In this document: positions 1-62,781 of the stretch, piece by piece
How the letters are laid out: the number at the start of each line of letters is the position of its first letter
Numbering within the stretch: the stretch's first letter is position 1
Origin: a virus
Virus record (IMG/VR): IMGVR_UViG_3300017746_000009
Location: 1 to 62,781 of that record
DNA length: 62,781 nucleotides
Reading direction: 5' to 3' (one strand)
Notes under the pieces: model-generated
Seen by the model: the letters and a program-made list of their open reading frames with translations, nothing else
What the model was told of the DNA's origin: nothing
Database searches by the model: none
Position numbers and translations under genes: made by a program

Positions 1-123
1 GTGCTGACCGTATAGGACTAAATAAATAGTCAAGCAAAGCACCATATACAGGTATAGGTTCAGCCCATGCTGTATAAAACGTATAAGTAATACAATCATC
101 ATCTATCTCAAAGGTAGCATCAA
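1..123. repeat. Terminal overlap copy 1, identical to 62659-62781 (circular closure of an assembled phage genome, or a direct terminal repeat)
   Basis: Direct reading: the 123 nt gtgctgaccgtataggacta...ctcaaaggtagcatcaa occur at both ends of the window. Confidence 0.95.
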
Positions 124-484
124 TACTGTTCCATTTAGTACCCCAGTTGTCTATAGCCCAGTCATACCACCAAAGAAAGTTATGCTCTCTGACATACCTA
201 CTGAGAGTAAACTCATCTATACAGTTATCTTTTACCCACTCTGTAGAAGGATATTCTTGACCAGACTCTTCTAGTTTTTTCCTAGAGTAATAGTAATTCT
301 TACCTTCAACTTTTGGGTACTTGATAAATATTTGCTGAGTATCTGCTAACTCATCAGGCATTTTAATTAACGAGTTAAAATCAAAACAATTTTCAGTCGA
401 ATAGTTTCTAAGATGCTCTTTAATTTTACTTATGTTTTGTGAATCAGCGGTAATTGTTACCACGTTTTTGCAAAGATTTGCCAT
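1..484 (-). CDS. DUF1281/Api92-like protein, 5' part (161 codons). The ORF leaves the window at base 1 and continues in frame at 62781->62555 through the terminal overlap (about 195 aa in total)
   Basis: ATG at 484-482 follows GGAGAC. My translation is MANLCKNVVTITADSQNISKIKEHL...CFDFNSLIKMPDELA...FLWWYDWAIDNWGTKWNSIDATFEIDDD. I associate the FDFN..I.MP and NWGTKWN motifs with DUF1281/Api92-like proteins. Confidence 0.6.
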   Translation of the reverse strand, partial: MANLCKNVVTITADSQNISKIKEHLRNYSTENCFDFNSLIKMPDELADTQQIFIKYPKVEGKNYYYSRKKLEESGQEYPSTEWVKDNCIDEFTLSRYVREHNFLWWYDWAIDNWGTKWNSIDATFEIDDDCITYTFYTAWAEPIPVYGALLDYLFSPIRSA

Positions 485-538
485 ATGTGTCTCCTTTTAT
501 TAGTTATAAATAAGTATAAGTTTGATGTTAGTGTGTCC

Positions 539-1198
539 CTACTGATTATGTAAATCTTCAGCCCGTTGTCTTAATATTGCTATAATATTTAATATAGCGT
601 TTCTTCTTTTATGTTTATTAATCATCTTTACGTTGTTTTTACCGTAATAATACTCAGAACTTTTATGTCCAGAGCTTGCATGAAAAGTGCCATCACTATA
701 CCGAGCTTGAGGTATTTCTTCTAAACAGCTTCTAAGGTATGCCTCACTTTCATAGGTATATGGTGCAAGGTCGATAATTGCTGAAGGATTTTTAGCTTCA
801 ACAATATTAATATTACATTTGCCATAGTGTCCTTCATGCCATTTGTTCCCAGTATCAAAAGGAGCTACAGGAGTAGGTCTTTTACGATCATCTAATCTAA
901 CTAAGTTGCTGCATTGAGTACTACAATATAATGTTTGATTGCCTGTAAGTTCATTATCACAAACCACACATTTTAATTCTTTATTTTCCTCACGAAGTCT
1001 AGCTAATTCTTTATCTAGTTTATCTATACGATTTTTTCGATTTGCTTTACGTGCATTATATTTTGTCTCTTCTTCACGACATTTAGGTGCACAATATTTA
1101 CGTTTATGACCACGAAAGTTATCTCCGCACCATTCACACTCATACGGTCTATCGGCTTTATCTTCTAATAAGTGGTATTGTAATACGAAATTAACCAT
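539..1198 (-). CDS. Cys-rich hypothetical protein (two zinc-finger-like Cys clusters flanking a basic coiled coil)
   Basis: ECEWCGDNF..YCAPKC and CVVCDNEL..YCSTQC clusters are separated by KANRKNRIDKLDKELARLREENKELK. The ORF lies in the co-directional array. Confidence 0.6.
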   Translation of the reverse strand: MVNFVLQYHLLEDKADRPYECEWCGDNFRGHKRKYCAPKCREEETKYNARKANRKNRIDKLDKELARLREENKELKCVVCDNELTGNQTLYCSTQCSNLVRLDDRKRPTPVAPFDTGNKWHEGHYGKCNINIVEAKNPSAIIDLAPYTYESEAYLRSCLEEIPQARYSDGTFHASSGHKSSEYYYGKNNVKMINKHKRRNAILNIIAILRQRAEDLHNQ

Positions 1199-1200
1199 CG

Positions 1201-1300
1201 GCTCTCAGTGATAAATTAACTCTTTTATAAGGAGTATTACCTACTCCCGCATGACTCAGAGTGTCACACACATTTATCTCGATCTACGACACCTGAGAGC
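1201..1300 (-). promoter_or_regulatory. Structured leader upstream of ORF 539-1198. A long-range helix pairs 1201-1208 (gctctcag) with 1293-1300 (ctgagagc), with an internal hairpin ggagta-ttacc-tactcc at 1231-1247
   Basis: The complementary segments were read directly. The only purine-rich SD-like element (GAGAG) before the ATG at 1198 lies inside the long-range helix. The spacer is locally GC-richer than its surroundings. Confidence 0.3.
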
Positions 1301-1328
1301 ACGCACCGTTTCGGACGCCATGCCTAAT

Positions 1329-1595
1329 TTAATCTTCATACTTAATGTCATCTTTTAATGTGCCGTCTTTACTGACTATATAAGCATGAGCACCTTCGCT
1401 TTCTCTTTTAAACTCTCGTAAAAGAAAGTCTTGGTTAGCTTCAAAGTATTCACTTTTATCAAGAACTTCATGTTCTCCGTACATTTCTTTTTCAAGTAGA
1501 TACGCATGATACATATTATCTAAAAATATGTCGTAAGGTCTACGATCGTCTTTCCAAGAAAAATTATATTCTTCCATCATTTTTTTAATATCCAT
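1329..1595 (-). CDS. hypothetical protein (88 aa, acidic)
   Basis: ORF in the minus-strand array with AGGAGAAAATT before the ATG; no motif recognised. Confidence 0.65.
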   Translation of the reverse strand: MDIKKMMEEYNFSWKDDRRPYDIFLDNMYHAYLLEKEMYGEHEVLDKSEYFEANQDFLLREFKRESEGAHAYIVSKDGTLKDDIKYED

Positions 1596-1752
1596 AATTT
1601 TCTCCTAATAAAGTGGCGAAGGTTGGGTACGCAATTGCTTTTAGCCTTCATTAAGTGTGCGTGTAGCTACTATACCCTCACACACCACGTGTTTTTTTAC
1701 TACCCTAATATAGTAATTTAGAAGTAAAGTAGAGTAAAGTAGATTATTTACA

Positions 1753-2232
1753 TTAATTAGATTCTTCGTATTCGCCTTCTATCACCTTACCTGCAGGTAA
1801 AATGCCATCCGTTTGATAATACAATTCTTTCATTCTCTCCAGTACTTCTTCTTTTGACATCGTGTCAACCCTGTTCACAGTAAGTTCAGACCTTGTAACA
1901 TACAGACCTGCTGCTTTACCTCTCGCCACTTCAGCAGTTACCGCAGCAGACCACGCACCATTACGCACAGCACCTTCACGAATATCTTTTAAATCTTCTA
2001 AATGGTTTTTAAGAGTAAGAACAGCTTTATCTGCAGCTTTTGTTTGTAACTCATTAATTCTTTCTTGAACTACGGGGTTAGCTTTACTCGTAAGCACTGT
2101 ACCAGCACGGTCAGCGTTCTTTTCACTATAACCAGCTTGTTTTGCAGCTTCTGTTTTCTTCATACCCTTCGCTACGTTTTGGGCAAATTTTTCTTGTTTG
2201 GGTGTGAGTTTTTTACTCATTCCGTTCTCCAA
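1753..2232 (-). CDS. terS: terminase small subunit (Terminase_2-like HTH N-terminus)
   Basis: KLTPKQEKFAQNVAKGMKKTEAAKQAGYSEKNADRAGTVLTSKANPVVQERINEL resembles the conserved N-terminal DNA-binding segment of P27-type small terminases. A coiled-coil middle region follows. Confidence 0.7.
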   Translation of the reverse strand: MENGMSKKLTPKQEKFAQNVAKGMKKTEAAKQAGYSEKNADRAGTVLTSKANPVVQERINELQTKAADKAVLTLKNHLEDLKDIREGAVRNGAWSAAVTAEVARGKAAGLYVTRSELTVNRVDTMSKEEVLERMKELYYQTDGILPAGKVIEGEYEESN

Positions 2233-2447
2233 ACACGTAGCACATCAATACCTTCTTCATTAGTTTTACGAGTGGTAAACTGTTTATTATTTCTACGACT
2301 ATAGTTACAGATCGCTACTCTAAGTTTTTGAGCTTTTTCTGGATCGTAAAAAATAGTAAAGCTATCGCCTTCTTGCATTTTATGAAGATTGTATTTATTA
2401 TTTCTTGGTACTATTTCAGGTATAGGGACGTCCGTGTCAAACATCAA
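2217..2447 (-). CDS. hypothetical protein (76 aa)
   Basis: ORF overlapping its neighbours by 16 and 4 nt in the co-directional array; no motif recognised. Confidence 0.6.
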   Translation of the reverse strand: MMFDTDVPIPEIVPRNNKYNLHKMQEGDSFTIFYDPEKAQKLRVAICNYSRRNNKQFTTRKTNEEGIDVLRVWRTE

Positions 2448-2791
2448 TGTACACCCCCTATATTTTCAGTTGGGTCTTCAACTCTTGGGAAAGAAGCCCA
2501 TAAATGCATATCGCAATCAATAATAACGTCTTCACCTAACGTCATTAAATGCATACAGACCCTCATGTGTGGTTCGCATTTTTCACCTGCCTTGTGTTCA
2601 TGTACAAGTAGTGGTGATATTGGCCAAACAACCTCATCTAAACTTTCAAAACCTAATTGATGTATTTCTTTTTCTAAATGTTTACGTAAACTTTTTACAT
2701 CAACCCTTCGGTTAAAGCCGTGTTTCTTTGCAAGTTCATTTATAACTTCAAGATCAACAAACTTTATCATTCTAACATCTTCTCTAGACAT
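2444..2791 (-). CDS. hypothetical protein (115 aa)
   Basis: ORF with a 4-nt ATGA-type overlap to the downstream gene; no motif recognised. Confidence 0.65.
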   Translation of the reverse strand: MSREDVRMIKFVDLEVINELAKKHGFNRRVDVKSLRKHLEKEIHQLGFESLDEVVWPISPLLVHEHKAGEKCEPHMRVCMHLMTLGEDVIIDCDMHLWASFPRVEDPTENIGGVH

Positions 2792-2793
2792 AG

Positions 2794-3036
2794 TTACTCC
2801 TTCCAGTAATATTGTTCAATGGGGTCATCCCCATAAACGTGATTAGTATCATAACCCACAACTAAAATCCAGTCAGGGTTCTCCACATCGTCAACTAACA
2901 TACACCAAGCTTCTACATCATGCTTATTACCGCATTTAGTAGGTATGATATCTGTTGCTGCGATAACCTTTTCATCATTAGAACCATGGTACACGTACCA
3001 ATATGGCTCAACAACTTCAGCTTTTACATCTGTCAT
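2794..3036 (-). CDS. hypothetical protein (80 aa)
   Basis: ORF in the co-directional array with GGAGT before the ATG; no motif recognised. Confidence 0.6.
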   Translation of the reverse strand: MTDVKAEVVEPYWYVYHGSNDEKVIAATDIIPTKCGNKHDVEAWCMLVDDVENPDWILVVGYDTNHVYGDDPIEQYYWKE

Positions 3037-3107
3037 ATCGACTCCTTAATTTAAAACTATACTTTAGTTTACTTCTAAAACAAAATAAATATATGATCTT
3101 ATTATTG

Positions 3108-3506
3108 TTAAGTGTTTTTACACCTGTCTCGGAGCTCTGTAGAAGAAAAACTGTGCCTTCTTTTATTAAAGTAACATTTATCTTTAGAAAGTTCTTTACC
3201 TGTGAAATCAATATTTTTGTATTCTTCACCAATAATTCTAATGTCCCATGGATAACTGTCAAGTATATGAATAACATCTTCTTCTGTATCATAGACAAAA
3301 GTTTTATCAACAAACCTACAAGCATCGATTTGAATCTGTCTTTCTAAAATATTTTGCACAGGAGCATTTTTTTCAGGTCTGTCTATACTTGGGTCGGTTT
3401 GTATAAAAACTGTTAGATGATCACATGCATTATATGCTTCTTCTAACATCAATACATGACCTGCATGAAATAAATCAAAGGTTCCAAAAGTAATGCCTTT
3501 AATCAT
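3108..3506 (-). CDS. cytidylyltransferase-family nucleotidyltransferase (TagD / glycerol-3-phosphate cytidylyltransferase-like)
   Basis: GITFGTFDLFHAGHVLMLEEA carries the (H/T)xGH nucleotidyltransferase motif. The 132-aa size is typical of the family. Confidence 0.8.
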   Translation of the reverse strand: MIKGITFGTFDLFHAGHVLMLEEAYNACDHLTVFIQTDPSIDRPEKNAPVQNILERQIQIDACRFVDKTFVYDTEEDVIHILDSYPWDIRIIGEEYKNIDFTGKELSKDKCYFNKRRHSFSSTELRDRCKNT

Positions 3507-4218
3507 CTTTAGGAGCTTTTAACCAAAACACAAGTAAATATCTATCGCCTTCACCTACAGCTAGACCACGGTGCAGGTGCGTAAAACTAGGGAAAAATAA
3601 AGCGTGACCACGAGGTAGAGGGTCAACAGTACCACGATTAAAAAACTCTGTGCCACCGCCTTCATAGTCACCAGTATTTAATGGGACAACGACGCTTATA
3701 TCTGCACTTGCGTCATGATGCCAAGCTCCCTGTTTTTTATTCTCTAAATTGTAGTTTGCTATCTGTATACTACTGGCTGTTTCAGCAAACCTTTGCCAGA
3801 CTGACATAAAAATAGGGTTCATTATATTAAAAACCACGCCAAGCATCGAGTTATATAACTCAGGGCATCTTTCCGCTAAAACTATTTCAGGTATTTGCCT
3901 TAGTTCGTCTTCTTCAAGGTTCGGTGTAAAATCAAAATGTTTTTTCATATTTTCTATTTCATCTAACATCATGTCACAAAACTCTTCGGTAAACAAACCT
4001 ACAGAATATACGTCTTTACAATGTTCTTTTGGATAATTTTGTAGGATATTCTTAATACCTTCTTTGCCGTCGCTATCTGCAAATTTTTTTATAGGTTCTT
4101 TTGCGTCTTTAACTAAAGTAAGAGTAGTCTGGTTTAACATCCACTCAGCCCTAATCGTAAGTAAAAAGTTTTTAACTAAATACGGTGGGGTTGTAGGGCT
4201 ATCCATTATACGGTCCAC
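3499..4218 (-). CDS. 2OG-Fe(II) oxygenase superfamily protein (prolyl-hydroxylase-like)
   Basis: An HxD...H...R pattern is seen: WHHDASADISVVVPLN, GGGTEFF, FFPSFTHLHRGLAVGEGDRYLLVFW. Confidence 0.75.
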   Translation of the reverse strand: MDRIMDSPTTPPYLVKNFLLTIRAEWMLNQTTLTLVKDAKEPIKKFADSDGKEGIKNILQNYPKEHCKDVYSVGLFTEEFCDMMLDEIENMKKHFDFTPNLEEDELRQIPEIVLAERCPELYNSMLGVVFNIMNPIFMSVWQRFAETASSIQIANYNLENKKQGAWHHDASADISVVVPLNTGDYEGGGTEFFNRGTVDPLPRGHALFFPSFTHLHRGLAVGEGDRYLLVFWLKAPKDD

Positions 4219-4285
4219 CAGTTTTTCATAGGGTTATAGGGGGTTAGTACCTTTTTATAAAGAAAAAAGGTCCAAGGGGCTGCAT

Positions 4286-4888
4286 TTAAGTGATAATTTT
4301 TGCGTATCCACATTTTATATCGTATTTTATATCAGCTTGAGTCAAACCCATATATAATGTTTTATGGGTAAGGACAGATACTTTACTACCGTCATAATGT
4401 TCTTGACGTTTTTTATTTTTTTCTGATTTAGGTATTTTATCTGTTTTTAAAATCTTAGCGTCAGGGCTAAGTATTATGTTATCTCTTTCTTTAGTCACTA
4501 CTTTTTTTGGTTTAGGTTTAGATTTAGGTACAGTTGTATCCCCTAGTTTATGTTCTAAAAAGCTGTTTGAGTAGTCTTCTTCCTTAACTTCTCTAGCTAG
4601 TGGTAACAAAAGTTTCCACAATAATAAAAGCTCTTTCTTTTCACTAACTTTTTCACTGATATCTATTTTAGTTTTTTTACTTTTATTGTACAGATCGTGA
4701 AGCATAAGCATTTTATCTGGTGTTAGCCAAGGGGGACGACTAATATCACTAGGGTCTCTAAACACAGCTGAGCCACCTTTAAGTCTACCAACGTGATATG
4801 AATCTGTTCTGACAATGTTTTTGTAATTTACACCTTGCGGTGTGTCTGCTAAAAATACTATAGCATCTATTTTATTATAAGGTTCCAT
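4286..4888 (-). CDS. hypothetical protein with a Lys-rich linker and a C-terminal DIKYD..G motif shared with 59233-59457 and 61284-61592
   Basis: KSKPKPKKVVTKERD linker; the C-terminus is HYDGSKVSVLTHKTLYMGLTQADIKYDIKCGYAKIIT. Confidence 0.6.
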   Translation of the reverse strand: MEPYNKIDAIVFLADTPQGVNYKNIVRTDSYHVGRLKGGSAVFRDPSDISRPPWLTPDKMLMLHDLYNKSKKTKIDISEKVSEKKELLLLWKLLLPLAREVKEEDYSNSFLEHKLGDTTVPKSKPKPKKVVTKERDNIILSPDAKILKTDKIPKSEKNKKRQEHYDGSKVSVLTHKTLYMGLTQADIKYDIKCGYAKIIT

Positions 4889-4934
4889 AGTTTAAACTCT
4901 AATAAACATGTAAGTGTAAGTAAATGATTGGTCG

Positions 4935-4975
4935 AAAAAATGCCTGCTGGGTATCGAAACGGTCAACCCAGCAGG
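4935..4975 (-). terminator. Rho-independent terminator after the DUF932 gene
   Basis: A 10-bp perfect stem pairs cctgctgggt (4943-4952) with acccagcagg (4966-4975) around a 13-nt loop. On the minus strand it is followed by CA + TTTTTT (4935-4940). Confidence 0.7.
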
Positions 4976-4987
4976 ACTTTGAGGTAT

Positions 4988-6016
4988 CTATGCTACGTTT
5001 GCGTATTCAATAGCTTTGTCCACAGCTTTTTGTTTTAAGCTGGCACGACCACCAAACCATGCGTTATGTAGCGAAGCGTCACGGTCATAACCCCACTTAT
5101 GATCGACTACAAAAGTAACAGCATTCATAGCCCCCCACCAAGTACCTTTAGAGGATTTAAGGTTAGCTCCTGGTTGCTCTTCTAGAGCTTGGTGAACCAT
5201 AGACGGTATGCGTTTAAACTCATCAACCATTGACTGACGAGTAGCTATCGCACGTATGTCGCTCATTTTTTCTATCTCAGCTTGAGCAGTTAAAAGCTCT
5301 GGTTGAAATAAATCTGCTATGTAGTTAACTACGCTGTCAGAGTTATACTGTTTTGTACTGAGAAACTCAGCACTCTCCTTAAACTCATCCATTTTATTAC
5401 TAGCTAACCCTAGTGCTTCTTCTGCAGCAAAAAATACTTCTGTATCTAATGCTTTAGTATGAGGCATTTTAAAGGAGTTAGCAGTTTTAGTGCTAAGAGC
5501 CATAGTCAAAGTGTTATTACAAACCACACGTATAGGTGTGAACCTTATCTCATTAGATTTACCCCACTTATGCGAGATACTTACTAATAAGTAACCTAGT
5601 ACACGGTCATCTCCTGGAAGCGTAAAGTCTTCGCTAATATTAGCTAAACCCCACACCTGCTCGCCACCTTTTAGTGACCCAGCAGTTTCCATTTTCATAT
5701 GCCCTGCGTCAGTGAATTTTTTGAAAAACTCAAAAGCATCACCGTTTTGGCTAGGTATAAACCTCGGACCACACGGACCAAAGGTTTTGTTATCGCTATC
5801 ACGAACCAAGACAGAGTAGTTGTCTACTGCTACTAAATCATTAGAAGCGTTTATGTCTGGTTCAGCGTGAGTGAATAGTTGTCTTTTACTTACTGTCCAA
5901 TCAAGTCCAGCAGCAACAACCATCTCCTGCGGTGTGAGAGTATCGTCTACTTTTACACCGAGACCGTGCCAGGGAACTTCCCCAGCGTAAGCCATTGTTT
6001 CTACAGCATCTGCCAT
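4988..6016 (-). CDS. DUF932-family (phage/plasmid-like) protein
   Basis: The N-terminus MAYAGEVPWHGLGVKVDD..T..EM..AAGLDWTVSKRQLF and the roughly 340-aa length match my memory of DUF932 proteins. Confidence 0.6.
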   Translation of the reverse strand: MADAVETMAYAGEVPWHGLGVKVDDTLTPQEMVVAAGLDWTVSKRQLFTHAEPDINASNDLVAVDNYSVLVRDSDNKTFGPCGPRFIPSQNGDAFEFFKKFTDAGHMKMETAGSLKGGEQVWGLANISEDFTLPGDDRVLGYLLVSISHKWGKSNEIRFTPIRVVCNNTLTMALSTKTANSFKMPHTKALDTEVFFAAEEALGLASNKMDEFKESAEFLSTKQYNSDSVVNYIADLFQPELLTAQAEIEKMSDIRAIATRQSMVDEFKRIPSMVHQALEEQPGANLKSSKGTWWGAMNAVTFVVDHKWGYDRDASLHNAWFGGRASLKQKAVDKAIEYANVA

Positions 6017-6098
6017 ATTTATCTCCGTTATGTATTGGTTTAATTACCTAATACTGATATTAGTTTAAATTAACCACTAAAAGATAATAGTTATGTTG

Positions 6099-6497
6099 CT
6101 AAAGATTATTAACAACAAGGGCAAGCCAATCTTCAAACTTTATAACAGCAGTTTTTAAATTATTACCTTTATATAAAGTAGGGTTTAAGTAATACATCGG
6201 TACACATACTCTTATTGGTTGATGATTATATTTCCATATAAGTATAGGTGTTGTATCACCACACGACTTAATTACCTGCTCCCACCAAGAATCTTTATAC
6301 CAGTTGCCATCTGCGTACCTTTTACATTCAATAGTGTGTTTAGGTAGTTGTAGGTCTCCTTGATCTTTTACTTGGTATTGTTCTAAATTTCTTCTTACAG
6401 TTATATCAATATCTTCTTTTTCAAACAATGTATTCAAGTGTTTAGCAACTTCTCTTTCAAAAGATGCGCCTTTGTTTCTAGAATTTATTTTACCCAT
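6099..6497 (-). CDS. PD-(D/E)XK endonuclease, Holliday-junction-resolvase-like
   Basis: NKGASFEREVAKHL followed by GDLQL...IECK gives a D...E-x-K arrangement, as in Hjc/RecU-like resolvases. Confidence 0.5.
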   Translation of the reverse strand: MGKINSRNKGASFEREVAKHLNTLFEKEDIDITVRRNLEQYQVKDQGDLQLPKHTIECKRYADGNWYKDSWWEQVIKSCGDTTPILIWKYNHQPIRVCVPMYYLNPTLYKGNNLKTAVIKFEDWLALVVNNL

Positions 6498-6807
6498 GAA
6501 CGACTTTATTATTTTTTATTGTTCTAATGTTTTTTAGTTTGAGCCATTCTCTAAGTCTATAGTTTGCTGACTTTCTATCTTGTGTCTCATCAAGAAAACT
6601 TCTATAAACTTTGTTGTACTCAGCTAAACCTCTATAATAATCACCATTACCTAATTTACAAAAACGTATAATTTGCCAAACTCTTTGTTTTGTAATCCCA
6701 TACTGCATACCTATATCTTCTAAAGTTAGGTCAGTGTTGTTATATGTCATAAAGACATTAAAGTACAGCTTTTTTAAATCAGTTCTAGAGCTCATTGAAA
6801 TATTCAT
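6490..6807 (-). CDS. stand-alone sigma-70 region-4-like HTH protein
   Basis: LTLEDIGMQYGITKQRVWQIIRF closely resembles region 4.2 (TLEEIG..FGVTRERIRQIE). Regions 2 and 3 are absent. Confidence 0.5.
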   Translation of the reverse strand: MNISMSSRTDLKKLYFNVFMTYNNTDLTLEDIGMQYGITKQRVWQIIRFCKLGNGDYYRGLAEYNKVYRSFLDETQDRKSANYRLREWLKLKNIRTIKNNKVVHG

Positions 6808-8665
6808 TATAGTGTCTTATGTCCCCCCAATTTTTACCTATTTCTCCATCTACCTTATTAGGAACTTTTAATTCAACACAGTCTTTCATAATTTCCATAA
6901 CTTTTTCACACTCAGGTTTGTCAGTAACAGATATGTTAAGTTCATCATGTACTTGTGTGTGAGAAAGTATGCCCTCTTTGTGTAATTCTAACATAGCTTT
7001 TTTAGTCATGTCTGCTGCTGACCCTTGTATCAAACGGTTCATAGCTTTGTATGTGTAGGCTCTTTTTAATTTACCGCCATATTCATCCATAGCTTTTTCC
7101 ATAGGCAAAGGTAGAGCTCTTTTATCTATAGGCTCATATAAATTAAACCTACACTTACGACCTAAAATTGTTTTTACATAACCTCTATTAGCCCCCATAC
7201 GTGCGGCAGAGTCTCTTAGACCACGGATAAAAGGTACTCTTTCATGATATTGATTAAAAAGCGATTCAGCTTCTTCCACACTGATACCTAGTTGAGAAGT
7301 CAATTTATCCTTACCCATACCATAACTAAGCCCAAGGTTTATAATCTTAGCCTCTTTACGACTTATATTAGCCATGTCTGCTACTATCTGGTGAAAGTCA
7401 GCGTCGTCATCTTCATACTCAAGTGCTGCTTCTTCTGCCCCTTCTTGATGTGTAAGTAAAGAATAGTGTACTGTAAGTCTAGGTTCTTGTTGAGAATAAT
7501 CAAAACAACCCCAATGCTGTCCTTCTTCTGGTATAAATACACTTCGTATGAGTGGACCAATTATAGGGTCACGTGCAGGGACTTGTTGTAAATTAGGGTT
7601 AGAACAACTAAACCTACCCGTTACTGTACCACCGTCATCAGACTTTAAAGGGTGAAGTTCTCCATGTATTCTACCGTCTACTAAATGACCTAATATCATT
7701 TTATCTATGAATGTAGTTCTAGCTTTATTTAATTTTCTTGCTTTAGCTACAGCTATTGGTAATTTATGCTCATGACCTTCTAACCAAGAAGCAACAAAAC
7801 TAGGTGCATCTGTTTTAGGTGTCCTAGGATACGCAAGACCTGCTCTATCAAACACTTGCGATAATGATTGTGCTGCCCATAGGTCAGGTTCTACTCCGTA
7901 CCAATCTTTTATTTGTTTTACTATTTTATTTTCTTCAGTAAGTAATTGTTTTTTAACTTGTTGTGCTCTGTCTGTATCAATTAAAACACCACGCATACGC
8001 ATATCGATTAGCACGGGTAAGACAGAACTTTCAAGCTCATATATCTCACTCACTTCTTCTTTTACTATACCTTCCTTTAATATTTGCCAGAGCCTGTATG
8101 TTAAGTCTGCATCTTGTTCACAATAAGGACCAACATACTCAGGTGCAAGTTTATACATTTCAGATTTAGGATCAATCCCAAATATTTGTGCAGCTTCTTT
8201 AAGTAAAGACTCATCTTTCTCTTCGTTTAGGTATCGCTTACCTACTCTATTAAGAGAATAGCCATACTCGTTTTCATTTAACAAAGGTGCAGCTATAGAT
8301 GTGTCGTGTATTTTACCGTTTATCGTAAAGCCTTCTCGTTTAAGCCAACCTACGTCATACTGTGCGTTATGAAATATTTTACTATTAGAAGCGTCGAGTT
8401 GTTTTTGTAGCCAACGATAGACTACAGATTTATCTAAATTTGCACCTGTGTCATGAGCTACAGGAAAATAACCTTTCCAACCATCAGTTGCTATACCTAT
8501 ACCTATTATGTGTCCTCTGTCTTTTGCTGCCCAACCTGGACCATGAGTCATGAGCCAAGGGTCACAGGTTTCTAAATCAATCGCTATCTCTTTCTGTTGA
8601 GTTAGGTCAGGGAAAGTAGCGGGAGGAACCCAATCACTTTCTGGATGGAAAAAAGTTAATTGCAT
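6785..8665 (-). CDS. family A DNA polymerase with 3'-5' exonuclease domain
   Basis: Exo motifs IAIDLET, HNAQYDVGWL and YCEQDADLT. Pol motif A is FDYSQQEPR, motif B is RKEAKIINLGLSYGMG, and motif C is HTQVHDELN. Confidence 0.95.
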   Translation of the reverse strand: MQLTFFHPESDWVPPATFPDLTQQKEIAIDLETCDPWLMTHGPGWAAKDRGHIIGIGIATDGWKGYFPVAHDTGANLDKSVVYRWLQKQLDASNSKIFHNAQYDVGWLKREGFTINGKIHDTSIAAPLLNENEYGYSLNRVGKRYLNEEKDESLLKEAAQIFGIDPKSEMYKLAPEYVGPYCEQDADLTYRLWQILKEGIVKEEVSEIYELESSVLPVLIDMRMRGVLIDTDRAQQVKKQLLTEENKIVKQIKDWYGVEPDLWAAQSLSQVFDRAGLAYPRTPKTDAPSFVASWLEGHEHKLPIAVAKARKLNKARTTFIDKMILGHLVDGRIHGELHPLKSDDGGTVTGRFSCSNPNLQQVPARDPIIGPLIRSVFIPEEGQHWGCFDYSQQEPRLTVHYSLLTHQEGAEEAALEYEDDDADFHQIVADMANISRKEAKIINLGLSYGMGKDKLTSQLGISVEEAESLFNQYHERVPFIRGLRDSAARMGANRGYVKTILGRKCRFNLYEPIDKRALPLPMEKAMDEYGGKLKRAYTYKAMNRLIQGSAADMTKKAMLELHKEGILSHTQVHDELNISVTDKPECEKVMEIMKDCVELKVPNKVDGEIGKNWGDIRHYNEYFNEL

Positions 8666-9366
8666 TATACAGCAGATTCCCTACACATATTTTGTTTACC
8701 GAAATAACACCACTTACAGCCAAACGTGCTTGGTTTAGCAGGAAACTCTTCAGCTGTTGTCATAGCCACAGCTCTTGCATTTATTCTCTTTTGTTTTATT
8801 TCTATTGTTTTAGGTGTATAGATATAACGGTCTATTTTACCATGGTCTAAATACCACATCTCAGTAGTTATTCTTTCTAGTTCAGGATAACGACTCAAAG
8901 CTACAGCTCCGTAAAGCTCACACTGTTCTCTATGACTTTCTTGATTACCGTCATACCTACCTGTTTTAAAATCTATTACTCTAGCTTCTTTTGATTCACC
9001 TTCTTCGTATACAAAAGCATCTACTTTTGCTCGCCCCCAAGTATCATCTTCGAACCAGCCTGTTTTATTCCAATCTTTATCTATAGCCCAATCACTTTCG
9101 CAAAGCACATGACCATATAAATACATTTCTCTTAATAAGTTAAAAGCGTCTTCAAAGTCTTGTATTTGTTTAGGCATCTCTTCTAGGGTGCCTCTAATAT
9201 AGTCTTCACACATTTTATGTATTTCTTTACCCCTATCCATTGCTGGGCTTCCTGGCTCTTTTATCTTTTTAATAAATTTAAACTCAGCTTGTTTAGGACA
9301 TTTTTCGTAACAAGTTAGCCTACTGTAAGACCATTGATATATCATTACATCCTCCTTGACAACCAT
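8665..9366 (-). CDS. Cas4/RecB-like PD-(D/E)XK exonuclease with a 4-Cys cluster
   Basis: An N-terminal Cys (CYEKCPKQ), VIDFKTG, QCELYGAVAL and a C-terminal CKWCYFGKQNMC motif are present. Confidence 0.8.
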   Translation of the reverse strand: MVVKEDVMIYQWSYSRLTCYEKCPKQAEFKFIKKIKEPGSPAMDRGKEIHKMCEDYIRGTLEEMPKQIQDFEDAFNLLREMYLYGHVLCESDWAIDKDWNKTGWFEDDTWGRAKVDAFVYEEGESKEARVIDFKTGRYDGNQESHREQCELYGAVALSRYPELERITTEMWYLDHGKIDRYIYTPKTIEIKQKRINARAVAMTTAEEFPAKPSTFGCKWCYFGKQNMCRESAV

Positions 9367-10355
9367 TCATAGCAGGCTTTACGCCAATCACTTGCGGCAC
9401 AGTTTTGTATTTCAATCATAGCTTCTTCTGTTTCTCCCATTTTATGTAAACGAAAGGCATCCTGCATAGGTGCTGCCACCTCTGTAAAGAATTTATCATA
9501 AAACTTACAATCTTTAAAAGGTTCTCTTTCCATAAAAATATCTAAGTCTCTTTCCCATTCATTTATTTCTGTATCGTTAAACATACTGTATGGGGTTACT
9601 TTACCTTTTTCGTAAGGATTACCCACCATAGGATATTTTATACTATAAAAATCTAGTGCGTCTTTATCATTGAGTTTTTTTAGCAACTTTCTAAAAATAT
9701 CAACATAAGCATGGTAATTATTACTCACTTGATAGTATCTTCCTACAGGTCTACCGATAGCGTAGGCAATATATTCTTGCAGCATTGACATATGTACAGC
9801 ATTAGCACCATACGCTCCCCAAATAATATCATTCGATCTATTACTTACACTCATCTCTAAACGACCTGTGCAGTCTTCACTAAAGTATATACTTGTATTA
9901 CAAGGTACATCTTTACCATCTCTGTTTAAATCTTCGTTAGCGTCCCACATTTGAAGTACACATCTTCTATCTTCTGGCTCTTTTTTAAGCCTATTGATTA
10001 TTATTTGTAGTTGGTCTTTACCGAAATAACTACGCCATCTCCAACCGTATGCTCCCCATAAAGTTTCACCGTCATCGCTGTAGTTTTTCATGTTTTTAGC
10101 ATATCTTTTTACAAACTCTAAATCATTACGACCAGTTAGCATCCACAAACCTTCCATAAAATGAAAGAAAGGGTTAGCATCTCTTTCTTCCCAAAATAAA
10201 ACTCTTTCTTTAGGTTTTTCATAAACTGTAGTAACAGGAGTTTTAGACCTGTAAACTTCTCCGTTTCTTGTTTGCTCTCTAAAGTTTTCTGCCTCTAATA
10301 AATCTACACCACGTATCAACGCATCATGTACGTTTCTTACTTCAAGAACTTGCAT
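9345..10355 (-). CDS. thymidylate-synthase-superfamily enzyme (ThyA-like; candidate dUMP hydroxymethylase)
   Basis: It aligns by eye to E. coli ThyA: [14 protein letters not shown] ~ [37 protein letters not shown] ~ [34 protein letters not shown] ~ APCHAFFQF (catalytic Cys); [15 protein letters not shown] ~ QRSCDVFLGLPFNIAS. Confidence 0.8.
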   Translation of the reverse strand: [336 protein letters not shown]

Positions 10356-11124
10356 TTTCTACCCCCTCTTTGTAAGCTTTTTTCCAACCCACTATTACGT
10401 CTTTACGAGGCAAACCATTCCAAGCTGTTTTAGTTTGCTTCTCTACTACTTTTACACAAGTTGGATGCAGATCAGCTAACAACTGTGCACCCTCATTATG
10501 AACATCAATAGTACGCCATTCACTACAACCGCCCTTAGCATTAGAACTTTTTTGACCCTGAGCATAGTAATAACTTACCTTACAAGCTTTGCCTTTTTTT
10601 AAAAGTTGTAAAGACATATCAAAGTCTTCCATGATTTTAGTTCTACCCCATTCGATATTATCAGGAAAAGCATCTAAGTTATAAGCGAGCACTCGCATGT
10701 AACGAGTATTATCTACAGATAAATCTTCTACTCTGTTATTACCCTCCCTAGCACTAATACCACAATGAGCATAACCTTGTTTCATCCACTCTTCTAATAA
10801 ACCAAACATAGCAGGATACTCTTCTTTTTCTAGATAACGTAAATGCCAGTCTGTAGGACTTTTACGAATGTAAAAACGCAAGTCATCATCAAGCATAATT
10901 ATATGTGGGTCGTCTGTATTATCTACAATATACTTACGTTTAGGACCAATACCTACACAATCTTCTGGTACTACCATCTTAGCTTGGTCATCGTGATAAA
11001 ATTTATATTTATCTTCTTCATCTTTATCTATCACCAAAACCACTTTCTTTTTAAGTTCTTCAGGAAAAAAACTTAAAGTGACTTGGTCAAAGGGTCTGCC
11101 CCTAGTTGGAATATATATCTTCAC
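10342..11124 (-). CDS. GT-A-fold glycosyltransferase-like protein
   Basis: MKIYIPTRGR..Q.T at the N-terminus (Rossmann beta1) and a DxD-type motif IIMLDDDLRF; the position is inside the base-modification cluster. Confidence 0.45.
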   Translation of the reverse strand: MKIYIPTRGRPFDQVTLSFFPEELKKKVVLVIDKDEEDKYKFYHDDQAKMVVPEDCVGIGPKRKYIVDNTDDPHIIMLDDDLRFYIRKSPTDWHLRYLEKEEYPAMFGLLEEWMKQGYAHCGISAREGNNRVEDLSVDNTRYMRVLAYNLDAFPDNIEWGRTKIMEDFDMSLQLLKKGKACKVSYYYAQGQKSSNAKGGCSEWRTIDVHNEGAQLLADLHPTCVKVVEKQTKTAWNGLPRKDVIVGWKKAYKEGVENASS

Positions 11125-11447
11125 GCTTCGTATTCCTCTTCTATACCTGTTTCATACGGTTCTGGTTTAGCTGTCATGTATTCTTCTACAAGTAGAAGGT
11201 ATCTTCTTAAGTCTCGTATGTCATCTAGTATACCAGAAGCACTAGGATCATTAGAAATAGCAGTAAAAATATCGTAACCCACCTTAGTAGATTGGTTTTC
11301 TATTCTATCCCACTTACGAGCTAGCATCATAAATGCTCCTACTCCTCCTCTTTTTTTCCAGCTGTCTCCGTAGGTTGTTTCCGCTACTTCTAACGCTTTT
11401 ACATCGGCATCTGTCAACGTAATCATTTTATTAAATTTATCAGTCAT
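11121..11447 (-). CDS. small all-alpha MazG-like / DUF1599-like nucleotide-metabolism protein
   Basis: TYGDSWKKRGGVGAFMMLARKWDRIEN resembles the YGDSW..RG..G....L.RK.DRL signature of DUF1599/MazG-related phage proteins. Confidence 0.45.
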   Translation of the reverse strand: MTDKFNKMITLTDADVKALEVAETTYGDSWKKRGGVGAFMMLARKWDRIENQSTKVGYDIFTAISNDPSASGILDDIRDLRRYLLLVEEYMTAKPEPYETGIEEEYEA

Positions 11448-11980
11448 TATATTCCTCCATATTGTTTAATTAATTGACCTAAAAGTAACGAGCCACGTTC
11501 GTTAAGTCTTTGACTCGCTAAAAATTCTACACCCTTACTAAATACTTTATTCATATTTGTATTACCCATCCTTCTTTGTTTCATACAGAAAAATAAAAGT
11601 TCAAACATGTCTGCTTGTTTATAAAGTATTTTTTCTTCATCAGAAATAATATTGTACTGATCTATACCTAAGACTTGTTCATACTCTTCTTCTACTTTAT
11701 TTAATATTTCTTTAAACTCTGGATGAGACCATTTTATAGGTGAGGGCATATCACCTGTATATGCTTCAGTAACGTCATGAGTAAGAGCTTTCATAATTAA
11801 ATCTTTACTTACGTTAGGTTCTAGATATTCTAAGATAATTGCTACACCCCAAGAATGAGAAGCAATAGATTGTTCACCTATCGTATCTAATGTGTGGTAT
11901 CGTTTTACAACGCCACAGTCCATTATTTCAAATATACTATCTATCATATTTATACTTTGCTCTTGGTCTACCTTGACCAA
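11447..11980 (-). CDS. HD-domain phosphohydrolase (YfbR-like 5'-deoxynucleotidase)
   Basis: SIASHSWGVAIIL and LTHDVTEAYTGDMPSPIK match the H...HD...D pattern and the YfbR segment HD.SE..TGD.PTP.K. Confidence 0.8.
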   Translation of the reverse strand: MVKVDQEQSINMIDSIFEIMDCGVVKRYHTLDTIGEQSIASHSWGVAIILEYLEPNVSKDLIMKALTHDVTEAYTGDMPSPIKWSHPEFKEILNKVEEEYEQVLGIDQYNIISDEEKILYKQADMFELLFFCMKQRRMGNTNMNKVFSKGVEFLASQRLNERGSLLLGQLIKQYGGI

Positions 11981-12782
11981 GTCTTACTCTTTCATATTTA
12001 TCAAACTCACACAAACAGTGCTCAATATCTCTCATTTCTAAAGAAGGTACATGAGGCTCTAGATATTTAGGGCTTTCAGATAATAAATCTTTCATCTCAC
12101 AGTTCCACCCTATGTAACCTACGTGTCCTCTAGTAGGACGCCAAGTTAGTTCTCTACCGTGTATTCTATTTAGCCCACGTTTAGCTCCTGGACCTGGATT
12201 AGCCCAAGTATAGATATCACGAGCGTTGCCTAAATATTTTGTATGACGTAAGTCTGTAACTACTTCATATGCCATAAAACCACTAAACCCAGCGTACCGT
12301 AAGTATCCAGACCAAGTTTTTTGTAAACTATCGGGATGTATCTCAGGTTGATTCTCATAAAGTGGTGTAAGTATTTTATCAATAGTTTGTTCTACTTTTG
12401 TACCACCTAACGTACCTGTTAACATGTAAGCACCTGTGTAAACTTTTTCTCCTTTATCCATTCTACCTTGCATAATAGCTTTGACACGGTCAGGGTTCCA
12501 CTCTTCAGGGAAACCAATCTCTTGTAAAGTGTCTGGCCAATTTATTTGTCTAGCTACCGACATAGCAAACGGTAGATTAGGGTGGTCAGCATAAGGTTCT
12601 TTCCAGTTTTTCCTTAACCATATGGTGACGCTATCTAGTTCACGAAATACATTACAGAAACTAAACTCTTTGATTATAGGGTCTTCTGTCCAAGGGGCTT
12701 GTATACCTGCTTGCCTACGACAATATATTTGATGCCTTTCATTTATATATTTAAAAAATCCATCTATTTGTTCAAGAACCAT
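11937..12782 (-). CDS. alpha-glutamyl/putrescinyl-thymine pyrophosphorylase (aGPT-Pplase)-like DNA base hypermodification protein
   Basis: FFKYINERHQIYCRRQAGIQAPWTEDPIIKEFSFCNVFRELDSVTIW and the later NPGPGAKRGLNRI match my memory of the helical 5-hmdU-hypermodification family. No Walker A motif is present. Confidence 0.6.
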   Translation of the reverse strand: MVLEQIDGFFKYINERHQIYCRRQAGIQAPWTEDPIIKEFSFCNVFRELDSVTIWLRKNWKEPYADHPNLPFAMSVARQINWPDTLQEIGFPEEWNPDRVKAIMQGRMDKGEKVYTGAYMLTGTLGGTKVEQTIDKILTPLYENQPEIHPDSLQKTWSGYLRYAGFSGFMAYEVVTDLRHTKYLGNARDIYTWANPGPGAKRGLNRIHGRELTWRPTRGHVGYIGWNCEMKDLLSESPKYLEPHVPSLEMRDIEHCLCEFDKYERVRLGQGRPRAKYKYDR

Positions 12783-13234
12783 TGTGGTACCTCCCTTTTA
12801 GTCCATGTAGCAAACCTGCTTTTTTCACCCATGTAATACCTACGATACGCAGTAATTGGGTCATTAGTGACTTTATACTCATCTGGCATACATTGAGGAA
12901 GTTGTTGTAATCCTTTACTTCTTATAAGCGGAGGACATAGCTCGTCTACTACGTCTATCGAACGATGAGGTAAGTTTCTATCATACCTCCAGCAAAATTC
13001 TTCATTTAAACAAATAGCTAATTGTTTTAACCATAGCCAATTATCAAGGCTGTCTCCAGCCCATAGAGTACAAGGGTGTTTAGCGTGTACAGGTAAATAT
13101 GGAGCGGTTTGACCATTTGACCAAAGCACAGTACATAACATTTGAGTAGACTCTAGTATCATTTTTGATACATGTTTATCGCAGTGCTGTTGAGCACAGT
13201 CTTCTACAGTTTCGTCTAGTTTAAATATATTCAC
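12764..13234 (-). CDS. conserved hypothetical protein inside the modification cluster (GTG start)
   Basis: ORF beginning GTG AAT ATA TTT; the motif CAQQHCDKHVSKMILESTQML is one I have seen in phage and giant-virus proteins of unclear function. Confidence 0.6.
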   Translation of the reverse strand: MNIFKLDETVEDCAQQHCDKHVSKMILESTQMLCTVLWSNGQTAPYLPVHAKHPCTLWAGDSLDNWLWLKQLAICLNEEFCWRYDRNLPHRSIDVVDELCPPLIRSKGLQQLPQCMPDEYKVTNDPITAYRRYYMGEKSRFATWTKREVPQWFLNK

Positions 13235-13241
13235 GTTAATA

Positions 13242-13291
13242 TTTTACTTTACTTGTAAAGTAAAAGTATAGGAATATTGGCAAAATTGCAA
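13242..13291 (-). promoter_or_regulatory. Promoter-like element TTGCAA-N15-TATACT followed by a perfect 11-bp inverted repeat (operator or 5'-hairpin)
   Basis: On the minus strand: TTGCAA (13291-13286), TATACT (13270-13265), then ttttactttac-aa-gtaaagtaaaa, i.e. arms 13242-13252 and 13255-13265 with a 2-nt spacer, ahead of the GTG at 13234. Confidence 0.35.
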
Positions 13292-13873
13292 TCATATACC
13301 CGTTCTAAAGGTTAAGTTTACTCGCTGACCACCGCCAACTACGTTGAGCACCGAATGGGTAGCCTTCATTTGTGAATGTCCATCAAATATAAAAGCATCG
13401 CCATCTTCCATTAAATAATTAGTTAGTTCTTTCTTAGCTATGTAGTGAGTATTAATCATACTTGTAGAAGTTTCTTTTTTAATATGTCTTCTATATTCTT
13501 GCCACTGAAATATTCTAGGAGACCAAAAAGATATAGAAACAACTAAATCATCTAGTGTGGGTACGGTGTCAGAATGATGCGGTATACCCACACCATCTTC
13601 AGCATAATAACCACACAACAAAAAATTAAACTCAACGTGTCTGCCCAGCTCTTTTAAAACTAACTTTTCTGCTTTTATCTTAAATGTTTTTATATGCTCG
13701 TTCCACGGTTTAGGTTTATATAACCTACCTGCATAATTAAAATCAGAATCACCATACGCTTGAGTGTACCTACCTTTAATTTTTTTACCATCGTATATTC
13801 TATTAACAGGTTCTTCCCACTCTACTATGTGGGGGCAATCTCCAGCAAAAGCTCCTTTAATAAATTTAATCAT
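13292..13873 (-). CDS. AlkB-like 2OG-Fe(II) dioxygenase
   Basis: GIPHHSDTV (HxD), KATHSV (distal His) and the C-terminal RVNLTFRTG, matching RYNLTFRQ of E. coli AlkB. Confidence 0.75.
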   Translation of the reverse strand: MIKFIKGAFAGDCPHIVEWEEPVNRIYDGKKIKGRYTQAYGDSDFNYAGRLYKPKPWNEHIKTFKIKAEKLVLKELGRHVEFNFLLCGYYAEDGVGIPHHSDTVPTLDDLVVSISFWSPRIFQWQEYRRHIKKETSTSMINTHYIAKKELTNYLMEDGDAFIFDGHSQMKATHSVLNVVGGGQRVNLTFRTGI

Positions 13874-15363
13874 GAAAACAAAAACTCCTTTCTAGTTTTT
13901 CCTCGCACTATATGTAGATTACTCTTAGTTCTAGTGACACCCACATAAAATGCTCTACATTCGTTATCAGGGTTCATATACAAGTCTTCCCATGTTTTAT
14001 TAGCTAAGTCTGTAAGCAACACTACGTTTTCAGATTCACCACCCTTTGCTGCATGTATTGTATTGAGCTTAATTTTTGATACGTCTAGTTTTTCTCCTTT
14101 ACGTAAACAAGAGATAAGATATTCTCTTTGTGTATTACCTATAAGATCAAAACACTCGTGCCATATTTTATCTACCATTAAACCATGGTGTTTAGTAAGT
14201 TCTTCTATATTTAATATTGTATCTTCCCTTACTGTTTTAAGGGTTTTATATCCTGTTTTTACTCCCTTACCTGCTTTCATATACCCGTATATCTTTTTTA
14301 TTCTTTCCGCCTCCATAGACTCTCCTTTTCGTAATGCTTCCCAATCTTTTATTGCATTAATTAAATTTTGAGACACAGAAGGTTTGTTATTCTTTTGGTA
14401 AACCCTACCGTTTAGTTTTAGATATTCTTCTACACCATTTAACAGGTAATTGTTTCTGGCTAAAAATAACCATTCACCTTGATCAATATCTACGTGTTCA
14501 TAATTAGTGTGATAAGTTACACTGCCTTCTTCTACTTTAGGTTCCCAAACTTTTTCTTTTCTATTACTTATACGTTTTACGACACCTAAAGCTGTATCGT
14601 GTACTTTTCTAGGCACACGGTAAGATTGTTTTAAATAAGTAGTTTTACCATTAAGTTTTATAAATTGATCTACGTCTGCTCCTGCCCACCTATAGATAGC
14701 TTGGTCATCATCTCCTGCTATGTAAACATGTTTTACATCTTTTGCTAGTTTTTCTACACACTTCCACTGAAGCGTAGATAAATCTTGAGCTTCATCGACT
14801 ATCAAAACGTCTAAACTAGGTGATCCGCTTGTATTAATAAACATTTCTAGCATGTCTGTGTAGTCTATTAAAAAATTAGCGTCTTTGTATTTAGAATAGT
14901 TTTTGATAAACCAATTGTAGTGCATCCAAGATATATCAAACCCAGAATAGTTCCACTGTTCTTTATAGCCTACACATTTATTACGAGCCATATTTTCTAG
15001 GAACAGCATATTGTCCCCCTTACTATTAAGCGACATTAAGTTTTCACCATCCCAAGCTGAGTTAATTCTTTCTCCTATTGTTTTACTAAACTCTCTTAAA
15101 TTTGTCCTAGACATAACATCTGTTCTATTTAAACCTAACCAATGATAACACAATGAGTGAAGAGTTCTAAAGTAATTTAATTCTTTAGGGTCATAACCAA
15201 ACTTCTCTACAGCCCGAGTAAGTGCTTCGTTTGCAGCTTTCTTAGTAAAAGCTACATAACCTATTTTATTCGGCTGTATGCCAGAATCTAAAAATTCTTC
15301 TGACTTATTCAGTAAATAAGTAGTCTTACCAGTGCCAGGAGGACCAAGGACAATATTCCACAT
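13870..15363 (-). CDS. UvrD/PcrA-type superfamily 1 DNA helicase
   Basis: Walker A is GPPGTGKTTYLL and Walker B is LIVDEAQDLS; also present are IAGDDDQAIYRWAGA, QSYRVP, TIHAAKGGESENVVLL and YVGVTRTK. Confidence 0.85.
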   Translation of the reverse strand: MWNIVLGPPGTGKTTYLLNKSEEFLDSGIQPNKIGYVAFTKKAANEALTRAVEKFGYDPKELNYFRTLHSLCYHWLGLNRTDVMSRTNLREFSKTIGERINSAWDGENLMSLNSKGDNMLFLENMARNKCVGYKEQWNYSGFDISWMHYNWFIKNYSKYKDANFLIDYTDMLEMFINTSGSPSLDVLIVDEAQDLSTLQWKCVEKLAKDVKHVYIAGDDDQAIYRWAGADVDQFIKLNGKTTYLKQSYRVPRKVHDTALGVVKRISNRKEKVWEPKVEEGSVTYHTNYEHVDIDQGEWLFLARNNYLLNGVEEYLKLNGRVYQKNNKPSVSQNLINAIKDWEALRKGESMEAERIKKIYGYMKAGKGVKTGYKTLKTVREDTILNIEELTKHHGLMVDKIWHECFDLIGNTQREYLISCLRKGEKLDVSKIKLNTIHAAKGGESENVVLLTDLANKTWEDLYMNPDNECRAFYVGVTRTKSNLHIVRGKTRKEFLFS

Positions 15364-16874
15364 TATATGTCTTTTTCCGTAAAGTCTTGGGTATCTAATA
15401 AGTCGTCATTATTATTGTATTCAAACTCATCAATAAACCACACATTAGTTCCTCTACCCTTTATATTAAAAAACTTATGATTAGCTTTGAGGTCTCTTAG
15501 TTTTGATGCTATACGGTTAGTTTCCATGTCTGTAAACCTATGTTTACTTAGATAGTCTTTTAAATCTTTAATTCTAAAATATGTTTTACCTTCTTCAGTA
15601 AAAGGCTTACCTAATAATATTTCATCTCTAGTATTTGCCTGTGCCATATCTGTACAGAAAGATTCAAGCAGTTCCATAAACTGACCTTCTATAGTAACAT
15701 CATCACTTACCTCTATAATTTCCATACCAGAGTCCATTAGACTTTGTATTAAGTTTTGCCAAGAACGGTCTTGCATACGGGGTGGCATAATATTTAAAAT
15801 TTCCATACAAGCTCTTTGAAACTTTATTTGGTTTTGTAGCTGTTCTGTGTTAAGTTCCAACCTTTTATCATCTATAGATAAAAACCATAAAGGTGGCTTA
15901 GTGTCTAACTTAGATAAACTAGAAAAAGTAGGTGTAGTATTACCTCCACCAACACCATACTTACAACCACGACAACGTGATACATCACAATATGATTTTA
16001 TAGGTTCATCAGAACATTTATAGTTGTATTCTTTTTTCTTTAACGTGCCTATTAGTGTTAGCACCTCTTGAGCAGGCAGAGGAGGATGCACATACTTCCT
16101 ATTATATTCTTCTATTTCTGTTTCCCAAGACTCAGGTTTAGATTTTTTCAAATAAACGCCAACATTGAACAGACCGTTATTACGTGTACCTTCTGGAAAC
16201 CCTTGTTTTAATAATACTTGTAAGCAAGGAGGACCGTCTTTTATGTCATCTAGTGTAGGTACTTCTAATTCTATTAAATCTTGATGAGATATAGACCTAC
16301 CTTCTACAAACTCTATGAACTTTTCTACAGAAAGGGCTTTAGCTTCTGCATCAAAAGCATAACGCAGTGATTCATCCCCCTGAAAATATGGCATGTTTAG
16401 CCAAGAGCCGATGTCTCCTCTATCAACTAATATTTCTCTTTGTTTAGGAAATATCTCTACTCCTCCGTAACCTAGTCCTGCTGATATTTCTCTAAGTTTA
16501 TCTTGCATGTCTCCAGCAGGTACGTTTTCTTGTAGAAAACAAAACACATGAGCTCCTCCACTTTTACTACGACAAACAACTAACGGAAGTTTAAACTCTT
16601 CTATTTTTAATACTAATTTTTCTAGGTTAAGAGAATATATATCAATATCGATAGCTCCCCATTTAACAGAATTTTCTTCATCAATAGGTATTATTCCTAA
16701 ACCTTTTTCTCCAGATAAATGGTCTGACCAATGATTAACACTTGCTCCTACGGTTTTTATAGTTTTAGCTTGTCCTTGGGTTTTTTGACCTAATGAACCA
16801 TTTTCTACTACAAAACTACCATGTGCTCTGGCTGATCCATGAAAAATGTTGTACAGTTTTTGTGCAGTTTCCAA
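15363..16874 (-). CDS. archaeo-eukaryotic-primase (AEP) type primase-polymerase with a C-terminal Cys-cluster domain
   Basis: GAIDIDIY (DxD) and SKSGGAHVFCF (sGxH) are AEP motifs I and II. The later CSDEPIKSYCDVSRCRGCKYG is zinc-finger-like. Confidence 0.6.
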   Translation of the reverse strand: METAQKLYNIFHGSARAHGSFVVENGSLGQKTQGQAKTIKTVGASVNHWSDHLSGEKGLGIIPIDEENSVKWGAIDIDIYSLNLEKLVLKIEEFKLPLVVCRSKSGGAHVFCFLQENVPAGDMQDKLREISAGLGYGGVEIFPKQREILVDRGDIGSWLNMPYFQGDESLRYAFDAEAKALSVEKFIEFVEGRSISHQDLIELEVPTLDDIKDGPPCLQVLLKQGFPEGTRNNGLFNVGVYLKKSKPESWETEIEEYNRKYVHPPLPAQEVLTLIGTLKKKEYNYKCSDEPIKSYCDVSRCRGCKYGVGGGNTTPTFSSLSKLDTKPPLWFLSIDDKRLELNTEQLQNQIKFQRACMEILNIMPPRMQDRSWQNLIQSLMDSGMEIIEVSDDVTIEGQFMELLESFCTDMAQANTRDEILLGKPFTEEGKTYFRIKDLKDYLSKHRFTDMETNRIASKLRDLKANHKFFNIKGRGTNVWFIDEFEYNNNDDLLDTQDFTEKDI

Positions 16875-16925
16875 CTGTTATACTCCATCTGCGGAGCGAG
16901 GGTTAACTCGCTCCACGGTTTTAAA

Positions 16926-17738
16926 TTAAAATGGAGCTTCTGTATTAGCTTCGCTTGTGTTATAACTATTCTCAAAATTAATTGAACTTGCAAACTCTTT
17001 AGCAGCAGTATAGAGATAAGTCTCAGTTTCAGTAAGAGGACTATCTAGCTCTATGTTCCAACTAAACCAATTACCTTTATCGTTTGATTCAGCTACAGTG
17101 CTCAGTTTATATTTATGGCTATAAGAAGGAGGAGTAAACACGTTACCGCTCGCAGATTTAATTTTAATACTAGCCATAACAGAGTTCCAAGTTCTAGACC
17201 TTTTTAGTTGTGTTCCCGCCATAGGTATCATAACCTGTTGGAAAGAGTCACCGCTTATAACTAAACAATAATGGTTAGCTGAAGTTTGTATGTAGTTACC
17301 ATTCGGTAATACATCTTGTCCAGAACTATCTTTTTTAGTTTGTCCTAAAATATTTGTATCTGTGTGTTGATTGATTAGTCCACCCCCGTTCTCTCTGGGT
17401 TGCCACTCTAAAAACATTCTTTTGTAAGCTACGGGAATTACTAAACAACCTGTCTCTTCTGTAAATAAGTCTTTAGTTACAGTATTAGTAATATCCCCAG
17501 AAGCAGCACCTTCTATATACTTACCATCGTTTTTATTTACTTCTGGGCTTAACGCTTGAAGTATTTTTAAACGAGGAATAGTAAGGTCTTCTGCTGTGAC
17601 GTTTTCTAAACCACTACCTGCGTCTTCTTCAAACATCGAAGTTGCAGCTATAGCGGTAGATTTTTTCTCAGCTATTTCTTTATTTTCAGTTATTGGTTCT
17701 TCTTTAGTCTCAACTACTGGTCCATTGTTATCTGTCAT
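16926..17738 (-). CDS. hypothetical replication/recombination-module protein (acidic disordered N-terminus)
   Basis: 270-aa ORF between the primase and the first gene of the array; the motif TIPRLKILQALS is noted but no family is assigned. Confidence 0.6.
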   Translation of the reverse strand: MTDNNGPVVETKEEPITENKEIAEKKSTAIAATSMFEEDAGSGLENVTAEDLTIPRLKILQALSPEVNKNDGKYIEGAASGDITNTVTKDLFTEETGCLVIPVAYKRMFLEWQPRENGGGLINQHTDTNILGQTKKDSSGQDVLPNGNYIQTSANHYCLVISGDSFQQVMIPMAGTQLKRSRTWNSVMASIKIKSASGNVFTPPSYSHKYKLSTVAESNDKGNWFSWNIELDSPLTETETYLYTAAKEFASSINFENSYNTSEANTEAPF

Positions 17739-18289
17739 TTTTTCACCTTTATTTTTTGACCCACATATACGTTAAAGGTTTCCAGAGGGAGGTCATTGCC
17801 TCTTTCTACCTGCTCTTTTACTACAGCTTTTAAAGTCATAGGTTCTACCCACTTTTTTTGTTGAAGCGAGTGTCCTTCAGTCTCTAGCTGAAGCATGAGT
17901 TCCTCAGCCTGCTCGTCTTGGCCTCTTCCGAAGTTAGCCGATACAGTATTTTTTATAACATCCCCTAGTCCGTTTGCCTCTAGCCAATTAAAGCAAAGGT
18001 CACGGTTTTCAGGAGTTATTCTCGCAGAGTAGTATTGTTGTATTGACATACTTGTACCATCTGCTAGTTTAAATTCACTAACTCCCAGCTCTCTAAGTTT
18101 ATTAGGAAGTAAGTCTTCACTAATTTCTTTGTGGCTTTCTTTTAGTTTCTTTAAATGTTCTTCTTGGGTTTCTATTTCTTCTTCTAGATTTGATAACCTT
18201 CTACCCATCTCACTTATATTACTTAGGTCATCTCCTTTTATATCTACTTCACTATCTTTTTCCATAGCTTCGTACAGTTTATTAGTCAT
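17735..18289 (-). CDS. hypothetical coiled-coil protein, first gene of the leftward array
   Basis: GGAGAG RBS before the ATG at 18289; heptad-rich LSNLEEEIETQEEHLKKLKESHKEISEDL. Confidence 0.6.
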   Translation of the reverse strand: MTNKLYEAMEKDSEVDIKGDDLSNISEMGRRLSNLEEEIETQEEHLKKLKESHKEISEDLLPNKLRELGVSEFKLADGTSMSIQQYYSARITPENRDLCFNWLEANGLGDVIKNTVSANFGRGQDEQAEELMLQLETEGHSLQQKKWVEPMTLKAVVKEQVERGNDLPLETFNVYVGQKIKVKK

Positions 18290-18568
18290 AGTTTATACTC
18301 TCCAGTTTTTTATATTTATCAAGCTTCTCGATTTTATACTTTATCTGTAAAAAAATAAATAAATATTTACACAACAAGTTGGCTATGTGTCTTTTATGGT
18401 TCAAGACTCTAGGCAGCACAGCCACTACCTCTACTACTACCCTATTATTATAGGGCGAAATAAATTTTATAAAAGGAAGCGTCCTAAATATTTAAGTTTA
18501 TCTAATAACTTAATAGGCAAGAGTCGCATAACCGTAGGGTAATTAACTATGCTTTAAATATTACCAAC

Positions 18569-18595
18569 CCTATTAGCGACCTATTAGCTATTAGC
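18569..18595. promoter_or_regulatory. Three tandem CCTATTAGC-type half-sites (cctattagcgacctattagctattagc) in the divergent intergenic region
   Basis: Read directly. The first 20 nt recur as a reverse complement at 60083-60102, and the last 16 nt recur directly at 59871-59886. Confidence 0.5.
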
Positions 18596-18609
18596 AGTTA
18601 TGCTAAAAC

Positions 18610-20106
18610 ATGTATAAGAACTTACCGTTTTTAAATTATAATATTGACAAACACCTATTATTAATGGACTTTTTATTCAAAACTAAACCCTACGACCACC
18701 AATTAGAAGCTTTAGAAAAATCTTTTAATAAAGAAGAGTTTGCTTTATTTATGGAGATGGGTTGTGGTAAATCAAAAGTAGTTATAGATAACTTTGTACA
18801 TTTACACAGAGAAGGAAAAATAAACGGTGTGTTGATTATAGCTCCTAAAGGAGTTTATGATACATGGTATAGTAAAGAAATACCGAACCACGTACCAGAA
18901 GAAATAAATTATTACTGTGTAAAGTGGTCAAACGCTAATACAAAAAAGAAACAAAAAGAAATAGAAGGTCTCTACGAAAATGAAGAAACATTAAATATAT
19001 TTATTATGAATGTTGAGGCTCTAAGCACAAAAGTAGGAACTCAAAGAGCTACAGATTTTCTATTTAAACGAAAGTGTATGTTTATTATAGATGAAAGCAC
19101 TACTATAAAAAACCATATGGCTAAACGTACACAAAATACTGTACGGATAGGAAAGTATGCATACTATAAAAGGATCCTTACAGGCTCTCCAGTTACAAAA
19201 AGTCCTCTTGACCTATATAGCCAGTCATATTTTTTAGACCCTTCTCTGCTGGGCTTTAGTAGTTACTTTGCATTTAGAAATAGATACGCTGATTTAATCG
19301 ATAGAACACTCGGTAACGGTAGAACATTTAAACATATAGTAGGTTATAAAAACTTGACAGAACTAAATGAGAAACTAAACTCTTTTAGTTATCGTGTGTT
19401 AAAAAAAGATTGTTTAGATTTACCAGATAAAGTTTATCTTAAAAGAAAGATAGCTATGACAGATGAACAAAAACGTGTGTATAAAGATATACAGAAAAAA
19501 GCCAATGCTGTATTAACTCAAGGAACAGTTACAATCAATCACATAATAACACAGATTATACGTCTTCATCAAATATCTTGTGGGTTTGTAGGTTTAGATG
19601 GAGGAGGGATTACGGAACTTAAATCTCAAAGGTTGCCTGAGCTTTTAGAAATACTAGAAGAAACAGACGGTAAAGTAATTATCTGGGCAAATTATAGACA
19701 CGATATACAAAAAATAGAAGCAGAACTTACTAGAATATACGGACAAGGAACGGTAGGAACTTATTACGGAGATGTACCACAGGAAAGAAGAGAAGAAGTA
19801 ATTAATTTATTCCAAGATCCAGAAAGTAGTCTTAGGTTTTTTGTAGGTAACACTCAAACGGGTGGTTATGGTATAACACTTACTGAAGCAAGCACCGTAA
19901 TTTACTACAGTAACAACTATGATTTAGAAAAACGTCTGCAGTCAGAAGACCGTGCTCATCGTATAGGTCAAAAAAATAAAGTAACCTACATAGATATAGT
20001 TTGTGAACGCACCGTAGATGAAAAAATAGTAACAGCTTTACGTAGAAAACAAAATATAGCTCAAACTGTTCTAGGTGAAGACCACTGGAAAAACTGGCTT
20101 TTGTAA
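18610..20106 (+). CDS. SNF2-family (SF2) helicase/ATPase
   Basis: FMEMGCGKSKV (motif I), IIDESTTIKN (DExx box) and GNTQTGGYGITLTEASTVIYYSNNYDLEKRLQSEDRAHRIGQKNKV (motifs V-VI). It is the only plus-strand gene. Confidence 0.9.
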   Translation: MYKNLPFLNYNIDKHLLLMDFLFKTKPYDHQLEALEKSFNKEEFALFMEMGCGKSKVVIDNFVHLHREGKINGVLIIAPKGVYDTWYSKEIPNHVPEEINYYCVKWSNANTKKKQKEIEGLYENEETLNIFIMNVEALSTKVGTQRATDFLFKRKCMFIIDESTTIKNHMAKRTQNTVRIGKYAYYKRILTGSPVTKSPLDLYSQSYFLDPSLLGFSSYFAFRNRYADLIDRTLGNGRTFKHIVGYKNLTELNEKLNSFSYRVLKKDCLDLPDKVYLKRKIAMTDEQKRVYKDIQKKANAVLTQGTVTINHIITQIIRLHQISCGFVGLDGGGITELKSQRLPELLEILEETDGKVIIWANYRHDIQKIEAELTRIYGQGTVGTYYGDVPQERREEVINLFQDPESSLRFFVGNTQTGGYGITLTEASTVIYYSNNYDLEKRLQSEDRAHRIGQKNKVTYIDIVCERTVDEKIVTALRRKQNIAQTVLGEDHWKNWLL

Positions 20107-20850
20107 TTAACCTCTACCTAGCTGGGAAAAGTCCATTTCACCAAGGTTTCCAATATCTATACCTAGTGGGTTCATACCTAATGGGCTTAAACCTAAGGTT
20201 GGTATTCCCATGAGTGGTATTTGACCATACGTTTCTGATGGTTCTATGTTTAACATAGCAGAAGGTGGAAGAGTCACTTCACCCATATTATTAATATATG
20301 ATACTGCTCCTGGCTCTTGTAAAAATCTAGAAAATGTGTCTCTTTGCATGTCCATAAGATCTCTTGTGTTTTTATCGCTTAGTGAAGCTATACCACCCAT
20401 TTCTTCTATAGCATTAACTATTGGTGAGTATTGTACCATAGCGGGAGCATTATTCAATAAACCTAAACTACCAGCCCCGTTTTGAATTAAGTTTTTAGCG
20501 TTATTGAGTATACCAAATTTCCCAGCACCACTTTGAATTAAGTCTTCAGCGTTATTGAGTACACCAAATTTCCCAGCACCACTTTGAATTAAGTCTTCAG
20601 CGTTATTAAGTAAGCCAAGTTTTCCAATACCTTCTTGAAGCATGCTAGGAGCATTACCGAGCAGACCTCCTTTAGTCTTAGAATCAATAAGCTCTTTAAC
20701 TGAAAGTTGAGGAGAATTACCTCTAAAACCAAATATATCGTCTACACCTAGATCTCCTATACCTCCACCAGCAATAATTTTTTTATTAACAGCTTTAGTA
20801 TAGTCTCCTGGGAATCTACCTAATATTTTTCCTATAAGACCACTTATCAT
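20107..20850 (-). CDS. Gly/Leu/Asn-rich hypothetical (virion-module) protein with 17-aa tandem repeats
   Basis: Last ORF of the late array; it contains LLNNAEDLIQSGAGKFG-type repeats. Confidence 0.6.
   Translation of the reverse strand: MISGLIGKILGRFPGDYTKAVNKKIIAGGGIGDLGVDDIFGFRGNSPQLSVKELIDSKTKGGLLGNAPSMLQEGIGKLGLLNNAEDLIQSGAGKFGVLNNAEDLIQSGAGKFGILNNAKNLIQNGAGSLGLLNNAPAMVQYSPIVNAIEEMGGIASLSDKNTRDLMDMQRDTFSRFLQEPGAVSYINNMGEVTLPPSAMLNIEPSETYGQIPLMGIPTLGLSPLGMNPLGIDIGNLGEMDFSQLGRG
20481..20633. repeat. 3 x 51-bp tandem repeat inside ORF 20107-20850
   Basis: tttgaattaagt(t/c)tt(t/c)agcgttattgagta(t/c)accaaatttcccagcaccac at 20481 and 20532, with a diverged copy at 20583. Confidence 0.85.
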
Positions 20851-23840
20851 TACGCACCAAACCTGTATTTAAGTGGCATGCCTAGTTTTTTCTGCACGTG
20901 ACCCCCTCTGTTTAATTGTTCTTGAAATCCCGGACCAAAGAGTGTAGTTTCTTCTTTTGTAACATCTGACTGTAAATCTGCGTCAAAGGTTCCTGAAGTA
21001 TCTCCATAGATTCTACCTAAGAATCTAACAAGTCCTCTAACCACTGGATTTTTTTGCCATCTGTTTTCTATCATAGCCTTATATAATAACTCGGGTTCTC
21101 TTAAATATTGTAATTTTTTTCTACCAAGTTCAGCTCCACCTATGGTTTTCGCTGCAGTTAGTACACGTCCTGGAGTTGTAAATAAACCAACATAAGCACG
21201 TGCTAAAGAATTAGTAGCCTGTAACACAGCATTATCTTCTTTAGTCAGTGCTTTACCACTTCTGTTATCAAAAGGAGATAATTTTTTACTGATATTACCT
21301 AAGTTTTCTACAAACTCCTCACCAAACCAAAGAGACATGGCGTCACCATATTCATCAACATACTTAGCTATTGCTTTTCCACTAAAAGCATCACGACCGA
21401 AAGTACCCGAACTGGTTGTTTTATCAATAAAGTCTTTATATATGTAGGCTTTGTATGAATCTTTTAGACCTTCATCACCTACCTCAGAAACAGCATTAAA
21501 TAAAGCACGAGTTGGTGTAATTTTACCAGCTTTCCATGTTGTAGTAAAAACATCCTCAGGGTTGGTAAGGTCAACGACTATTCCTAGATTTTGTAAATCA
21601 GGGTCTCTTGCAGCTTTTTGTTGTGCTTCTTTGAGTGATAGTTCTCTGGCTTTAAATTTTCTAATAAAATTTTCAGCATTATTAAACTGAAGTAGTTCAT
21701 CTTCGTCAAAGAATTTTTTTACTATATCTCCGTTTTGTTTTAACCAATTATTTAAGGCTTCTTCACCTTTAGGGCTAATTTGACCGCCTTGTTCTTTTAA
21801 AACTTTATTATAAAAATCATTTATCACACCTTTTTTTAAACCTTGAAGACCCGACTCATTTATTGGGTCTAATAAAATTTTGTCAATAAATTCAGGGCTA
21901 CTCAATGTGCCGTCTGTACTTTTAGTAATATTGCCTCTTAAAAAATTCAACACACTGTCGTACGCTTGTTTATCTCCTTTTTTAAATAAATTAGTACTCG
22001 CTTCTTGTAAACTGAAAAACCTTGAAGTAAGATCATTATTAAAATCATCATTAAACTGTCTATACTCTAGTTCTGCTTCTTTAAAAACCTTACTACCTTC
22101 TGTGTTTTTCCCTAGTGCGTTTTTACGAACTTTTAATAATTCATCTCGTACACTAATAAGAGGTCCAAGGTCTCTGCCTTTATTTGCAGCATCAGTAATT
22201 AAACTTCGTATACTAGACAGATCACTATCGTAGGCTTTTTTACTTTGTTTAGGATTGTCAGATATTTTTTTCAAAAGGTTTGTCACTATTTTTCTTTGAT
22301 CTCTATCGGGTAATGCTTGGTCTAAAAGTCTTCTATCAAATGTTTTTAAAAAAGAAGTCATACTAGATAAGTCAAAAGGTTTACCTCTGTTTAAATTAGC
22401 GATTTTTGCAGATTCTTCAAACTTAGCGTCTACTTTTTTATACGCAGCATCTTTTACCTTCATAGACCCTTCTCTAATTTGCCTACCTGCTGTATTAAAA
22501 TCTAATTTACCTTCGGTAAGGTCTCTAAACAGAGTATCTGTTTCGTCAGAAAATTTAATTATTTCATCGTCAGCTTGTTTTAAAAGAGGATCTAAACCTA
22601 TACCTTCGTATGCAACTGCTTGAAACTCTCTACCTTGTGTTTGTTTTTCAAAACTACCACTTTCATAATCTGCTGTTTCTCTGTTTGTTCCTGCCCCTTC
22701 GAACTCACCTTCTATTTTTTGTCTGCCTTCAAGTTCTTGTTTAGCATATTTTTCTCTTAGTGCTGCTCCTGAAGGACTATCTCCTTCAGCGACTTTTCTT
22801 AAACTTTCTTCTACTTCTTCTGCGGGGCTTTTTATAATTTTATTTGGGTCTTCTGCAGCAGCAGCGATCACCACCTGAGGAGAAGTAAGGTCGTTTATTT
22901 CTCCACCTTCTTTTTTTACCGCATCAAAAGATTCAATAAACTCATCTTCATCTAGTGGAAAGTTTTTTCCAGGGTTTCTTACACCAAAAGCAACTTTTGC
23001 TAACTTAAATGCTGCTGTTCCTCCGATACCTGCAAGAGCGGTAAAACCAGCGTCTTTCATTGCTTGAACGTTTTTATTGTAGCCTTCTGGTAAATAACCC
23101 TCTTCGTCAAGATAGTCTAAATTTTGTAGTCGCCAAAGATAAGTAGCTAAGACTTCTGAAGCAATACCCACTGAAACAGGATTAAGTACTCCTCCAGTAA
23201 GTGGTGCGGTAAAAACACCACCATAACCACCAGCTAGGGCTGCACTTATTTCTACAGCAAGAGGCTCAGCGAAAGCAAAAAAGTCTCCTGAGTTAATTCC
23301 TGGAGGATTAATCAAAGTTGGTTTATTATCATTTTGTGGATCATTAAAAATCAACCTGTTTGTGTTAGGTTCTACTCTTACATTATAGTCGTAAGTTCTA
23401 GGTATATCATAGTCGTTTGAATAATTTTTTTGCAAAATTTTTGTAACAGAATCTAAGTTTCCACGGACATCGTTCGGTAGTAATTCTAACTGACGTATTA
23501 CATCTCCTTTAGCACCACCAGTAACATCTACACCACTGTACTCGGCTCTTACTTCAGGAGGAGCAGTGTTTAAATAGTTCTCTATAAAATATGGGTCATC
23601 TGCTAAAATACCTTTACGTATAGCCTCTTGAAGATTTCCTTGAGCTGTAGGATCGATTTGATCAAATTGAACTCTTGGGTTACTCAAACCCAAGTTTCCA
23701 GCAAAATCCCTGTATCCATATTTACTTAAATTTTGTATTTCTATTTCTCTAGCAGATTTTGCATCTTGATTAATAGCTAAAGAACCACTCTCATAATCTT
23801 CAAGCAGTTGATCTAAGTCTATGATATCGTTAGTTGCCAT
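20850..23840 (-). CDS. large virion protein (996 aa; putative internal/ejection protein)
   Basis: Very long ORF in a run of four large proteins after the tail and lysis genes, as in podoviral internal-core gene sets; no catalytic motif recognised. Confidence 0.45.
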   Translation of the reverse strand: MATNDIIDLDQLLEDYESGSLAINQDAKSAREIEIQNLSKYGYRDFAGNLGLSNPRVQFDQIDPTAQGNLQEAIRKGILADDPYFIENYLNTAPPEVRAEYSGVDVTGGAKGDVIRQLELLPNDVRGNLDSVTKILQKNYSNDYDIPRTYDYNVRVEPNTNRLIFNDPQNDNKPTLINPPGINSGDFFAFAEPLAVEISAALAGGYGGVFTAPLTGGVLNPVSVGIASEVLATYLWRLQNLDYLDEEGYLPEGYNKNVQAMKDAGFTALAGIGGTAAFKLAKVAFGVRNPGKNFPLDEDEFIESFDAVKKEGGEINDLTSPQVVIAAAAEDPNKIIKSPAEEVEESLRKVAEGDSPSGAALREKYAKQELEGRQKIEGEFEGAGTNRETADYESGSFEKQTQGREFQAVAYEGIGLDPLLKQADDEIIKFSDETDTLFRDLTEGKLDFNTAGRQIREGSMKVKDAAYKKVDAKFEESAKIANLNRGKPFDLSSMTSFLKTFDRRLLDQALPDRDQRKIVTNLLKKISDNPKQSKKAYDSDLSSIRSLITDAANKGRDLGPLISVRDELLKVRKNALGKNTEGSKVFKEAELEYRQFNDDFNNDLTSRFFSLQEASTNLFKKGDKQAYDSVLNFLRGNITKSTDGTLSSPEFIDKILLDPINESGLQGLKKGVINDFYNKVLKEQGGQISPKGEEALNNWLKQNGDIVKKFFDEDELLQFNNAENFIRKFKARELSLKEAQQKAARDPDLQNLGIVVDLTNPEDVFTTTWKAGKITPTRALFNAVSEVGDEGLKDSYKAYIYKDFIDKTTSSGTFGRDAFSGKAIAKYVDEYGDAMSLWFGEEFVENLGNISKKLSPFDNRSGKALTKEDNAVLQATNSLARAYVGLFTTPGRVLTAAKTIGGAELGRKKLQYLREPELLYKAMIENRWQKNPVVRGLVRFLGRIYGDTSGTFDADLQSDVTKEETTLFGPGFQEQLNRGGHVQKKLGMPLKYRFGA

Positions 23841-26283
23841 CTTGTATATATTTTGCTAACTCTATGTATTCAGGACTGTCTGCTCCTAAATTGTTTCTTA
23901 TTTTAGCCAGATATGCTGCTGCTTTTGATGTGTCGTCTGGGTCAAATAGACCTTTAAATTGTTGGGCTATTTCATCAATCGTAGCTGTTCCATAACCTGA
24001 TTGTTTTTTACCTATGTCAGAAACAACTCTAAGAGTTGCGTCTTGTGTATTTTTAACAGCACCAGCGTTCAGGTTTAGCCCATACTGACCACTATTAACT
24101 AATCTTTCTCTATAGTTACCTAGTGTTTCATCTGTTCCAACAAAAGCAGTTTGATTTAAAAAACCGTCTCTTTTATTAGGGAAAGCAGCAGCAAGAACAC
24201 CCACTGTATTTCCTTCAGGATTATCTCCTAAAACTGTATCATTGTCAAATTGAGATTTAATAATTGTTGAGCCATAATCTATAGCATCTACTGCAAGGTC
24301 ATTTAATAATATTCTAAATTCTTTTTCTGAAGTAGCGTTAGCTCCTGCTCTGTTTAAAAATCTTTCAATATCTTTGTCAGAAATGTCTCGACCTTTTTGA
24401 TTATTTAACGCAGCACTTTGTAAGGCAAGTGTAAAAACTAAATTATTTATTCTTTTTTTACTTAAACCAGACTCTTGTAAAAATTTACCAAAAGGTGTAT
24501 CACTGATTGAATCAGAAAACTGTTTTTCAAATGCAGCAAAATTCATTAGTCCTTCATTGGAGTCTCTTTTTCCATTACCGTTTGCATCATTAAAAAATTG
24601 ATAGCCACTATCTGCTACAGAAAAACCTGTTTTTATTTGTGTTATTTCATCATCTATCCTTTTAGCAAAACCTAAAGCTTTACCTGTAGTACCAAAAAGC
24701 ACTGGACTTCCTGCAGCTACTGCTTCGTCTAGTATGCCTGTTATTTTATTATGAGTCCTTAAAATATTACCTACCTTAACATCAGTTTCTGCAAATAAAT
24801 CTCTACTTGAAGCAATCATTGCACTCCTTTTACCGTCATTTAATATACCACCAGCGTCTCCTTTGACTATAATTGGCATTCCTTTTGAATCAAAAATAAC
24901 TTCTGCTTGTGGTCCAGCAGGCACGTATTTTTCTCTGCCAGAAACAGTTAGTAAAAAACTTTTAGGAACAAACTCAAGTTCTCCAGTAAATCTGTTTTTA
25001 GCTTGTACTACATTAGCTGTGCCAACTTTATTAACTTGTGCTCCAGGATTTTTCGATATAATACCAGAGAATTCTTCAGGGTTATACATTCCACCAACAC
25101 CATTAACAGTATAATATGCTTTATTTTTTAATTGATTACCTGAACGTATTAAGGCACCATCTTTTTGAAGTTTAAGTATTTCTTCTTCAGCTAATAATTG
25201 TACTTTTCCAGGAGCGTTATCATCAGGAACACCGTCACCGTTTATATCTTGATAAATTGTGTACTCACTTACTTTACTGTTGGCTTCTGTGTATGGCGTA
25301 ATATTGTACATACTTTGATATTCACCAAGTTGTGCATCTGTTAAGAAAGTTACCCCATCTCGACCTTCCACTTTATAAGGTTTCCTGTCTGCTTTTAGCA
25401 AAGCTGTTTGTAAAGTTTGTTGACTTTTTCTATCAGAAATATACATATTTGCTGAGAAATTTTGTATATCTTGTTGCCTTTTAATATCAATACCGCTTAA
25501 AGTTTTTTCGTAAGCTTTTTTCTCTTTAGCTGTTTGACCCGCATAACCTAAAAAGGCTTTTGACAAAGCGGTACTCCAAGACTCATCTTTTTCACCTGAT
25601 TGTATTAGAGAAGCACCAGCGATTAAAAACGGTAATGTTTTATCTGGTTCTGGAACTAATTTTTTTAAATCGTCTGTGTTATAAAATAATTTTGCAGCAT
25701 CTTTATAAACTTCTATTTGATCTTTAGGGTCAAGGTTTTCTGATATAGAAAGCGAAGTCTGTATAGTGTCACTACTATCTTTATCATCATCAGCATCATT
25801 TGCAGAACCTGCGACACTAGCTAAAGTAAGTTTAGTTAATAAATCATCGGCTTCTTCTAAAGCTACTGTATCTGCATCTACACCTAATTTATTAAGTTTT
25901 TCAGCTATGTTAAGCTCTAAATTTCTGTCTGTTAAATTTAATTCTGGTGGACCACCAAGGCTTTTTACTGTCTCGTTTGCTACTTGTGTAAGATTCATTC
26001 CTCTATCAACCAAGTTTTCTATTTCTGTATTTTGCTCCTCCAGTAAAGAAGTTAAGCCCACGCCTTGTGGAGATATATCTGGCGTAGCAGGTCTTTGAGT
26101 CAATTGACTAATTTGATCTGCAGTCAAACCTGTCTGAGCTACTATGATATCTAGAGGAGCACCCTGAGAAATAAGATCTAAAGCTGTTTGAAATGGATTC
26201 ATTTCAGCACTTGTTGTCAGAGGCACATTACCTCTTTTTAAAAGATCCATTGGTATAAATGTATCTTTTATATTATAGTCCAT
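23830..26283 (-). CDS. large virion protein (817 aa; putative internal/ejection protein)
   Basis: Long ORF overlapping its neighbours by 11 and 1 nt; no motif recognised. Confidence 0.45.
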   Translation of the reverse strand: MDYNIKDTFIPMDLLKRGNVPLTTSAEMNPFQTALDLISQGAPLDIIVAQTGLTADQISQLTQRPATPDISPQGVGLTSLLEEQNTEIENLVDRGMNLTQVANETVKSLGGPPELNLTDRNLELNIAEKLNKLGVDADTVALEEADDLLTKLTLASVAGSANDADDDKDSSDTIQTSLSISENLDPKDQIEVYKDAAKLFYNTDDLKKLVPEPDKTLPFLIAGASLIQSGEKDESWSTALSKAFLGYAGQTAKEKKAYEKTLSGIDIKRQQDIQNFSANMYISDRKSQQTLQTALLKADRKPYKVEGRDGVTFLTDAQLGEYQSMYNITPYTEANSKVSEYTIYQDINGDGVPDDNAPGKVQLLAEEEILKLQKDGALIRSGNQLKNKAYYTVNGVGGMYNPEEFSGIISKNPGAQVNKVGTANVVQAKNRFTGELEFVPKSFLLTVSGREKYVPAGPQAEVIFDSKGMPIIVKGDAGGILNDGKRSAMIASSRDLFAETDVKVGNILRTHNKITGILDEAVAAGSPVLFGTTGKALGFAKRIDDEITQIKTGFSVADSGYQFFNDANGNGKRDSNEGLMNFAAFEKQFSDSISDTPFGKFLQESGLSKKRINNLVFTLALQSAALNNQKGRDISDKDIERFLNRAGANATSEKEFRILLNDLAVDAIDYGSTIIKSQFDNDTVLGDNPEGNTVGVLAAAFPNKRDGFLNQTAFVGTDETLGNYRERLVNSGQYGLNLNAGAVKNTQDATLRVVSDIGKKQSGYGTATIDEIAQQFKGLFDPDDTSKAAAYLAKIRNNLGADSPEYIELAKYIQDGN

Positions 26284-27596
26284 TATGTTTTACCTGAATT
26301 AAGAGCACCATAGGCACTAAGTCCTGTACCAAGAAGTTCCATACCTCTATTAGTAGAAGGCACACCAGTAGATTGTTGTTGTATTTGTGTTTGACCTAAT
26401 TGCGGAGCAAATCCTGCAGCTAAACCACCAATACCACTCAGTGTTTGTAATGGTAAATTGTATTGACCAACAAAGTCTCCGTATTGTTCATTTAGTCCTC
26501 TTTGAACTAAATCTTGTTGCATAGCACCCATGCCTAATAACGTATTCATATCTACACCTTGCATACCTTGTAGACCTTGACCTAAGTTAGCAAACTGTGC
26601 ACCACCTGCTAAACCGCTTCTTGCTGCTTGACCACCGATATTAGTCATATCTCTAGCAGCACCGCCATAAATATTAGCTAAGTTACCAGATAAAGAACCT
26701 ACTCCGCCAGCAGTTGTACCTAGTGTTCCTGCTAAGTTTTGCCCTAGCCCTGCTTGAGAAACTCCTATATTCCCCAACCTAGCTCCTATGTCAGATTGTT
26801 GCTTACCTAGTCCAGCAAGTAAACTTGCTTGTTGTAATTGTCTAGTTTGAGCGTCTCTAAAACCGCCTGAACGTATAGCCCCTAACTGTTTTGCTGCTCC
26901 TCTCGCTGAAGCTTCCATTAATTCTTCACCTAAGAGCCTACTACGAGAACCGCCAAAAGCTCCTGAGCCTATAGCCTGTGCTCTTCTATTGATATCTCCT
27001 TTGGCAAAACTTTCTTGCATATCTTGAAGAGTTTGTTGAACTACTTGATCTTCGTAAGGGTTATAAAAACTAGAAACATTACTAGGGTCTAAAGACCCTG
27101 CTGCTTGGTTTAACCTATCAAGTGCACCTGATTGTGTGCCTAAACCAGCAAGCAAAGATTGAAGACCTGTTTCAGTTGACGCTTCAGCTATGCCTGGCAC
27201 TCTTCCTAATATATCTCTTGCATCTTGAGTACCTTCTCTACCTGTAGTAATAGCGTCTTGTAAATAATTAGCAGAAGTGCCTAAAGCTAGGTCAGAATCT
27301 GTAAGAGCTCTACCTGTAGTGGCTGTTGCTTTATCTAAGTAAGGACTATAAGACCCTACTCCAGCTGTGCCTAACCTAAAGGCTTGTTGTTGTGCTGGAC
27401 TAAATCCCGCTATACGGTTGCCTTCGTATGTATAAGGGTTAGCCCCTTCTACACCAAAACCAGATATTCTATTAACAAGTTCTTGGTTTAATAGTGGCAT
27501 AATTCCAGGAACGTTTGCTCCTGGTCTACCTGCAAAAAACTCAGCTAAATAATTTGGTGGTAATTGTTCGGTAACTACATTAGTATTGTCTGCCAT
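26283..27596 (-). CDS. Gly/Gln/Ala-rich low-complexity virion protein (437 aa)
   Basis: Composition was read from the translation (GxGxxG and QQ runs); it is coupled to its neighbours by 1-nt overlaps. Confidence 0.45.
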   Translation of the reverse strand: MADNTNVVTEQLPPNYLAEFFAGRPGANVPGIMPLLNQELVNRISGFGVEGANPYTYEGNRIAGFSPAQQQAFRLGTAGVGSYSPYLDKATATTGRALTDSDLALGTSANYLQDAITTGREGTQDARDILGRVPGIAEASTETGLQSLLAGLGTQSGALDRLNQAAGSLDPSNVSSFYNPYEDQVVQQTLQDMQESFAKGDINRRAQAIGSGAFGGSRSRLLGEELMEASARGAAKQLGAIRSGGFRDAQTRQLQQASLLAGLGKQQSDIGARLGNIGVSQAGLGQNLAGTLGTTAGGVGSLSGNLANIYGGAARDMTNIGGQAARSGLAGGAQFANLGQGLQGMQGVDMNTLLGMGAMQQDLVQRGLNEQYGDFVGQYNLPLQTLSGIGGLAAGFAPQLGQTQIQQQSTGVPSTNRGMELLGTGLSAYGALNSGKT

Positions 27597-28831
27597 TATG
27601 CTCTACCTATCCCCATATTTTTTGCTTTATTTTCGTTTTTGTCCATCATAGCATATAAAGTTTCTATACCTTTATCATGATCTCCATCACCTATACCTTT
27701 AACAGCTTGTTTAGTTACTACAAACTCACCATCTGCAAGTATAGCGTTTACTGTATCTTTATCACCAGAACCTTCTGGGTCTTCTATATCTCCACCTGTG
27801 TTTCTTAAGTCAAGTGCTTCTCCACCAGAGTTTAAATTAGCACGGGCAAACTCAGGAAACATTAGTTTAATATAATCTTCATCACCAAGTGCGTTTCTTA
27901 TATAAGCATCTGTGGCTGGGTCAAGCCCAGTAGAAGTATTATTTGTTGAACCTTGACCGCTAAACCCTGTGTATGGACCGCTAGTACCTCCAGAAGAACC
28001 AGTTATCATTCCATCACCAGGAACGGAAGGCACTACTGCTTCACCTAATGGATTTTGTAAGTAACCACTTAAAGCACCAGATGGTCCTGGCATTTCTGCA
28101 GGTTCTTCTGGCTGAGCTTCTAGTACACCACTAGCATATAAAGGTAAACCTATAGCTGCTGCTTTTTCTAAAGTATTAAGAGTTTTAAAAGAATCTGATA
28201 TTCCTGGAACACCTCTCATACCAGCACCTACATCTTGGAAGAAACCACTTATGCCACCAGCACCTGCTGCTGCTGGACCTATATTAGCAGGGTTAAGAAA
28301 AAACGTACTTTTTTGTAAACCTACAGATCCGCCAGTTCCTGGTACTAGAGCTTCTGTGCCGAATGGGTTTAAACTCGATAAACCCTGATTAGGTTGTATT
28401 CCCATCCCTACAGCTACATTTGCTAAAACCATACCAGTTGCTGCACCTTTTAAAGCTCCGTCAAGACTACCAGTTTGCACACCGCCCCCAATACCGCCAC
28501 CTATCGTAGCACCCATTGGTCCACCTACAGCAAAACCTACTACCGTGCCGATAGTACCTGCTGCTTTTTTAAGACTTTTAGTAATTTTTTTAAGTTTAAA
28601 ACCAAACTCAGGAACACCAGTGATTGGGTTAAGTGAGTTTTCGTAATGACCTACACTGTATTGATTAGGGTTTAAGTCGTGACGCTCAAAAGCATTAAAT
28701 AATTCTCTTTTTAATATAGGGTCATTAGCTATAGGTCTAGGTAAGACCATTTCACCTGTACTCAAGTGACCAATCAATGTGTCGCCATAACGACCATGTA
28801 TAGCTATACTTTCTAAACCTTGAGGATTCAT
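27596..28831 (-). CDS. Gly-rich virion protein (411 aa)
   Basis: Central GGPMGATIGGGIGGG stretches; position in the internal-protein run. Confidence 0.45.
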   Translation of the reverse strand: MNPQGLESIAIHGRYGDTLIGHLSTGEMVLPRPIANDPILKRELFNAFERHDLNPNQYSVGHYENSLNPITGVPEFGFKLKKITKSLKKAAGTIGTVVGFAVGGPMGATIGGGIGGGVQTGSLDGALKGAATGMVLANVAVGMGIQPNQGLSSLNPFGTEALVPGTGGSVGLQKSTFFLNPANIGPAAAGAGGISGFFQDVGAGMRGVPGISDSFKTLNTLEKAAAIGLPLYASGVLEAQPEEPAEMPGPSGALSGYLQNPLGEAVVPSVPGDGMITGSSGGTSGPYTGFSGQGSTNNTSTGLDPATDAYIRNALGDEDYIKLMFPEFARANLNSGGEALDLRNTGGDIEDPEGSGDKDTVNAILADGEFVVTKQAVKGIGDGDHDKGIETLYAMMDKNENKAKNMGIGRA

Positions 28832-28873
28832 ATACTTATAATACTCCTATTATGAATAATACCTTTTTTAAGA

Positions 28874-29203
28874 TCATAATACTATCCTTGTGTTTCCGTT
28901 AGTTTGAACTGTTACTGAACCTACACTTAACATACCTTGTACGCCATGGTCCTCAACAGGGTCTGTTAAAGCTACCCAACGGTTACCAATATAGACTTCT
29001 AAAGATTGATTGTTCGTGTTCCAAATTAAACTACCTACGTTAAATCTAGCTCGGTTTTTATCGCTATCGTTTATTTGTCTAGTATTATCAGGGTCAAACT
29101 GACCTAGATTAAGTTCTAATAACCTAACTAATTTATTAAATGTGTCTGCTTCTACTGTTCCTTCGTAAGCTAATGGTAAGGTTGAAACTAATAATTTACT
29201 CAT
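28874..29203 (-). CDS. hypothetical structural protein (109 aa)
   Basis: ORF overlapping the upstream tail gene by 4 nt. Confidence 0.55.
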   Translation of the reverse strand: MSKLLVSTLPLAYEGTVEADTFNKLVRLLELNLGQFDPDNTRQINDSDKNRARFNVGSLIWNTNNQSLEVYIGNRWVALTDPVEDHGVQGMLSVGSVTVQTNGNTRIVL

Positions 29204-31062
29204 CGTCTGCCGTCAGGTTTTACATCAAAACGAGTAGCACCTAATCGCCAACCTGTGTCAGTGTTTTCAGGTATTGCGTCATCGTTTGATTCTAACCTAA
29301 GCACCATTTGTCTAGCTCTAGCTCTTACATGAGACTGTTTTGTTGTACTTGTGATTATATTCGTACTATTGGTCGTTAATGAGTCTCCTGGAAAATTTCG
29401 AGTTTTTAAAACCATGTTTACTTGTCCTGCATCGCTGTTATCTAAAAACTTTAAATCAGGTATTACTCTATTTACAAAAGCAAACTGTTCACCGTCTCCT
29501 AAATCAAAATCTGAGCTTTCTATAAAAACATTTGTCATAGGGTTTCCATCATCATTAAAACCTGTTTCATGTTGGTATAAATAGTTATCTTTTGCAGCAA
29601 CAGGGAAAGCTTGTACTCCTGTATCTAACCATGCTGTTCTTTCTAATTGTCCGTAAGACCATACATTTTCTGCGTAATTGTAAGTAACATATCGATCAAT
29701 TTCAGTACTAGAAGCTGAAGCATAGTACCAACCTACTTCATCAAATTGTGTGTTAGAAAAAGCAAAAACTTTAAAACCTTGACCTGAATTAAAATCGTCA
29801 AACACATAACTTAATACTGAACAAGGTACTTTTTTCACAGCTCCTGTATAGACATAAAAATTATCGTAACTCATCCAAAAAACTCCAGTAGGAGCAGTAA
29901 TTGCTGCGTTTGGTCCGATTAAACCTGTGCTTTCATTTATTAAATTTATACCAAAAGTAAAAGGTGGTCCAATAAACTGCATACTATATAGAGCTGTGTC
30001 GGTCCAAACTAAAATTTCTTGTCTAGCTTTTACACTACCGATAATTTGACTACCAGAAGATAATCTTAAACTACCTGCTGTATTTGTACTTAAAGGTTCA
30101 AATTGTAAAGGATCTTCTTGGTCACTAAAAGCTATAAGCATAGGATCAATACTTCCAGTTCTTGAATTACCAGATATTGGGTCTGCCCCTAACACAATCA
30201 AATGCCTGTCTTTTTCTGAAGTTAAAATTTGTAAACCAACAGTAGGAACTAAATTTGCACCAGAAGTAGTAGCTAATTCAACAGCACGTGTTGCTGTACC
30301 GTCATTTTCTACCCATCTATAAATACCTCCAGCTCTAACATTCATAATTAAATCTTCACCGTAATTATCATGTGACCATAAACGTAGTTGGTTTACATTT
30401 AAAAGAGGAGTAGCACTTCCCCAAGTGTTTGCCCCCCAAGTGCCTACTCCCCAACCTGTAGAAGAAACATAAACATCAAGACCAACATTTATTTGATAAG
30501 CTCCGTCAACGCTTGAGCCTCCATTACCTGTATCACTACTGTTTGCTGTAACTGCTACTCCTGAAGTATTTTTAGCAGATATAGTGTATGTATTGACGCT
30601 AGGGACAGTAAGTATTTGATATTCTTGGTTTAAAACATTAGAATTTATATTACCGCCTAAACCTACTGCTCCTGACAAAGTTACAAAATCTTCAGTTACA
30701 GCACCGTGATTAGAGTCTGTTACAGTTATCGTGCTTGAGCCATCAGTTGCAGAAAAAGTTACAGTATTATTGCTAGTTTTTCTTATAGGTGTAACGTCAT
30801 TAAATTCTGTTCCTTCTAAAACATAGTATTTTAAATTTGTCCCTATGCCTAAATATTTAGAACCAGATAAAGATATCCAATTTTTTAAAGCTCTTGCTGT
30901 ACCTAAATATGTTTCATTTATTAATTTTTCCCATCCCCCTATTTTTTGAGGTCGACCGTTTTTAAACCTAACTAAATTAACATCAAACCAACCACCTTCG
31001 TTATCGTAATCTGTTCCTTCTCTATTAATCCCAGGTCTAAATACAAACTTAGTTAAAGGCAT
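29200..31062 (-). CDS. putative tail protein (620 aa)
   Basis: The N-terminus FVFRPGINREGTDYDNEGGWFDVNLVRFKNGRPQKIGGWEK resembles N-termini I have seen on podoviral tail proteins. It sits next to the endolysin gene. Confidence 0.45.
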   Translation of the reverse strand: MPLTKFVFRPGINREGTDYDNEGGWFDVNLVRFKNGRPQKIGGWEKLINETYLGTARALKNWISLSGSKYLGIGTNLKYYVLEGTEFNDVTPIRKTSNNTVTFSATDGSSTITVTDSNHGAVTEDFVTLSGAVGLGGNINSNVLNQEYQILTVPSVNTYTISAKNTSGVAVTANSSDTGNGGSSVDGAYQINVGLDVYVSSTGWGVGTWGANTWGSATPLLNVNQLRLWSHDNYGEDLIMNVRAGGIYRWVENDGTATRAVELATTSGANLVPTVGLQILTSEKDRHLIVLGADPISGNSRTGSIDPMLIAFSDQEDPLQFEPLSTNTAGSLRLSSGSQIIGSVKARQEILVWTDTALYSMQFIGPPFTFGINLINESTGLIGPNAAITAPTGVFWMSYDNFYVYTGAVKKVPCSVLSYVFDDFNSGQGFKVFAFSNTQFDEVGWYYASASSTEIDRYVTYNYAENVWSYGQLERTAWLDTGVQAFPVAAKDNYLYQHETGFNDDGNPMTNVFIESSDFDLGDGEQFAFVNRVIPDLKFLDNSDAGQVNMVLKTRNFPGDSLTTNSTNIITSTTKQSHVRARARQMVLRLESNDDAIPENTDTGWRLGATRFDVKPDGRR

Positions 31063-31506
31063 TTAAACATTCTCCCAAGGTTTATTTTCAAACAACAATG
31101 CTTCTGCTTTTCTTCTTTTTACTAAACCCTCTAACACTTCTCCGTTTGATTTATTCCATCTTTTTATCTGTGTAGGAACACCTTCATAGTCTTTACTATT
31201 CAATACTTCTAAAAGTGTAGAAGTTATTAAGTTAGTTGGTCCTAGATTATACACCCAAGAACACAAAGAATCAAACTGATATTGTTCAAGATCGACTTTA
31301 ACTAAACCATTTACATAATCTTCATACTCACACATTTCACCAATCAACATATCGTTGGCTTCTTCTTGTGTAATAGTGTCTCCTTCTTTTACATTTTTTG
31401 TATGTCCGTAACCAATAGTTAAGACACCAGCAGGACAGACATAAGCATTAAGTTCACAGCCTTCGTATTTTTTAATTAATGCTAACCCCTCTTGAGATAT
31501 TTTCAT
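31063..31506 (-). CDS. GH24 (T4/lambdoid-type) lysozyme, endolysin
   Basis: EGCELNAYVCPAGVLTIGYGHT gives the E-x8-(D/C)-x5-T catalytic arrangement of GH24 endolysins. Confidence 0.85.
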   Translation of the reverse strand: MKISQEGLALIKKYEGCELNAYVCPAGVLTIGYGHTKNVKEGDTITQEEANDMLIGEMCEYEDYVNGLVKVDLEQYQFDSLCSWVYNLGPTNLITSTLLEVLNSKDYEGVPTQIKRWNKSNGEVLEGLVKRRKAEALLFENKPWENV

Positions 31507-31507
31507 T

Positions 31508-31873
31508 TTATTTTTGTTCAGTTGTTGTAACTTTCCTATAATAAACTACAACTTCTTTAAGTTCATTTATGTATCTTTTTAGTTCTTGCATATTATAAGC
31601 CATCAATTCATAATCTGGGACAGACATTGCTAGAAAAACTACTTGTCCTTGATCTTTTTCAACCCTAGCTAAAAACTCTTCTATATTTTTATCAGAAACA
31701 ACATACCAATATGGTTCTTTTAAATCAATACTTCTAGGCAAAATAGGTTGAGCTATGTTTCGCTCAATCGGTTTGCTTACTATATCTACTTGCTTAGGAA
31801 TCAGGCTGCAACTGCAGACCATCATCAAGGCTATCGATATTAGTACTGTCTTTTTCAATACTTTCAAATACAT
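31508..31873 (-). CDS. lipoprotein, candidate o-spanin (overlaps the i-spanin candidate)
   Basis: Signal/lipobox LISIALMMVCSC; an 80-nt out-of-frame overlap with the upstream TM/coiled-coil gene; position directly upstream of the endolysin. Confidence 0.45.
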   Translation of the reverse strand: MYLKVLKKTVLISIALMMVCSCSLIPKQVDIVSKPIERNIAQPILPRSIDLKEPYWYVVSDKNIEEFLARVEKDQGQVVFLAMSVPDYELMAYNMQELKRYINELKEVVVYYRKVTTTEQK

Positions 31874-32186
31874 CTTTTGTACCTTTATTTACTCTTGTTT
31901 CAATTAGTCCAGGTTTTGCTGCAGCTAATCTTGTTAAATCATGTCGTTTAAATATATCAAGGTATCTGTTCATTTCAGCTTCTATTTCTTGATTACGTAA
32001 CTGTATCTCTAATAAACCTTCTGTTTGTAAAGTAAAATCTTTCTGTAGTGATTCGATAGCTTCTTTTTGTTCTTGGTCTCTTAGTTCAAAAGCTTGGTTT
32101 AGTTTAGATAAATTAGCGTTTTGTACCCACAAAAAACTACAGAGCATTCCTAATACAACTATGATCCCTATAAATATTCTACTCAT
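31794..32186 (-). CDS. candidate i-spanin (N-terminal TM plus coiled coil)
   Basis: MSRIFIGIIVVLGMLCSFLWV is a TM segment followed by a heptad-rich periplasmic part; the architecture overlaps a lipoprotein gene. Confidence 0.5.
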   Translation of the reverse strand: MSRIFIGIIVVLGMLCSFLWVQNANLSKLNQAFELRDQEQKEAIESLQKDFTLQTEGLLEIQLRNQEIEAEMNRYLDIFKRHDLTRLAAAKPGLIETRVNKGTKDVFESIEKDSTNIDSLDDGLQLQPDS

Positions 32187-33939
32187 ATGTATATATTTTT
32201 AATTCTTCGGTTTTACCCTTCACTTTAATTGGTTTTAATAATTGTAACTTATAATTAGATTTTTGTTTAGTGTTTTCACCAATTAATAAATCAGTGCCCA
32301 CTTCTTTTGTAGCCGATTCTAATCTTGCTGCGGTATTTACTGCGTCTCCGATTGCGGTATAATCAAACCTAGATGAAGAACCCATATTACCGATTACTGC
32401 TTCTCCTGTGTTTATTCCTATTCCTATGGCTATCGCAGGTAAACCCTCTGCCTGGAGTTCTACATTAAGGTCTGACATATTTTGCCAAATATCTTGAGCA
32501 CAGTTAATTGCTGCGTCTTCATGATTTTTTAAGTTTAGTGGTGCGTTAAATATAGCCATCATTGCATCACCTATGTATTTATCTACCATACCACCGTGTT
32601 TTTGTACTGCGGTTTGTTGGGCAGTTAATGCTTTATTCATTATATACGTTACTTCTTCTGGAGTTACTGATTCAGACAAAGCTGTAAACCCCCGTACATC
32701 AGTAAATAAAAACGTAGCGTACCTTTTTTCACCACCTAGTTTTAATAGTTCAGGATTTTTTTGTAGTTGTTCTACTTGCCTAGGGTCAAGGTAATGTTCA
32801 AATTGTTTTTTAATTTGTTGTCGTAATTTATATTGCTCTCTAAAACGAAAATAAAATATTATAGACCCTACAGTAAACTGACTTATAATGCTCCAAGAAA
32901 CGTCAATTAATAGCCCTTGTTTTATGATATAGTATCCTAAAAGCGAAGTTCCTATCATAAGGAAACTAAAACTTGTAACTCCTGCAGTGACGCCAAAGTT
33001 GCTCAATACAACCCAAACTAAAAGCAGGGATATAACTAAAATTAAAACTTCAATGGCTATGCTATAGTCAGGAATAAATGGACTATTTTCTATCAATATT
33101 GATTCTGCTAGTGCTACTTGTACCTTGTGTGGTTCAAGTAACCCAACTGGGGTAGCTAGTTGAGGCATTATACCTTTAGCTGTAACGCCAATAAAAACAA
33201 ACTTATTTTCTACGTTTAATTCTTTGAGTGTAGTTTCGGGAGTATTTACCCAACTTATCCATTTTCTACCAAGTGAGTCTACTTTTACAGGAGGTAGTCC
33301 TTTTACTGTTACTTCTTCTATACCGTTTTCATTTGTTTTAATTATATAAGTCTTAGCTCCTGTAAGAGCTTTTAAAACCTGTGTACCAAAACTTGCTATC
33401 CATCCTTCAGGAGTTCTATATAAAAGGGGAATTCTTCTTACAAGGTTATCAACATCTACAGGAGCAGATGCTATCCCTTCTAAAGCATTTAATCCATCGA
33501 TGTTTTTTACTATCCCTTGTGATAAATAACCTCCTCTGCCTTCTCCTAAAATTACTGTGCCTTCTGTTTTAGGGTATACCTGATTGTCATTTTCAAACAT
33601 AGCTATAACAGAAGGAGAATATGAAAGAGCTTGTTTAAAATACTCGTCTCCGCCTAACCTATCTTTATGAGGAAAAGCTAAAACCCAACCTACTCCTAGT
33701 GCTCCTTTATTGAGAATGTCTATGTGTATGTTTGCTAAAGTTTCTCTGGGGAAAGGGTAGCCCCCAGCTTTATCTACATCTTCTTCTGTAAGATTTAATA
33801 TCACAAAATTACCAGAAGGGTCAGGTGTATCTACTAAAACATCAAAAAGTTTTAATTTTAAAATATTTAAAGCTACTGGTTGAAAAACCAAAGGAAGGGT
33901 GAATATGAAAATTAAAATAAATAAAATTCTTAGCTTCAT
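32179..33939 (-). CDS. CHASE2-sensor class III adenylate/guanylate cyclase (predicted adenylate cyclase)
   Basis: An N-terminal TM is followed by an extracytoplasmic domain of about 280 aa, three TMs (VLILVISLLLVWVV..., FSFLMIGTSLLGYYII, IISQFTVGSIIFYF), then ATFLFTDVRGFTALSE, VDKYIGDAMMAIF, IGIGINTGEAVIGNMGS and RFDYTAIGDAVNTAARLES. Confidence 0.85.
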   Translation of the reverse strand: MKLRILFILIFIFTLPLVFQPVALNILKLKLFDVLVDTPDPSGNFVILNLTEEDVDKAGGYPFPRETLANIHIDILNKGALGVGWVLAFPHKDRLGGDEYFKQALSYSPSVIAMFENDNQVYPKTEGTVILGEGRGGYLSQGIVKNIDGLNALEGIASAPVDVDNLVRRIPLLYRTPEGWIASFGTQVLKALTGAKTYIIKTNENGIEEVTVKGLPPVKVDSLGRKWISWVNTPETTLKELNVENKFVFIGVTAKGIMPQLATPVGLLEPHKVQVALAESILIENSPFIPDYSIAIEVLILVISLLLVWVVLSNFGVTAGVTSFSFLMIGTSLLGYYIIKQGLLIDVSWSIISQFTVGSIIFYFRFREQYKLRQQIKKQFEHYLDPRQVEQLQKNPELLKLGGEKRYATFLFTDVRGFTALSESVTPEEVTYIMNKALTAQQTAVQKHGGMVDKYIGDAMMAIFNAPLNLKNHEDAAINCAQDIWQNMSDLNVELQAEGLPAIAIGIGINTGEAVIGNMGSSSRFDYTAIGDAVNTAARLESATKEVGTDLLIGENTKQKSNYKLQLLKPIKVKGKTEELKIYTYE

Positions 33940-35063
33940 AAACTTTGTGTAATTTGTATAATAGAATCACTACCACCATTAACTTTGATAGTATTGGTAA
34001 CTCCATTTTGAATTAAAACTATAGTGTAGCTATTTGAGGTATCTAGGTCTAGTCTGCTGGTACTACTTACGTTTCTTATAAAGGTAAGTTGTTGACCTGT
34101 AACAAATGTAGTTATCTGTGTTTCTTTATCTTGGCCAAAATCAGTACCTGTTATCTTTACACCACTAGCGTCTTGCTCTAAGGCATCTTCTTCTTCTGAT
34201 ACAGCTAATGCATCAAGTACATTTAACATATCTTCTAAAAAATTAACATCTAATGAATCAATATCTAATTCTGTAAACTCAAGTTCTCTTTCTGATTCTA
34301 AAAAATCTTCTGCTAAATAATCTATATCTAAATCATTAAAGTCTAAGATAGAAACTTTCTTATTTGTTTTTTGATTTTTTTCTTCAATCACAACTTTTTT
34401 CTTAGGTGGTGTAACTATTAACATGTTATCTATAATATCGAGCGTAAGGTCTAAAATTACTGGTTTACTAGGGGATGACTCAAACACAGATACAGTGGTT
34501 GCTTGAAAAGGTTTATTTAACAAAACTGTGCCTGTAGCTGTAACCACTTCTATTTCACCACTAGATAAACCTAGTTCGTCGGGTAATAATATTATTAAAC
34601 TTCTTCCAAGCTCATCAACAGTTGTAGTAAAATCTGTGCCTCTTATAGCAATATTAGCTGTAGGTGTTTTTAAGTTTATATTTTGTTTGTCTATTTTATT
34701 AAAAGTTCCTGTTATAAATCGTGCTGTACCTAAACCAAAAGTTAAAGCCATTTTAGACTTACTTGGGTTAGGATCAAATATATATTCGTCTATTGTAAGT
34801 TGAGAGTGTTCTGTAAGTTTTACTTGAGAATCATCTAAAAAACGTATAGCCATTCTACCATCAGTAGTAATAGCTTCGTCATTAGATTGTATATTAAATT
34901 TTAACTTTGCGTTATAAGTTTTGTCTCTTAATATCTGAGCATTGCCATAAACTTCAGATACATCTCCAATATTAGCAACCGACTGCTGTGCCTTGATCGT
35001 TTTGGTTGACGCAGAAAGTAGAAGCAGCATTACCGCCAGATGATATAATTTTGAGCCAGTCAT
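33936..35063 (-). CDS. secreted FecR-domain protein
   Basis: Signal peptide LAVMLLLLSASTKTIKAQQ and a FecR-like core (ITTDGRMAIRFLDDSQVKLTEHSQLTIDEY...TPTANIAIRGTDF). A 4-nt ATGA overlap links it to the cyclase gene. Confidence 0.7.
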   Translation of the reverse strand: MTGSKLYHLAVMLLLLSASTKTIKAQQSVANIGDVSEVYGNAQILRDKTYNAKLKFNIQSNDEAITTDGRMAIRFLDDSQVKLTEHSQLTIDEYIFDPNPSKSKMALTFGLGTARFITGTFNKIDKQNINLKTPTANIAIRGTDFTTTVDELGRSLIILLPDELGLSSGEIEVVTATGTVLLNKPFQATTVSVFESSPSKPVILDLTLDIIDNMLIVTPPKKKVVIEEKNQKTNKKVSILDFNDLDIDYLAEDFLESERELEFTELDIDSLDVNFLEDMLNVLDALAVSEEEDALEQDASGVKITGTDFGQDKETQITTFVTGQQLTFIRNVSSTSRLDLDTSNSYTIVLIQNGVTNTIKVNGGSDSIIQITQSL

Positions 35064-35700
35064 TGTTTTGAGTACTTAATTGGTTTATCGTAAAGTTTCT
35101 TTGTCCGCCTGTGTGATCTAACCAAAAGTAACCACCTGAAGAAGCTGTGACACCTGTTCCAGTATACGTCACAGTATTATCACTACCGTCTATATCCATG
35201 TAATTAGTAGCTCCGTCAATATTTATACTTGATGTTACTGTGTTATTAGAACCCTGAATAATCCAATCTAGATCTAAAGTAGCAGCAAGAGCAGAAGTAG
35301 CTTGGTTTAGTGTAAGTGCATTAGAAGCTCCAGTTACTTGAACATTTACATTTGAGTTATTAGCACCATAGGTATTAGTAGGATCTGTTTGCATAGTGAA
35401 ATTGTTTGAGTTTCCAGAAAAGTTGAAATAACCTGTATAGCTATCTGCGGTAATATCTCCTCTGAATATGTTACTACCACCTATTTGATTTATATCAAGA
35501 GTCATAGAAGTACCGTCTAAATCAAGAGGGGTCATATTTGATGCACCAGTAGCAGCAGTTAAACCACCTATGAGGTTTCCTCCCCCCATTTGCTCTATAT
35601 CAAGATTAGCTCCTGTTCCTGATTGATCGATATATATCTCATTATCAGAAAAAACCGTAGTCGTAAACAGAAGCGATAAAATAAATAATCCCTTTTTCAT
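34972..35700 (-). CDS. secreted curlin-repeat-like protein (CsgA/CsgB analogue)
   Basis: Signal peptide MKKGLFILSLLFTTTVFS. Q/N-G-N repeats include IDQSGTGANLDIEQMGGGNLIGG (compare CsgA LNIYQYGGGNSA), LDINQIGGSNIF and VQVTGASNALTLNQ. It lies next to csgG. Confidence 0.55.
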   Translation of the reverse strand: MKKGLFILSLLFTTTVFSDNEIYIDQSGTGANLDIEQMGGGNLIGGLTAATGASNMTPLDLDGTSMTLDINQIGGSNIFRGDITADSYTGYFNFSGNSNNFTMQTDPTNTYGANNSNVNVQVTGASNALTLNQATSALAATLDLDWIIQGSNNTVTSSINIDGATNYMDIDGSDNTVTYTGTGVTASSGGYFWLDHTGGQRNFTINQLSTQNNDWLKIISSGGNAASTFCVNQNDQGTAVGC

Positions 35701-35731
35701 ACAATCACCAAAGAATATTGTAACTCATAAT

Positions 35732-36553
35732 TTATTTTTTTAAAACCCAATATTCTTTTTCGTACCCTATTTTAATTAATTCTAATACTGCTCCTTCTAT
35801 AGCTTTTTGTAGAGCTATAGTTGAACTTTCATTATACGCATTACCAAGTTCTAATTCAAGTAGTTCGGTGCCTAATTCAATAAATCTAAATACATCTTGA
35901 GACTGACCATAACTTAATATAGTTTTTTCAGTCATTACTTCTATAAGTATTTCACCAGTAGCTACTGATACCATCCTAAGACTTATAGTTACAACATCTT
36001 CTTTATATTGTGTACTTGCCCCTATACCAAGATACCTTGCCCCTACACCTCCTGTTCTTACATTTGAATCATAAGAAACAACAGCTCCTTGCATTATAAC
36101 ACCAGCAAATAATAAAGGCATTAATTTTTTACTTTCTTTTTCTTCGTTGTTTGAAGCCTGTCGTGTAGAGCGTATTAACTGTCTTTCTTTAGTTAAGTTA
36201 TCTAAACCGACCCTTTCTACTACTCTAAAAAATTTACCGTTTGAAGCGTGTTTTAAGGCTCTTATAAGTAAGGCATTAGGTGCTTGAGTTACTGCTGTGC
36301 TAAATAAAGCAAACTCACCGTTACTCTTTCTTTGCCCTGTTTGATCAGTAAAACTCGTAGGATATACTGCAACTACTGGTTGAGTTTTTGGTGGAGTTAC
36401 GTTTGCAAGATCTTTTGACTGTAAAGATAATATACTTGAAAAACTGTGTTCTTCTGTTTCTGCATATTCATGAAGAACCGAAGTAGTTTTAAATAAACTA
36501 CAACTAGAAAGTAAAAGAATTGATAGGAAGAGTAATACTGGTTTCAGTTCCAT
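35732..36553 (-). CDS. csgG: CsgG-family curli secretion channel lipoprotein
   Basis: Lipobox LLLSSC. Block-wise identity to E. coli CsgG: FSTAVTQAPNALLIRALK ~ FSTAVPQSATAMLVTALK; ERVGLDNLTKERQLIRS ~ ERQGLQNLLNERKIIRA; SYDSNVRTGGVGARYLGIGASTQY ~ GYESNVKSGGVGARYFGIGADTQY; ATGEILIEVMTEKTILSYGQSQDVFRFIE ~ STGEILSSVNTSKTILSYEVQAGVFRFID. Confidence 0.9.
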   Translation of the reverse strand: MELKPVLLFLSILLLSSCSLFKTTSVLHEYAETEEHSFSSILSLQSKDLANVTPPKTQPVVAVYPTSFTDQTGQRKSNGEFALFSTAVTQAPNALLIRALKHASNGKFFRVVERVGLDNLTKERQLIRSTRQASNNEEKESKKLMPLLFAGVIMQGAVVSYDSNVRTGGVGARYLGIGASTQYKEDVVTISLRMVSVATGEILIEVMTEKTILSYGQSQDVFRFIELGTELLELELGNAYNESSTIALQKAIEGAVLELIKIGYEKEYWVLKK

Positions 36554-37007
36554 CTTGTTCTATTACCGTAAGAGTTATAAATTGTCCGTCGCTAGAATAG
36601 GATATATTATTCCCTTCGAGACTAATTGTTCCAGAAGTGTTGCTATCTTCACCAAATAAATTATTTACTAGTTGTCTAGAAAGTTCAGCGTACACTCTGC
36701 TTTCAAGATTTCGTATAAACCTAGCTACCGTAGAGCTTTCTTTTTCTCTTTCAAGATCTTCGATTTGTTGTTGTAAAGCTTCTTCAATAGCTTTTTTTCT
36801 ACTTGCCTCTTGATTTTCTATAGTTAAATAATGAGAAGAAGTTTGTTCTCCAGAAAAACTTGGTGATTTAAAATTAAAAGTTATTTCTTCTGCAGCAAGA
36901 TTTTGTACATGACTGAATGCTACAGCAAAAAGTATAAAGACAATACCGATTATACCAAACCAATATTCAATTTTTCTTTCTATTTCTGTTTTCTTTCTTT
37001 TCATCAT
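36504..37007 (-). CDS. csgF: CsgF-like curli assembly component
   Basis: A signal/TM segment is followed by ITFNFKSPSFSGEQ (E. coli CsgF TFQFRNPNFGGNP) and the C-terminal DGQFITLTVIEQDGTETSITLP (CsgF [21 protein letters not shown]). A 50-nt overlap links it to csgG. Confidence 0.65.
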   Translation of the reverse strand: MMKRKKTEIERKIEYWFGIIGIVFILFAVAFSHVQNLAAEEITFNFKSPSFSGEQTSSHYLTIENQEASRKKAIEEALQQQIEDLEREKESSTVARFIRNLESRVYAELSRQLVNNLFGEDSNTSGTISLEGNNISYSSDGQFITLTVIEQDGTETSITLPINSFTF

Positions 37008-37230
37008 CTTTTAATTCAAGTACAGTGTTTACTTTTTCTTGTAATCTTATCATATCTTGATCTAAAAGACGTAATTGATCTGTAAGCCTAATAATAGTAC
37101 TTTTCATTTCTTCTACTGCAGGGTCTATAGTATTAGTTATTGTTTGCCAAACATAGTAAACAAAATAACCTAACCCCACAACCATAACTACAGGAAAACC
37201 AAAATCGGCAACTATTTGAACTATGTCCAT
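36967..37230 (-). CDS. small N-terminal-TM coiled-coil protein, paralogue of 37230-37523
   Basis: MDIVQIVADFGFPVVMVVGLGYFVYYVW aligns with MEIFNLIAEVGVPIAGALVMAYFIFLVM of the upstream ORF; both carry the D.IR(I/L) and L(D/E)LK motifs. Confidence 0.6.
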   Translation of the reverse strand: MDIVQIVADFGFPVVMVVGLGYFVYYVWQTITNTIDPAVEEMKSTIIRLTDQLRLLDQDMIRLQEKVNTVLELKDDEKKENRNRKKN

Positions 37231-37523
37231 TAGTCTCTCCTAGCATCAATTTTACCATCTTCTACAAAGTTTTCTGCTCTTGCTATTCTATCTAAATCTG
37301 GTTTTAAATCTAATGCACTTGAAACACTTGTGTCAATTCTAATAATATCATTATTCATAATAGAAGCTCTAGTGATTAGCATTTTAGTTATTCCTTGTAC
37401 GGTTTTTATTTCACTTACTAAACCTTCCATAAGTTGTTTCATAACTAAAAATATAAAATAAGCCATAACTAATGCACCAGCTATAGGAACACCTACCTCA
37501 GCAATGAGGTTAAATATTTCCAT
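37230..37523 (-). CDS. small N-terminal-TM coiled-coil protein, paralogue of 36967-37230
   Basis: See the paralogue entry; 1-nt overlaps to both neighbours. Confidence 0.6.
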   Translation of the reverse strand: MEIFNLIAEVGVPIAGALVMAYFIFLVMKQLMEGLVSEIKTVQGITKMLITRASIMNNDIIRIDTSVSSALDLKPDLDRIARAENFVEDGKIDARRD

Positions 37524-37873
37524 TAGTTTTCGCCTTTAAATTTTTTGCTTTGTCCTGAGGTGCCTGCGTAAATACCAAAAACTGCTGCCATCGCTCCTAC
37601 TACTATAGAGACTAAGGCTGATTGTTCTAGGTTAGGTTCAGGTAAAGCCATAAACCATATTACTACTTTGTAAAGAAGCACTATATAAACACTTACGAAT
37701 ACTCTTGGAAATATTCGCCAAGCATCAACGGTTTTAGCTAGATGTACCCATTTTATAAACGGATTATCTCCGTTATTTTTAGGATTTACATCTATGTCTA
37801 ATTCAAGTTTTCTTTTTATAGGTGTTTCTTTTTCTACTATAGTATTGTCAGTAATGATTTTTTCTTCGCTCAT
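37523..37873 (-). CDS. two-TM membrane protein, holin candidate
   Basis: TM segments VFVSVYIVLLYKVVIWFMAL and ALVSIVVGAMAAVFGIYAG precede a basic C-terminus SGQSKKFKGEN. It lies upstream of the spanin and endolysin genes. Confidence 0.4.
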   Translation of the reverse strand: MSEEKIITDNTIVEKETPIKRKLELDIDVNPKNNGDNPFIKWVHLAKTVDAWRIFPRVFVSVYIVLLYKVVIWFMALPEPNLEQSALVSIVVGAMAAVFGIYAGTSGQSKKFKGEN

Positions 37874-38052
37874 ATAAATTTAGTAAGAACTATAGCCCCT
37901 ACAATAAAAGGGTAAACTCCCCAAAGTAGATTTTCTAAACGTCTAAATTTATCAGACCCTTCCTCAAGACGCTTTTCGATATTTTCATAACGTAAAGCAC
38001 ACTCTTTTTCGTGTGTTTCTATTTTATGTAAAGCGTCTTTAGTAGTCGCCAT
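37870..38052 (-). CDS. small tail-anchored membrane protein (60 aa)
   Basis: C-terminal TM segment LLWGVYPFIVGAIVLTKFI; 4-nt overlap with the downstream gene. Confidence 0.55.
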   Translation of the reverse strand: MATTKDALHKIETHEKECALRYENIEKRLEEGSDKFRRLENLLWGVYPFIVGAIVLTKFI

Positions 38053-38054
38053 TG

Positions 38055-38231
38055 TTATTTTTTCTTTTTACGACGAGTATAGGCTTCGTTTTCTGGTGTG
38101 TCTGGGTCATCAGCAACGTACCTGCCTTTTTCATTTCTAGTTCTAACTGTTTCATAATCTTCTGGGTTTTCTTCAACAGGTTTCGTACTGTCTGTAATCC
38201 AAAAATTTTTAAAGTTTTGCCACCAAGTCAT
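38055..38231 (-). CDS. small hypothetical protein (58 aa, not in the supplied ORF track)
   Basis: GAAAGGAG lies 6 nt before the ATG at 38231. My translation is MTWWQNFKNFWITDSTKPVEENPEDYETVRTRNEKGRYVADDPDTPENEAYTRRKKKK, with stop TAA at 38057-38055, 2 nt before the next ATG. Confidence 0.6.
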   Translation of the reverse strand: MTWWQNFKNFWITDSTKPVEENPEDYETVRTRNEKGRYVADDPDTPENEAYTRRKKKK

Positions 38232-38297
38232 AATATACTCCTTTCTTTTTATTATATTATATCAGTACAACCAAAAAACCAATAAGTACCTTTACAC

Positions 38298-38888
38298 TTA
38301 TGTCCATTGTTTACCTTCTCGCCAACCCACTAAAGCATGACGTTGTCCTTTAGTAATTTCTGTAACTCTGTGTTGTAAAAAAGAAGGAAAAACTACTACT
38401 GTGCCTTTCTGCCTTAATTTTTCTTTTAGTTCTGGTGTAGAATCTATATCTTTAAATTCTAAGTCTCCGCCTGTATAAGCGTCTGAGTCAGATAATTGTA
38501 TAGAAAAACTTAGCTTTCTTTCATACATACCTTGTTTAGATTCTCCTAAAAAAGAATCTTGATGCCAGTTATAAAAACTACCTTTATTATATTCTGTGTG
38601 CTGTATGTATCGACAAACTCCTGATAGGTCAAACCCAAACCAATCCATATTAGCTTGGTTTATATAATTATTTAACATACCGTGAGCATTTTCATATAAA
38701 TCAGGAGTACTTTGATTTAACCAGCGAAGTTGAGTAACTCTGTAGCTATTACTTTCTTTAGCCTCTTCATCAAAACCTATTTTTGCTTTTTCTACAGGTA
38801 CATTTTTTAAAATAGTTGTATGCAAATTATCTAAATATTTTAACAATTCTTCATTTGGATTTTCAAATATTGCTATTCTTCCAAGCAT
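38298..38888 (-). CDS. 2OG-Fe(II) oxygenase (prolyl-4-hydroxylase-like)
   Basis: WHQDSF (HxD), KLSFSIQLSD, YTGGDLEF and FPSFLQHRVTEITKGQRHALVGW. Confidence 0.75.
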   Translation of the reverse strand: MLGRIAIFENPNEELLKYLDNLHTTILKNVPVEKAKIGFDEEAKESNSYRVTQLRWLNQSTPDLYENAHGMLNNYINQANMDWFGFDLSGVCRYIQHTEYNKGSFYNWHQDSFLGESKQGMYERKLSFSIQLSDSDAYTGGDLEFKDIDSTPELKEKLRQKGTVVVFPSFLQHRVTEITKGQRHALVGWREGKQWT

Positions 38889-38992
38889 TTTATTTCTCTG
38901 CTGTGAAGTTTTTTAAATTTTTCTCTATAGTTTTTTTCTAATTTAATTTTTTGATTAAATTTTTTGTTAGCTTTTTTAAACTCTGCTTTCAT
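38873..38992 (-). CDS. possible 39-aa Lys-rich peptide bridging two genes
   Basis: An ATGA overlap with the stop of 38989-39795. My translation is MKAEFKKANKKFNQKIKLEKNYREKFKKLHSREIKCLEE, overlapping the next gene by 16 nt. It is short and low-complexity, so the call is weak. Confidence 0.2.
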   Translation of the reverse strand: MKAEFKKANKKFNQKIKLEKNYREKFKKLHSREIKCLEE

Positions 38993-39795
38993 TTTATTTT
39001 AGTAAGTTTATCTATCATCTTTTTATGTTTTTGATATTTATTAACTACAACTCTTGTACCATAAGGGTACAAAGCACTTGCAAGAGTTTTGTTCCATTCG
39101 GTAGCTGATATATGGTTGTAATGTATTTTATATTTTGTTTTGCCTTGTAGCGGTATTAATACTGCAGGAGACTCACCATAATTAAAAGTTAATTCTTGTG
39201 ACTTAGCTTCAGTAAAAAATTGAATGTGAATTTGATGAGCATAATAAAATTCAAGTACTCCGTTTAAAACTTGTATATCTTTTTTTGACTGCCAATAATT
39301 ATTTGTTAATAAAAACTTATGATCTTTAGGTCCTTCAATATACCAAGGGTAAGATAATTTTAATTGTCTCATGTCTGGAAAAGCATCTCCCCATTGTTCA
39401 GCAGCGTGAGTTTGCACAACTGGAACATGAGATGCTTCATTAAATTCTTGATATTCTATAGGTCCATTAAAACTGTAATTAGGGGTCCAGTCTAATTTAT
39501 CTTTTTCTTTATCGTATTTAATTTTTATATCAAAAGGACAAGGTAAAGCTATAGCATTTTTATAAAACTCTATAAACCCTGTGCAAGACTTCATATTTAA
39601 AATAGGCTCACCATTTTCTAACATTGCTGCTTCATGCTCTGCTGGTGTTTTTTTCTCTGGGTCAGCAGAAACTTTTAATTTGTTCCACCAAGAAATTTTA
39701 GATGGCTTTAAATAATGAGGTGTAGTTTCTTTATATTTGGTAGGTTCTTCGTAACAAGTGTTAATTACTAAATCATAATATTTTTTAAGAAACAT
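38989..39795 (-). CDS. hypothetical protein (268 aa)
   Basis: ORF with GGAGG before the ATG; no motif recognised. Confidence 0.65.
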   Translation of the reverse strand: MFLKKYYDLVINTCYEEPTKYKETTPHYLKPSKISWWNKLKVSADPEKKTPAEHEAAMLENGEPILNMKSCTGFIEFYKNAIALPCPFDIKIKYDKEKDKLDWTPNYSFNGPIEYQEFNEASHVPVVQTHAAEQWGDAFPDMRQLKLSYPWYIEGPKDHKFLLTNNYWQSKKDIQVLNGVLEFYYAHQIHIQFFTEAKSQELTFNYGESPAVLIPLQGKTKYKIHYNHISATEWNKTLASALYPYGTRVVVNKYQKHKKMIDKLTKIK

Positions 39796-39815
39796 TTAAA
39801 ACCTCCTGATTTTTA

Positions 39816-40877
39816 CTAGCCACCCCAATTAATCCAATTTTCAGCGTTTTGCGGTACTTTAACATACCCTTTTACCTGTTTAATCGCTAAAGTACTTTTA
39901 TCATATGCCATACCAAAACACCAAACATAATCATTTATTTTATTATCTGGTAAAGGAAAATCTAGAGAGTACTTTTCACAATACTTTTTCATAAGTTTTG
40001 GTGTAGTAGTAAAATACACATCATATTCATCAGCTTCAACTCCTTCCTCGGTATACATTTTTGCAAAGTAAATATCTTCAGCAGCGGGTAGGCTAGGTCT
40101 AGGTATAAAAGAATTTGGACACTCTTGATAATTACTAGTTTCTTTTGTGTCTTTTATAACTGTTTTTAAAAATCTTTTTGAATTATCTAAATCATATTTT
40201 AATCCATACCAAAACCTATAGGAGTATGAGTGATTAGGAACTTTAAAAGTAGTTAAAAGCTGGTTAAAATCTGCTTTTTTATAATACATTTCATAAAAAG
40301 TTATAGTGTTGTAAGTAGTATAGGGTGGTCTTAAAGTGTGATTATCGCGATACGTGCCTAAAATATTATATGGACTACTTTTAAAATTAGGTTGATTGGA
40401 AAACTTTTCATTAATTTTAGCAATCAACGCATTTATTTCTTCTCCTTCTTCTCCAACACAATCCATAGTGTAATCTTTTTTAGCAAATATTTTATTAACA
40501 TAAATTTCATCCCACATAGCACCATTTATAGGAATAATATTTACTTCATCTATCCATTCAGAAGCAATATCTACGTTTTCTTCCGCTACCTTCCAAGTCG
40601 TAAATAAAGAGTTTCTCCATTGAGATACTTCCCAAAGTTCTTTTACATAATCTAATTCTTCAGTCTCAATAGAGTAACTACCATCTGGCTCTTCTGTTAT
40701 TAAAGTATTTGTAGACTCTTTATCAAACTCCCAATACACCTCTTCTTCTGTAACAGGGTGATTAGTATAAAGAGTTAATCTTTTGTAATCGTTATCGGTT
40801 CGCCAATGAGTAATTTTTTCTTCCGCGGTCCTGTCCTGATATGACTCTGTGCTCTCTGTTAATACCACTTTAGTCAT
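39816..40877 (-). CDS. hypothetical protein (353 aa, Trp/Tyr/Glu-rich)
   Basis: ORF in the co-directional array; no motif recognised. Confidence 0.65.
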   Translation of the reverse strand: MTKVVLTESTESYQDRTAEEKITHWRTDNDYKRLTLYTNHPVTEEEVYWEFDKESTNTLITEEPDGSYSIETEELDYVKELWEVSQWRNSLFTTWKVAEENVDIASEWIDEVNIIPINGAMWDEIYVNKIFAKKDYTMDCVGEEGEEINALIAKINEKFSNQPNFKSSPYNILGTYRDNHTLRPPYTTYNTITFYEMYYKKADFNQLLTTFKVPNHSYSYRFWYGLKYDLDNSKRFLKTVIKDTKETSNYQECPNSFIPRPSLPAAEDIYFAKMYTEEGVEADEYDVYFTTTPKLMKKYCEKYSLDFPLPDNKINDYVWCFGMAYDKSTLAIKQVKGYVKVPQNAENWINWGG

Positions 40878-40878
40878 C

Positions 40879-41493
40879 TTAAACTCTTCTCCTAAAAGTT
40901 ACATAGTAAGTTGTGTTGTTAGCAGGAAAAGGAGCTACTGTATCTGTAGTATTAATAAAACCTACATCCGGAGCTGAAGTGTTTATTTGTAGGGTTGTAG
41001 AATTGGCAATACTTGCAAAAGTAAAATCTCCCCTATCAAAAGTAGTTGCGTTGACTACAACACTATTAAAAACATTGTTGTCGTCATTAGTTATACTAGA
41101 TGCATTTGAAGTAATTGCAAAATATTTTTGACCAGTTCCAAATAGAGTACTTGATTCACAATAAACTCCAGTAATAGTTCCTCCGCCCATATAATCAGAT
41201 TCACTAGTAGGACTTAAATTTGAAGGTGAAGTATTAGCCTGAAAACCTCTGTAATAAGTTGTTATGCTTATATAGCTTTGTGTAAAAGTTACTGACCCAG
41301 TTCCAACTGTGCCACTTTGTACAAAGTCAGCAGCTTTAGCGTACATATCAGACATTGAAAATTGAGTATTTTGATTTGAACCAGAAATAAGCCTAATATC
41401 AGAATCATTAAAACTAGCTTGACTACCAGAAGATCCTCCAGCTTCAACATGAACTTCATTAAGAGTTATTGTTCCAGATGCAGGTGTACCCAT
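40879..41493 (-). CDS. hypothetical Ser/Thr/Asn-rich protein adjacent to the tail fibre genes
   Basis: 1-nt overlap with the fibre gene upstream; the composition is typical of receptor-binding accessory proteins. Confidence 0.5.
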   Translation of the reverse strand: MGTPASGTITLNEVHVEAGGSSGSQASFNDSDIRLISGSNQNTQFSMSDMYAKAADFVQSGTVGTGSVTFTQSYISITTYYRGFQANTSPSNLSPTSESDYMGGGTITGVYCESSTLFGTGQKYFAITSNASSITNDDNNVFNSVVVNATTFDRGDFTFASIANSTTLQINTSAPDVGFINTTDTVAPFPANNTTYYVTFRRRV

Positions 41494-42722
41494 TATTTAC
41501 CCTCTAATTTTTTTACCTTTTCCTCAAGTTCTTTTATGGCTTCAATAAGTAAAGGTATGAGTTTTTCGTACCAAACTGTTAGATATTTATCGTCTATTGG
41601 TGCTGCAGTTACTACTTCAGGCAGTACTGCTTGTACTTCTTGAGCAGATACTCCAACCTGTAGTCTGTCATTTTCATAACCAAGGTCTTTAGCTGTTTGG
41701 TTTTCTTGAAAGTAATAACCATTTAATTTAGCTACTTTTTCTAAAGCGTTAGGGATAGTACCTTCAAAATCTTTTAGTCTAGCATCAGAATAAAAAGCAG
41801 TAATGTTATTGGTAGCTCTAATCTCACCTGCGGTTGTTGATCCTGCTGTTCCTACACCTAAACTATTTACTTGTGCATCTGAGTTTGTACTAAAGCCACC
41901 AGCAGGTCCTGTTGGTCCAGTCGGTCCAGTCGGTCCAGTACCTCCATCGCTTCCAGCAGGACCAGTAGGTCCAGTCGGTCCTGTGCTTCCATTATTTCCA
42001 TTCGGTCCAGTTGGTCCAGTTGGTCCAGTACTACCATCACTTCCATCTGGTCCAGTAGGTCCTGTTGGTCCTGTTGGTCCAGTACTTCCGTTACTTCCAT
42101 TACTACCGTTTGGTCCAGTCGGTCCTGTTGGTCCAGTCGGTCCTGCTAATGCTGCGTTTGTAATAGTTGCTTTCCTAATAGCACCTGCTGAAGTATCGTA
42201 TACAGCTATTAAATCACTACCTGTTATTGAAGTTTCAGCGGTTTGTCCATTGACTACATCACCAATAAATTGTGTAGCTGTTATGTTACCTGTAGATAAA
42301 TTAGCAAAAGCGTCTACCATAGCAGCACCAGAACCAGAACCATTAGAATAAATAGCTTTAGTGTCTCCTGGAGCGATAGTTACTGTTGCTCCAGAACCTT
42401 GTTTAATTATTATGTTTTGAGAACCACTTGTACCGTTTTCTATAAACCAAAGTTTAGAAATAGTGTTTGGACCGATAGTAATAGTACAAGCAGAATCTAA
42501 CGTACCTGTGTATTTAAGATACATTGATCTTCCTGGATCAGTAGCACCATCAGCTACAGTTGTAGCGTGTGTATCAGCGTTAGTAGTTATTGCTTCTGTA
42601 CCGAAGCTAAATGCTTCAGCGATTAATTCTAAATTAGTGTTAGTAACCGTTCCCCAAGTACCACTTGCGTCTCCAGTAGCCATTTCATTTAATCTTAAAT
42701 CATTTACGTATGTACTTGCCAT
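41493..42722 (-). CDS. tail fibre with a collagen-like Gly-X-Y region and a C-terminal S74 intramolecular-chaperone domain
   Basis: 27 uninterrupted G-X-Y triplets (aa 194-274). The C-terminus [28 protein letters not shown]...[16 protein letters not shown]...[23 protein letters not shown] matches the S74 chaperone signature. Confidence 0.85.
41901..42143. repeat. Collagen-like triplet repeat (GPT/GSN/GPA codon repeats)
   Basis: ggtccagt(c/t)ggtcc periodicity on the plus strand; it encodes [39 protein letters not shown]... Confidence 0.9.
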
Positions 42723-42767
42723 AATCTATTTAACTCCTGTACTATGATTATAATACTTTTCTTATTA

Positions 42768-45056
42768 TTAAGCTACCTCTTCCCAATTAGGTGTTTGAGT
42801 CTTTGTTACATCGCTGTAATTAGCTGTTTGTGTCGTGTCTACACTACTATAATTTGCAGTTTGACTGGTATCTACTAAGCCCCAAACAGTAACTCTTGGT
42901 TCTCCTAAAGTACCTACAACCCCTATTGGTATTACTTTGGCATTTAAAAGTACAGTTACATCACCTATAGCAGAAGTTCCTGCGTTTCCAGTAACTGCGG
43001 TTACTGCTCCTGCTGTTACTGTTTCATCACCTAAAGAAGAAGTAGAAGCTACAGCAGATACACCAGTAACTGCTACTGCTTGTACTGCTACCTCACCTTG
43101 TGCTGTTGTTCCTACATTCCCAGTTAATGCTGTACTAGCACCTGCTGTTACTGTTTCGTCACCTAAACTAGAAGTACCTTCAAGTCCTTCTTCTACTATT
43201 AGAGCTCCTGCTGCTACTGTTTGGTTTCCTAATGCTGAAGTACCTAAGTTACCAGTGACCGCTATATTAGCACCACACACAACACTCTCATCACCTAAAC
43301 CTGACGTAGAAGTGGTCGCTGTAACACCTTGTACTGCGTCTCCTTCAACTACTATATTACCTAAAGTAGAAGTTCCTACATTACCTGCTGGTGTTATAAG
43401 TGACTTCGCTACGACAGTTTCGCTTCCTAACGCTGAAGTTGCAGAGTTGCCTGTCACAGAAACTACCTTCGGAAGTAAAACCGACTCGTCTCCTAATTCA
43501 GTAGTAGCTGTTACTCCTTCTTCTACTATTAAAGCTCCTGCAGTAACTGTTTCAGTTCCTAATGAAGTAGTCGCTACGTTCCCAGTAACGCTTATATTAG
43601 CAGTACATACAACACTTTCATCACCTAAACCAGAAGTAGAAGTAGTCGCTGTAACCCCTTGCACTGCGTCTCCTTCAACCGTTACGTTACCTGTTGCAGA
43701 AACACCTGTTGTGCCTGACGGTATTGTAACCGACTTCGCAATTATTGTTTCACTTCCTAAAGCTGAAGTTCCTACATTACCTGTGGTAGAAACTATTTTA
43801 GGAATTACTACTTCTTCATCACCTAATGCTGAAGTTCCTGTAACTCCTTCTTCTACTATTAATGCTTTAGCAACAATAGTCTCATCACCTAATGACGAAC
43901 TTCCTGTATTACCTGTAACCGAAGCTATTTTCGGGAGACTTATTGATTCATCGCCTAATGCTGTAGTACCTATAACTCCGTCTTCTACAACTACTGCTCC
44001 TGCGGCAATTGTTTCACTTCCTAAAGCTGAAGTTCCTACATTGCCTGTAACTGAAACTATTTTCGGGAGGCTTATTGATTCATCGCCTAACGCAGTAGTT
44101 CCTACGTTTCCTGTGACAGAAACAACAACTGAGTCAGTACTAGAAACAAGTACCGTACCTAATCCTGATGTTGCTGCATTTCCGGTAACACTTGTATTAG
44201 CAGCACAAGCAACACTTTCGTCTCCTAAACCTGACGTAGATGAAGTAGCAGATACTCCTTGTACTGCTTCACCTACTACAACCGAGCTACCTAATCCAGA
44301 AGTTCCAGCTAATCCTGTTTCTACGATTAACGCTTTAGCTACAACAGTTTCACTACCTAAAGAAGTAGTTGCGGTATTACCTGTAACCGAAAATATTTTA
44401 GGAATTACAACAGATTCAGTACCTAGTGCCGTAGTTCCCGCAGTTCCCGTAACTGAAACATTAGCTGCACAAGATACGCTTTCATCTCCTAGACCTGAAG
44501 TAGAACTTGTTGCTGATACTCCTTGTACCGCTTCACCAATAACGACTGAGCTACCAAGTCCACTACTAGAAGTGTTACCTGATACTGCAATTAATGATTT
44601 TGCTACTACACTTTCAGTACCTAATGCAGAAGTACCTGCACTTCCTGTGACTAAAACTGTTTTAGGAATTACTACTTCTTCGTTTCCTAAGGAAGTAGTT
44701 CCTACATTACCTGAAACCGAAACATTAGCAGCACAAGAGACACTTTCATCACCTAAACCAGAGGTAGAGGTAGTCGCTGATACTCCTTGTACCGCTTCTC
44801 CGATTACAACTGAACTACCTAATCCAGTTGTTCCTGAAAGTCCTGTTTCTACAACCGTAGCATTACAGCTTACAGAAACAGAACCTAATCCGCTTGTAGC
44901 GGCAATTCCATCTTCTACTACATTAGCAGAACATAGAACAGTTTCTGAACCAAGTGCTGATGTGCTGTTAACACCTGTAACACTTACATCAACAGAAACT
45001 GCTGCGGGCTGACCCCACGGACCTGAGCCCCATGTGGATCGACCCCAACCTGCCAT
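42768..45056 (-). CDS. highly repetitive fibre-like structural protein (762 aa, about 30 copies of a 22-aa unit)
   Basis: Core unit (S/V)TGN.GT(S/T)(A/S)LG(D/S/T)E(S/T)V. Nested longer repeats include GLGSSVVIGEAVQGVSATSSTSGLGDESVSCAANVSV x3 and VEGDAVQGVTATTSTSGLGDESVVC x2. Confidence 0.75.
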   Translation of the reverse strand: MAGWGRSTWGSGPWGQPAAVSVDVSVTGVNSTSALGSETVLCSANVVEDGIAATSGLGSVSVSCNATVVETGLSGTTGLGSSVVIGEAVQGVSATTSTSGLGDESVSCAANVSVSGNVGTTSLGNEEVVIPKTVLVTGSAGTSALGTESVVAKSLIAVSGNTSSSGLGSSVVIGEAVQGVSATSSTSGLGDESVSCAANVSVTGTAGTTALGTESVVIPKIFSVTGNTATTSLGSETVVAKALIVETGLAGTSGLGSSVVVGEAVQGVSATSSTSGLGDESVACAANTSVTGNAATSGLGTVLVSSTDSVVVSVTGNVGTTALGDESISLPKIVSVTGNVGTSALGSETIAAGAVVVEDGVIGTTALGDESISLPKIASVTGNTGSSSLGDETIVAKALIVEEGVTGTSALGDEEVVIPKIVSTTGNVGTSALGSETIIAKSVTIPSGTTGVSATGNVTVEGDAVQGVTATTSTSGLGDESVVCTANISVTGNVATTSLGTETVTAGALIVEEGVTATTELGDESVLLPKVVSVTGNSATSALGSETVVAKSLITPAGNVGTSTLGNIVVEGDAVQGVTATTSTSGLGDESVVCGANIAVTGNLGTSALGNQTVAAGALIVEEGLEGTSSLGDETVTAGASTALTGNVGTTAQGEVAVQAVAVTGVSAVASTSSLGDETVTAGAVTAVTGNAGTSAIGDVTVLLNAKVIPIGVVGTLGEPRVTVWGLVDTSQTANYSSVDTTQTANYSDVTKTQTPNWEEVA

Positions 45057-45064
45057 TTAATAAT

Positions 45065-45496
45065 TTACGCTATTCTTATAATAGCGTTACTTGCGTCAGC
45101 AGTAGGAAACTGTACAGTGAAGTCTCCATTAGTAGATGTTTTATCTCCACCAAAAGCAAGTACACACACCGCAGGGTCACCTGAAGCTGTGTCATTAAAT
45201 ATTAATGCTCCGTTAGCAGTAATTGTAGCACTACTAAAAGTTAAATCAGCAAAATCAGTAAACGCAGTTGTACTTGATGTTGTTGGATCAACTCTAGTTA
45301 AACTAGCACCTTTTGCTGTGTAGTTAGTACCACTTGCTTCGTTAGAAGTAGTGTACGCTGTCGTAGCAGCACCTAAAGATGCAGAACTAGTGTATAACGC
45401 TAATTTAAAATCATTACCGCCAGAGTTTTTAAAGTTATGTGTACCTTCCATTAATTCTTTTTTAAAAGATGTACACATTGCTTGTGATATAGCCAT
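45065..45496 (-). CDS. hypothetical structural protein (143 aa, Thr/Ala/Ser-rich)
   Basis: ORF in the tail/neck gene run; no motif assigned. Confidence 0.6.
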   Translation of the reverse strand: MAISQAMCTSFKKELMEGTHNFKNSGGNDFKLALYTSSASLGAATTAYTTSNEASGTNYTAKGASLTRVDPTTSSTTAFTDFADLTFSSATITANGALIFNDTASGDPAVCVLAFGGDKTSTNGDFTVQFPTADASNAIIRIA

Positions 45497-45774
45497 TATA
45501 GCCTCCTTATAATTTCAGCCATTTTACAATGACCTTGTTTTTTTAAAAGACCTGCTACTGTGCTTCTGTCACTAGCTATAGCTTGTCTCATGTACAATAA
45601 AACGACTTCTTCAATGCTGTCTTTAAAAGCTCTAGCTTGAGCTTGTACTAAAGGATCAGCGTTATCGCTAACTTGAACTAAGCGTTCCATTATTCTTTCA
45701 GTCCAATATTCTGGACTTAATCCTGTGTTTTGTGTGGTTTTTACAGCCACATCTCCCACTTTTATTTCATACAT
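45496..45774 (-). CDS. hypothetical protein (92 aa)
   Basis: 1-nt overlaps with both neighbours. Confidence 0.6.
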   Translation of the reverse strand: MYEIKVGDVAVKTTQNTGLSPEYWTERIMERLVQVSDNADPLVQAQARAFKDSIEEVVLLYMRQAIASDRSTVAGLLKKQGHCKMAEIIRRL

Positions 45775-46424
45775 TATGCTTGTGGTGTCCTTCTAATTTC
45801 ATCATATCTAAATTGATCTCTTGTAGATTTAGCTTCTGCTAGGTTTTTCATTTGAGCTAACGCTTCTTGAAACCTTTGTTCGTATAAACCAACAGATTCA
45901 TAATTCTTTAAGTATATCATAGCTTCTACAAGACTACCATACAAAAGAGCATTCGGTGCGTTAGTAGAAAGCCATGTTGTACCGCTATCTCCAGCTACTG
46001 TAAGTGAATTAGGTCTATAAAAATAATGTAGTTCAAAACTAAAATTACTACTAGGTGTAGGAGCCAATATAAAAGAAGCTTGATCAAACTCAGCGTAATA
46101 CTTTGGTGTTCCTGTAGTTGCTATAGAAGGAGTAAAATCTCTTATAAAACTTACATGTTTTAATTTTAAAAATGTATATTTACTATCAGAATCTATTACA
46201 GCTAAACTAAACGGAGCTAAAAAATCTGTAGGCATACTTAGATATGTGTTTGATGATGTGCCCGTTCCTGTTACGTTTTTTCTAAACTGATCAAGTTCTA
46301 CACCTTTTAAAATTCTTTCTTCAGATCCTTCAATGAAGTCATTAAGGTGTGTAACAAAAGTGCTTTCTGTACTTTCTGAAAAATCTTGTATAGCTGTTTT
46401 TAAAGATGAATATGTCCAACTCAT
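45774..46424 (-). CDS. hypothetical virion (neck/tail) protein (216 aa)
   Basis: Position between the adaptor-like and fibre genes; no motif assigned. Confidence 0.55.
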   Translation of the reverse strand: MSWTYSSLKTAIQDFSESTESTFVTHLNDFIEGSEERILKGVELDQFRKNVTGTGTSSNTYLSMPTDFLAPFSLAVIDSDSKYTFLKLKHVSFIRDFTPSIATTGTPKYYAEFDQASFILAPTPSSNFSFELHYFYRPNSLTVAGDSGTTWLSTNAPNALLYGSLVEAMIYLKNYESVGLYEQRFQEALAQMKNLAEAKSTRDQFRYDEIRRTPQA

Positions 46425-46425
46425 G

Positions 46426-46788
46426 TCATGATCCTGTGGTTATAGTTACGCTACCTAATCCAGAAGTTATTTTATCACTACGAAAACTTGAACCAATGAC
46501 ATCGTTGTGAGAAACAAAAGTAGAAGGGGAACTCACTCCATTCGCCACACTGTTTTCTGTTTTAACTACTCCGTTCCCAGCAGTTGGTGCAACCTCTGTA
46601 ACTCTTGGGTTTTTAAGTGCTTCTGGATCTACAGGTGGGGTTATAGGTTCTATTTGTGGAGCTTTAGGTTCATAACAATCTCTACATACTTTTAAACCTT
46701 GCCATTCTTCTCTAAGTTCTAGATAAGGGTAAACAAAACCACATCTATCACATTGAGCTTTTGAATATTTTCCCAGAGCGTATGCCAT
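46426..46788 (-). CDS. small zinc-ribbon protein (120 aa)
   Basis: CDRCGFVYPYLELREEWQGLKVCRDCYEPK (CxxC...CxxC). Confidence 0.55.
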   Translation of the reverse strand: MAYALGKYSKAQCDRCGFVYPYLELREEWQGLKVCRDCYEPKAPQIEPITPPVDPEALKNPRVTEVAPTAGNGVVKTENSVANGVSSPSTFVSHNDVIGSSFRSDKITSGLGSVTITTGS

Positions 46789-47462
46789 TAGTAATAACTC
46801 CTTCTAGGTACAAGATGCAAAGAAACTTTTGTTCTGTCTTCGTCTGCAGCTAATTTAAAATCTTGCTCATATTGTTGTTTTAACATAGGAGCTTTTTCAG
46901 GGTTTTTCTTCATAGCAAGATAATATGCTAAACCACTCACCATACAAGGCATAAACCTTGAAGGTATATCGGGGTCTTGGTTAGAAGCTGTTACGTCATC
47001 TATCCTAGTAACTCTGTTAGTTATTAAAGTATATGTTGCGACAGTATCTGGTGTTGGCCAAATGTTAAGCACTGGTGTAGTGGCTCTGTCTAAAAAATAT
47101 TGTGTGGGTCTACCTGTGCTGGTTTTATCAGGTATGTTTAAATATTCTGTTCTACCTATCCTATTCAGTTGTAAATCAGTTGTACTACCTGATATAGTTT
47201 GCCTCACTACAGCAGAAACAATATCTACGTCGTGAGCATTTAAAGTATATTGGTTTGTGCCTGCTGTGAGAGTTAAACTTACTTGATCTATTGTCCATAA
47301 GTTTACACCTCTATTAGACCAATCGGCGAACATAATATTTAATGATCGCCGAGCAGTCTCTGCATCATAGCCTGTCCTAAGTTCTAACCCTGCTAGTTCA
47401 AATGCCTCTTCAATAGTATCAGCAATATTTAAACTAAAAGTTTTAGTACCCGAAGTAGCCAT
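46788..47462 (-). CDS. putative head-tail adaptor / virion structural protein (224 aa)
   Basis: Position downstream of the capsid genes. The pattern IEEAFELAGLE...RRSLNIMFADWSNRGVNLW is reminiscent of podoviral adaptor-type proteins; this is from memory only. Confidence 0.35.
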   Translation of the reverse strand: MATSGTKTFSLNIADTIEEAFELAGLELRTGYDAETARRSLNIMFADWSNRGVNLWTIDQVSLTLTAGTNQYTLNAHDVDIVSAVVRQTISGSTTDLQLNRIGRTEYLNIPDKTSTGRPTQYFLDRATTPVLNIWPTPDTVATYTLITNRVTRIDDVTASNQDPDIPSRFMPCMVSGLAYYLAMKKNPEKAPMLKQQYEQDFKLAADEDRTKVSLHLVPRRSYY

Positions 47463-47872
47463 TAATCATAGTCCTTTGTACAATGTAGAACTATAAGGTA
47501 GGTGTCTCCTGAACTTGACCCAGTGGTTGTGAGTAGCATGTCACCATTTTTACCACTGCCTGAAGTATTTTGTAATCCACCAAAAGGTGAAAAATCTAAA
47601 ATACCATCAGCACTTGGGTTTAGTTCCATACACAAAGTGTTAGTGGTTGCGTTCCAAAGTAATCCTATTTTAGTAAAACCTAATATAGAGTAATAAACTT
47701 TTTTAAGTTTTACACCTGTACATGCTGCTCCGTCACTTTTACGTGCGGTAAGAGCACTTACGTCTACTTTAGCAACAGCACTTTCTCCGCTGCCATCACT
47801 TACGTTGGTTAGCTGAACTATAAAGTCTTTATCACCGTCAAGAACAGTTGTGGAAGTTACTGCATCAGCCAT
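47462..47872 (-). CDS. hypothetical structural protein (136 aa)
   Basis: 1-nt overlap with the downstream gene; position in the head-proximal gene run. Confidence 0.55.
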   Translation of the reverse strand: MADAVTSTTVLDGDKDFIVQLTNVSDGSGESAVAKVDVSALTARKSDGAACTGVKLKKVYYSILGFTKIGLLWNATTNTLCMELNPSADGILDFSPFGGLQNTSGSGKNGDMLLTTTGSSSGDTYLIVLHCTKDYD

Positions 47873-47886
47873 AATCTACCTCCTGT

Positions 47887-48393
47887 TTATGCGTCAGCAA
47901 ATGGAGTTGCTAAAGTTCCTGAGCCTATAAGTACACCTTCGATACCATATACATTAGCAGCTATGATGGTTGCTGTAATAACACTTCCTGCTATTCCGCC
48001 TTTAGTAGAACCATTAAGAGTAATAACATCATTACTTGCTCCAGGTATAAATGTTTTACCCGCATCAGCTGATTTACCTGTGTAAATACCACCGATAAAC
48101 TTATCAGTGCCGTCAGTTAAGATGTCTAAATCTGTTGCTGCTGTTTGTATAAAGAAAAAGAAAGAAGCACCAATGTTATTAGCCTGAGTAGGGTCTGTCG
48201 GGTCGGTTGGTGTTGTTGCATTGATTGAAGGTAAAGTAAATTTACCATCAGCGTCATTACAAGCTAATATTTTTCCTGCATGAGCGTCTACTGTTAAAGT
48301 TGTGTCTGCTGTTAAGCTGACAGTAGCATTCGCACCTGCTGTTATAAATCCAGAAAGTGATTTTACTGGTCCTGAAAATGTTGATTTCGCCAT
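47887..48393 (-). CDS. hypothetical structural protein (168 aa, Ala/Thr/Gly-rich)
   Basis: First ORF after the post-capsid terminator, with AGGAGAC before the ATG. Confidence 0.55.
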   Translation of the reverse strand: MAKSTFSGPVKSLSGFITAGANATVSLTADTTLTVDAHAGKILACNDADGKFTLPSINATTPTDPTDPTQANNIGASFFFFIQTAATDLDILTDGTDKFIGGIYTGKSADAGKTFIPGASNDVITLNGSTKGGIAGSVITATIIAANVYGIEGVLIGSGTLATPFADA

Positions 48394-48498
48394 ATTAAGT
48401 CTCCTTAATTAAATCTATCGTCTTGGCTTGTCTGCTAGGGCAGTCGATAGATAGTTGTAAAATTCCCTAGTTCTTTTGTCATTCTAGCTTATCTACAT

Positions 48499-48529
48499 CA
48501 AAAAAGAAAGGGAGCCGAAGCTCCCTTTC
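48499..48529 (-). terminator. Rho-independent terminator immediately after the major capsid gene
   Basis: A 10-bp stem pairs gaaagggagc (48506-48515) with gctccctttc (48520-48529) around the tetraloop cgaa. On the minus strand it is followed by TTTTTT (48500-48505). Confidence 0.75.
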
Positions 48530-48546
48530 CTAATTAACGTAATCGG

Positions 48547-49455
48547 TTACGCTCCTTTAGATCCGTAGATCCCACGAAAGTCACTAAAACCAAAAGAATA
48601 TCTTTCTCTAGCTTTGTACCTTACGTTACCAGTTTCGAAGTCTCCTTCCATACCAGTTGTCATTGGCGCTCTTTCAAAGTGCTTTAGACCGTTAGGTGCA
48701 TCAGTTTTGATAAAGAAAGCATCAGTATCGGTAAGATAGTGATTTACAACATAACCCTCTGGCAACATTCCCATGTTTTTCATTGCGTTGATGTCGTTGT
48801 CTGATGTACTCACTCTTCCAGGGGAATTTAATACCCTGTCTGCAACAAATTGCAATTGTGGTGGGATGATCAGCTTTCTAGCTTGAACATTAATTTTGAT
48901 TCCTCTTTCGTCTTTAAACTGAGAGATATCAATCATAGCGTTCTCTAACGAAGTTTCGTTTAAATCAGCGTCAGTACTTGGTTCATTCGCTTGATTACCA
49001 CCAGTTATAGTAGGGTGGTCTGTAGCGAATAGTTCTTTTCCGTCTCCTCCAGGGAAACTAGAATTGAAACCATTATTAAGTACGTTTGCAGCTTTTACTT
49101 GCTTCGTGCTTGCCATAGATCTAGCTAGAGCTCTTGTGTATCTAGAAGAAAGAGTATCGTAGAGATTATCTTCGATAGCTTCTTCTGTCAACGAAAAGGC
49201 TAAAGCTATTGTTTCATGCGTATAACGAGATGTGAAAGTTTCTTGTGCTGAATCATAAGTTACTGCCTCACCTTCTCCTTTTGTTGGAGCTTGTGCGAAC
49301 CCTGATAACATCACTTCTTCCTCAAACGCTCTATCAGAAGTTTCTGTGTCGAAAATTTCTGAGTGCTCGTTCTCGTATCTATTATACTCAAGACCAAAGA
49401 GTGCATTTAATCCTGGCTCGAGTTCTTTTACTAATTGTGCTCTGTTAATTGCCAT
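48547..49455 (-). CDS. major capsid protein (HK97-fold, about 300-aa class)
   Basis: The size and position after the scaffold gene fit, and a strong terminator lies directly downstream. The sequence flavour (MAINRAQLVKELEPGLNALF..., C-terminal YKARERYSFGF) resembles gpT-like capsid proteins; this is from memory only. Confidence 0.65.
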   Translation of the reverse strand: MAINRAQLVKELEPGLNALFGLEYNRYENEHSEIFDTETSDRAFEEEVMLSGFAQAPTKGEGEAVTYDSAQETFTSRYTHETIALAFSLTEEAIEDNLYDTLSSRYTRALARSMASTKQVKAANVLNNGFNSSFPGGDGKELFATDHPTITGGNQANEPSTDADLNETSLENAMIDISQFKDERGIKINVQARKLIIPPQLQFVADRVLNSPGRVSTSDNDINAMKNMGMLPEGYVVNHYLTDTDAFFIKTDAPNGLKHFERAPMTTGMEGDFETGNVRYKARERYSFGFSDFRGIYGSKGA

Positions 49456-49467
49456 TATTATTCACCT

Positions 49468-50007
49468 TTAGTTGCTGCCAAATACAGAAGTAGGGAACAT
49501 TACATGCACTCTAGCGTATTGACCAATAGAGTTATCGGGTCTGTCAACAAACCCCACTACTGTCGCAATACCACTAGAAGTTGTAGTTGTTACACCTTCT
49601 TTTGATCGACCTGTGTTAGAATCACCTGCAGTTGTCGAAATCGTATTAGTTGTTCCGATAGACGCTTGTGTAGGAGTCCCAGTAGACTGAGCCTCATAAA
49701 CAATATCTGGATCGGAGTAAACATACGCTTTCGCATTTGCAGTACCTAATGTGACGGTATCAGCTGTCCATACTTTTGAAAAGACAACAGAACCATCAGT
49801 TGCTTGATATTCCACACCATAAAATACACCAAGAGGTGCACCAGTTGCAGTCCCCTGAATTACTAAACCACTAGATAGATTAACTACATCACCACTAAAG
49901 ATGGATGCGTTAGTGCCACTCGCGATCTCAAACTCAGAAGGTCTAATAGTGCCTCCTGACATATGATATGCTGGTGTGAAACCATTTGGGCTATTTACAT
50001 TTGCCAT
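49468..50007 (-). CDS. putative capsid decoration / head-associated protein (179 aa)
   Basis: It lies directly upstream of the capsid gene and has a beta-rich Gly/Thr/Ser composition. Confidence 0.35.
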   Translation of the reverse strand: MANVNSPNGFTPAYHMSGGTIRPSEFEIASGTNASIFSGDVVNLSSGLVIQGTATGAPLGVFYGVEYQATDGSVVFSKVWTADTVTLGTANAKAYVYSDPDIVYEAQSTGTPTQASIGTTNTISTTAGDSNTGRSKEGVTTTTSSGIATVVGFVDRPDNSIGQYARVHVMFPTSVFGSN

Positions 50008-50050
50008 TATTTTTCACCTTTTATATTCATATAAAATAACATGGTACTCA

Positions 50051-50539
50051 CTAAGAGTCAGTACCTCCACTTCCGAAAGTAACTTTACTCTGTCTATTAG
50101 GGCTACTAATAGGCATTCTTGAGTCACTTTCTCGCATAAGATTATTATCGACTGCCTCCATTTGATCTGAAGACATTTTGGCGTAGTATGCACGTCTTTG
50201 TTGGACGGTTTCGATAGGCATCTTAGCTAAAATTAACCCACCTACTCCAATTACTCCTGCATGTTTACCATCATCTACAGTAGGTGCTTCAAACTCAGGG
50301 TGGTCTTCTGATCTAACAGGTTCCCAACCTTCACGAATACGTTTTGACATATTCGCTTTGTCGTCTTGCCCTACCATTGATTCTCGTAACCAGCGATAGA
50401 CGTAACCAGATGGCGGAATCGGTGCGTCTAATAAAGACGGTGGTTGCCATGGTTTAAGACGAGATTCATTATCTCGAGTATCTGCAGATCGTGGAGTTCG
50501 ATCTGTTTTGACTTCAGTGTTTTTGTTATCTTCTGTCAT
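50051..50539 (-). CDS. hypothetical head-module protein (162 aa)
   Basis: ORF between the scaffold and decoration-like genes; the motif SGYVYRWLRE...GWEPV is noted but not assigned. Confidence 0.55.
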   Translation of the reverse strand: MTEDNKNTEVKTDRTPRSADTRDNESRLKPWQPPSLLDAPIPPSGYVYRWLRESMVGQDDKANMSKRIREGWEPVRSEDHPEFEAPTVDDGKHAGVIGVGGLILAKMPIETVQQRRAYYAKMSSDQMEAVDNNLMRESDSRMPISSPNRQSKVTFGSGGTDS

Positions 50540-50548
50540 TTTTTTCTC

Positions 50549-51472
50549 CTATGTTTTTATGTGTTTAGCATATTCTTCAAGTGGGACGCCTAATCTTTTA
50601 GCAATTGCTACTTGACTAGGTGACAACTTGACAGTGCGTCCTTTTCCTGTTTTACCTCTAGCACCTCTGCTTGGGGCTGCAACATTTTCTTGAACGATAT
50701 TATTTTGAGAGACTTCTCCTCCGTTATTAAACTTATGAGGAAAACTCTCCACCATTCTTTTATCTATCTCCTGATAATATTCATCAGAAGAAGGATCAAA
50801 ACCTTCACTCTCTACCAACTCTCTATGAAAAGCAAAAGCACTCGTAGTCATAGCTAAGTCCGTGCCGAACCAGTCATTTTTCTTAGCCCAATCTTGAGCT
50901 TTAGGATCTGGAGTAGGTTGAGTTTGAGCTTGTTGTGTAACCTGTTGCTGAACTTGCTGCTCAACATTTGTTGATTCGCTTTTTTGTTCTTTTTCAGGTT
51001 TAACACGATTTAAGCTCTCTAATTCTACTGCAAGTTTTGCTACATCTTTTTGATGTTCCAACATTGCATCTGTATCTCCGAGGTCATAAGCAGTTTTATA
51101 CTTGTCTTCGGCAGTAGCAAGTTGGCTTGCAACTCTTGCACTATACTCATCATATAGTGATTTATCTTTTTGTGAAAGGTTTTCATTAGTTTTATTTAAC
51201 TCATTTTGAACATTCTTAGCATAATCTAATGCTGCCTGTTCTCTTCTTTCAGCTTCTTTAATCTTATATGTGAGTTTATTAATACGTTTTTTGACTGATT
51301 CACTGTAGTCAGCTACTTCTTTTTCAGTAGATTCCTCTTCAGAAGTTTCTTGAACTTCTATCTGATTTTCTTCTGGTTGAGTTTCTTCTACTACTACAGC
51401 TTCTTCGGTAGTCGTTTCTTCGCCTTCAAGTTCTATTTGAACTTCTTCTGTTTCTTGCATGGGTTCTGCCAT
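50549..51472 (-). CDS. scaffolding protein
   Basis: Highly acidic Glu-rich N-terminus, long coiled-coil and Gln-rich middle, basic C-terminus; position upstream of the capsid gene. Confidence 0.6.
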   Translation of the reverse strand: MAEPMQETEEVQIELEGEETTTEEAVVVEETQPEENQIEVQETSEEESTEKEVADYSESVKKRINKLTYKIKEAERREQAALDYAKNVQNELNKTNENLSQKDKSLYDEYSARVASQLATAEDKYKTAYDLGDTDAMLEHQKDVAKLAVELESLNRVKPEKEQKSESTNVEQQVQQQVTQQAQTQPTPDPKAQDWAKKNDWFGTDLAMTTSAFAFHRELVESEGFDPSSDEYYQEIDKRMVESFPHKFNNGGEVSQNNIVQENVAAPSRGARGKTGKGRTVKLSPSQVAIAKRLGVPLEEYAKHIKT

Positions 51473-51502
51473 GATTATACTCCTATGTTAATAGTTGCGT
51501 GA

Positions 51503-51952
51503 TTATTGTACATCTTCTGGGTTATTCACCACAGCAAGTACTTCATCATCGTTTAATAAGCGCAAGTCACCACCATCAATTTTGATCCTAGCTCCTGCGT
51601 ATCTTCCAAAAATAATCCAATCTCTTTCTTGGCACCAGGCACCGTTAGGAAATTTATTCTTATCTTTGTAAGCATCTGGTCCTAATGATACTACGAATCC
51701 TACATTAGTACCTAATCTTTCTTTTTCTAAATATGAATCAGCTAAGTGTATTCCACCTTTAGTAACGGATTTTTGAGTAAAAGGAAGGATTAATATTCTA
51801 TACCCTGTCGGGTCTGGTAGTTTTTCTATAAGAGATTCGTCTTCTTCAATAGTTTCTGGTGTAAACTTATCTTCTATGATAGGTTCTACAGGTTTATCTT
51901 TAAACCTGTCTACATGATCAGGTATTTTTTTCTCTTGAGTTGCATCAGTCAT
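51503..51952 (-). CDS. GroES-like co-chaperonin with an acidic N-terminal extension of about 45 aa
   Basis: YRILILPFTQKSVTKGGIHLADS..ERLGTNVGFVVSLGPDA ~ GroES [23 protein letters not shown]...TRGEVLAVGNG. RDWIIFGRYAGARIKIDGGDLRLLNDDEVLAVV ~ [34 protein letters not shown]. Confidence 0.7.
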   Translation of the reverse strand: MTDATQEKKIPDHVDRFKDKPVEPIIEDKFTPETIEEDESLIEKLPDPTGYRILILPFTQKSVTKGGIHLADSYLEKERLGTNVGFVVSLGPDAYKDKNKFPNGAWCQERDWIIFGRYAGARIKIDGGDLRLLNDDEVLAVVNNPEDVQ

Positions 51953-52169
51953 CTTCTTGCTCCTTGATGTTTTGCAGGTCTATTATAATTCTTTCAGCAG
52001 AACTTAGACCAGAGAGTTCTCCTAAAACTTTATTATAGCTGTTCCAGTCTTGTACACCACCAGTTGCTAATAAATCTGTTAATTCTTCTTTTCTTTTACG
52101 TACTTCTCTTAATGTTTTTTCTACTATGTATAAACCGTCCATCAGCACTTCCACTGTCTTCGTGACCAA
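51945..52169 (-). CDS. hypothetical protein (74 aa)
   Basis: 8-nt overlap with the GroES-like gene; coiled-coil character. Confidence 0.55.
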   Translation of the reverse strand: MVTKTVEVLMDGLYIVEKTLREVRKRKEELTDLLATGGVQDWNSYNKVLGELSGLSSAERIIIDLQNIKEQEDD

Positions 52170-52408
52170 TAGTTAGCCTTTGTTTTATCACTACCTAAAC
52201 CACTGCTACGAGCACAGTAAGACCTTTTTCTCTTTTTATCTCCAGGATGTGCACCTAGATTAGGATCACCAAAAGTTACTCTTTTTATATTCCCTGTTTT
52301 AGGATCTTTTACAAAAACTTCTCTAGTTTTCTTGCCATATCCAGGTTTTCCTTTCCCTATCCTTCTTGGTTTATTTAAAGTAACTTGTTTTCCTTTATAT
52401 TCTGCCAT
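52142..52408 (-). CDS. small basic protein (88 aa)
   Basis: KGKQVTLNKPRRIGKGKPGYGKKTREVFVKDPKTGNIKRVTFG; Lys/Arg-rich throughout. Confidence 0.55.
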   Translation of the reverse strand: MAEYKGKQVTLNKPRRIGKGKPGYGKKTREVFVKDPKTGNIKRVTFGDPNLGAHPGDKKRKRSYCARSSGLGSDKTKANYWSRRQWKC

Positions 52409-52410
52409 TT

Positions 52411-52785
52411 TTAAGCGTATTTAGTTTTTTTCCTACGGTTAGGCATAACAGCTCCGCATCCTCTAGAAAATTCACCGCCACTTTTCATAGGTTTAGGTAT
52501 AACTCCTTTTCCCATTAAAATATCTTTTTGAGTAATTTTTCCATCACCACTTAGGTCTGGAAACTTACCCCCATCTTTCATCATTTTTATTTCACCGCCA
52601 TATGCTGCTGCCTTTTTAGGTTTTTTAGCAGTTTTTGCTGCAGCTTTAAAATCAGCAGCAGAAGGTGCACCTTTAGCTCCTTTTTTACGCATTTTTTTAC
52701 CAGCTTTTTTCTTTTTATTAATATTATAATAAAGTCCTTTTTTAGCTGTTCTACCGTCTTTTGTTTTATGTGTTGGTTTTGGCAT
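52411..52785 (-). CDS. highly basic Lys/Ala/Gly-rich protein (124 aa)
   Basis: MPKPTHKTKDGRTAKKGLYYNINKKKKAGKKMRKKGAKGAPSAADFKAAAKTAKKPKK. Confidence 0.55.
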   Translation of the reverse strand: MPKPTHKTKDGRTAKKGLYYNINKKKKAGKKMRKKGAKGAPSAADFKAAAKTAKKPKKAAAYGGEIKMMKDGGKFPDLSGDGKITQKDILMGKGVIPKPMKSGGEFSRGCGAVMPNRRKKTKYA

Positions 52786-52786
52786 T

Positions 52787-53461
52787 TTATTCCTCGTATA
52801 GATTGTTAAAAGTAATAGCAGGATCTAGATAAGTTTCATGACTTTCTGCGGAGTGTGTATGTTGAGAAGGTTTAAAGTCTGGTGCTCCTTCGCCTGTTAC
52901 CCAAAGAGCAGGGCTAGTTGCTCTTACTCTATTATTAGGTAATGCTACAAAGTTACCTTTCCACTTGCCTTCGTCTGTAATATACATAACATGAGATTGT
53001 TTGTGTTGAGCCGAATCATCAGCTATATCACTATTTGTATAATCTACAGTAAACATATATTTACCATTATAAAACTTTCCATCAATTTTGCATAGCCATG
53101 GACTTGAACTTACTCGATCCATAACTATAATTGAATGATCTCTTGACTCACAATCCCAAGGTTGACATAAATGATCTTCCATAGCATCGGGATATTCTTT
53201 GCTGGGTATATCAGCTACTAATGCTTGTATTGGCATTCTTGCCCACATAGCACCACCGTGTATATTACCTTCGTCCCAGTCTTCACAATTTGATTCATAG
53301 CCTGTAAAGACTACTTGAAAACTTAATGAACGATCAGGTATTGTATTAACAGCAATCGCTAGAGCGTGAAGATATTCGCCATGATATTTTTCATGATTGT
53401 GTGTAAATTCTCTTCTCACCCAACACTTAAAGTGAGGGATATTACTGATAAGGTGTGCCAC
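52787..53461 (-). CDS. hypothetical protein (224 aa, GTG start)
   Basis: ORF in the array; the GTG at 53461 abuts the stop of the small basic ORF. Confidence 0.6.
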   Translation of the reverse strand: MAHLISNIPHFKCWVRREFTHNHEKYHGEYLHALAIAVNTIPDRSLSFQVVFTGYESNCEDWDEGNIHGGAMWARMPIQALVADIPSKEYPDAMEDHLCQPWDCESRDHSIIVMDRVSSSPWLCKIDGKFYNGKYMFTVDYTNSDIADDSAQHKQSHVMYITDEGKWKGNFVALPNNRVRATSPALWVTGEGAPDFKPSQHTHSAESHETYLDPAITFNNLYEE

Positions 53462-53560
53462 CTACTTCTTTTTCTTTCTAGTTGTTTTACGTTTGCTCTT
53501 TTTACGTGCTGCTCCACCTTTGGACATTTTACGCATAGAACCGTATTTACTTTTTTTCAT
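53462..53560 (-). CDS. possible 32-aa Lys/Arg-rich peptide (not in the ORF track)
   Basis: GGGGATAAACC precedes the ATG at 53560. My translation is MKKSKYGSMRKMSKGGAARKKSKRKTTRKKKK, and the TAG stop directly abuts the next GTG start. Confidence 0.35.
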   Translation of the reverse strand: MKKSKYGSMRKMSKGGAARKKSKRKTTRKKKK

Positions 53561-53563
53561 GGT

Positions 53564-53938
53564 TTATCCCCATACTTTAGTTTTTGTTCCGCCCCAATAT
53601 TCAACAGCATGGTCTTCGTCAATTAATTTTTGACAAACATCTTCTCCGTTTACAAATGGAACGCCTAAAATCCTACCGTATTTACCCTTACCTAAAGATT
53701 TAATCTGTAGTGTATCGGTTGTACATATTTCTATAAGTCTTTCTTTAGCTTTTAAACCTAATGCTTTTTCTGCTAAGTTTCTTGTTCTGCTTTCTGGTGT
53801 ATCTATACCAGCTAATCTAACTCTTTGTTTATGAAGTTTTATATCAAACCCTAAATCCAAAGTTACGTCAATAGTGTCACCATCTATTACTCTATCTAAC
53901 ACAGCGTTATAAACAAAGGAATCAGGAGAAGAACTCAT
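53564..53938 (-). CDS. staphylococcal (micrococcal) nuclease-like thermonuclease
   Basis: VIDGDTIDV, RVRLAGIDTPE, GKYGRILG and a C-terminal DEDHAVEY match the SNase motif order. Confidence 0.8.
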   Translation of the reverse strand: MSSSPDSFVYNAVLDRVIDGDTIDVTLDLGFDIKLHKQRVRLAGIDTPESRTRNLAEKALGLKAKERLIEICTTDTLQIKSLGKGKYGRILGVPFVNGEDVCQKLIDEDHAVEYWGGTKTKVWG

Positions 53939-53942
53939 AAAT

Positions 53943-54140
53943 TTATCTTACACCGCTTGAGCTAGTGTTGTATTTAACACCTTTTGTAGCTTTACCTTTA
54001 CCTTGAACTGTGCTTTGACCCTGACCGAAGATATCGCTATTAGTTTTAGTTAAAACTACCGTACCTTTAACTGGTTTTGATAAATCAATTTTATCAGGAG
54101 CAGGAACACTAACTTTTTTAAATTTAGTTGTATCTTTCAT
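53943..54140 (-). CDS. hypothetical protein (65 aa)
   Basis: 1-nt overlap with the portal gene stop. Confidence 0.5.
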   Translation of the reverse strand: MKDTTKFKKVSVPAPDKIDLSKPVKGTVVLTKTNSDIFGQGQSTVQGKGKATKGVKYNTSSSGVR

Positions 54141-56533
54141 TAGTCACCTCGACTGTCTGTATCCGATGATCTTACATCTTTCAATATCTGACCATACGTT
54201 TTGTTATTACTATCTTGAGCTTTTAAGAGTGCTTCTTCTCTATCTTGAGCTACTTTCATTTCAGCTATGGATTCTTGTGATTCTATTTTAGCAAGATCAA
54301 CCTGACTTCGTAAAGCATCACGTTCTCTTGTTGCATCTATTTCCTCACGTTTAACTTGTAAAAGAGGATCTAATTCTTGTGCTTTAGCTTGGGCTTCTGC
54401 CATAGCTTGAGCTTGACCTGTAACTTCTTGCGTAGCTTTTGCTGCAGCTGCAGCTATTTCATTCATAGCTTCTGGTGGCATCTCTTGACCTTCTTCTAGC
54501 TGAGGTAGTGGTTGACCTAAAGCAGACTCTATTTGTTGTTTATACAACATTGCTTGGTGTTCTTGTATATTAGCTTGTATAGACTGTAGTGCCATAGGGT
54601 TTTCTTGCATCATAGGATTCTGCATAAATGCTGCATGAGCAGCAATATATGCTTCATGACTTTGAAACTCAAAAGCTTTAATTGGTTGACCAAGCATTGC
54701 TGCTTGTTGTTCTGTAACTGGGTCTCTTGGCGGTACTTGTGGTAACTCAGGTAAAATTTCTTCTATATTTTTTATTTCTAAAGCTTCGTACATACGTCTA
54801 TAAGCTTCTCTCAAATTATGTATTTGAGGAGCTGCTTGTGCCATCTGTAGTTCTTGCTGAGCTAACATAACTCTTTGTGCCATACTAAATATGTTAGGAT
54901 CACTTATAGGTAGTATATCTACTCTATCATCAAAATCTGATTGTTTGATCTCTTGACTGGCTCCTGTAACCTGATACGGATATACAGGTGGGAGAGAACG
55001 GGAGAATACTCCAGCCAAGAGCCTAAACTCTTTTTTCTGAGCAAAATGAAGACGTTTATGTATAGCAGACATTACTTTTGTGCCACGTTCTAGCATAGCT
55101 ACTGTGGTTCCTACTGGTAATTGTTGGCTTCCTATGTCGCCTACTTGCATATCAGCAATAGAAGCAAACCTTCTACCACTGTCGATTAATAAACCTAATA
55201 ACTGACTTAATACGTTGCTTGGTTCTTTATACGGTAAAGGCATAAGAGCATCTCTTATTACTCCTCCTGGCACATCAACATCTCTAAATTCTCCAGGACG
55301 TAACGGTTCATCTTCTCCTTGTACTCTCATACCTCTAGCTTTAAAACCAGCAGGTAGGTTACTTAGTGTACCAGCATCTATTAATTGACGTAAAACAGAA
55401 GTAGCTGATTTAGTTAAACCACCAATCATGTGTATTAAACCAAAACCATAAAACCCTAGTCCTGGCAAAAATTTATAATGTACAAAATATTCTTTTTTAC
55501 GGAACAAATTATCATTCATATCCCAGTTTCTACGTATAGCGAGGATCTCATTTGAGTCTTCAAGGATAGTAACTATGTATGGTACACCAAAATCATACTC
55601 ATCTATGCCTTCTAGCTCTAAATTTACATGAAACTCAAGCAAAGTGTACTCGGTATAGTCACTAGTCGGCTTACTAAGACCTTGTAACTCGTCCATTTTG
55701 TCTTTTGCGTCGTCATAATCAATAATTCCAGGGTCTCCAATGTCAATATCACGGTAAATACCATTTAATTGCATTTTTCTAATGTCATTTCCTGTCATAT
55801 TGATGACATGGGTGATTCTTGGGCTAGTTTCTAGGTTAGTTGTGTCATAACTGACGACTAAATCTTCTGCTTTTACAAAACTAGCGGTAGCACGGCTTAA
55901 AAGTGAGTCAAAATACACTTTTTTAAAGGCAGATCCCGCCAAAGGTAGGTAAAACAGTAAACTATCCATATCTGGGTCATATTCTTCCATGACTTCAGTG
56001 ATTTGGTAGTTCATAAACTCTTTTACACGTTGACTTTGAGCCATAACTTCCCTATTTTCTGCTCCAACTATACGAGTTTTGACTGGACCAGACGCAGGAA
56101 GTAGTTCTTTGTATGCTTGTGCTTGAAATTGTGTAGCAGCTTCTGCTAAAATAGGGTGAGTTACTCCACTTGCACCAGGAAAAGGTTCGTCACGGTCTTC
56201 TGTTTTTATACCGAGTAAATCTAAACCTTCTGTAAATGTTTGTAACCACTCTTCACGTGACTCTTTGTCTTCTTCATAAGCAGAAGAAAGCTCTGAACTT
56301 AGTTCACTTAATTTTTCAGGCGGTAAAACATCTGCTAAGTTTTGATTATGTTCGTTTGTTGCTTGTTGTTCTTGATCGACCACGGGCACCATTTGACCAT
56401 CCGCTGACATTTGAAACTCAACAGCAGGTTCTTCACCTTCTTCTATTTCTATCGTAATTTCTTCAGCGTCTGCTAAACTTTCTTTAAATGGACTTTCACC
56501 TTTATTTGGATATCTTTGTACTTCTATCGCCAT
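54140..56533 (-). CDS. portal protein
   Basis: A 797-aa ORF immediately downstream of the large terminase gene, with an acidic N-terminus and a long Gln/Ala/Glu-rich helical C-terminus. The call rests on position and size. Confidence 0.6.
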   Translation of the reverse strand: MAIEVQRYPNKGESPFKESLADAEEITIEIEEGEEPAVEFQMSADGQMVPVVDQEQQATNEHNQNLADVLPPEKLSELSSELSSAYEEDKESREEWLQTFTEGLDLLGIKTEDRDEPFPGASGVTHPILAEAATQFQAQAYKELLPASGPVKTRIVGAENREVMAQSQRVKEFMNYQITEVMEEYDPDMDSLLFYLPLAGSAFKKVYFDSLLSRATASFVKAEDLVVSYDTTNLETSPRITHVINMTGNDIRKMQLNGIYRDIDIGDPGIIDYDDAKDKMDELQGLSKPTSDYTEYTLLEFHVNLELEGIDEYDFGVPYIVTILEDSNEILAIRRNWDMNDNLFRKKEYFVHYKFLPGLGFYGFGLIHMIGGLTKSATSVLRQLIDAGTLSNLPAGFKARGMRVQGEDEPLRPGEFRDVDVPGGVIRDALMPLPYKEPSNVLSQLLGLLIDSGRRFASIADMQVGDIGSQQLPVGTTVAMLERGTKVMSAIHKRLHFAQKKEFRLLAGVFSRSLPPVYPYQVTGASQEIKQSDFDDRVDILPISDPNIFSMAQRVMLAQQELQMAQAAPQIHNLREAYRRMYEALEIKNIEEILPELPQVPPRDPVTEQQAAMLGQPIKAFEFQSHEAYIAAHAAFMQNPMMQENPMALQSIQANIQEHQAMLYKQQIESALGQPLPQLEEGQEMPPEAMNEIAAAAAKATQEVTGQAQAMAEAQAKAQELDPLLQVKREEIDATRERDALRSQVDLAKIESQESIAEMKVAQDREEALLKAQDSNNKTYGQILKDVRSSDTDSRGD

Positions 56534-56549
56534 TTATGTTTCCCGTGCG

Positions 56550-58064
56550 TTAATAGTAACTTATTTTCTTCTTATATAAAACCTCTTCTTCATAATCAGA
56601 AGGAAGCTGTATAAACCCACCTTGTCTAAACCTTAACATTGCTTGTGTTGTTGAGTCAACTAAATCATCGTGGTCACCTGCTGGAAACGCAGCACACTCT
56701 TCAATAACTTCTTGTGCCCATGTTGTATCAGGATACCAAACCATGCCAGACTCGAACAATGGAGCACAAGCATTGACTCTTGATATCTTGTCATTACCAC
56801 GAGAAGGTGTAAAATTCTGCACAGGTATACCTACGTTTCTTAGTTCTTGAGTGAGAGGCATACCAGAAGCTTTACCTTCTATTATGACACTGTCAGGTTC
56901 CCAATGTTCATACTGTTCTAAAGCAAGAGCTTTGAGTTCTGGAAAATTATATCTTCCTTTAATTACATCTAGTAGAATAATATGCGGTGCATTACCGTGA
57001 TATATTTCTTCGCCACCTAGTCTACCTTCTGGATAAAATACTCCCCAAGTAGTGATCGCTGAATAATCTGCCATCTCTGATTTTAAAAACGCAGTATCGT
57101 AACTTTGAATAATATAATCACATTGAGGAGGTTCTCTATTTGGCCATTCTTTCCACCATTCTCTTTTAATTAGTGCTCCTTCTTCTGAAGTTGGATTCTG
57201 CATGTATTGTGCGTGCCACTTAGGACCGCCACGTAAAGAAGCTTTTACACTTTCTAATTCTTCTATACTCCAATAACTTTCCCACAGCGGTTTACCACTA
57301 GGTAAAATAGCAGGTAGCTCAATAAGTTCCCATTGATCTGCTTTAGGATCACGTGCGGCATCTTGTAATAAACGACCTGTTAAATCATTTACGTTCCACC
57401 TTGTCATTACAATTACGATTGCTCCTCCTGGCTGAAGACGTTGTCGTGGACCAGAAGTGTACCACTCATAAGTATCTTCCATAGATTTAGGATTCATTGC
57501 GTCTTGCTCAGAGTGTGGGTCGTCGATTATAAATAAATCGGCACCACGTCCAGCTAACGCACCACCCACACCTGCTGCATAGTATTCGCCTTTAAGTTTT
57601 GGATTACGCTTATCTTGTGTTTCCCATTTACCTGCTGCTTTACTGTCTGGGTTTATAAGGACGTTGTCAAAAACTTTTTCAAAGTCTTCCATTAACATAA
57701 GGTCACGGATTTTACGACCAAACTTTACAGCAAGGTCGGCGGTGTGAGTTGCTTGTAATATTTTAAGTGAAGGATTACGACCAACTAAATAAGCAGGGAA
57801 CATGTGCGACGCAAACTCTGACTTAGTGTGTCGAGGAGGCATGTTAATAATTAGACGTTTTATTTTACCGTCAGCTATACGGTCAAAGGCTTCTGCCATA
57901 ACTTTGTGATGAGCACCTTCAATAAAACTTGGCCACTGAGTACGGACAAAAGATAGAAAGTTTTTTTGAGCTTTTTCTACTTTTTCAAGTTCTTCTAGTC
58001 TTTCTGCTAGTTCTAGGTGTTCTTTGAGAACATCTTCTGAAAGATTCTCTAAGTTATTTTCCAT
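56550..58064 (-). CDS. terL: terminase large subunit
   Basis: A Walker A-like element INMPPRHTKSEF, Walker B ADLFIIDDPHSE, the coupling motif VMTRWN, and C-terminal RNaseH-like nuclease acidic residues (IQSYDTAF, GDHDDLVDSTTQA). Confidence 0.85.
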   Translation of the reverse strand: MENNLENLSEDVLKEHLELAERLEELEKVEKAQKNFLSFVRTQWPSFIEGAHHKVMAEAFDRIADGKIKRLIINMPPRHTKSEFASHMFPAYLVGRNPSLKILQATHTADLAVKFGRKIRDLMLMEDFEKVFDNVLINPDSKAAGKWETQDKRNPKLKGEYYAAGVGGALAGRGADLFIIDDPHSEQDAMNPKSMEDTYEWYTSGPRQRLQPGGAIVIVMTRWNVNDLTGRLLQDAARDPKADQWELIELPAILPSGKPLWESYWSIEELESVKASLRGGPKWHAQYMQNPTSEEGALIKREWWKEWPNREPPQCDYIIQSYDTAFLKSEMADYSAITTWGVFYPEGRLGGEEIYHGNAPHIILLDVIKGRYNFPELKALALEQYEHWEPDSVIIEGKASGMPLTQELRNVGIPVQNFTPSRGNDKISRVNACAPLFESGMVWYPDTTWAQEVIEECAAFPAGDHDDLVDSTTQAMLRFRQGGFIQLPSDYEEEVLYKKKISYY

Positions 58065-59031
58065 ACTTATCTAGATTAAATAATTCTTTAAACTTGTCGG
58101 CATCGTATTTATTACTTATGCCCTGATCTTTTAAACTTATGACAGTGTCTCCTCTGCTTTTAAGAGTAGCAGGATAATAAAGCGAATCATAATCCATATT
58201 TTTAAAAACATTAGGTAGGTTTTCATTTTTAGAAAACATTATAGGATAAGCGTTTCTTACATTAGGGTTTTTAGAAACCATAGCTTCTAGTTTAAGTGCT
58301 GCGCTTTCATCTCCAGCAGACCTAAGTCTTTTAGCTTCTTGTAATAATTTGTCAATAGTCTTTTTATCTAAGTCTTGAGGTTGAAAAGTTTTTCCAAAAT
58401 TAGGGTAATTGACTCGATAAATAGAACCGATACCTTGTGAATAGTCCATGAGCCTCGGATCACTTGCTAGGTTTGAGTAATAACTTCCTGGTTTTAAAGA
58501 ATCTATTCCTGTATCTTTTGAGCCATGAAACATGGGACCTTTTGAATTTACTCTACCTGCTGTTTCTTTGCCTTTATTACCTGATAGAAAACCAGCACGT
58601 GTTTGAATCACATTTAGTATTTTGTTGGTTTGGTCTTTTAATACTTTTTCAGTTTCAAATGGTTCGTCTACGCTTTTTGTAATACGTTCCATTTGATTTG
58701 TATATTCATCTATTATTTGTCTATTAGCGACGGGAAGATCTTTTGCTCCCAAGTTAGAAACTTTATCTATCACCATCTGCATTGCTTTTTTACTCATAGG
58801 CTTGGCTAAAGCAAATCCAGGTATAAGGTCTAAAGCAGCAAAGCTGGCATCTGTTCCAGTTTTATCACTTAATTCATAGGAGAGTAAAGGTAATAAACCA
58901 AGTGCACCTTTACCTGTTTTAAAGATATCTTTAAGTCCTTCTTCAGCACTCTTATCTGAAACAGCCAAGGGTGGAGCCAACACTCCACTTCTTGTATCAC
59001 CGATTAAAGAAGTTAAACCAAATTCTGCCAT
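58054..59031 (-). CDS. hypothetical protein (325 aa), first gene of the late operon
   Basis: ORF overlapping terL by 11 nt; no family assigned. Confidence 0.6.
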   Translation of the reverse strand: MAEFGLTSLIGDTRSGVLAPPLAVSDKSAEEGLKDIFKTGKGALGLLPLLSYELSDKTGTDASFAALDLIPGFALAKPMSKKAMQMVIDKVSNLGAKDLPVANRQIIDEYTNQMERITKSVDEPFETEKVLKDQTNKILNVIQTRAGFLSGNKGKETAGRVNSKGPMFHGSKDTGIDSLKPGSYYSNLASDPRLMDYSQGIGSIYRVNYPNFGKTFQPQDLDKKTIDKLLQEAKRLRSAGDESAALKLEAMVSKNPNVRNAYPIMFSKNENLPNVFKNMDYDSLYYPATLKSRGDTVISLKDQGISNKYDADKFKELFNLDKYGK

Positions 59032-59183
59032 ATCAAAAATAAATTTTGCAAAAAAATTTTTACACTCTGTTTTCTAACGATAGTGTAGTTCGCATAGTCG
59101 GAAAAGTAAATATCTTATCTAATGTCTCTTTAAAACTGAGCCGAAGGCTTACGTATGTTAGCCTTCGTTAAGGGGGTTAGGGG

Positions 59184-59222
59184 TAAAAAAATAGGGGCTA
59201 ACTAGTAGCCCCTAAATTTTTT
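59184..59222. terminator. Bidirectional-type rho-independent terminator after ORF 59233-59457
   Basis: The stem pairs taggggct (59192-59199) with agccccta (59207-59214) around a 7-nt loop. It is flanked by an A-run (59185-59191) and a T-run (59217-59222). Confidence 0.65.
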
Positions 59223-59232
59223 ACTAAGTTTT

Positions 59233-59457
59233 TTAGCTAATAGTAATAGCCCCCGTTTTTACTAGGTACTTTAAATCCGTACTATTACCTAGCCTATTAT
59301 TTATAGCGTAGGTTACCGTTTTACCGTTAACCGCTTTTACCCTAGCGTTATTATGGTCCGCCCTTAGTACCTTACCCGTAGCGGTTATAGTAGCGTTAGC
59401 GTTTAACCCGCCTAAGTAAGTAGGGTTAGTAGTTTTTTTAGTAGTAGTATTAGTCAT
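59233..59457 (-). CDS. small Thr/Lys-rich protein with a C-terminal D(L/I)KY...G motif; atypical codon usage
   Basis: MTNTTTKKTTNPT...VNGKTVTYAINNRLGNSTDLKYLVKTGAITIS. It uses AGG, CTA, ACG, GCG and GGG codons, which look rarer in neighbouring genes. Confidence 0.55.
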   Translation of the reverse strand: MTNTTTKKTTNPTYLGGLNANATITATGKVLRADHNNARVKAVNGKTVTYAINNRLGNSTDLKYLVKTGAITIS

Positions 59458-59528
59458 AATATTTACCGTATATAAAGGCTATTTATTAAAGTTACTAAAT
59501 ACCGCCTTTTTTAATATTTAGTAAAGCT

Positions 59529-59558
59529 ATTATAAAACTTTTTTTATTTAAAAGTAAA
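59529..59558 (-). promoter_or_regulatory. sigma70-like promoter candidate TTTACT-N18-TATAAT upstream of ORF 59233-59457
   Basis: Minus strand: TTTACT (59558-59553) and TATAAT (59534-59529). The aaaagtaaagg element is duplicated at 59550 and 59574. Confidence 0.3.
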
Positions 59559-59687
59559 GGTTTATATTTATATAAAAGTAAAGGGTTTTTTTAACACATT
59601 AGGCATGATCAGATGATCGTATATGTGGTCCATGGTCCATGGTTCGTGTTGCAATGACAATGTGATTACATCAATAGTTTACAGACA

Positions 59688-59727
59688 ATGATCCTGTGAT
59701 TACAGCGAAGCCATGATCAGATGATCT
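59688..59727. repeat. 40-bp direct repeat, copy 1 (38/40 identical to 59755-59794)
   Basis: atgatcctgtgattacagcgaagccatgatcagatgatct. Confidence 0.9.
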
Positions 59728-59754
59728 TACACCATGGTCCATAGTTCATGGATC

Positions 59755-59794
59755 ATGATCCTTGGATTACAGCGAAGCCATGATCAGATGATCT
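59755..59794. repeat. 40-bp direct repeat, copy 2 (67-bp period)
   Basis: atgatccttggattacagcgaagccatgatcagatgatct. Confidence 0.9.
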
Positions 59795-60082
59795 GTGTGA
59801 ACATCAGATGATGCATAGATCTTTTGATCGTGGGATGTTGTTGTAGTATAATAGATCATGGTCCATGGATCCTATTAGCTATTAGCTGATTCATGGACCA
59901 CCGTTCCCGACTCATATATTTTTGTACGTTGTCCGTGCTCCTTGGTTAAGTAGGTTCTATATATAGGTCTACAAGATCCAATATCCTTATCTAAAAGATG
60001 TATTGCTCGTTTTATCACGAGTGTTGAGAGTTACCAACTTATTACCAAGACCATGGTCCATGATCCATATTATCTACATTTT

Positions 60083-60102
60083 GCTAATAGGTCGCTAATA
60101 GG
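60083..60102. promoter_or_regulatory. Inverted copy of the 20-nt cctattagcgacctattagc element of 18569-18588
   Basis: gctaataggtcgctaatagg was read directly and is the exact reverse complement. Confidence 0.5.
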
Positions 60103-60231
60103 TTAGCCAATAACCACTTCATAAGGACTTGCGACAGTAGTTATAGCGTATTAGATATTGGCTTATTGGCTAGAGTAAGATATTTACAAGTTTTGTGAAT
60201 TAATTTTTGGGGATGCTAATATAGTAACAGC

Positions 60232-60672
60232 TTAACCTACTGCTATTTTAAACTTAAAGAATTCAGTTAAAGCACTTGACCCGTAACTACCATTTAAGGA
60301 TAAAGCAATAAAGACATCTATTACGTAATACTCATCATATGTCTCATTGGTTGTTTCACCTTTTTTACGATCACCGTAACCTACTTCAATAATATTATAA
60401 CCGCTTGATGCTTGATCGTTTAGCCTTGATGAATCATAAACCGTAAACCATTCTTTAGGCAGTTCAGCATATACTTTATCTTCACATGCTTCAGCATCTC
60501 CTGAGTGAACTTCATTAAAGTACCAAGCTACTTCATCGGGAGCTTTACTAAGCAAGTCTGACATAATACGTATTACCGTATCCTGTTCAACACCGTTACT
60601 TATAACATCTTTGATGTCAATAGGTATATTATTCTTAGGTATTATTTCCCAACCGTTTTTAAATTTATTCAT
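60232..60672 (-). CDS. hypothetical acidic protein (146 aa)
   Basis: ORF with GAGGA before the ATG and a promoter-like element upstream. Confidence 0.6.
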   Translation of the reverse strand: MNKFKNGWEIIPKNNIPIDIKDVISNGVEQDTVIRIMSDLLSKAPDEVAWYFNEVHSGDAEACEDKVYAELPKEWFTVYDSSRLNDQASSGYNIIEVGYGDRKKGETTNETYDEYYVIDVFIALSLNGSYGSSALTEFFKFKIAVG

Positions 60673-60702
60673 AATGTTTTCCTCGTTATTAATTTATTTA
60701 TA

Positions 60703-60736
60703 TATAAAGTATAGGGTTGATGGTTATACATCACTA
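60703..60736 (-). promoter_or_regulatory. Conserved promoter-like element TAGTGATGT-N14-TATACTTTATA (copy A)
   Basis: The minus strand reads tagtgatgtataaccatcaaccctatactttata. It has the same bipartite motif and spacing as 61191-61224. Confidence 0.45.
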
Positions 60737-60750
60737 GGCGATTAATAAGA

Positions 60751-60975
60751 CTACTCATCAAGTAAATCATCTACACCTACGCTACCCCACATATCAACAC
60801 CGAGCGTTGCGTAAATACGCATCAACGTATAGCGTCTAGGATATTTCAAACTCCTAAATTCAGTATAAAGTTCTTCCTCAGGTAAGCCCCTTTTATATAC
60901 TAAGTAACGAGTGCTGGAATCTATATTCCAGCCCTCATTTTTAAGTTGCTCAGCATTCATATTTTCTTCTTTCAT
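60751..60975 (-). CDS. hypothetical protein (74 aa)
   Basis: ORF with AGGAGAAAG before the ATG. Confidence 0.55.
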   Translation of the reverse strand: MKEENMNAEQLKNEGWNIDSSTRYLVYKRGLPEEELYTEFRSLKYPRRYTLMRIYATLGVDMWGSVGVDDLLDE

Positions 60976-60993
60976 AACTTTCTCCTTTATATA

Positions 60994-61161
60994 TTAACCG
61001 TTATTATTAGCATCAAACCATGCTTTACTTGCTGCCCTGATGGCGTTAGTTCTACCAATCTTGGCTCCCGTTTGTTGTGATAACATTTCCGCAATATAGT
61101 CTATATCTTCGGCTACATCTTCTGGTAATGCTACATTCACACGTTTTTCTTGATTACTCAT
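60994..61161 (-). CDS. ribbon-helix-helix (CopG/Arc-like) DNA-binding protein, 55 aa (not in the ORF track)
   Basis: GAGGT precedes the ATG at 61161. My translation is MSNQEKRVNVALPEDVAEDIDYIAEMLSQQTGAKIGRTNAIRAASKAWFDANNNG, whose RVNVALPEDV beta-strand plus two helices is the RHH pattern. Confidence 0.6.
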   Translation of the reverse strand: MSNQEKRVNVALPEDVAEDIDYIAEMLSQQTGAKIGRTNAIRAASKAWFDANNNG

Positions 61162-61190
61162 GTTTACCTCGTTAGTAATTATTTATTATT

Positions 61191-61224
61191 TATAAAGTAT
61201 AGTAATGATCATAAAACATCACTA
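61191..61224 (-). promoter_or_regulatory. Conserved promoter-like element TAGTGATGT-N14-TATACTTTATA (copy B)
   Basis: The minus strand reads tagtgatgttttatgatcattactatactttata, between a terminator and the RHH gene. Confidence 0.45.
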
Positions 61225-61229
61225 ATAGA

Positions 61230-61268
61230 TAAAAAAGAAAAAGCCCAGCGATCCTGCTAGGCTTTTTC
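61230..61268. terminator. Rho-independent terminator after ORF 61284-61592
   Basis: An imperfect hairpin agcc-c-agc...gct-a-ggct (61242-61263) is flanked by an A-rich run (61230-61241) and a T-run (61263-61267). Confidence 0.55.
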
Positions 61269-61283
61269 AGGGGATATAAAGAT

Positions 61284-61592
61284 TTAGGCAAGGACCATAA
61301 ACCCTTTATCAAGGTCATACTTGATATCACGAGCGTCAACTAATCTAGACGCTAGTGCTTCCTCAACGGTTTTACCGTTAAGCTCTTTCTGACGATGGAT
61401 ATTTTGGTCAGACCTTGGGGTCTTCTCAAAGTTAGCTTTTAATAAAGCGTTTAAGTCAAGACCACCAGACCTAACATTTGCCTTAGTTGCCTGAGCGACA
61501 GACGCAAGACTTTTAGTAGGTGTGATAGTTACCGTTTGTGATGCCACAGCTTTTTTAGTTGTGGACTTTTTAGTAGTAGCAGATTTTGCCAT
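61284..61592 (-). CDS. Lys/Thr-rich small protein with a C-terminal DIKYD..G motif (possible DNA-binding protein)
   Basis: MAKSATTKKSTTKKAVA... and LNGKTVEEALASRLVDARDIKYDLDKGFMVLA. Confidence 0.55.
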   Translation of the reverse strand: MAKSATTKKSTTKKAVASQTVTITPTKSLASVAQATKANVRSGGLDLNALLKANFEKTPRSDQNIHRQKELNGKTVEEALASRLVDARDIKYDLDKGFMVLA

Positions 61593-61643
61593 TTTACCCT
61601 CCTCGGATAATTACAGGTCAATATAATTATTAACCTTACAAAT

Positions 61644-61671
61644 AGTATAGTTAGAATAAAGTAAAAGTAAA
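61644..61671 (-). promoter_or_regulatory. sigma70-like promoter candidate TTTACT-N16-TATACT upstream of ORF 61284-61592
   Basis: Minus strand: TTTACT (61671-61666) and TATACT (61649-61644). Confidence 0.3.
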
Positions 61672-61696
61672 TACATGATGTAATTGTTGTGATACT

Positions 61697-61936
61697 TCAT
61701 TTTCGTATTTTCTTCTCGTCTACTTCACCGACTTTACGATCATAGTAGTCGTACACTTGTACATCGCCACGGTGCCCGACCCAACCTATCATCATATTGT
61801 GTTTATCTTTCATAAGCCAACCACCCATACGAGCAGAGGAGTGATCAACATGAGGCATTTTAGTATAGTTCTTACCAGCTTTATCACGGAACAACGCCAC
61901 CGCTTCCTCAAAGTTCTTTTTCTCAAATAAGCTCAT
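61697..61936 (-). CDS. hypothetical protein (79 aa)
   Basis: ORF in the array, 1 nt after the upstream gene. Confidence 0.55.
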   Translation of the reverse strand: MSLFEKKNFEEAVALFRDKAGKNYTKMPHVDHSSARMGGWLMKDKHNMMIGWVGHRGDVQVYDYYDRKVGEVDEKKIRK

Positions 61937-61937
61937 T

Positions 61938-62357
61938 TTACCACCATGCCTCCATTATACATTTATTTTCCGCAGCTACCTCAAACACTAACGCTAAATC
62001 TTCTAGTTCTTTTACATAGTAACCACCATACTCAGCTTCTAGCACAACGTCTTTTGTTTGCAGAGAAGGGTTGTCTTCATGCAGTATTTCTAAATAATTC
62101 CGTATAAGTTTACCGTACAACTCTAGAGTATCACTCTGTATGTGTTCTCCTGGTTCAATATGCCAAGTATGCTCGACACAATCAGGGTCATGCATCTCCA
62201 TGAGCCACGTGACAAAGTTCTCATACACTCCGCCCCTGAACGAACCGTTACCATGACCACTAAACATACCACCGCACAGACTTGCTTTTTCTAAACGTTT
62301 ATCTTTAAACTCTTTATCTTTGTCATTAGCATGTAATATAAAACAATCTAAACCCAT
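61938..62357 (-). CDS. hypothetical protein (139 aa)
   Basis: ORF with GGGAGG before the ATG. Confidence 0.6.
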   Translation of the reverse strand: MGLDCFILHANDKDKEFKDKRLEKASLCGGMFSGHGNGSFRGGVYENFVTWLMEMHDPDCVEHTWHIEPGEHIQSDTLELYGKLIRNYLEILHEDNPSLQTKDVVLEAEYGGYYVKELEDLALVFEVAAENKCIMEAWW

Positions 62358-62359
62358 AA

Positions 62360-62488
62360 TTACCTCCCAATATATTTAATATCTTTTTTAGGGATCACCT
62401 GATACGCTCCCTTATTATACGCAGGTGCTATCGTGTATTGACTACTGATGCGCCTACGCTCCTCAGGTGTAAGTTCTTTATTTTTCAT
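62360..62488 (-). CDS. possible 42-aa protein (not in the ORF track)
   Basis: AAGGAG precedes the ATG at 62488. My translation is MKNKELTPEERRRISSQYTIAPAYNKGAYQVIPKKDIKYIGR, and its stop lies inside the RBS of the next gene. Confidence 0.4.
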   Translation of the reverse strand: MKNKELTPEERRRISSQYTIAPAYNKGAYQVIPKKDIKYIGR

Positions 62489-62554
62489 AAGTTACTCCTT
62501 TATTAATAACTAAAGTATAAAACCCATCAATATGCTTCCCTAACATAGCTCTTA

Positions 62555-62781
62555 TTAATCGTTATCTTGTAAGGCAGAAGGACTTAGCCAACCAGAAAAG
62601 TGTTCAGCTTCGTCTTCAAAGTACCATTTAAGTTGTATATGTTCAGTATTTTTAAAAGGTGCTGACCGTATAGGACTAAATAAATAGTCAAGCAAAGCAC
62701 CATATACAGGTATAGGTTCAGCCCATGCTGTATAAAACGTATAAGTAATACAATCATCATCTATCTCAAAGGTAGCATCAA
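62555..62781 (-). CDS. DUF1281/Api92-like protein, 3' part (same ORF as 1-484 read through the terminal overlap)
   Basis: In-frame continuation ...YLFSPIRSAPFKNTEHIQLKWYFEDEAEHFSGWLSPSALQDND with stop TAA at 62557-62555. Confidence 0.6.
   Translation of the reverse strand, partial: DATFEIDDDCITYTFYTAWAEPIPVYGALLDYLFSPIRSAPFKNTEHIQLKWYFEDEAEHFSGWLSPSALQDND
62659..62781. repeat. Terminal overlap copy 2 (identical to 1-123)
   Basis: Direct reading. Confidence 0.95.

What the first reader, a model, noticed from the sequence alone, without database searches (positions are those of the whole stretch)
9345..13873. Thymidine-hypermodification-type gene cluster lacking a recognisable 5-hmdU DNA kinase but containing glycosyltransferase-like and AlkB-like genes
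The contiguous genes, in order, encode the following. First, an AlkB-like dioxygenase (HxD, RVNLTFR). Second, an unknown 156-aa protein with its own promoter/operator-like element. Third, an aGPT-Pplase-like helical protein (ERHQIY..R.AG...PWTEDPII.EF.FCNVFRELD, GPGAKRGL). Fourth, a YfbR-like HD 5'-deoxynucleotidase. Fifth, a MazG/DUF1599-like protein, followed by a GT-A-like protein (LDDDL). Last, a thymidylate-synthase-superfamily enzyme that keeps the catalytic Cys and, by my alignment, the Asn that specifies uracil. Computational work by Iyer, Aravind and colleagues and biochemical work by Lee, Weigele and colleagues characterised phages that replace T with 5-hmdU and then decorate it. Their hallmarks are a TS-like dUMP hydroxymethylase, dNTP/dNMP-clearing hydrolases and an aGPT-Pplase. 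The post-replicative step normally needs a P-loop 5-hmdU DNA kinase to activate the hydroxymethyl group, plus tailoring enzymes (PLP, radical SAM and others). I cannot recognise any of these anywhere in this complete genome. Instead, a glycosyltransferase-like gene and a dioxygenase sit in the cluster. This suggests either an undescribed route or product, such as glycosylated or otherwise substituted 5-hmdU, or a new activating enzyme among the unknown ORFs.
Basis: partly seen in the sequence, partly recalled or inferred. Interest (0 to 1): 0.8.

Follow-up and report, generated by a model that had tools for sequence, protein, structure and literature searches.

The report
Kinase-less thymine-modification cluster with glycosyltransferase
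An abundant type of ocean phage carries genes that most likely replace thymine with 5-hydroxymethyluracil and then attach a sugar to it, a route that lacks the kinase used by the known thymine-hypermodifying phages; the gene set has been noted in print before, but its chemical product has never been measured.

Summary
The TS-like enzyme has hydroxymethylase hallmarks and uracil specificity. The "aGPT-Pplase-like" protein is the uncharacterised clade-1 / HMUDK_hel paralogue, the counterpart of M6 gp55. The GT is a TAGT-family GT-A enzyme. The HD protein is YfbR-like, and the dioxygenase is a true AlkB (ALKBH3-like).

No 5-hmdU DNA kinase, clade-2 transferase, PLP or radical-SAM enzyme is detectable anywhere in this complete, circular 62.66-kb genome.

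The MazG/DUF1599 call for the 108-aa protein could not be confirmed.

The genome is an HTVC023P-type pelagiphage relative. Its TS + PPlase1 + deoxynucleotidase + GT set was already annotated by Wittmers et al. 2022, and the cultured phage PhiJL001 has the same kinase-less layout.

Across about 140 related loci, gp55-like and TS-like genes form a core, and the slot beside them holds a glycosyltransferase (TAGT, or an unrelated GT-B). Only 1 of the 77 loci found through gp55-like had a kinase module.

Best reading: 5-hmdU is incorporated before replication and O-glycosylated afterwards, giving a base-J-like product. AlkB is an accessory repair gene.

The product is unproven, and PhiJL001 DNA is reported to be cut normally by restriction enzymes. 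I rate this a new variant of a known kind, of moderate interest.

The parts
13292..13873 (-). AlkB-family 2OG/Fe(II) dioxygenase (ALKBH3-like). Probably an accessory nucleic-acid dealkylation repair enzyme, not a core pathway member.
   Evidence: PF13532 at 3.5e-12. Best PDB match is ALKBH3 at 1.6e-7, with HxD...H and RVNLTFR aligned. It is present in only about 27 of 66 TAGT-anchored loci and at different positions.
13235..13291 (-). Intergenic region upstream of the 156-aa gene: TTGCAA-15-TATACT promoter-like site and a perfect palindrome TACTTTAC-nn-GTAAAGTA (13245-13262).
   Evidence: Sequence read. The promoter scan is not above chance, and the palindrome is not repeated above chance.
12764..13234 (-). 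156-aa protein of phage family phrog_624 ('DNA binding protein'), with a weak T4-endonuclease-V-like (Pyr_excise) N-terminus. Role unknown.
   Evidence: phrog_624 at 6.9e-48. Pyr_excise at 0.002, 18.9 bits, below the cut-off of 23. No PDB sequence match. Conserved next to the gp55-like gene in most relatives at 37-83% identity.
11937..12782 (-). gp55-like protein (aGPT-Pplase clade 1 / Pfam HMUDK_hel): an all-helical, HhH-glycosylase-like relative of the amino-acid:DNA transferases. It keeps an E254-H255-x-x-C258 motif resembling their catalytic E-T-x-x-C.
   Evidence: PF18723 at 6.6e-46. 42-44% identical to M6 gp55 and its relatives. AF2 pLDDT 86.5. The top three Foldseek PDB hits are PaMx11 gp46/PUGT, with E 0.11-0.83 and TM 0.35-0.41, followed by Ogg glycosylases. 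The motif is conserved in family alignments. hhalign picks the motif, but not significantly.
11447..11980 (-). HD-domain YfbR-like 5'-deoxynucleotidase, for nucleotide-pool editing.
   Evidence: PF12917 at 9.8e-18. NF003009 at 2e-11, below its cut-off. Homologue of M6 gp59 and PhiJL001 gp25. In relatives that lack it, a trimeric dUTPase (PF00692, about 1e-30) occupies the same slot.
11121..11447 (-). 108-aa, very highly conserved helical protein of unknown family.
   Evidence: No Pfam, PHROG or NCBIfam hit. 37 invariant positions in 25 homologues. More than 4500 homologues, none with a Pfam domain among the 120 listed. AF2 pLDDT 70, four helices. Foldseek not significant; the highest TM, 0.46, is to the AF1178 pyrophosphatase.
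10342..11124 (-). TAGT-family GT-A glycosyltransferase, predicted to glycosylate DNA.
   Evidence: PF20691 at 1.7e-23. phrog_842 at 2.9e-54. DDD motif in the sequence. 42% identical to PhiJL001 gp22 and distantly related to the T2/T6-type beta-glucosyl-HMC-alpha-glucosyltransferase.
9345..10355 (-). Thymidylate-synthase-superfamily enzyme, predicted dUMP 5-hydroxymethylase.
   Evidence: 48-51% identical to M6 gp58, the Bordetella phage enzymes and PhiJL001 gp24. Best PDB match is MilA CMP hydroxymethylase at 3e-20, against 1e-13 to 1e-8 for TS. Asp149 sits at Cys-3 like T4 dCH Asp145; Asn185 sits at the specificity site; the TS residues Trp80/Trp83 are not conserved (with PMC6400193). All NCBIfam TS equivalog scores fall far below their cut-offs.
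8665..9366 (-). PD-(D/E)XK exonuclease, a constant downstream neighbour of the TS-like gene. It belongs to the replication/recombination module and is not assigned to the modification pathway.
   Evidence: PF12705 at 3.1e-18. Follows TS in nearly all related loci.
3108..3506 (-). Small adenylyl/cytidylyltransferase (RfaE domain II / TagD-like). A candidate maker of a nucleotide-activated donor. Its link to the cluster is inferred only.
   Evidence: PF01467 at 9.3e-11. TIGR02199 at 5e-14 and TIGR01518 at 2e-13, both below their equivalog cut-offs; TIGR00125 is above its cut-off. Present in at least 43 of 66 TAGT loci, and in many it abuts the 108-aa gene and PolA.

Best explanation
The cluster is a kinase-independent variant of phage thymidine modification, inserted between the helicase and PolA genes of an HTVC023P-type pelagiphage.

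Step 1 (supported by sequence): the TS-like enzyme hydroxymethylates dUMP to 5-hm-dUMP.

Step 2 (inferred): host kinases make 5-hm-dUTP. The HD 5'-deoxynucleotidase (a dUTPase in sister genomes), and perhaps the conserved 108-aa protein, bias the pools so that the phage PolA incorporates 5-hmdU in place of T.

Step 3 (inferred from family and context): after replication, the TAGT-family GT-A enzyme transfers a sugar from a nucleotide-sugar onto the 5-hydroxymethyl group in DNA. The product is a base-J-like glycosyl-5-hmdU. The donor is unknown; it could be UDP-hexose, or a product of the conserved RfaE-II/TagD-like nucleotidyltransferase.

Step 4 (open): the gp55-like / aGPT-Pplase1 protein is a constant partner of the hydroxymethylase, whichever tailoring module is present. 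It keeps a Glu/His...Cys motif like the catalytic E-T-x-x-C of the amino-acid:DNA transferases. It therefore most likely flips out a 5-substituted uracil and acts on it by Cys-C6 addition. Its reaction is unknown.

The AlkB-like gene is an accessory repair enzyme.
For: Hydroxymethylase rather than TS, and uracil rather than cytosine:
- Closest to the M6, Bordetella-phage and PhiJL001 enzymes.
- MilA outscores every TS in the PDB.
- Asp at Cys-3, Asn185 at the specificity site, and loss of TS Trp80/83 (residue roles from PMC6400193).
- All TS equivalog cut-offs are failed.
- In sister loci a dUTPase, which makes dUMP, replaces the HD gene.

GT acting on DNA:
- TAGT and phrog_842 membership, and homology to the T2/T6-type beta-glucosyl-HMC-alpha-glucosyltransferase.
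- The order gp55-like, then TAGT, then TS is kept in 66 loci even when other genes move.

Glycosylation is the selected function:
- Of 77 loci found through gp55-like, 60 have TS + TAGT with no kinase or Pplase2, and only 1 has kinase + Pplase2.
- Of the nine loci with TS but no TAGT, kinase or Pplase2, five were examined. In three of them (L127, L137, L145) the neighbouring gene is an unrelated GT-B glycosyltransferase. Some also carry an FkbM methyltransferase or a radical-SAM/SPASM enzyme.

Kinase truly absent. It is also absent from all 66 TAGT loci and from the whole PhiJL001 genome.

The module is an insertion relative to the cultured HTVC023P and to 023Pt_psg01.

gp55-like relates to the transferases: Foldseek top hits and a conserved motif.

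Literature: GT-A enzymes co-occur with ThyS about as often as with 5mYOX (bioRxiv 10.1101/2023.12.21.572611). T4 beta-GT can glucosylate 5hmU (PMC4111573).
Against: - No chemical data exist for this phage or for any relative.
- PhiJL001, the cultured phage with the same gene set, is reported to have DNA 'normally digested by restriction enzymes' (PMC4276943, citing the 2005 genome paper). This argues against dense bulky modification, at least there.
- The TAGT acceptor cannot be read from sequence. Characterised relatives act on 5hmC or glucosyl-5hmC.
- The hydroxymethylase-versus-TS call rests on alignment and on homology to enzymes that are themselves mostly inferred.
- The gp55-like link to the transferases is weak: TM 0.35-0.41, Foldseek E at or above 0.1, hhalign not significant.
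- The role of the 108-aa protein is unknown.
- No dCMP deaminase or other obvious dUMP supply was found in the window.
Confidence: 0.55

Rival explanations
1. A T-even-like cytosine route: the TS-like enzyme is a dCMP hydroxymethylase and TAGT glucosylates 5-hmdC.
For: Characterised members of the TAGT family and its T2/T6-type relative act on 5hmC or glucosyl-5hmC (bioRxiv 10.1101/2023.12.21.572611). The best PDB match of the TS-like protein is a cytidylate hydroxymethylase, MilA.
Against: The specificity position is Asn185, as in TS and the dUMP enzymes. MilA and T4 gp42 have Asp there. The nearest homologues are in M6-like phages, whose DNA carries 5-hmdU-derived bases (PMC5889632). No dCTPase was found. 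Sister loci carry a dUTPase, which feeds dUMP. The gp55-like partner otherwise occurs only in thymidine-modifying phages.
Confidence: 0.07
2. No DNA hypermodification: the TS-like protein is an ordinary (divergent) thymidylate synthase or makes only 5-hmdU, and the GT acts on something other than DNA (host envelope, protein or a small molecule). The gp55-like protein would be a DNA-repair-type HhH protein.
For: PhiJL001 DNA is reported to be digested normally by restriction enzymes (PMC4276943). Pelagiphages carry several other GTs and many AMGs (PMC9599517). No acceptor can be assigned from sequence.
Against: The hydroxymethylase hallmarks are present and all TS equivalog cut-offs are failed. 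TAGT/phrog_842 is a phage DNA-GT family. The GT sits strictly between gp55-like and TS inside the replication module in more than 60 genomes, and in other genomes a non-homologous GT takes its place next to gp55-like.
Confidence: 0.13
3. The canonical activation-substitution chemistry is kept but with a cryptic activator. An unrecognised enzyme would activate the 5-hydroxymethyl group, and gp55-like would then install a non-sugar or additional substituent, with the GT decorating it further. Candidate activators are the 108-aa protein, the 156-aa protein and the RfaE-II/TagD-like nucleotidyltransferase.
For: gp55-like keeps an E-H-x-x-C motif like the catalytic E-T-x-x-C of the clade-2 transferases, and its best structural matches are those enzymes. 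The 108-aa protein and the nucleotidyltransferase are conserved with the cluster and are unexplained.
Against: No kinase-like fold or motif was detected. HIGH-motif nucleotidyltransferases normally act on phosphate acceptors, not alcohols (general knowledge). M6 gp55 was dispensable for the transferase chemistry in vitro (PMC8989533). The repeated pairing with glycosyltransferases of two different folds is explained more simply by direct glycosylation, which needs no activation.
Confidence: 0.15

Closest known systems
M6/YuA/PaMx11/ViI/PhiW-14 thymidine hypermodification (dUMP hydroxymethylase, then 5-HMUDK kinase, then clade-2 aGPT-Pplase/AADT, then PLP/rSAM/FAD tailoring; Lee et al. 2018, 2022)
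   Same: It shares orthologous TS-like hydroxymethylase (48% identity), HD deoxynucleotidase and gp55-type paralogue (42%). They lie in the same order next to a related PolA.
   Different: It has no kinase, clade-2 transferase, PLP or rSAM enzyme. A TAGT glycosyltransferase occupies the tailoring position.
HTVC023P-type pelagiphage 'partner AMGs' (Wittmers et al. 2022, PMC9599517) and phage PhiJL001 (AY576273)
   Same: [quoted passage not shown] The window also carries the T8SS curli/FecR/cyclase block. PolA is 47-51% identical to HTVC023P, HTVC027P and 023Pt_psg01. PhiJL001 gp19, gp22, gp24 and gp25 are homologues.
   Different: Those reports are annotations only. They did not note the absence of the kinase and clade-2 transferase, did not separate clade 1 from clade 2, and determined no product. 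The cultured HTVC023P lacks the module.
T-even phage 5-hmC glucosylation (gp42 dCMP hydroxymethylase + alpha/beta-GT; the T2/T6-type beta-glucosyl-HMC-alpha-GT)
   Same: The logic is the same: a TS-superfamily hydroxymethylase acts before replication and a glycosyltransferase acts on the hydroxymethyl group after it. TAGT is distantly homologous to the T2/T6-type enzyme.
   Different: The pyrimidine is predicted to be uracil, not cytosine (Asn185 versus Asp179). There is no dCTPase, and there is an additional Pplase1-type partner.
Base J synthesis in kinetoplastids (JBP1/2 thymidine hydroxylase + JGT)
   Same: The predicted end product class is the same: O-glycosylated 5-hydroxymethyluracil in DNA.
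   Different: Here 5-hmU would be made at the nucleotide level by a TS-like enzyme, not by a TET/JBP dioxygenase on DNA. The only cluster dioxygenase is AlkB-type. The GT family also differs.
Phage 5mYOX (TET/JBP) + GT biosynthetic clusters (Pyle et al. bioRxiv 2023; T-dioxygenases, PNAS 2026, PMC13229309)
   Same: They use the same TAGT/GT-A type of DNA glycosyltransferase. Those studies also infer glycosylated 5hmU in phages and note that GT-A enzymes are frequently next to ThyS.
   Different: No 5mYOX or methyltransferase is present here. The hydroxymethyl group comes from the pre-replicative route, and the aGPT-Pplase1 partner is not part of those clusters.

Membership tests
Canonical thymidine hypermodification pathway (M6/ViI/PhiW-14 type) | TS-superfamily dUMP hydroxymethylase | tested here: met
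   48% identical to M6 gp58. Cys152, Asp149 at Cys-3 and Asn185 are present. MilA scores above every TS. All TS equivalog cut-offs are failed. Activity itself was not assayed.
Canonical thymidine hypermodification pathway (M6/ViI/PhiW-14 type) | P-loop 5-hmdU DNA kinase (5-HMUDK) | tested here: not met
   phmmer --max with M6 gp54 against the six-frame translation gave E above 0.4. There is no N-terminal Walker A anywhere. Pfam scans of every ORF of 40 aa or more found no kinase; the junction ORF was checked only for a Walker A motif. The M6 kinase was absent from the 66 TAGT loci; the M6, Pam3 and MW2 kinases hit only 1 of the 77 gp55-like loci and nothing in PhiJL001.
Canonical thymidine hypermodification pathway (M6/ViI/PhiW-14 type) | Clade-2 aGPT-Pplase / amino-acid:DNA transferase with DxDP...ERRHxR...E-T-x-x-C | tested here: not met
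   M6 gp51 has no homologue in the window, and six clade-2 queries found only 1 of the 77 gp55-like loci and nothing in PhiJL001. Only the distant clade-1 paralogue is present.
aGPT-Pplase clade 1 / HMUDK_hel (PF18723) | Full-length match above Pfam's gathering score; orthology to M6 gp55 / Pam3 gp50 | tested here: met
   157.4 bits against a cut-off of 25, covering residues 6-268. 42-48% identical to M6 gp55. Aligns with Pam3_50, which is annotated as aGPT-Pplase1.
Amino-acid:DNA transferase mechanism (Cys-C6 covalent catalysis with a metal-binding Glu/Thr) | Catalytic Cys and a neighbouring Glu in an equivalent structural position | tested here: inconclusive
   The E254-H255-x-x-C258 motif is conserved and resembles E243-T244-x-x-C247 of PaMx11 gp46 (PMC11472151). 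hhalign picks it but at E 0.28. Foldseek ranks 8Z2N/8Z2M first, but with TM of only 0.35-0.41. Residue-level superposition was not possible.
TAGT glycosyltransferase (PF20691) | Profile match above the gathering score; GT-A DxD motif | tested here: met
   84.1 bits against a cut-off of 27.5, covering residues 1-199. 'MLDDDL' is in the sequence. phrog_842 at 2.9e-54.
TAGT glycosyltransferase (PF20691) | Genomic association with a TET/JBP (5mYOX) dioxygenase | tested here: not met
   No TET/JBP domain was found in the genome. The three 2OG oxygenases are AlkB-, OGFOD2/P4H- and 2OG-FeII_Oxy_3-type.
Thymidylate synthase ThyA | Equivalog-level profile score; TS-specific Trp80/Trp83, Leu143 and C-terminus | tested here: not met
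   The best NCBIfam TS score is 78 bits against a cut-off of 174.55; the others score 23-60 bits against cut-offs of 108-427.
T-even dCMP hydroxymethylase route | Asp at the base-specificity position (T4 Asp179) | tested here: not met
   Asn185 aligns with the MilA Asp and with E. coli TS Asn177. The loop has a one-residue insertion, so the assignment rests on two independent alignments.
AlkB family (PF13532) | HxD...H iron triad and RxNxTFR 2OG-binding motif; profile above cut-off | tested here: met
   47.4 bits against a cut-off of 31.2. The alignment to ALKBH3 shows HSD, H and RVNLTFR.
MazG / DUF1599 all-alpha NTP pyrophosphohydrolase (claimed for the 108-aa protein) | Profile match or MazG-like four-helix fold with metal-binding acidic motifs | tested here: inconclusive
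   None of 25 homologues hit Pfam. The model has pLDDT 70. Foldseek gave no significant match; the best TM, 0.46, is to the AF1178 pyrophosphatase at E 7.5.
Base J type product (glycosyl-5-hmU in DNA) | Detection of the modified nucleoside | not testable with these tools
   Needs LC-MS/MS of virion DNA.

The most novel reading that the evidence does not exclude
The aGPT-Pplase1/HMUDK_hel protein is a kinase-independent enzyme acting on 5-hmdU in DNA. It would work with the adjacent glycosyltransferase, for example using the glycoside or the unactivated hydroxymethyl group as the leaving group for Cys-C6 chemistry, or restoring T at selected sites. On this reading, the ocean's most abundant pelagiphage lineages would carry a base-J-like or further-derivatised thymine made by chemistry not yet described.
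Probability: 0.2. Interest if true: 0.8.

Novelty: new variant of a known kind. Interest (0 to 1): 0.55.

Why it matters
If the prediction holds, a base-J-like glycosylated thymine would be made by a pre-replicative TS-type route. It would occur in HTVC023P-type pelagiphages, which are among the most abundant viruses in the sea, and in relatives such as PhiJL001.

That would affect three things:
- how marine viromes are sequenced and quantified, because modified T influences library preparation, nanopore calling and restriction-based methods;
- our understanding of phage counter-defence in SAR11-type hosts;
- the function of the aGPT-Pplase1/HMUDK_hel family, which has stayed unassigned since 2013 even though it accompanies every M6-type cluster.

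The comparative pattern found here is a gp55-like + hydroxymethylase core beside interchangeable tailoring cassettes: kinase/transferase, GT-A, or GT-B with or without a methyltransferase or rSAM enzyme. That pattern gives a concrete experimental handle on the family.

Tried and rejected
- blastn of the cluster against 50,697 phage records found no DNA-level match.
- phmmer of gp55-like, TAGT and the 156-aa protein against PDB sequences found nothing usable.
- Profile-profile comparison of the gp55-like family with clade-2 Pplases gave only non-significant but collinear local matches.
- The 108-aa protein was tested with Pfam, PHROGs, NCBIfam, a 25-member Pfam scan, a 4515-member homologue search, an AF2 model and Foldseek. 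No family could be assigned.
- I considered that AlkB might substitute for a TET/JBP hydroxylase. I rejected this because it is ALKBH3-like, variably present and mobile within the module.
- I considered that the palindrome upstream of the 156-aa gene might be a recurring operator. It is not repeated above chance, and promoter-like sites in the region are fewer than in shuffles.
- I looked for a hidden kinase across the circular junction. The junction ORF has no Walker A motif; it was not scanned against a profile library.
- The Iyer et al. 2013 paper (PMC3763556), which defines these families, was not available in the library. Statements about its family definitions therefore rest on later papers and on Pfam names.

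Full report
WHAT THE WINDOW IS

The window is a complete circular phage genome. Bases 1-123 repeat exactly at 62659-62781, so the unique length is 62,658 bp. G+C is about 35%, and almost every gene is on the minus strand.

Its PolA is 47-51% identical to those of Pelagibacter phages HTVC023P and HTVC027P and the environmental genome 023Pt_psg01. It carries the curli/T8SS block (CHASE2-cyclase, FecR, CsgG, CsgF) and the Cpn10 gene described for HTVC023P-type pelagiphages (PMC9599517).

In the cultured HTVC023P and in 023Pt_psg01, the helicase gene is followed almost directly by PolA. In the window, the studied cluster plus an exonuclease gene sits between the helicase (13870-15363) and PolA (6785-8665). 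The cluster is therefore a lineage-specific insertion in the replication module.

CHECK OF THE OBSERVATION

All seven ORFs are present as described. The profile searches gave the following.
- 13292-13873: AlkB family. PF13532 at 3.5e-12. The best solved relative is human ALKBH3 at 1.6e-7, with the HxD...H triad and RVNLTFR aligned.
- 12764-13234: phage family phrog_624 at 6.9e-48, with only a sub-threshold resemblance to T4 endonuclease V (Pyr_excise at 0.002).
- 11937-12782: PF18723 'HMUDK_hel' at 6.6e-46.
- 11447-11980: YfbR-like HD 5'-deoxynucleotidase at 9.8e-18.
- 11121-11447: no family at all.
- 10342-11124: TAGT, PF20691 at 1.7e-23 and phrog_842 at 2.9e-54, with a DDD motif.
- 9345-10355: thymidylate-synthase superfamily at 4.2e-20 and phrog_5131 at 6e-121.

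None of 25 homologues hits any Pfam model. None of the 120 best of 4515 homologues carries a Pfam domain. The AF2 model is only moderately confident (pLDDT 70). Foldseek gives no significant match; the highest TM-score, 0.46, is to an archaeal MazG-type pyrophosphatase and is only a hint. The protein is nonetheless extraordinarily conserved, with 37 invariant positions in 25 sequences.

IS THE KINASE REALLY MISSING?

I tested this in four ways.
- The M6 proteins gp51 (clade-2 transferase), gp52 (PLP), gp53 (radical SAM) and gp54 (5-HMUDK) have no homologue in the six-frame translation, even with HMMER's filters off. In the same search gp55, gp58 and gp59 find clear counterparts.
- A Walker-A search of all six frames finds only the UvrD-type helicase and two sites deep inside structural proteins.
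- Pfam scans of every ORF of 40 aa or more found no kinase, PLP or radical-SAM domain. The ORF that spans the circular junction was only inspected by eye; it has no Walker A motif and was not scanned against Pfam.
- The same absence holds in 66 related metagenomic loci and in the whole genome of the cultured phage PhiJL001.

THE TS-LIKE ENZYME

Its nearest relatives, at 48-51% identity, are the enzymes of the Bordetella phages, M6/YuA and PhiJL001. M6 DNA carries a 5-hmdU-derived base (PMC5889632).

Among solved structures, the best match is the cytidylate hydroxymethylase MilA (3e-20), well ahead of any thymidylate synthase (1e-13 to 1e-8).

- The catalytic Cys152 is present.
- An Asp lies three residues before it (GKDVPC). 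In T4 dCMP hydroxymethylase this position is Asp145, the water-activating residue that distinguishes hydroxymethylases from TS, where it is Leu143 (PMC6400193).
- TS Trp80 and Trp83 are lost, and the C-terminus is unrelated.
- The base-specificity position is Asn185, as in TS Asn177. T4 has Asp179 and MilA also has Asp there. The loop carries a one-residue insertion, so this assignment rests on two concordant alignments.

All seven NCBIfam thymidylate-synthase equivalog models score far below their cut-offs. I therefore read the enzyme as a dUMP hydroxymethylase. This is inference from sequence, not an assay.

THE 'aGPT-Pplase-LIKE' PROTEIN

It is the counterpart of M6 gp55 (42-48% identity), PhiJL001 gp19 and Pam3 gp50, the last of which is annotated 'aGPT-Pplase1'. 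This is not the characterised amino-acid:DNA transferase, which is clade 2: M6 gp51, PaMx11 gp46, ViI gp247 and PhiW-14 gp109. gp55 was left out of the M6 reconstitution without effect (PMC8989533), and its function is unknown.

The AF2 model is confident (pLDDT 86.5, pTM 0.78) and all-helical. Against 350,542 PDB chains, the three best Foldseek matches are the crystal structures of PaMx11 gp46/PUGT, followed by HhH 8-oxoguanine glycosylases. The scores are weak, however: E 0.11-0.83 and TM 0.35-0.41.

The family keeps a near-invariant motif, I-E254-H255-x-L-C258-E-F-D-K-Y. It resembles the clade-2 active-site motif V-E-T-x-L-C-K-W-K, in which the Glu and Thr bind the metal and the Cys attacks C6 of the base (PMC11472151, PMC13458397). 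hhalign selects exactly this stretch as the best local match, but without significance (E 0.28). A second collinear match is also non-significant.

The protein is thus a distant relative of the transferases that may share their covalent-cysteine chemistry. Membership in that enzyme class is not established.

COMPARATIVE GENOMICS

Sixty-six IMG/VR loci found through TAGT keep the order gp55-like, then TAGT, then TS-like, then exonuclease, even when other genes move. The 108-aa gene is nearly always present. The HD gene is detected in roughly a third to 40% of the loci (21 complete ORFs; 27 loci with a match to the M6 HD protein), and the AlkB gene in about 40%, at three different positions. Where the HD gene is missing, a trimeric dUTPase (PF00692, about 1e-30) occupies the same slot. 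This swap fits a shared role in shaping the dUMP/dUTP/dTTP pools.

Seventy-seven loci found through gp55-like divide as follows.
- 60 have TS + TAGT with no kinase and no clade-2 transferase.
- 1 has kinase + clade-2 transferase.
- 9 have TS with none of these.
- 7 are uninformative.

I examined five of those nine loci. In three of them (L127, L137, L145) the gene next to gp55-like is a glycosyltransferase of a different fold: Glycos_transf_1 in L127 and L137, Glyco_trans_1_2 in L145. L127 also has an FkbM methyltransferase. In L147 a radical-SAM/SPASM enzyme sits beside TAGT. Replacement of one glycosyltransferase by a non-homologous one at the same position argues that glycosylation itself is the selected function. 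It also shows that gp55-like and the hydroxymethylase form a core to which different tailoring cassettes attach.

A small adenylyl/cytidylyltransferase (3108-3506), most similar to RfaE domain II and TagD, is found in at least 43 of the 66 loci. In many of them it abuts the 108-aa gene and PolA. It could supply an unusual nucleotide-activated donor, but this is only a lead.

MOST LIKELY MECHANISM

The steps below differ in how well they are supported.
1. dUMP is hydroxymethylated by the TS-like enzyme. This step is sequence-supported.
2. Host kinases phosphorylate the product. Pool editing is done by the HD nucleotidase (or the dUTPase in sister genomes) and possibly the 108-aa protein. The phage PolA then incorporates 5-hmdU. 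This step is inferred from the M6/SPO1 paradigm.
3. TAGT O-glycosylates 5-hmdU in DNA, giving a base-J-like nucleotide. This step is inferred from family and context.
4. gp55-like has an as yet unknown reaction on the same base.

Direct glycosylation of an alcohol needs no prior activation, which explains the missing kinase without invoking a hidden enzyme. AlkB is best explained as an accessory repair enzyme.

I put this model at about 0.55. The rivals are a cytosine route (0.07), no DNA modification or a non-DNA GT target (0.13), and cryptic activation with gp55-like as a transferase (0.15).

EVIDENCE AGAINST, AND LIMITS

There are no chemical data. [quoted passage not shown] If that is accurate, it argues against dense bulky modification in that phage. 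It does not exclude partial or sequence-selective modification, and M6-type phages modify only about 30-40% of T (PMC9599517, citing PMC5889632). The TAGT acceptor and donor cannot be read from sequence.

The founding computational paper, Iyer et al. 2013, could not be read here.

NOVELTY

The gene set has been reported at the annotation level. Wittmers et al. [quoted passage not shown] PhiJL001 has carried the same genes in GenBank since 2005. Pyle et al. noted that GT-A enzymes lie next to ThyS about as often as next to 5mYOX (bioRxiv 10.1101/2023.12.21.572611).

Three points do not appear in the papers I could read:
- the explicit observation that these clusters lack both the kinase and the clade-2 transferase;
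- the assignment of the Pplase to the uncharacterised clade 1;
- the core-plus-cassette pattern with interchangeable glycosyltransferases.

The product remains undetermined. I therefore classify this as a new variant of a known kind, of moderate interest, with a clear experimental path.

Noticed in passing
window 1-123 and 62659-62781: There is an exact 123-bp terminal overlap, so the record is a circularised complete genome of 62,658 bp. A minus-strand ORF of about 195 aa with an 'NWGTKWN' motif spans the junction and would be missed by linear ORF calling.
   Followed up: yes
window 32179-37007: This is a type VIII secretion (curli) block inside a phage genome: a CHASE2 + class III adenylate/guanylate cyclase (32179-33939), FecR (33936-35063), a secreted Gly/Asn-rich repeat protein (34972-35700), CsgG (35732-36553) and CsgF (36504-37007). 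It matches the pelagiphage T8SS described by Wittmers et al. 2022.
   Followed up: partly
window 3108-3506: A small HIGH-motif adenylyl/cytidylyltransferase, closest to RfaE domain II and TagD but below both equivalog cut-offs. It is conserved in at least 43 of 66 TAGT loci and lies directly beside the 108-aa gene and PolA in many of them. It may make a nucleotide-activated donor for the DNA glycosyltransferase.
   Followed up: partly
window 3499-4218 and 38298-38888: Two further 2OG/Fe(II) oxygenases are present besides AlkB, one OGFOD2/prolyl-hydroxylase-like and one 2OG-FeII_Oxy_3. Their substrates are unknown. Neither is TET/JBP-like.
   Followed up: no
L011:7546-8004, L016:7364-7846, L019:7540-8001: In sister genomes that lack the HD 5'-deoxynucleotidase, a trimeric dUTPase-family gene occupies the same slot between the 108-aa gene and TAGT. 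This looks like an either/or swap of pool-editing enzymes.
   Followed up: yes
L127:10125-12169, L137:7737-8984, L145:9880-13519, L147:10938-11990: In more distant gp55-like loci, the tailoring slot holds GT-B glycosyltransferases instead of TAGT. Companions include an FkbM methyltransferase (L127), a radical-SAM/SPASM enzyme beside TAGT (L147) and an intein-containing radical-SAM protein (L145). This suggests a family of different sugar-type thymine modifications.
   Followed up: partly
window 13245-13262: A perfect 8+8 palindrome, TACTTTAC-nn-GTAAAGTA, lies immediately downstream of a TTGCAA-15-TATACT promoter-like site in the only sizeable intergenic gap of the cluster. It occurs once and is not above chance genome-wide.
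   Followed up: yes
window 51503-51952, 53564-53938, 6099-6497: The genome encodes a Cpn10/GroES co-chaperonin, a staphylococcal-nuclease-like protein and a PDDEXK_15 endonuclease. Cpn10 is a core gene of HTVC023P-type phages according to Wittmers et al.
   Followed up: no
L154 (HTVC023P) 2892-6862 and L153 (023Pt_psg01) 3470-7251: The cultured HTVC023P and 023Pt_psg01 have the helicase gene followed almost directly by PolA. The AlkB-to-TS stretch together with the exonuclease gene (about 5.2 kb) is therefore an insertion at that junction in the window's lineage.
   Followed up: yes

Follow-up and report, generated by a model that had tools for sequence, protein, structure and literature searches.

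A curli-type secretion module with a FecR/CHASE2-cyclase pair lies within the lysis gene cluster of an HTVC023P-type pelagipodophage

The presence of curli-type secretion genes in a viral genome raises the question of whether they belong to the phage and, if so, what they do in the infected cell. The window, i.e., the whole 62,781-nucleotide stretch analysed, carries at 32179-37007 five overlapping minus-strand genes coding for CsgF, CsgG, a curlin-like protein, a FecR-domain protein and a CHASE2 cyclase. All five were found where a preliminary description of the sequence had placed them, their junctions have the sizes then claimed (overlaps of 41, 50, 92, 4 and 8 nt, and one gap of 31 nt), and all reading frames are intact. 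In profile-HMM searches CsgF, CsgG, FecR, CHASE2 and Guanylate_cyc all gave Pfam matches; the curlin-like protein by itself fell below Pfam detection. All genes described below are on the minus strand.

A terminal repeat of 123 nt closes the contig into a circle, so that the genome is 62,658 bp. Its TerL is 62-63% identical, and its portal ~50% identical, to the counterparts in HTVC027P and 023Pt_psg01; by these protein comparisons the phage is an HTVC023P-type pelagipodophage, and its host is probably SAR11. That the block is inserted bacterial DNA, an assembly chimera or a remnant in decay has to be considered, because its genes have alphaproteobacterial homologues, several related contigs (L086-L093) were binned into bacterial MAGs, and the cyclase match is split in two relatives (L066 and L236). 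Against this, both block junctions recur in contigs from numerous independent metagenomes, among them the near-identical L003 and L004, and the contig is closed by its terminal repeat. The GC content is uniform (0.31-0.34 in the block, 0.30-0.42 across the genome), the frames are intact with conserved cyclase catalytic residues, and homologues of CsgG, CsgF or curlin were found at none of 72 bacterial FecR loci. We give such an origin hardly any credence, and the initial worry about a chimera is excluded by the recurrence of the gene order in well over 100 independent viral contigs.

The first gene of the block (36504..37007) codes for a homologue of CsgF, the curli assembly and cap protein (Pfam CsgF, 9.5e-17; phrog_35372, 1.4e-37). 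Its N-terminus is signal-anchor-like and is followed by the TFNFKSPSFSG motif; this peptide and DGQFITLTVIEQDGTETSITLP, both quoted in the preliminary description, are present in the translation. The second gene (35732..36553) codes for a homologue of the outer-membrane lipoprotein secretion pore CsgG (Pfam CsgG, 2.1e-48). As had been claimed, it carries a lipobox (LSSC, intact); it matches the E. coli CsgG structures 3x2r and 4uv3 at ~3e-44 (154 bits), and is 49.8% identical to CsgG of phage HTVC008M. The constriction is unlike that of E. coli: in the HMMER alignment 'pyp-asnF' aligns to 'sngefalF', and therefore the Phe alone is kept.

The third gene (34972..35700) codes for a protein with a signal peptide and G-x-x-N repeats, a curlin-like secreted β-solenoid that is the putative fibre subunit (CsgA/B equivalent). 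Curlin-like Q-x-G-G-G-N repeats had been proposed for it. The signal peptide and, at the family level, the likeness to curlin were borne out, but the exact motif occurs once (QMGGGN, residues 37-42), with a near copy at residues 72-77 (QIGGSN), and the real period is a G-x-x-N unit spaced 22-28 residues. Alone, the protein did not match Pfam Curlin_rpt even at E<=10; of 12 relatives, 6 did (best 5e-8), and a profile built from 12 phage homologues matched the solved curlin-repeat protein 8c50_A (E=4e-5). An AF2 model is all β (pLDDT 74) and resembles viral 'Curlin associated' models in BFVD (E=1.8e-7, TM 0.70); a Foldseek search against the PDB gave nothing significant (best E=0.38), the top matches being generic β-helices. 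Judged by the family profile, the relatives' Curlin_rpt matches and the predicted fold, the protein is curlin-like at the family level.

The gene that follows (33936..35063), which begins within the curlin gene (92 nt shared), codes for a secreted FecR-domain protein (Pfam FecR, 7.7e-9; phrog_37870, 1.1e-66), and the last one (32179..33939) for a membrane CHASE2 sensor fused to a class III adenylate cyclase (CHASE2, 3.3e-22; Guanylate_cyc, 1.2e-19); both assignments agree with the initial ones. The cyclase domain matches the solved cyclases 6fht, 2w01 and 3r5g, and D414, K454, D458, R524, D526, N535 and R539 are all kept, i.e., the two metal-binding Asp, the Lys/Asp pair that specifies adenine, the Asn and the Arg. 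Database homologues numbered 2274 for the curlin-like protein, 6601 for the cyclase and 6994 for the FecR-domain protein. Bacterial homologues of the latter adjoin CHASE2 proteins, consistent with the earlier statement that such pairs belong to the envelope systems of bacteria; in Alphaproteobacteria a CHASE2 cyclase was found after FecR, in the same order, and one MAG locus reads TPR-FecR-CHASE2-cyclase, as in the phage. From these gene arrangements, the FecR protein and the cyclase are a sensor pair of the bacterial type.

Known examples are S. meliloti CyaD1/SMc02177 with the outer-membrane protein NsrA, and the Burkholderia 'BiofilmReg' LysM-FecR/CHASE2 kinase. In these, as in the phage, the gene of a periplasmic FecR-domain protein directly precedes that of a membrane-bound CHASE2 protein whose output domain is cytoplasmic (PMC5498481, PMC5192318, PMC13001267), and in S. 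meliloti an outer-membrane β-barrel relays the signal to which the CHASE2 cyclases respond (PMC13001267). The pair in the window differs in being phage-encoded and joined to curli secretion genes. SAR11 hosts have a CHASE2-phosphatase/FecR cluster of their own (CHASE2-SpoIIE/FecR), with a PP2C phosphatase as output, whereas the output of the phage version is a cyclase. A non-exhaustive scan of roughly 50 window proteins did not identify a cAMP receptor.

The name 'FecR' has also suggested uptake. Zaragoza-Solas et al. (PMC7029224) and Wittmers et al. (PMC9599517) proposed that an ungated CsgG pore imports nutrients or cofactors, e.g., iron complexes, during infection, and the absence of CsgE together with the presence of a FecR-domain protein fits this proposal. 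The FecR protein is, however, paired with a CHASE2 sensor as in the bacterial systems, and the block has no genes for a TonB-dependent transporter or a sigma factor. Import would also leave CsgF and the curlin-like protein unexplained, and placement among late/lysis genes is a poor fit for nutrient uptake. We consider a role in import very unlikely.

Comparison with the literature shows that the block is almost certainly the published pelagiphage type VIII (curli) secretion module. The preliminary description knew of no phage module in which a sensor cyclase is joined to a pore and the pore's substrate; such a module has, however, been described several times. A 'curli operon' was discussed in pelagimyophages by Zaragoza-Solas in 2020 (PMC7029224). 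Buchholz in 2022 modelled the CsgGF pore and proposed a role in lysis timing (PMC9004378). Wittmers in 2022 (mSystems) described FecR, adenylate cyclase and CsgA/B with the module in HTVC023P-type podophages, for which its metatranscriptome expression is published (PMC9599517). By TerL and portal these podophages are of the same lineage as the window, and the order is the same: one or two small genes ('HK'), CsgF, CsgG, CsgA/B-like, FecR and adenylate cyclase. Neither has CsgE or CsgD; the optional second curlin gene of the published module is missing from the window (PMC9599517).

The T4-like myoviruses HTVC008M, a Pelagibacter phage, and Melnitz, a methylophage (Zhao 2013 annotation; PMC7029224; PMC9004378), annotated CsgF-CsgG-curlin-FecR-(curlin)-cyclase, share with the window the order from a pair of small membrane proteins through CsgF, CsgG, curlin and FecR to the cyclase, at 30-50% amino-acid identity. 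They differ in that FecR and the cyclase are separated by a further curlin paralogue, longer than the first, and their module lies between replication and tail genes, with no adjoining spanins or endolysin. Common to the window and E. coli csgBAC/csgDEFG are a lipoprotein pore (CsgG), a CsgF in which the N-terminal TFxFxxPxFxG peptide is conserved, and a repeat subunit that is rich in Gln/Asn/Gly and exported by Sec. In contrast to E. coli, the CsgG constriction-loop residues differ, the subunit has longer repeats (22-28 residues) that diverge too far to match Pfam Curlin_rpt, and the genes form one operon with FecR/CHASE2-cyclase, a combination found at none of the 72 bacterial FecR loci. E. 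coli CsgE, CsgC, CsgD and a distinct CsgA/CsgB pair have no counterpart: as first noted, the block and the genes next to it yielded no CsgE, CsgC or CsgD equivalents, and neither a CsgE gate, CsgC nor a separate CsgB-like nucleator was found in the window podophage.

The present analysis adds that the curli module is located within the lysis gene cluster of this lineage, between small membrane proteins and spanin/endolysin genes, as the preliminary description had it for the window. Downstream, the cyclase gene is overlapped by 8 nt by the gene of an Rz-like i-spanin (31794..32186; phrog_739, 2.6e-11; N-terminal transmembrane segment). This in turn is overlapped by 80 nt by that of an Rz1-like lipoprotein o-spanin (31508..31873; phrog_812, 5.4e-12; signal sequence with Cys, ..MMVCSCS..), and an endolysin gene follows (31063..31506; Pfam Phage_lysozyme, 3.6e-46; phrog_7, 3.9e-57); these matches confirm the initial assignments. 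The i-spanin is the next gene after the cyclase in 33 of 50 contigs. One relative, L210, has an empty site, in which the upstream small membrane proteins are followed by spanins and endolysin without the curli genes (TM60-TM116-TM97-TM87-spanins-endolysin). Holin, endolysin and lysozyme are not mentioned in PMC9599517, and therefore the lysis-cassette position is undiscussed there.

The upstream genes had been called holin-like. They do code for small membrane proteins, but the similarity to holins is weak. TM60 (37870..38052; 60 aa) has one C-terminal transmembrane segment (hydrophobic residues 42-60) and gave no family match in profile searches; it may be a holin gene or another gene of the lysis cassette. 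In the window it is located upstream of the curli block, and among related contigs at least 21 have its homologue right next to the i-spanin (cyclase-TM60-iSpanin-oSpanin-endolysin). TM116 (37523..37873) has two transmembrane segments (residues 54-78 and 82-106) and matches phrog_10198 (1.7e-21), which is of unknown function; against holin phrog_1299 it reaches only 0.043. In relatives with two copies of the next family it stands before the pair. The two paralogues of that family are TM97 (37230..37523; phrog_18771, 2.2e-24), with an N-terminal transmembrane segment and a helical tail, and TM87 (36967..37230; phrog_18771, 1.3e-27; holin phrog_4898, 6e-4), which overlaps csgF by 41 nt. From their position and copy number they are apparently the published 'histidine kinases' of PMC9599517. 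That label was not reproduced: none of 18 family members matched HisKA, HATPase or HAMP, and holin PHROGs were the only functionally annotated families to which they showed similarity.

Could the CsgG/CsgF pore then have been repurposed for lysis or release? Acting as a pore, or as a gated secretin, in the outer membrane, it would help to time or execute lysis, with the holin-like pair at the inner membrane, the FecR/CHASE2 cyclase tuning the timing as a sensor of envelope state, and the curlin-like protein as accessory or plug. The conserved adjacency of the block to small membrane proteins and spanin/endolysin genes speaks for this, as does the weak holin similarity of the TM97/TM87 family (phrog_4898 matched by 5 of 18 members, best 1.8e-6). 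This family stands upstream of csgF in all 66 contigs with enough sequence to tell, and such a pair is also present in the myophages HTVC008M and Melnitz, i.e., in both phage families. Melnitz showed no fibre phenotype. In cytometry or TEM, Buchholz et al. observed no clumps of infected cells, and they proposed a pinholin- or secretin-like role (PMC9004378); without CsgE the pore may be ungated (PMC9599517). However, the myophage module is not beside recognisable lysis genes, the spanin pair and endolysin are already complete, so that an extra outer-membrane pore is not obviously needed, and a ~1-nm pore would not disrupt the outer membrane. A lysis role also leaves the universal retention of CsgF and the secreted curlin-like protein unexplained: contigs with CsgG also had curlin in 103/103 cases, FecR in 100/100 and CsgF in 80/80. 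We regard this role as rather unlikely.

Judged by co-occurrence with CsgG, selection acts on the entire gene set. The cyclase is present in 73 of 82 related contigs; it is missing in ~11% and is therefore not essential to the core function. Because CsgF and the secreted curlin-like protein are retained, fibre secretion is favoured over a bare pore, although that preference is close to an even call. Secretion of a late-expressed curli-like fibre is the most likely role. Speaking against it are the missing CsgE, CsgC and CsgB-like nucleator, the failure of the window's own curlin-like protein to match Pfam Curlin_rpt, the Foldseek result, the altered CsgG constriction and the Melnitz-infected cells, for which no clumping was observed. 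It is plausible that the block lacks its own promoter and is expressed with the late/lysis genes, because the genes overlap and lie in a structural-gene context that is all on the minus strand; the timing is read from this layout. A promoter scan gave 48 sites, with 47.1 expected.

The overall explanation, to which we give about an even chance, is that the module makes a late curli-like fibre and that its FecR/CHASE2 pair senses the envelope. The block would be transcribed with the neighbouring late, structural and lysis genes, presumably with translational coupling, and the host Sec system would export CsgG, CsgF, the curlin-like protein and the FecR-domain protein. Lipidated CsgG would form the outer-membrane pore with CsgF as its cap, and the β-solenoid subunit would pass through it and polymerise on the infected cell. 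Late in infection such a fibre may alter the cell surface, for instance by making cells aggregate ("sibling capture") or by keeping other phages out. Together with the CHASE2 cyclase, the FecR-domain protein in the periplasm would act as an envelope sensor, and a cue from the periplasm or the outer membrane would be turned into cAMP in the cytoplasm. The two holin-like proteins encoded before csgF may be inner-membrane partners that link the module to the lysis programme.

The roles first suggested for this locus (aggregation, superinfection barrier, and pore or lysis function) are already in published papers. The window genome also carries DNA-hypermodification genes, as reported for clades V, VIII and IX (PMC9599517).

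The five minus-strand genes that code for CsgF, CsgG, a curlin-like protein, a FecR-domain protein and a CHASE2 cyclase were found between 37007 and 32179, exactly at the positions claimed in the preliminary description, and the junctions (overlaps of 41, 50, 92, 4 and 8 nt, plus one 31-nt gap) were confirmed. The observation is real and its parts had been correctly identified, with four of the five proteins matching Pfam well above the curated cut-offs. In relatives too (contigs L005, L006, L009 and others), the 3′ end of the curlin-like gene runs ∼88-92 nt into the beginning of FecR (34972-35063 in the window). Since both this overlap and the FecR N-terminus (MTGxKL…) are conserved in those relatives, the overlap is real rather than a start-codon artefact. 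The tight packing had been taken to leave no room for a promoter or terminator of the block's own. A scan found 48 promoter-like sites, where 47.1 were expected, and 11 terminator-like sites, where the expectation was 4.9±2.5; no convincing site was located inside the block, so that the scan neither supports nor refutes a block-owned promoter.

The statement that no phage module of this kind had been described did not survive a search of 50,697 phage records. A CsgG query retrieved the pelagimyophage HTVC008M and four genomes of the methylophage Melnitz, in which CsgF, CsgG, a curlin-associated protein, a FecR-domain protein, a second curlin and an adenylate/guanylate cyclase are annotated. 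A pelagimyophage 'curli operon' was reported by Zaragoza-Solas et al. 2020 (PMC7029224), and the CsgGF pore of Melnitz was modelled by Buchholz et al. 2022 (PMC9004378). In HTVC023P-type podophages, Wittmers et al. 2022 (PMC9599517) described one or two 'HK' genes followed by CsgF, CsgG, CsgA/B, FecR, an optional second CsgA/B and adenylate cyclase; these authors found module transcripts in ocean metatranscriptomes, estimated that the module makes up ∼0.1% of assembled ocean viral proteins, and proposed its transfer across phage families. Our block has the gene order of this published pelagiphage type VIII secretion system (T8SS), and the backbone markers of the window match the HTVC023P type. 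Protein-database searches returned thousands of module homologues; the module is thus an abundant one. No match was found when the 7.1-kb region was searched at the DNA level against the 50,697 phage records, hence the similarity to these records exists at the protein level only. We conclude that: i) the module had been described before and does not represent a new class of phage module, and ii) the window adds one more carrier genome of the HTVC023P type. The earlier interpretation was partly right, correct on the parts and wrong on novelty, and the roles that it proposed restate published hypotheses.

Bases 1-123 of the window are identical to bases 62659-62781, and this exact 123-nt direct repeat at both ends indicates a circularly closed genome of 62,658 bp. 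The genome codes for replication proteins (PolA, UvrD and SNF2 helicases, and an AEP primase) and structural proteins (capsid, portal, TerL and tail fibres). Identity to the corresponding proteins of Pelagibacter phage HTVC027P and phage 023Pt_psg01 amounts to 62-63% for TerL and ∼50% for the portal; on sequence grounds, the phage is an HTVC023P-type pelagipodophage. That the phage DNA carries hypermodified thymidine is suggested by a minus-strand cluster at 9345-12782, where a 5-hmdU DNA kinase is encoded together with a TET-associated glycosyltransferase (TAGT) and a thymidylate-synthase-like protein; the cluster matches the hypermodification genes that Wittmers et al. reported from the same clades. 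The possibility that the block is an artefact, such as a bacterial fragment joined during assembly, is unlikely. The near-identical contigs L003 and L004 (89-100% amino-acid identity) show both block junctions, the GC content is uniform, and the same gene order recurs in viral relatives, HTVC008M and Melnitz. The window is very probably not a chimera.

CsgG matched the Pfam CsgG model (2.1e-48) and aligned with the solved E. coli CsgG over 228 residues (45-272; 3e-44), and its signal sequence ends in the lipobox LSSC. It is therefore predicted to be the outer-membrane lipoprotein pore that a curli (type VIII) secretion system requires. CsgF matched positions 10-132 of the 132 of the Pfam CsgF model (9.5e-17), and carries the peptide TFNFKSPSFSG at its N-terminus, after the signal sequence; this would correspond to the N-terminal CsgG-binding peptide of curli CsgF. 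A phmmer search with CsgF against the PDB found no CsgF chains, so that the relationship is detectable by profile searches only. The reported absence of CsgE, CsgC and CsgD held: Pfam gave no matches for CsgE, CsgC/CsgH or CsgD in the block and seven flanking ORFs, nor among the ∼50 window proteins scanned. CsgE and CsgD are likewise absent from the module according to Wittmers et al. (PMC9599517).

The third protein is where the observation is weakest. It had been said to carry curlin-like Q-x-G-G-G-N repeats, yet the exact motif occurs only once, and the single sequence gave no Curlin_rpt match even at E≤10; its curlin-like character stands at the level of the family, by profile and by relatives. 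The true period is a G-x-x-N turn every 22-28 residues, and 18 columns are invariant across the podophage and myophage homologues. A profile built from 12 sequences matched the solved curlin-repeat protein 8c50_A (4e-5), and 6 of 12 relatives passed Curlin_rpt. The AF2 model (pLDDT 74, pTM 0.71) contains beta structure only, its G-x-x-N motifs lying where one strand turns into the next, and resembles viral 'Curlin associated' models in BFVD (1.8e-7, TM 0.70). With Foldseek against the PDB the best hit was non-significant (E=0.38), and generic beta-helices were retrieved. It is likely that the protein is a divergent curlin-type beta-solenoid subunit. The window has a single curlin paralogue, and hence no separate nucleator.

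The FecR-domain protein (Pfam FecR, 7.7e-9) and the cyclase (CHASE2, 3.3e-22; Guanylate_cyc, 1.2e-19) are encoded by genes that overlap by 4 nt. The cyclase has hydrophobic segments at 1-29 and 287-324. An exported FecR protein next to a protein with CHASE2, transmembrane and cytoplasmic output parts would constitute an envelope sensor pair, and the two genes show this arrangement. The cyclase domain aligned with the solved class III cyclases 6fht, 2w01 and 3r5g. Both metal-binding aspartates (D414 and D458), the Lys/Asp pair that specifies adenine (K454 and D526) and the transition-state residues N535 and R539 are kept, as is R524; K454 aligns with the lysine of the engineered adenylate-specific 6fht, at a position where the guanylate cyclase 2w01 has a glutamate. 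Judged by these residues, the protein is an intact class III adenylate cyclase with predicted activity. No phage-encoded cNMP-binding effector was detected among the window proteins scanned, which represent part of the ORFs. The C-terminus of the FecR-domain protein (…LIQNGVTNTIKVNGGSDSIIQITQ) was considered as a further curlin-like repeat, which was not supported: full-length hhalign found nothing there, and the C-terminus alone gave P=0.0087 with a probability of 4.6%. An AF2 model of the same protein was discarded (pLDDT 36.6).

IMG/VR was scanned with a CsgG query (80 loci) and an i-spanin query (78 more), and co-occurrence was counted on contigs with CsgG and enough flanking sequence. The curlin-like gene was present in 103 of 103 such contigs, FecR in 100 of 100, CsgF in 80 of 80, and an upstream gene of the TM97/TM87 family, which codes for small membrane proteins, in 66 of 66. 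The cyclase gene was found in 73 of 82. In two contigs the cyclase matched as two overlapping pieces (L066, 3100-4667; L236, 333-2025), which suggests a frameshifted or decaying gene and is consistent with the cyclase being a dispensable part of the module.

The placement of the block inside a lysis gene cluster was borne out. Directly downstream lie an i-spanin (phrog_739), an o-spanin (phrog_812) whose gene overlaps the former by 80 nt, and a lysozyme-type endolysin (Phage_lysozyme, 3.6e-46), all within 32186-31063; the Rz-like spanin pair and the endolysin are predicted components of a lysis cassette. Of 50 contigs, 33 have the i-spanin as the next gene after the cyclase. At least 21 other contigs carry a homologue of TM60, a 60-aa membrane protein, between the cyclase and the i-spanin, where it abuts the latter, and in 7 contigs without a cyclase the i-spanin comes directly after FecR. 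Contig L210 carries TM60, a 141-aa ORF, TM116, TM97, TM87, a 57-aa ORF, i-spanin, o-spanin and endolysin, and no curli genes; it is an empty site, in which the same flanks are joined without the module. The TM cluster is also present without curli genes in L234 and L237. The cultured phages HTVC023P, HTVC027P and 023Pt_psg01 were uninformative as possible empty sites, because 2OG-Fe oxygenases and tail genes lie upstream of their vsp620 homologue, without synteny to the window. The block is located inside the lysis genes in this lineage of podophages. Neither holin, endolysin nor lysozyme is mentioned by Wittmers et al. (PMC9599517).

Upstream of csgF (38052-36967) lie four genes for small membrane proteins, TM60, TM116, TM97 and TM87, named by their length in amino acids. 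Their position and copy number suggest that TM97 and TM87 are the published 'histidine kinases'. This label does not fit: the family members are only 87-115 aa long, and none of 18 matched HisKA, HATPase_c or HAMP at E≤1. TM97 and TM87 themselves (87-97 aa) have a single N-terminal transmembrane segment and a helical tail. Weak matches to a holin PHROG were obtained with 5 of 18 members (best 1.8e-6), and to another holin PHROG with 2; sub-threshold matches to Pfam YvrJ were obtained with 4 of 18 (best E=0.037). TM116 matched a holin PHROG weakly (0.043), and TM60 gave no family match. Among cultured phages the TM97/TM87 family occurs only in CsgG-carrying genomes. TM97 and TM87 are best described as putative holin-like membrane proteins that accompany the curli genes, and their conservation exceeds that of their neighbours (78-93% versus 52-72% identity). 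For TM97 (37230-37523), the identity of the window to one clade (compared: L202, L206, L210, L215 and L233) is 90-93%, where CsgF, CsgG, curlin and FecR are only 52-65% identical to those of the window; this excess points to strong constraint or to recent exchange of small membrane-protein genes.

A FecR-profile scan of bacterial genomes yielded 72 bacterial loci and 8 phage contigs binned into MAGs. The latter (L086-L093) carry the full module inside MAGs labelled Pelagibacter, Parvibaculum, Maricaulis, Neomarinimicrobiota, Luteolibacter and Flavobacteriaceae, and are probably mis-binned phage contigs. A FecR-domain gene adjoins a full-length CHASE2 cyclase in many Alphaproteobacteria; the adjacency and order seen in the phage recur in bacterial loci such as L146, and one example reads TPR-FecR-CHASE2-cyclase. 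Homologues of CsgG, CsgF or curlin were found in none of the 72 bacterial FecR loci, in agreement with Wittmers et al., who place FecR and the cyclase outside the curli operons of bacteria. In protein-database searches with the cyclase and with the curlin-like protein, the best 120 matches of each were all phage-type relatives, with no bacterial ones. In S. meliloti, the CHASE2 cyclases CyaD1, CyaD2 and CyaK raise cAMP upon a signal received via the outer-membrane beta-barrel NsrA, and the neighbour of CyaD1 is the FecR-domain protein SMc02177 (PMC13001267, PMC5498481); a Burkholderia biofilm operon combines a LysM-FecR protein with a CHASE2 kinase (PMC5192318). From these pairs and their characterised relatives, 'FecR' is less likely to denote an iron regulator here than an envelope co-sensor.

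In bona fide SAR11 genomes, a CHASE2-SpoIIE (PP2C) protein is encoded in one operon together with two FecR-domain proteins; the FecR domains of the latter share 33-36% identity with that of the phage protein. In L094 (Candidatus Pelagibacter sp. HIMB1495), at 1261-11451, the order is LysR, CHASE2-SpoIIE (PP2C phosphatase), a 540-aa protein, FecR (493 aa), a weakly TPR-like protein and FecR (883 aa), with a 1898-aa Laminin_G_3 protein on the opposite strand; the operon is also found in L097, L117 and L125-L128. It is possible that this operon is the host counterpart or the target of the phage sensor genes.

From the genes, their motifs, their co-occurrence and their context we infer the following course of events. 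The block would be co-transcribed with the late and lysis genes and translationally coupled, and four of its products would be exported by the host Sec system. CsgG would form the outer-membrane pore with CsgF as its cap, the curlin-like subunit would be secreted and polymerise on the infected cell, and the FecR/CHASE2 cyclase pair would turn an envelope cue into cAMP. As a whole, we give this fibre-secretion mechanism about even chances. It is weakened by the lack of clumping in Melnitz cultures (PMC9004378), by the missing CsgE and nucleator, and by a divergent CsgG constriction loop. The same study of Melnitz by Buchholz et al. 2022 suggested that lysis might be timed in the manner of a pinholin or secretin, and a CsgG/CsgF pore that acts in this way, or simply as a pore, seems to us rather improbable. 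Import is also unlikely as the function of the module; uptake or 'sibling capture' had been proposed for the pelagimyophage operon (PMC7029224).

The curli block could also be a functional extension of the lysis programme, rather than an independent accessory module among the late genes, a reading that we regard as quite improbable. TM97/TM87, CsgG/CsgF, the curlin-like protein and the FecR/CHASE2 cyclase pair would then form one envelope-spanning circuit that senses the state of the periplasm or outer membrane, and whose cAMP times lysis or fibre release, in loose analogy to lysis inhibition. On this reading the phage FecR protein might also plug into the CHASE2-PP2C/FecR pathway of the host. 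If so, the joint transfer of TM97/TM87 and the curli genes between podophages and myophages would reflect functional dependency. Whatever its putative role, the module gives SAR11, which rank among the most numerous bacteria, a secretion system absent from the host itself. The lysis placement, the holin-type 'HK' proteins and the bacterial-type sensor pair could sharpen work on the cultured carriers HTVC008M and Melnitz. Together with the host CHASE2/FecR counterpart, the lysis-cassette embedding and the holin-like 'HK' genes are modest, incremental leads and not a new kind of system.

Other features of the genome were also recorded. The SNF2-type helicase gene (18610-20106, plus strand) is the sole large plus-strand gene, and lies where the GC and AT skews invert locally, at 19-20 kb. 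Next to it, ORF 20107-20850 (minus strand), whose 247-aa product has no family match, contains three 51-nt (17-aa) tandem repeats at 20446-20598. A 762-aa ORF at 42768-45056 (minus strand) is made up nearly throughout of 66-nt (22-aa) repeats that have diverged, on which higher-order periods of 132, 264 and 330 nt are superimposed; its product, which had no match in PHROG, Pfam or tblastn, is likely a fibre or decoration protein, and the 691-aa antisense ORF that mirrors it (42937-45012, plus strand) is probably an artefact of the repeats. The adjacent tail-fibre gene (41493-42722, minus strand), whose product matches numerous tail-fibre PHROGs at its C-terminus, has 18 copies of a 9-nt period of the GGTCCNGTN type at 41890-42153, which encode collagen-like G-x-y triplets. 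Near the end of the gene map, a 57-nt sequence occurs twice as a direct repeat (59671-59794; 86% identity, 67 nt between the copies), which may represent a regulatory or replication-origin element.

Follow-up and report, generated by a model that had tools for sequence, protein, structure and literature searches.

A predicted CHASE2-class IIIb adenylate cyclase in a T8SS-FecR cassette of a SAR11-type podophage

Gene content and order of the locus

The window analysed here (the whole stretch of DNA under study, 62,781 nucleotides from an IMG/VR virus record) encodes TerL, portal, DNA polymerase, primase and tail fibre proteins. TerL was 62% identical to that of the Pelagibacter podophage HTVC027P, and its closest matches, the TerL proteins of HTVC023P and HTVC027P, showed 57 to 62% identity. 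Since a 123-bp terminal repeat was present at the window ends, the genome is regarded as complete. At the sequence level, the window is a phage genome of the SAR11-type (HTVC023P-type podophage) lineage.

The features of the locus are listed in Table 1. The ORF of main interest starts with ATG, and its 586-aa product had been described in the initial annotation as a CHASE2 receptor-type class III cyclase of a phage; Pfam, phmmer and the phage genes encoded in the window agree that the ORF is real and of this type. The cyclase gene is the terminal gene of a cassette with the order p97-p87-CsgF-CsgG-curlin-like-FecR-cyclase, and the module as a whole runs from p116 through this cassette to the i-spanin, o-spanin and endolysin genes. 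The 8-nt overlap that had been noted between the cyclase stop and the i-spanin start was exact (ATGAGTAG), and the ORFs downstream matched Rz-like spanin PHROGs. The FecR ORF lies upstream of the cyclase ORF and overlaps it by 4 nt (ATGA), an arrangement by which the two genes are taken to be translationally coupled. Because promoter and terminator scans of 30.5-39 kb stayed at background, co-transcription was deduced from the gene overlaps only, and the cassette and the lysis genes are probably co-transcribed.

Among the products of the cassette, CsgG carries a lipobox-like LSSC close to its N terminus. The 242-aa repeat protein gave neither a Pfam match (that of curlin being PF07012) nor a PHROG match; it bears recurring h-x-h-x-Q-x-G-x-x-N motifs, and its syntenic counterparts in the myophages HTVC008M and Melnitz carry a curlin annotation. 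CsgG and CsgF were the only proteins that matched Csg profiles, so that the cassette does not amount to a complete curli (Csg) system, and the CsgE, CsgC and CsgD families were not found by Pfam among the scanned window ORFs. The cassette opens with p97 and p87, which resemble each other (blastp E 1e-10) and precede CsgF both in podophage loci and in HTVC008M and Melnitz. p87 showed a weak match to a holin PHROG, and profile scans of p97 and p87 for a histidine-kinase domain found none. p116 is a candidate holin, which in six related loci lies on the downstream side of the cyclase.

The FecR-domain protein consists of the periplasmic FecR domain alone, behind a signal-peptide-like N terminus, and has no TM segment. 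Fec-type iron signalling was considered for it and rejected, since neither an anti-sigma domain, a TM segment, an ECF sigma factor nor a TonB-dependent receptor accompanies it; TonB-dependent receptor and Sigma70_r2 domains were not found in the window. One window ORF outside the cassette gave a weak Sigma70_r4 match. Pfam scans of about 64 window ORFs detected no cNMP-binding, CRP or phosphodiesterase domain.

Table 1 Features of the cassette and the adjoining lysis genes (positions of the window).
Feature	Position	Strand	Evidence
Predicted CHASE2-class IIIb adenylate cyclase gene, 586 aa + stop	32179..33939	-	ORF, Pfam, PHROG, AlphaFold2
Periplasmic CHASE2 sensor domain, aa 14-306, after TM1 (aa 3-19)	33022..33900	-	PF05226, model
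Three-helix transmembrane bundle, aa about 290-365	32845..33072	-	Hydropathy and model helices
Linker and cyclase-transducer-element (CTE)-like segment, aa 366-403, IKKQFEHYLDPRQV...LGGE	32731..32844	-	Conservation, Cya2 alignment
Class III cyclase catalytic domain, aa 404-586	32182..32730	-	phmmer, Foldseek, residue conservation
Secreted FecR-domain protein, 375 aa	33936..35063	-	PF04773 E 7.7e-9, phrog_37870
Curlin-like repeat protein, 242 aa, signal peptide	34972..35700	-	Repeats, synteny
CsgG outer-membrane pore lipoprotein	35732..36553	-	PF03783 E 2e-48; NCBIfam CsgG E 2e-50
CsgF	36504..37007	-	PF10614 E 9.5e-17; phrog_35372
p87 (36967-37230) and p97 (37230-37523), paralogous single-TM coiled-coil proteins	36967..37523	-	blastp, phrog_18771
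p116, two-TM candidate holin flanking the cassette	37523..37873	-	Two hydrophobic helices
Lysis genes directly downstream of the cyclase	31063..32186	-	PHROG, Pfam
i-spanin	31794-32186	-	Rz-like spanin PHROGs phrog_739/phrog_812
o-spanin	31508-31873	-	Rz-like spanin PHROGs phrog_739/phrog_812
Endolysin	31063-31506	-	Phage_lysozyme E 3.6e-46

Architecture, catalytic residues and predicted substrate of the cyclase

Two Pfam families were found in the cyclase, namely PF05226 (CHASE2) on residues 14-306 (E 3.3e-22; 79.7 bits, cutoff 26.3) and PF00211 (Guanylate_cyc) on residues 408-583 (E 1.2e-19; 71 bits, cutoff 21.9), and phrog_35576 spanned the full-length protein (E 3e-116). Hydrophobic stretches were located at residues 1-29 and 287-324, and the AlphaFold2 model (mean pLDDT 82.6) places helices at 3-19, 293-314, 317-340 and 348-379, with a mixed alpha/beta fold for the CHASE2 part between TM1 and TM2. 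Hydropathy and the model thus support the topology initially proposed, in which one TM segment is followed by the extracytoplasmic CHASE2 domain and then by three TM segments. Both the profile threshold and this one-plus-three arrangement identify a CHASE2 sensor. No solved structure matched the CHASE2 part among the best 50 Foldseek matches, which are dominated by the catalytic domain.

The catalytic part matched solved cyclases. In phmmer searches against PDB, the phage cyclase matched Cya2 with E 2e-34, a similarity far above chance as judged by its sequence score, and CyaB with E 1.5e-26. Foldseek comparison of the model with Cya2, CyaC and CyaB gave TM-scores of 0.84-0.85 and rmsd values of 1.7-2.3. 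The profile threshold of PF00211 and the fold both place the protein among class III nucleotidyl cyclases. The CTE-like segment showed the highest conservation in the protein (mean 0.91 over 83 viral homologues) and aligned with the stretch of Cya2 that bears the CTE FGRY motif (PMC5995499).

The motifs FTDVRGFT, VDKYIGDAMMA and RFDYTAIGDAVNTAARLES were located at residues 412, 452 and 524, respectively, and D414, D458, K454, T528, N535 and R539 occupy the six catalytic positions. In an alignment to Cya2, CyaB and bPAC, the metal Asp residues (D414 and D458) and the transition-state residues (N535 and R539) fell on their counterparts, as the initial annotation had assigned them. These four, which characterise class III enzymes, were kept in 82 or 83 of the 83 viral homologues: D414, D458 and R539, like K454, were present in all of them and N535 in 82.

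The same alignment to characterised cyclases, which had been proposed as a check, led to a reassignment of the second base-specifying residue. A Lys/Asp pair had been held to specify ATP. The predicted substrate and the Lys (K454) stood, but the Asp did not, since the position is held by Thr528 and the two Asp residues of the RFDYTAIGD motif to which it had been ascribed (D526 and D532) both lie off it. K454 aligned with E488 of Cya2 and with the Lys of its E488K adenylate cyclase variant (6FHT). Glu488 specifies GTP in Cya2, and the E488K exchange turns the enzyme into an adenylate cyclase (PMC5995499); ATP is therefore the predicted substrate of the phage cyclase. T528, seven residues N-terminal of the catalytic N535, aligned with the Thr of CyaB and bPAC (PMC4215837) and with the Gly of the Glu-Gly pair of Cya2; the 83 viral homologues have Thr (75), Ser (7) or Asp (1) here. 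Class IIIb is partly defined by the replacement of this Asp by Thr, and Lys/Thr marks this class (PMC2613629), a pair that likewise goes with ATP specificity. With both Lys and Thr in place, the phage cyclase is predicted to be an ATP-specific class IIIb enzyme with Lys454/Thr528 as its base-recognition pair. Guanylate cyclase specificity, considered because Cya2 is the best solved match, was rejected on the basis of K454.

Since all six catalytic residues are found in one chain, a homodimer would hold two complete active sites, and a homodimeric enzyme of this kind is probable. The gene is under purifying selection, with a dN/dS of about 0.1-0.16 overall, 0.04-0.26 for the CHASE2 domain and 0.06-0.13 for the catalytic domain. 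On the strength of its residues, the phage cyclase is likely to be enzymatically active.

Relatives of the cassette in phages and cells

Relatives of the cyclase are very common in ocean data: they were found in at least 587 IMG/VR contigs, and protein clusters formed at 90% identity gave more than 6,600 matches with E below 1e-10. In 47 of the 48 viral loci compared, FecR precedes the cyclase, and the CsgF-CsgG-repeat-FecR set was complete in all 13 loci having enough upstream sequence, as it was in HTVC008M and Melnitz. Spanin or lysozyme homologues occur within 2.5 kb downstream of the cyclase in 33 of the 48 loci; the other 15 podophage loci have no homologous lysis gene after it. A megablast search of the 7.5-kb region against GenBank phages returned nothing, and in a GenBank phage protein search the cyclase and CsgG matched the myophages HTVC008M and Melnitz only and no podophage.

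A type VIII (curli) secretion system (T8SS) cluster including an adenylate cyclase was reported in HTVC023P-type pelagiphages by Wittmers et al. 2022 (mSystems, PMC9599517), whose set comprised 80 genomes. The window cassette belongs to this type, sharing the gene family, the gene order and the phage lineage, but has no second curlin gene following FecR and preceding the cyclase, a gene that is optional in the cluster. In that study, the cyclase and the second curlin gene were missing from part of the podophage cassettes (PMC9599517), and hence the T8SS part can function in the absence of a cyclase. Viral Curli proteins made up about 0.1% of the assembled viral proteins of GOV2.0, and these proteins and the associated FecR were expressed in metatranscriptomes (PMC9599517). 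FecR was named an iron regulator and the small upstream proteins histidine kinases, and neither CHASE2 nor the specificity residues were mentioned (PMC9599517). The finding is thus real but not new, because the gene family and the cassette had been reported in SAR11-type phages in 2022. The description of the phage cyclase as unusual was accordingly overstated, the HTVC008M protein moreover having been annotated as an adenylate/guanylyl cyclase since 2013. What is added here is incremental and modest: the CHASE2 and class IIIb (Lys/Thr) assignment, the proposed reading of FecR as a CHASE2 partner, the placing of the podophage cassette inside the lysis module, and the lack of a kinase domain in the so-called histidine kinases p97 and p87.

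The Pelagibacter myophage HTVC008M and the Methylophilales phage Melnitz share the cassette, including p97/p87 homologues, and their cyclases (AGE60353 and gp104, respectively) are full-length homologues with 33% identity over 95-96%. They belong to another virus family (T4-like Kyanoviridae) and carry an extra gene between FecR and the cyclase, and their cassette is flanked by the ssDNA-binding-protein gene region on one side and by tail/baseplate genes on the other, away from lysis genes. At position 528, the HTVC008M cyclase has Ser and the Melnitz cyclase Asp, the latter also having Ser in place of the catalytic Asn.

Among solved structures, the best match was Synechocystis Cya2 (2W01; E 6e-30, rmsd 1.8 A, TM-score 0.84), which has the CHASE2-TM-CTE-cyclase architecture in common with the phage protein. 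The base-specifying pair is Glu/Gly in Cya2, a cGMP-producing enzyme, and Lys/Thr in the phage protein, for which cAMP is the predicted product. On CyaC of Spirulina (1WC1) and CyaB of P. aeruginosa (3R5G), the model gave a TM-score of 0.85, and class IIIb CyaB and bPAC have Thr at the second base-specifying position, as the phage cyclase does at T528. These class IIIb enzymes (CyaB, CyaC and bPAC) differ from it in the sensor domain, which is MASE2 in CyaB and BLUF in bPAC. Responsiveness to CO2/bicarbonate is typical of class IIIb enzymes.

The closest cellular cyclases were about 30% identical and mostly from Alphaproteobacteria. [quoted passage not shown] The likeness, drawn by description, lies in CHASE2 being coupled with a class III cyclase; NsrA is not CsgG, and the S. 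meliloti output goes to the CRP-like regulator Clr, no such regulator being encoded by the phage. Of 80 loci with the closest cellular CHASE2 cyclases, 22 have a FecR-domain ORF in the vicinity, in many cases immediately beside the cyclase gene, and in Bradyrhizobium-type loci large FecR/cadherin/RTX proteins lie directly upstream of the cyclase. Further pairs are an operon of LysM-FecR and a CHASE2 histidine kinase in Burkholderia/Pseudomonas and a cluster of a CHASE2 cyclase, FecR, a phosphodiesterase and TPR in Campylobacterota. In these cellular pairs, as in the phage, a secreted FecR-domain protein adjoins a CHASE2 sensor, but the cellular FecR partners carry other C-terminal domains. As CsgG or CsgF was found near the closest cellular CHASE2 cyclases in none of the 80 loci, the T8SS link is specific to phages and is drawn from synteny only.

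Possible roles of the cassette during infection

The domain architecture, the intact and conserved catalytic residues, the purifying selection, the synteny and the gene overlaps are observed features of the locus. Based on these, it was hypothesised that the FecR protein is better read as the periplasmic partner of CHASE2 than as an iron regulator, and the following working model was drawn up. The enzyme would be a homodimeric adenylate cyclase of class IIIb, competent in catalysis, that recognises its base through the Lys454/Thr528 pair and is gated by its periplasmic CHASE2 sensor through the three-helix bundle and the cyclase-transducer element. The secreted FecR-domain protein would be its working partner, FecR and CHASE2 being a recurrent signalling pair in cells, and the pair would be joined to a minimal T8SS of CsgG, CsgF, the curlin-like protein and two small membrane proteins. 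Cassette and lysis genes would be expressed together in the late phase of infection, in a SAR11-type host without a T8SS of its own. The most likely input would be the condition of the envelope or of the CsgG/fibre apparatus that the phage builds, or an outside cue arriving at that apparatus; FecR and CHASE2 would read it in the periplasm, and cAMP made in the cytoplasm would act on host effectors. The FecR-CHASE2 interaction, the nature of the signal and the cAMP target are the suggested parts of this model, which as a whole we consider rather probable. The initial annotation had thought of catabolite control and competence among the possible effects; the conserved T8SS-FecR cassette, which it had missed, frames the function more than these do. 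Our literature searches on cAMP/CRP signalling in SAR11 and on phage-encoded class III cyclases found nothing usable, and a transcriptome paper (PMC12753301) contains no data on the curli and cyclase genes.

The embedding of the cassette in the lysis module, the overlap with the i-spanin gene and the lysis-gene homologues close downstream at 33 of 48 loci would also fit a sensor of lysis timing or superinfection, in which the cyclase reports periplasmic or envelope events (such as CsgG opening or a second phage) and cAMP advances or delays lysis. The weak holin match of p87 and the proposal of Buchholz et al. that the phage CsgGF pore acts in lysis timing point the same way. However, the myophage cassettes lie away from lysis genes, 15 of the 48 podophage loci have no homologous lysis gene after the cyclase, and there is neither a known route from cAMP to holin triggering nor a phage-encoded cAMP effector; we regard this explanation as unlikely. 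It differs from the working model in physiological output only. The lack of a cAMP receptor in the phage window, and an expression that is presumably late, next to lysis genes, would suit an active enzyme whose cAMP is not an intracellular messenger, serving instead to drain ATP, to interfere with the cyclic-nucleotide immunity of the host or as a signal that lysis releases to neighbouring cells. An elaborate and conserved sensor, TM and transducer assembly under purifying selection argues for regulated signalling rather than constitutive ATP use, which makes such a role improbable.

A product other than cAMP is less probable again. The best PDB match is a guanylate cyclase, and PADLOC PycC profiles matched the catalytic domain (best E 1e-28), as might be seen if cGMP were made as by Cya2, or a cyclic pyrimidine as by Pycsar cyclases. 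Against this, K454, present in 83 of 83 homologues, replaces the GTP-specifying Glu, the very exchange (E488K) that makes Cya2 an adenylate cyclase, and Thr or Ser occupies position 528, in keeping with class IIIb adenylate cyclases. In phmmer, 7R65, which we take to be a solved Pycsar cyclase, scored 21 bits against 122 bits for Cya2, and none of the scanned window ORFs encodes a Pycsar-type effector carrying a cNMP-binding domain. Membership in the Pycsar anti-phage systems was itself rejected, because the PycC profiles match the generic cyclase fold, a cNMP-binding effector is absent and the gene sits in a phage cassette. A degenerate, regulatory pseudo-cyclase that scaffolds a T8SS/FecR complex could be imagined from the Asn to Ser exchange at the transition-state position in Melnitz and from the cassettes without a cyclase (PMC9599517), but this is very hard to reconcile with six intact catalytic residues that are nearly invariant over 83 homologues and with the dN/dS of 0.06-0.13 in the catalytic domain.

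A bolder extension of the working model, which we put forward as speculative and rather doubtful, is that the cassette is a virus-built sensory relay across the envelope and not machinery for making curli fibres to which regulators have been added. At the outer membrane, a cue may be presented or let in by the CsgG/CsgF pore and the curlin-like protein; the FecR protein may carry it across the periplasm to CHASE2, and the cAMP then made by the cyclase may set the timing of lysis or reprogramme a SAR11 host that itself lacks a T8SS. If this were true, FecR-domain proteins would be general ligand-presenting partners of CHASE2 sensors. The phages concerned infect, or resemble those that infect, SAR11, the most abundant marine bacteria; a phage receptor cyclase would give infected cells a new sensory input and a second-messenger output, and such signalling could alter lysis timing, aggregation and carbon flow.

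Domain architecture and genomic setting of the cyclase

The cyclase ORF called in the initial annotation proved to be real, with an ATG start and a product of 586 amino acids. In Pfam searches, residues 14-306 matched CHASE2 (E = 3.3e-22) and residues 408-583 matched the adenylate/guanylate cyclase catalytic domain (E = 1.2e-19), both well over the curated thresholds. The previously proposed CHASE2 topology of one plus three transmembrane (TM) helices was matched by both hydropathy and an AlphaFold2 model (mean pLDDT 82.6): an N-terminal TM helix (residues 3-19) is followed by a mixed alpha/beta extracytoplasmic domain and three TM helices (293-314, 317-340, and 348-379), and a short helical transducer segment lies between the last of these and the cyclase domain. 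At its start codon the ORF shares 4 nt (ATGA) with the stop of the FecR ORF upstream, and the reported 8-nt overlap of its stop codon with the next ORF is exact (ATGAGTAG).

Nearly all genes of the window lie on one strand. The large terminase, portal protein, DNA polymerase, and tail fibre genes bear out its phage origin, and a primase and helicases are also encoded; the terminase is closest to those of pelagiphage podophages (62% identity to Pelagibacter podophage HTVC027P and 57% to HTVC023P). No integrase family was found among the window ORFs scanned. Since nt 1-123 are repeated exactly at 62659-62781, the window is a complete genome of ca. 62,658 bp, circularly assembled or terminally redundant. 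One helicase is the sole clear plus-strand gene in this otherwise minus-strand genome, and GC skew and AT skew switch sign in its 2-kb bin. The ORFs within 539-20850 and 51503-62357, taken as a group, matched a DNA-hypermodification set (5-hmdU DNA kinase, thymidylate synthase, TET-associated glycosyltransferase, and YfbR-like 5'-deoxynucleotidase), several 2OG-Fe(II) oxygenases, a Cpn10 co-chaperonin, and, weakly, an ETX/MTX2 pore-forming toxin.

Features of the cyclase, its cassette, and other regions of the window
Feature	Position	Strand	Description
p97 + p87	36967-37523	-	paralogues; single TM helix and coiled coil each
CsgF			PF10614
CsgG			PF03783, E = 2e-48
Curlin-like repeat protein			242 aa, secreted; h-x-h-x-Q-x-G-x-x-N motifs, no profile match
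FecR-domain protein			secreted; directly precedes cyclase
Cyclase	32179..33939	-	cassette end
Metal ligand	D414		motif FTDVRGF; alignment
Metal ligand	D458		motif IGDAMM; alignment
Transition state	N535, R539		motif AVNTAARLES; alignment
First base-specifying residue	K454		motif VDKYIGD; alignment
Second base-specifying residue	T528		motif DYTAIGDAVN; alignment
p116	37523-37873	-	two TM helices
Curlin-like/FecR overlap	34972-35063	-	92 nt, different frames
Helicase	18610-20106	+	phrog_62, E = 4e-123
762-aa ORF	42768-45056	-	no PHROG match; region of GC ca. 0.40, window maximum
691-aa ORF	42937-45012	+	opposite the 762-aa ORF

Catalytic residues, substrate, and conservation

The cyclase was searched against PDB sequences with phmmer, and residue roles were read off the printed alignments. 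The top match was Synechocystis Cya2 (2W01, E = 6e-30; E488K fusion 6FHT, E = 2e-34), followed by Pseudomonas aeruginosa CyaB, bPAC/OaPAC, and Spirulina CyaC; the model superposed on Cya2, CyaC, and CyaB at 1.7-2.3 Å rmsd (TM-scores 0.84-0.85). All motifs quoted in the initial annotation occur in the translation, and alignment to known class III cyclases upheld its metal-binding Asp residues, Asn/Arg, and Lys, but not its base-specifying Asp. K454 is the counterpart of Glu488 in Cya2, a guanylate cyclase that E488K alone converts to an adenylate cyclase (PMC5995499). The predicted specificity for ATP, hence cAMP, stands on this position. The proposed Lys/Asp pair was misassigned: the second base-specifying position, seven residues N-terminal to the catalytic Asn, is occupied by Thr528, as in CyaB (DYTIIG) and bPAC (DHTLLG), and both Asp residues of RFDYTAIGD fall outside it. 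Its counterpart in mammalian AC2 is D1018, with N1025 as the catalytic Asn. The Gly of the 'E-G pair' published for Cya2 aligns there as well, which agrees with this placement. Thr instead of Asp at this position is part of the definition of class IIIb (PMC2613629). Sequence and model thus point to a catalytically competent, CHASE2-gated class IIIb enzyme, which would be active.

The cyclase is conserved and under selection. Across 83 aligned viral homologues, D414, D458, K454, and R539 were invariant and N535 was kept in 82, while position 528 was Thr in 75, Ser in seven, and Asp in one; conservation along the protein peaked in the linker/transducer segment (376-403). Pairwise dN/dS was 0.11-0.16 and was low in the sensor and catalytic halves alike. 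In the closest IMG/VR relative (L003), nucleotide identity falls from ca. 92% to ca. 66% at window position ca. 32700 (cyclase codon ca. 413), exactly where the conserved transducer segment meets the catalytic domain, and the reduced identity extends through the spanins. The drop resembles a recombination junction within the cyclase gene. The opposite was seen in locus L005, where the sensor half is more diverged than the catalytic half.

The type VIII secretion cassette and its FecR protein

The cyclase is the final gene of a same-strand cassette headed by p97 and p87, with CsgF, CsgG, the curlin-like protein, and FecR following in that order; the order is identical in all 13 viral loci having sufficient upstream sequence. 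FecR lies upstream of the cyclase in 47 of 48 viral loci, at times with an extra 0.6-1.8 kb in between. Two T4-like myophages, HTVC008M (Pelagibacter) and Melnitz (OM43), carry the cassette too, with p97/p87 homologues; the annotations there read CsgF, CsgG, curlin-associated, FecR, and adenylate/guanylate cyclase. Since a promoter/terminator scan was at background level around the cassette, it is the gene overlaps that suggest co-transcription. An overlap of ca. 80-90 nt between the curlin-like and FecR ORFs recurs in many related loci. Proteins of the p97/p87 type have been called histidine kinases in the literature; no histidine-kinase domain was detectable in p97 or p87, which belong to phrog_18771, p87 with a weak holin match.

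The spanins reported next to the cyclase were recovered as Rz-like spanin PHROG matches in the two ORFs 3' of it, followed by a T4-lysozyme-type endolysin. The cassette of the window lies inside a lysis module, with p116 on one side and the spanins and endolysin on the other; homologous lysis genes are found 3' of the cyclase in 33 of the 48 loci. The candidate holin p116 is 5' of the cassette in the window but immediately follows the cyclase in six related loci (L036, L039, L044, L057, L066, and L070), which fits a holin with the cassette inserted on either side of it.

CsgF and CsgG were described in pelagimyophages by Zaragoza-Solas et al. (2020), and Buchholz et al. (2022) discussed the curli pore of Melnitz and proposed a lysis-timing role, leaving the cyclase unmentioned. 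Wittmers et al. (2022; PMC9599517) recovered 80 HTVC023P-type podophage genomes, described the cassette with its adenylate cyclase, and showed its transfer between podophages and myophages, its alphaproteobacterial origin, global distribution, and expression. The cyclase in these phages was therefore already known, and its novelty had been overstated in the initial annotation. That study read FecR as an iron regulator and does not mention CHASE2 or the specificity residues.

The phage FecR protein consists of a signal-peptide-like N terminus and a FecR domain only. A Fec-type iron regulator was rejected: the protein lacks an anti-sigma domain and a TM segment, and neither an ECF sigma factor nor a TonB-dependent receptor was found in the window. 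FecR appears better explained as a periplasmic partner of the CHASE2 sensor. A FecR-domain protein encoded beside such a sensor is a recurrent cellular arrangement, as in a Burkholderia/Pseudomonas operon (LysM-FecR protein and CHASE2 histidine kinase) and a Campylobacterota cluster (CHASE2 cyclase, FecR-domain protein, phosphodiesterase, and TPR protein). Among 80 cellular loci around the closest homologues of the phage cyclase, 22 had a FecR-domain ORF nearby, often a large FecR/cadherin/RTX protein immediately upstream, and none had CsgG/CsgF; the union of the FecR-CHASE2 pair with type VIII secretion genes is therefore phage-specific. In L084, L129, and L162 (Methyloligellaceae, Bradyrhizobium, and other Alphaproteobacteria), secreted proteins of 1,200-2,500 aa, with an N-terminal FecR domain and then cadherin-like, Big_9, or RTX repeats, precede the cyclase on the same strand. 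The cellular neighbourhoods suggest that CHASE2 sensors may have surface/adhesin-type partners. The Sinorhizobium meliloti CHASE2 cyclases CyaD1, CyaD2, and CyaK, which sense a protein signal via the outer-membrane beta-barrel NsrA, are a precedent for partnership with an outer-membrane protein.

Possible role of the cyclase in infection

The best-supported reading, from sequence and model, is a regulated adenylate cyclase. Its periplasmic CHASE2 domain, in contact with the co-translated FecR-domain protein, would read a cue tied to the phage-built CsgG/CsgF/curlin-like apparatus or to the envelope, and the enzyme would raise cAMP late in infection to act on a cAMP target. No cNMP-binding, CRP, or phosphodiesterase domain was found in the ca. 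64 window ORFs scanned, so that any cAMP receptor would have to come from the host. A sensor for lysis timing or superinfection, also considered, would differ only in physiological output; the position of the cassette in a lysis module favours it, whereas the myophage context of the cassette weakens it. A product other than cAMP is contradicted by K454, T528, and the lack of a Pycsar effector in the window, and cAMP or ATP consumption in non-messenger roles was likewise considered. A pseudo-enzyme is unlikely, given the near-invariant catalytic residues and the low dN/dS in both halves.

To the literature, the present analysis adds the predicted class IIIb/CHASE2 assignment, FecR as a probable CHASE2 partner, p97 and p87 without a kinase domain, and the NsrA precedent. 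Relatives of the cyclase are encoded on at least 587 IMG/VR contigs, and a metagenome protein collection searched with it gave over 6,600 clusters (E below 1e-10); each of the best 120 was at least 67% identical and came from marine data. The family is thus very abundant in ocean viromes, and hence still of biological interest.
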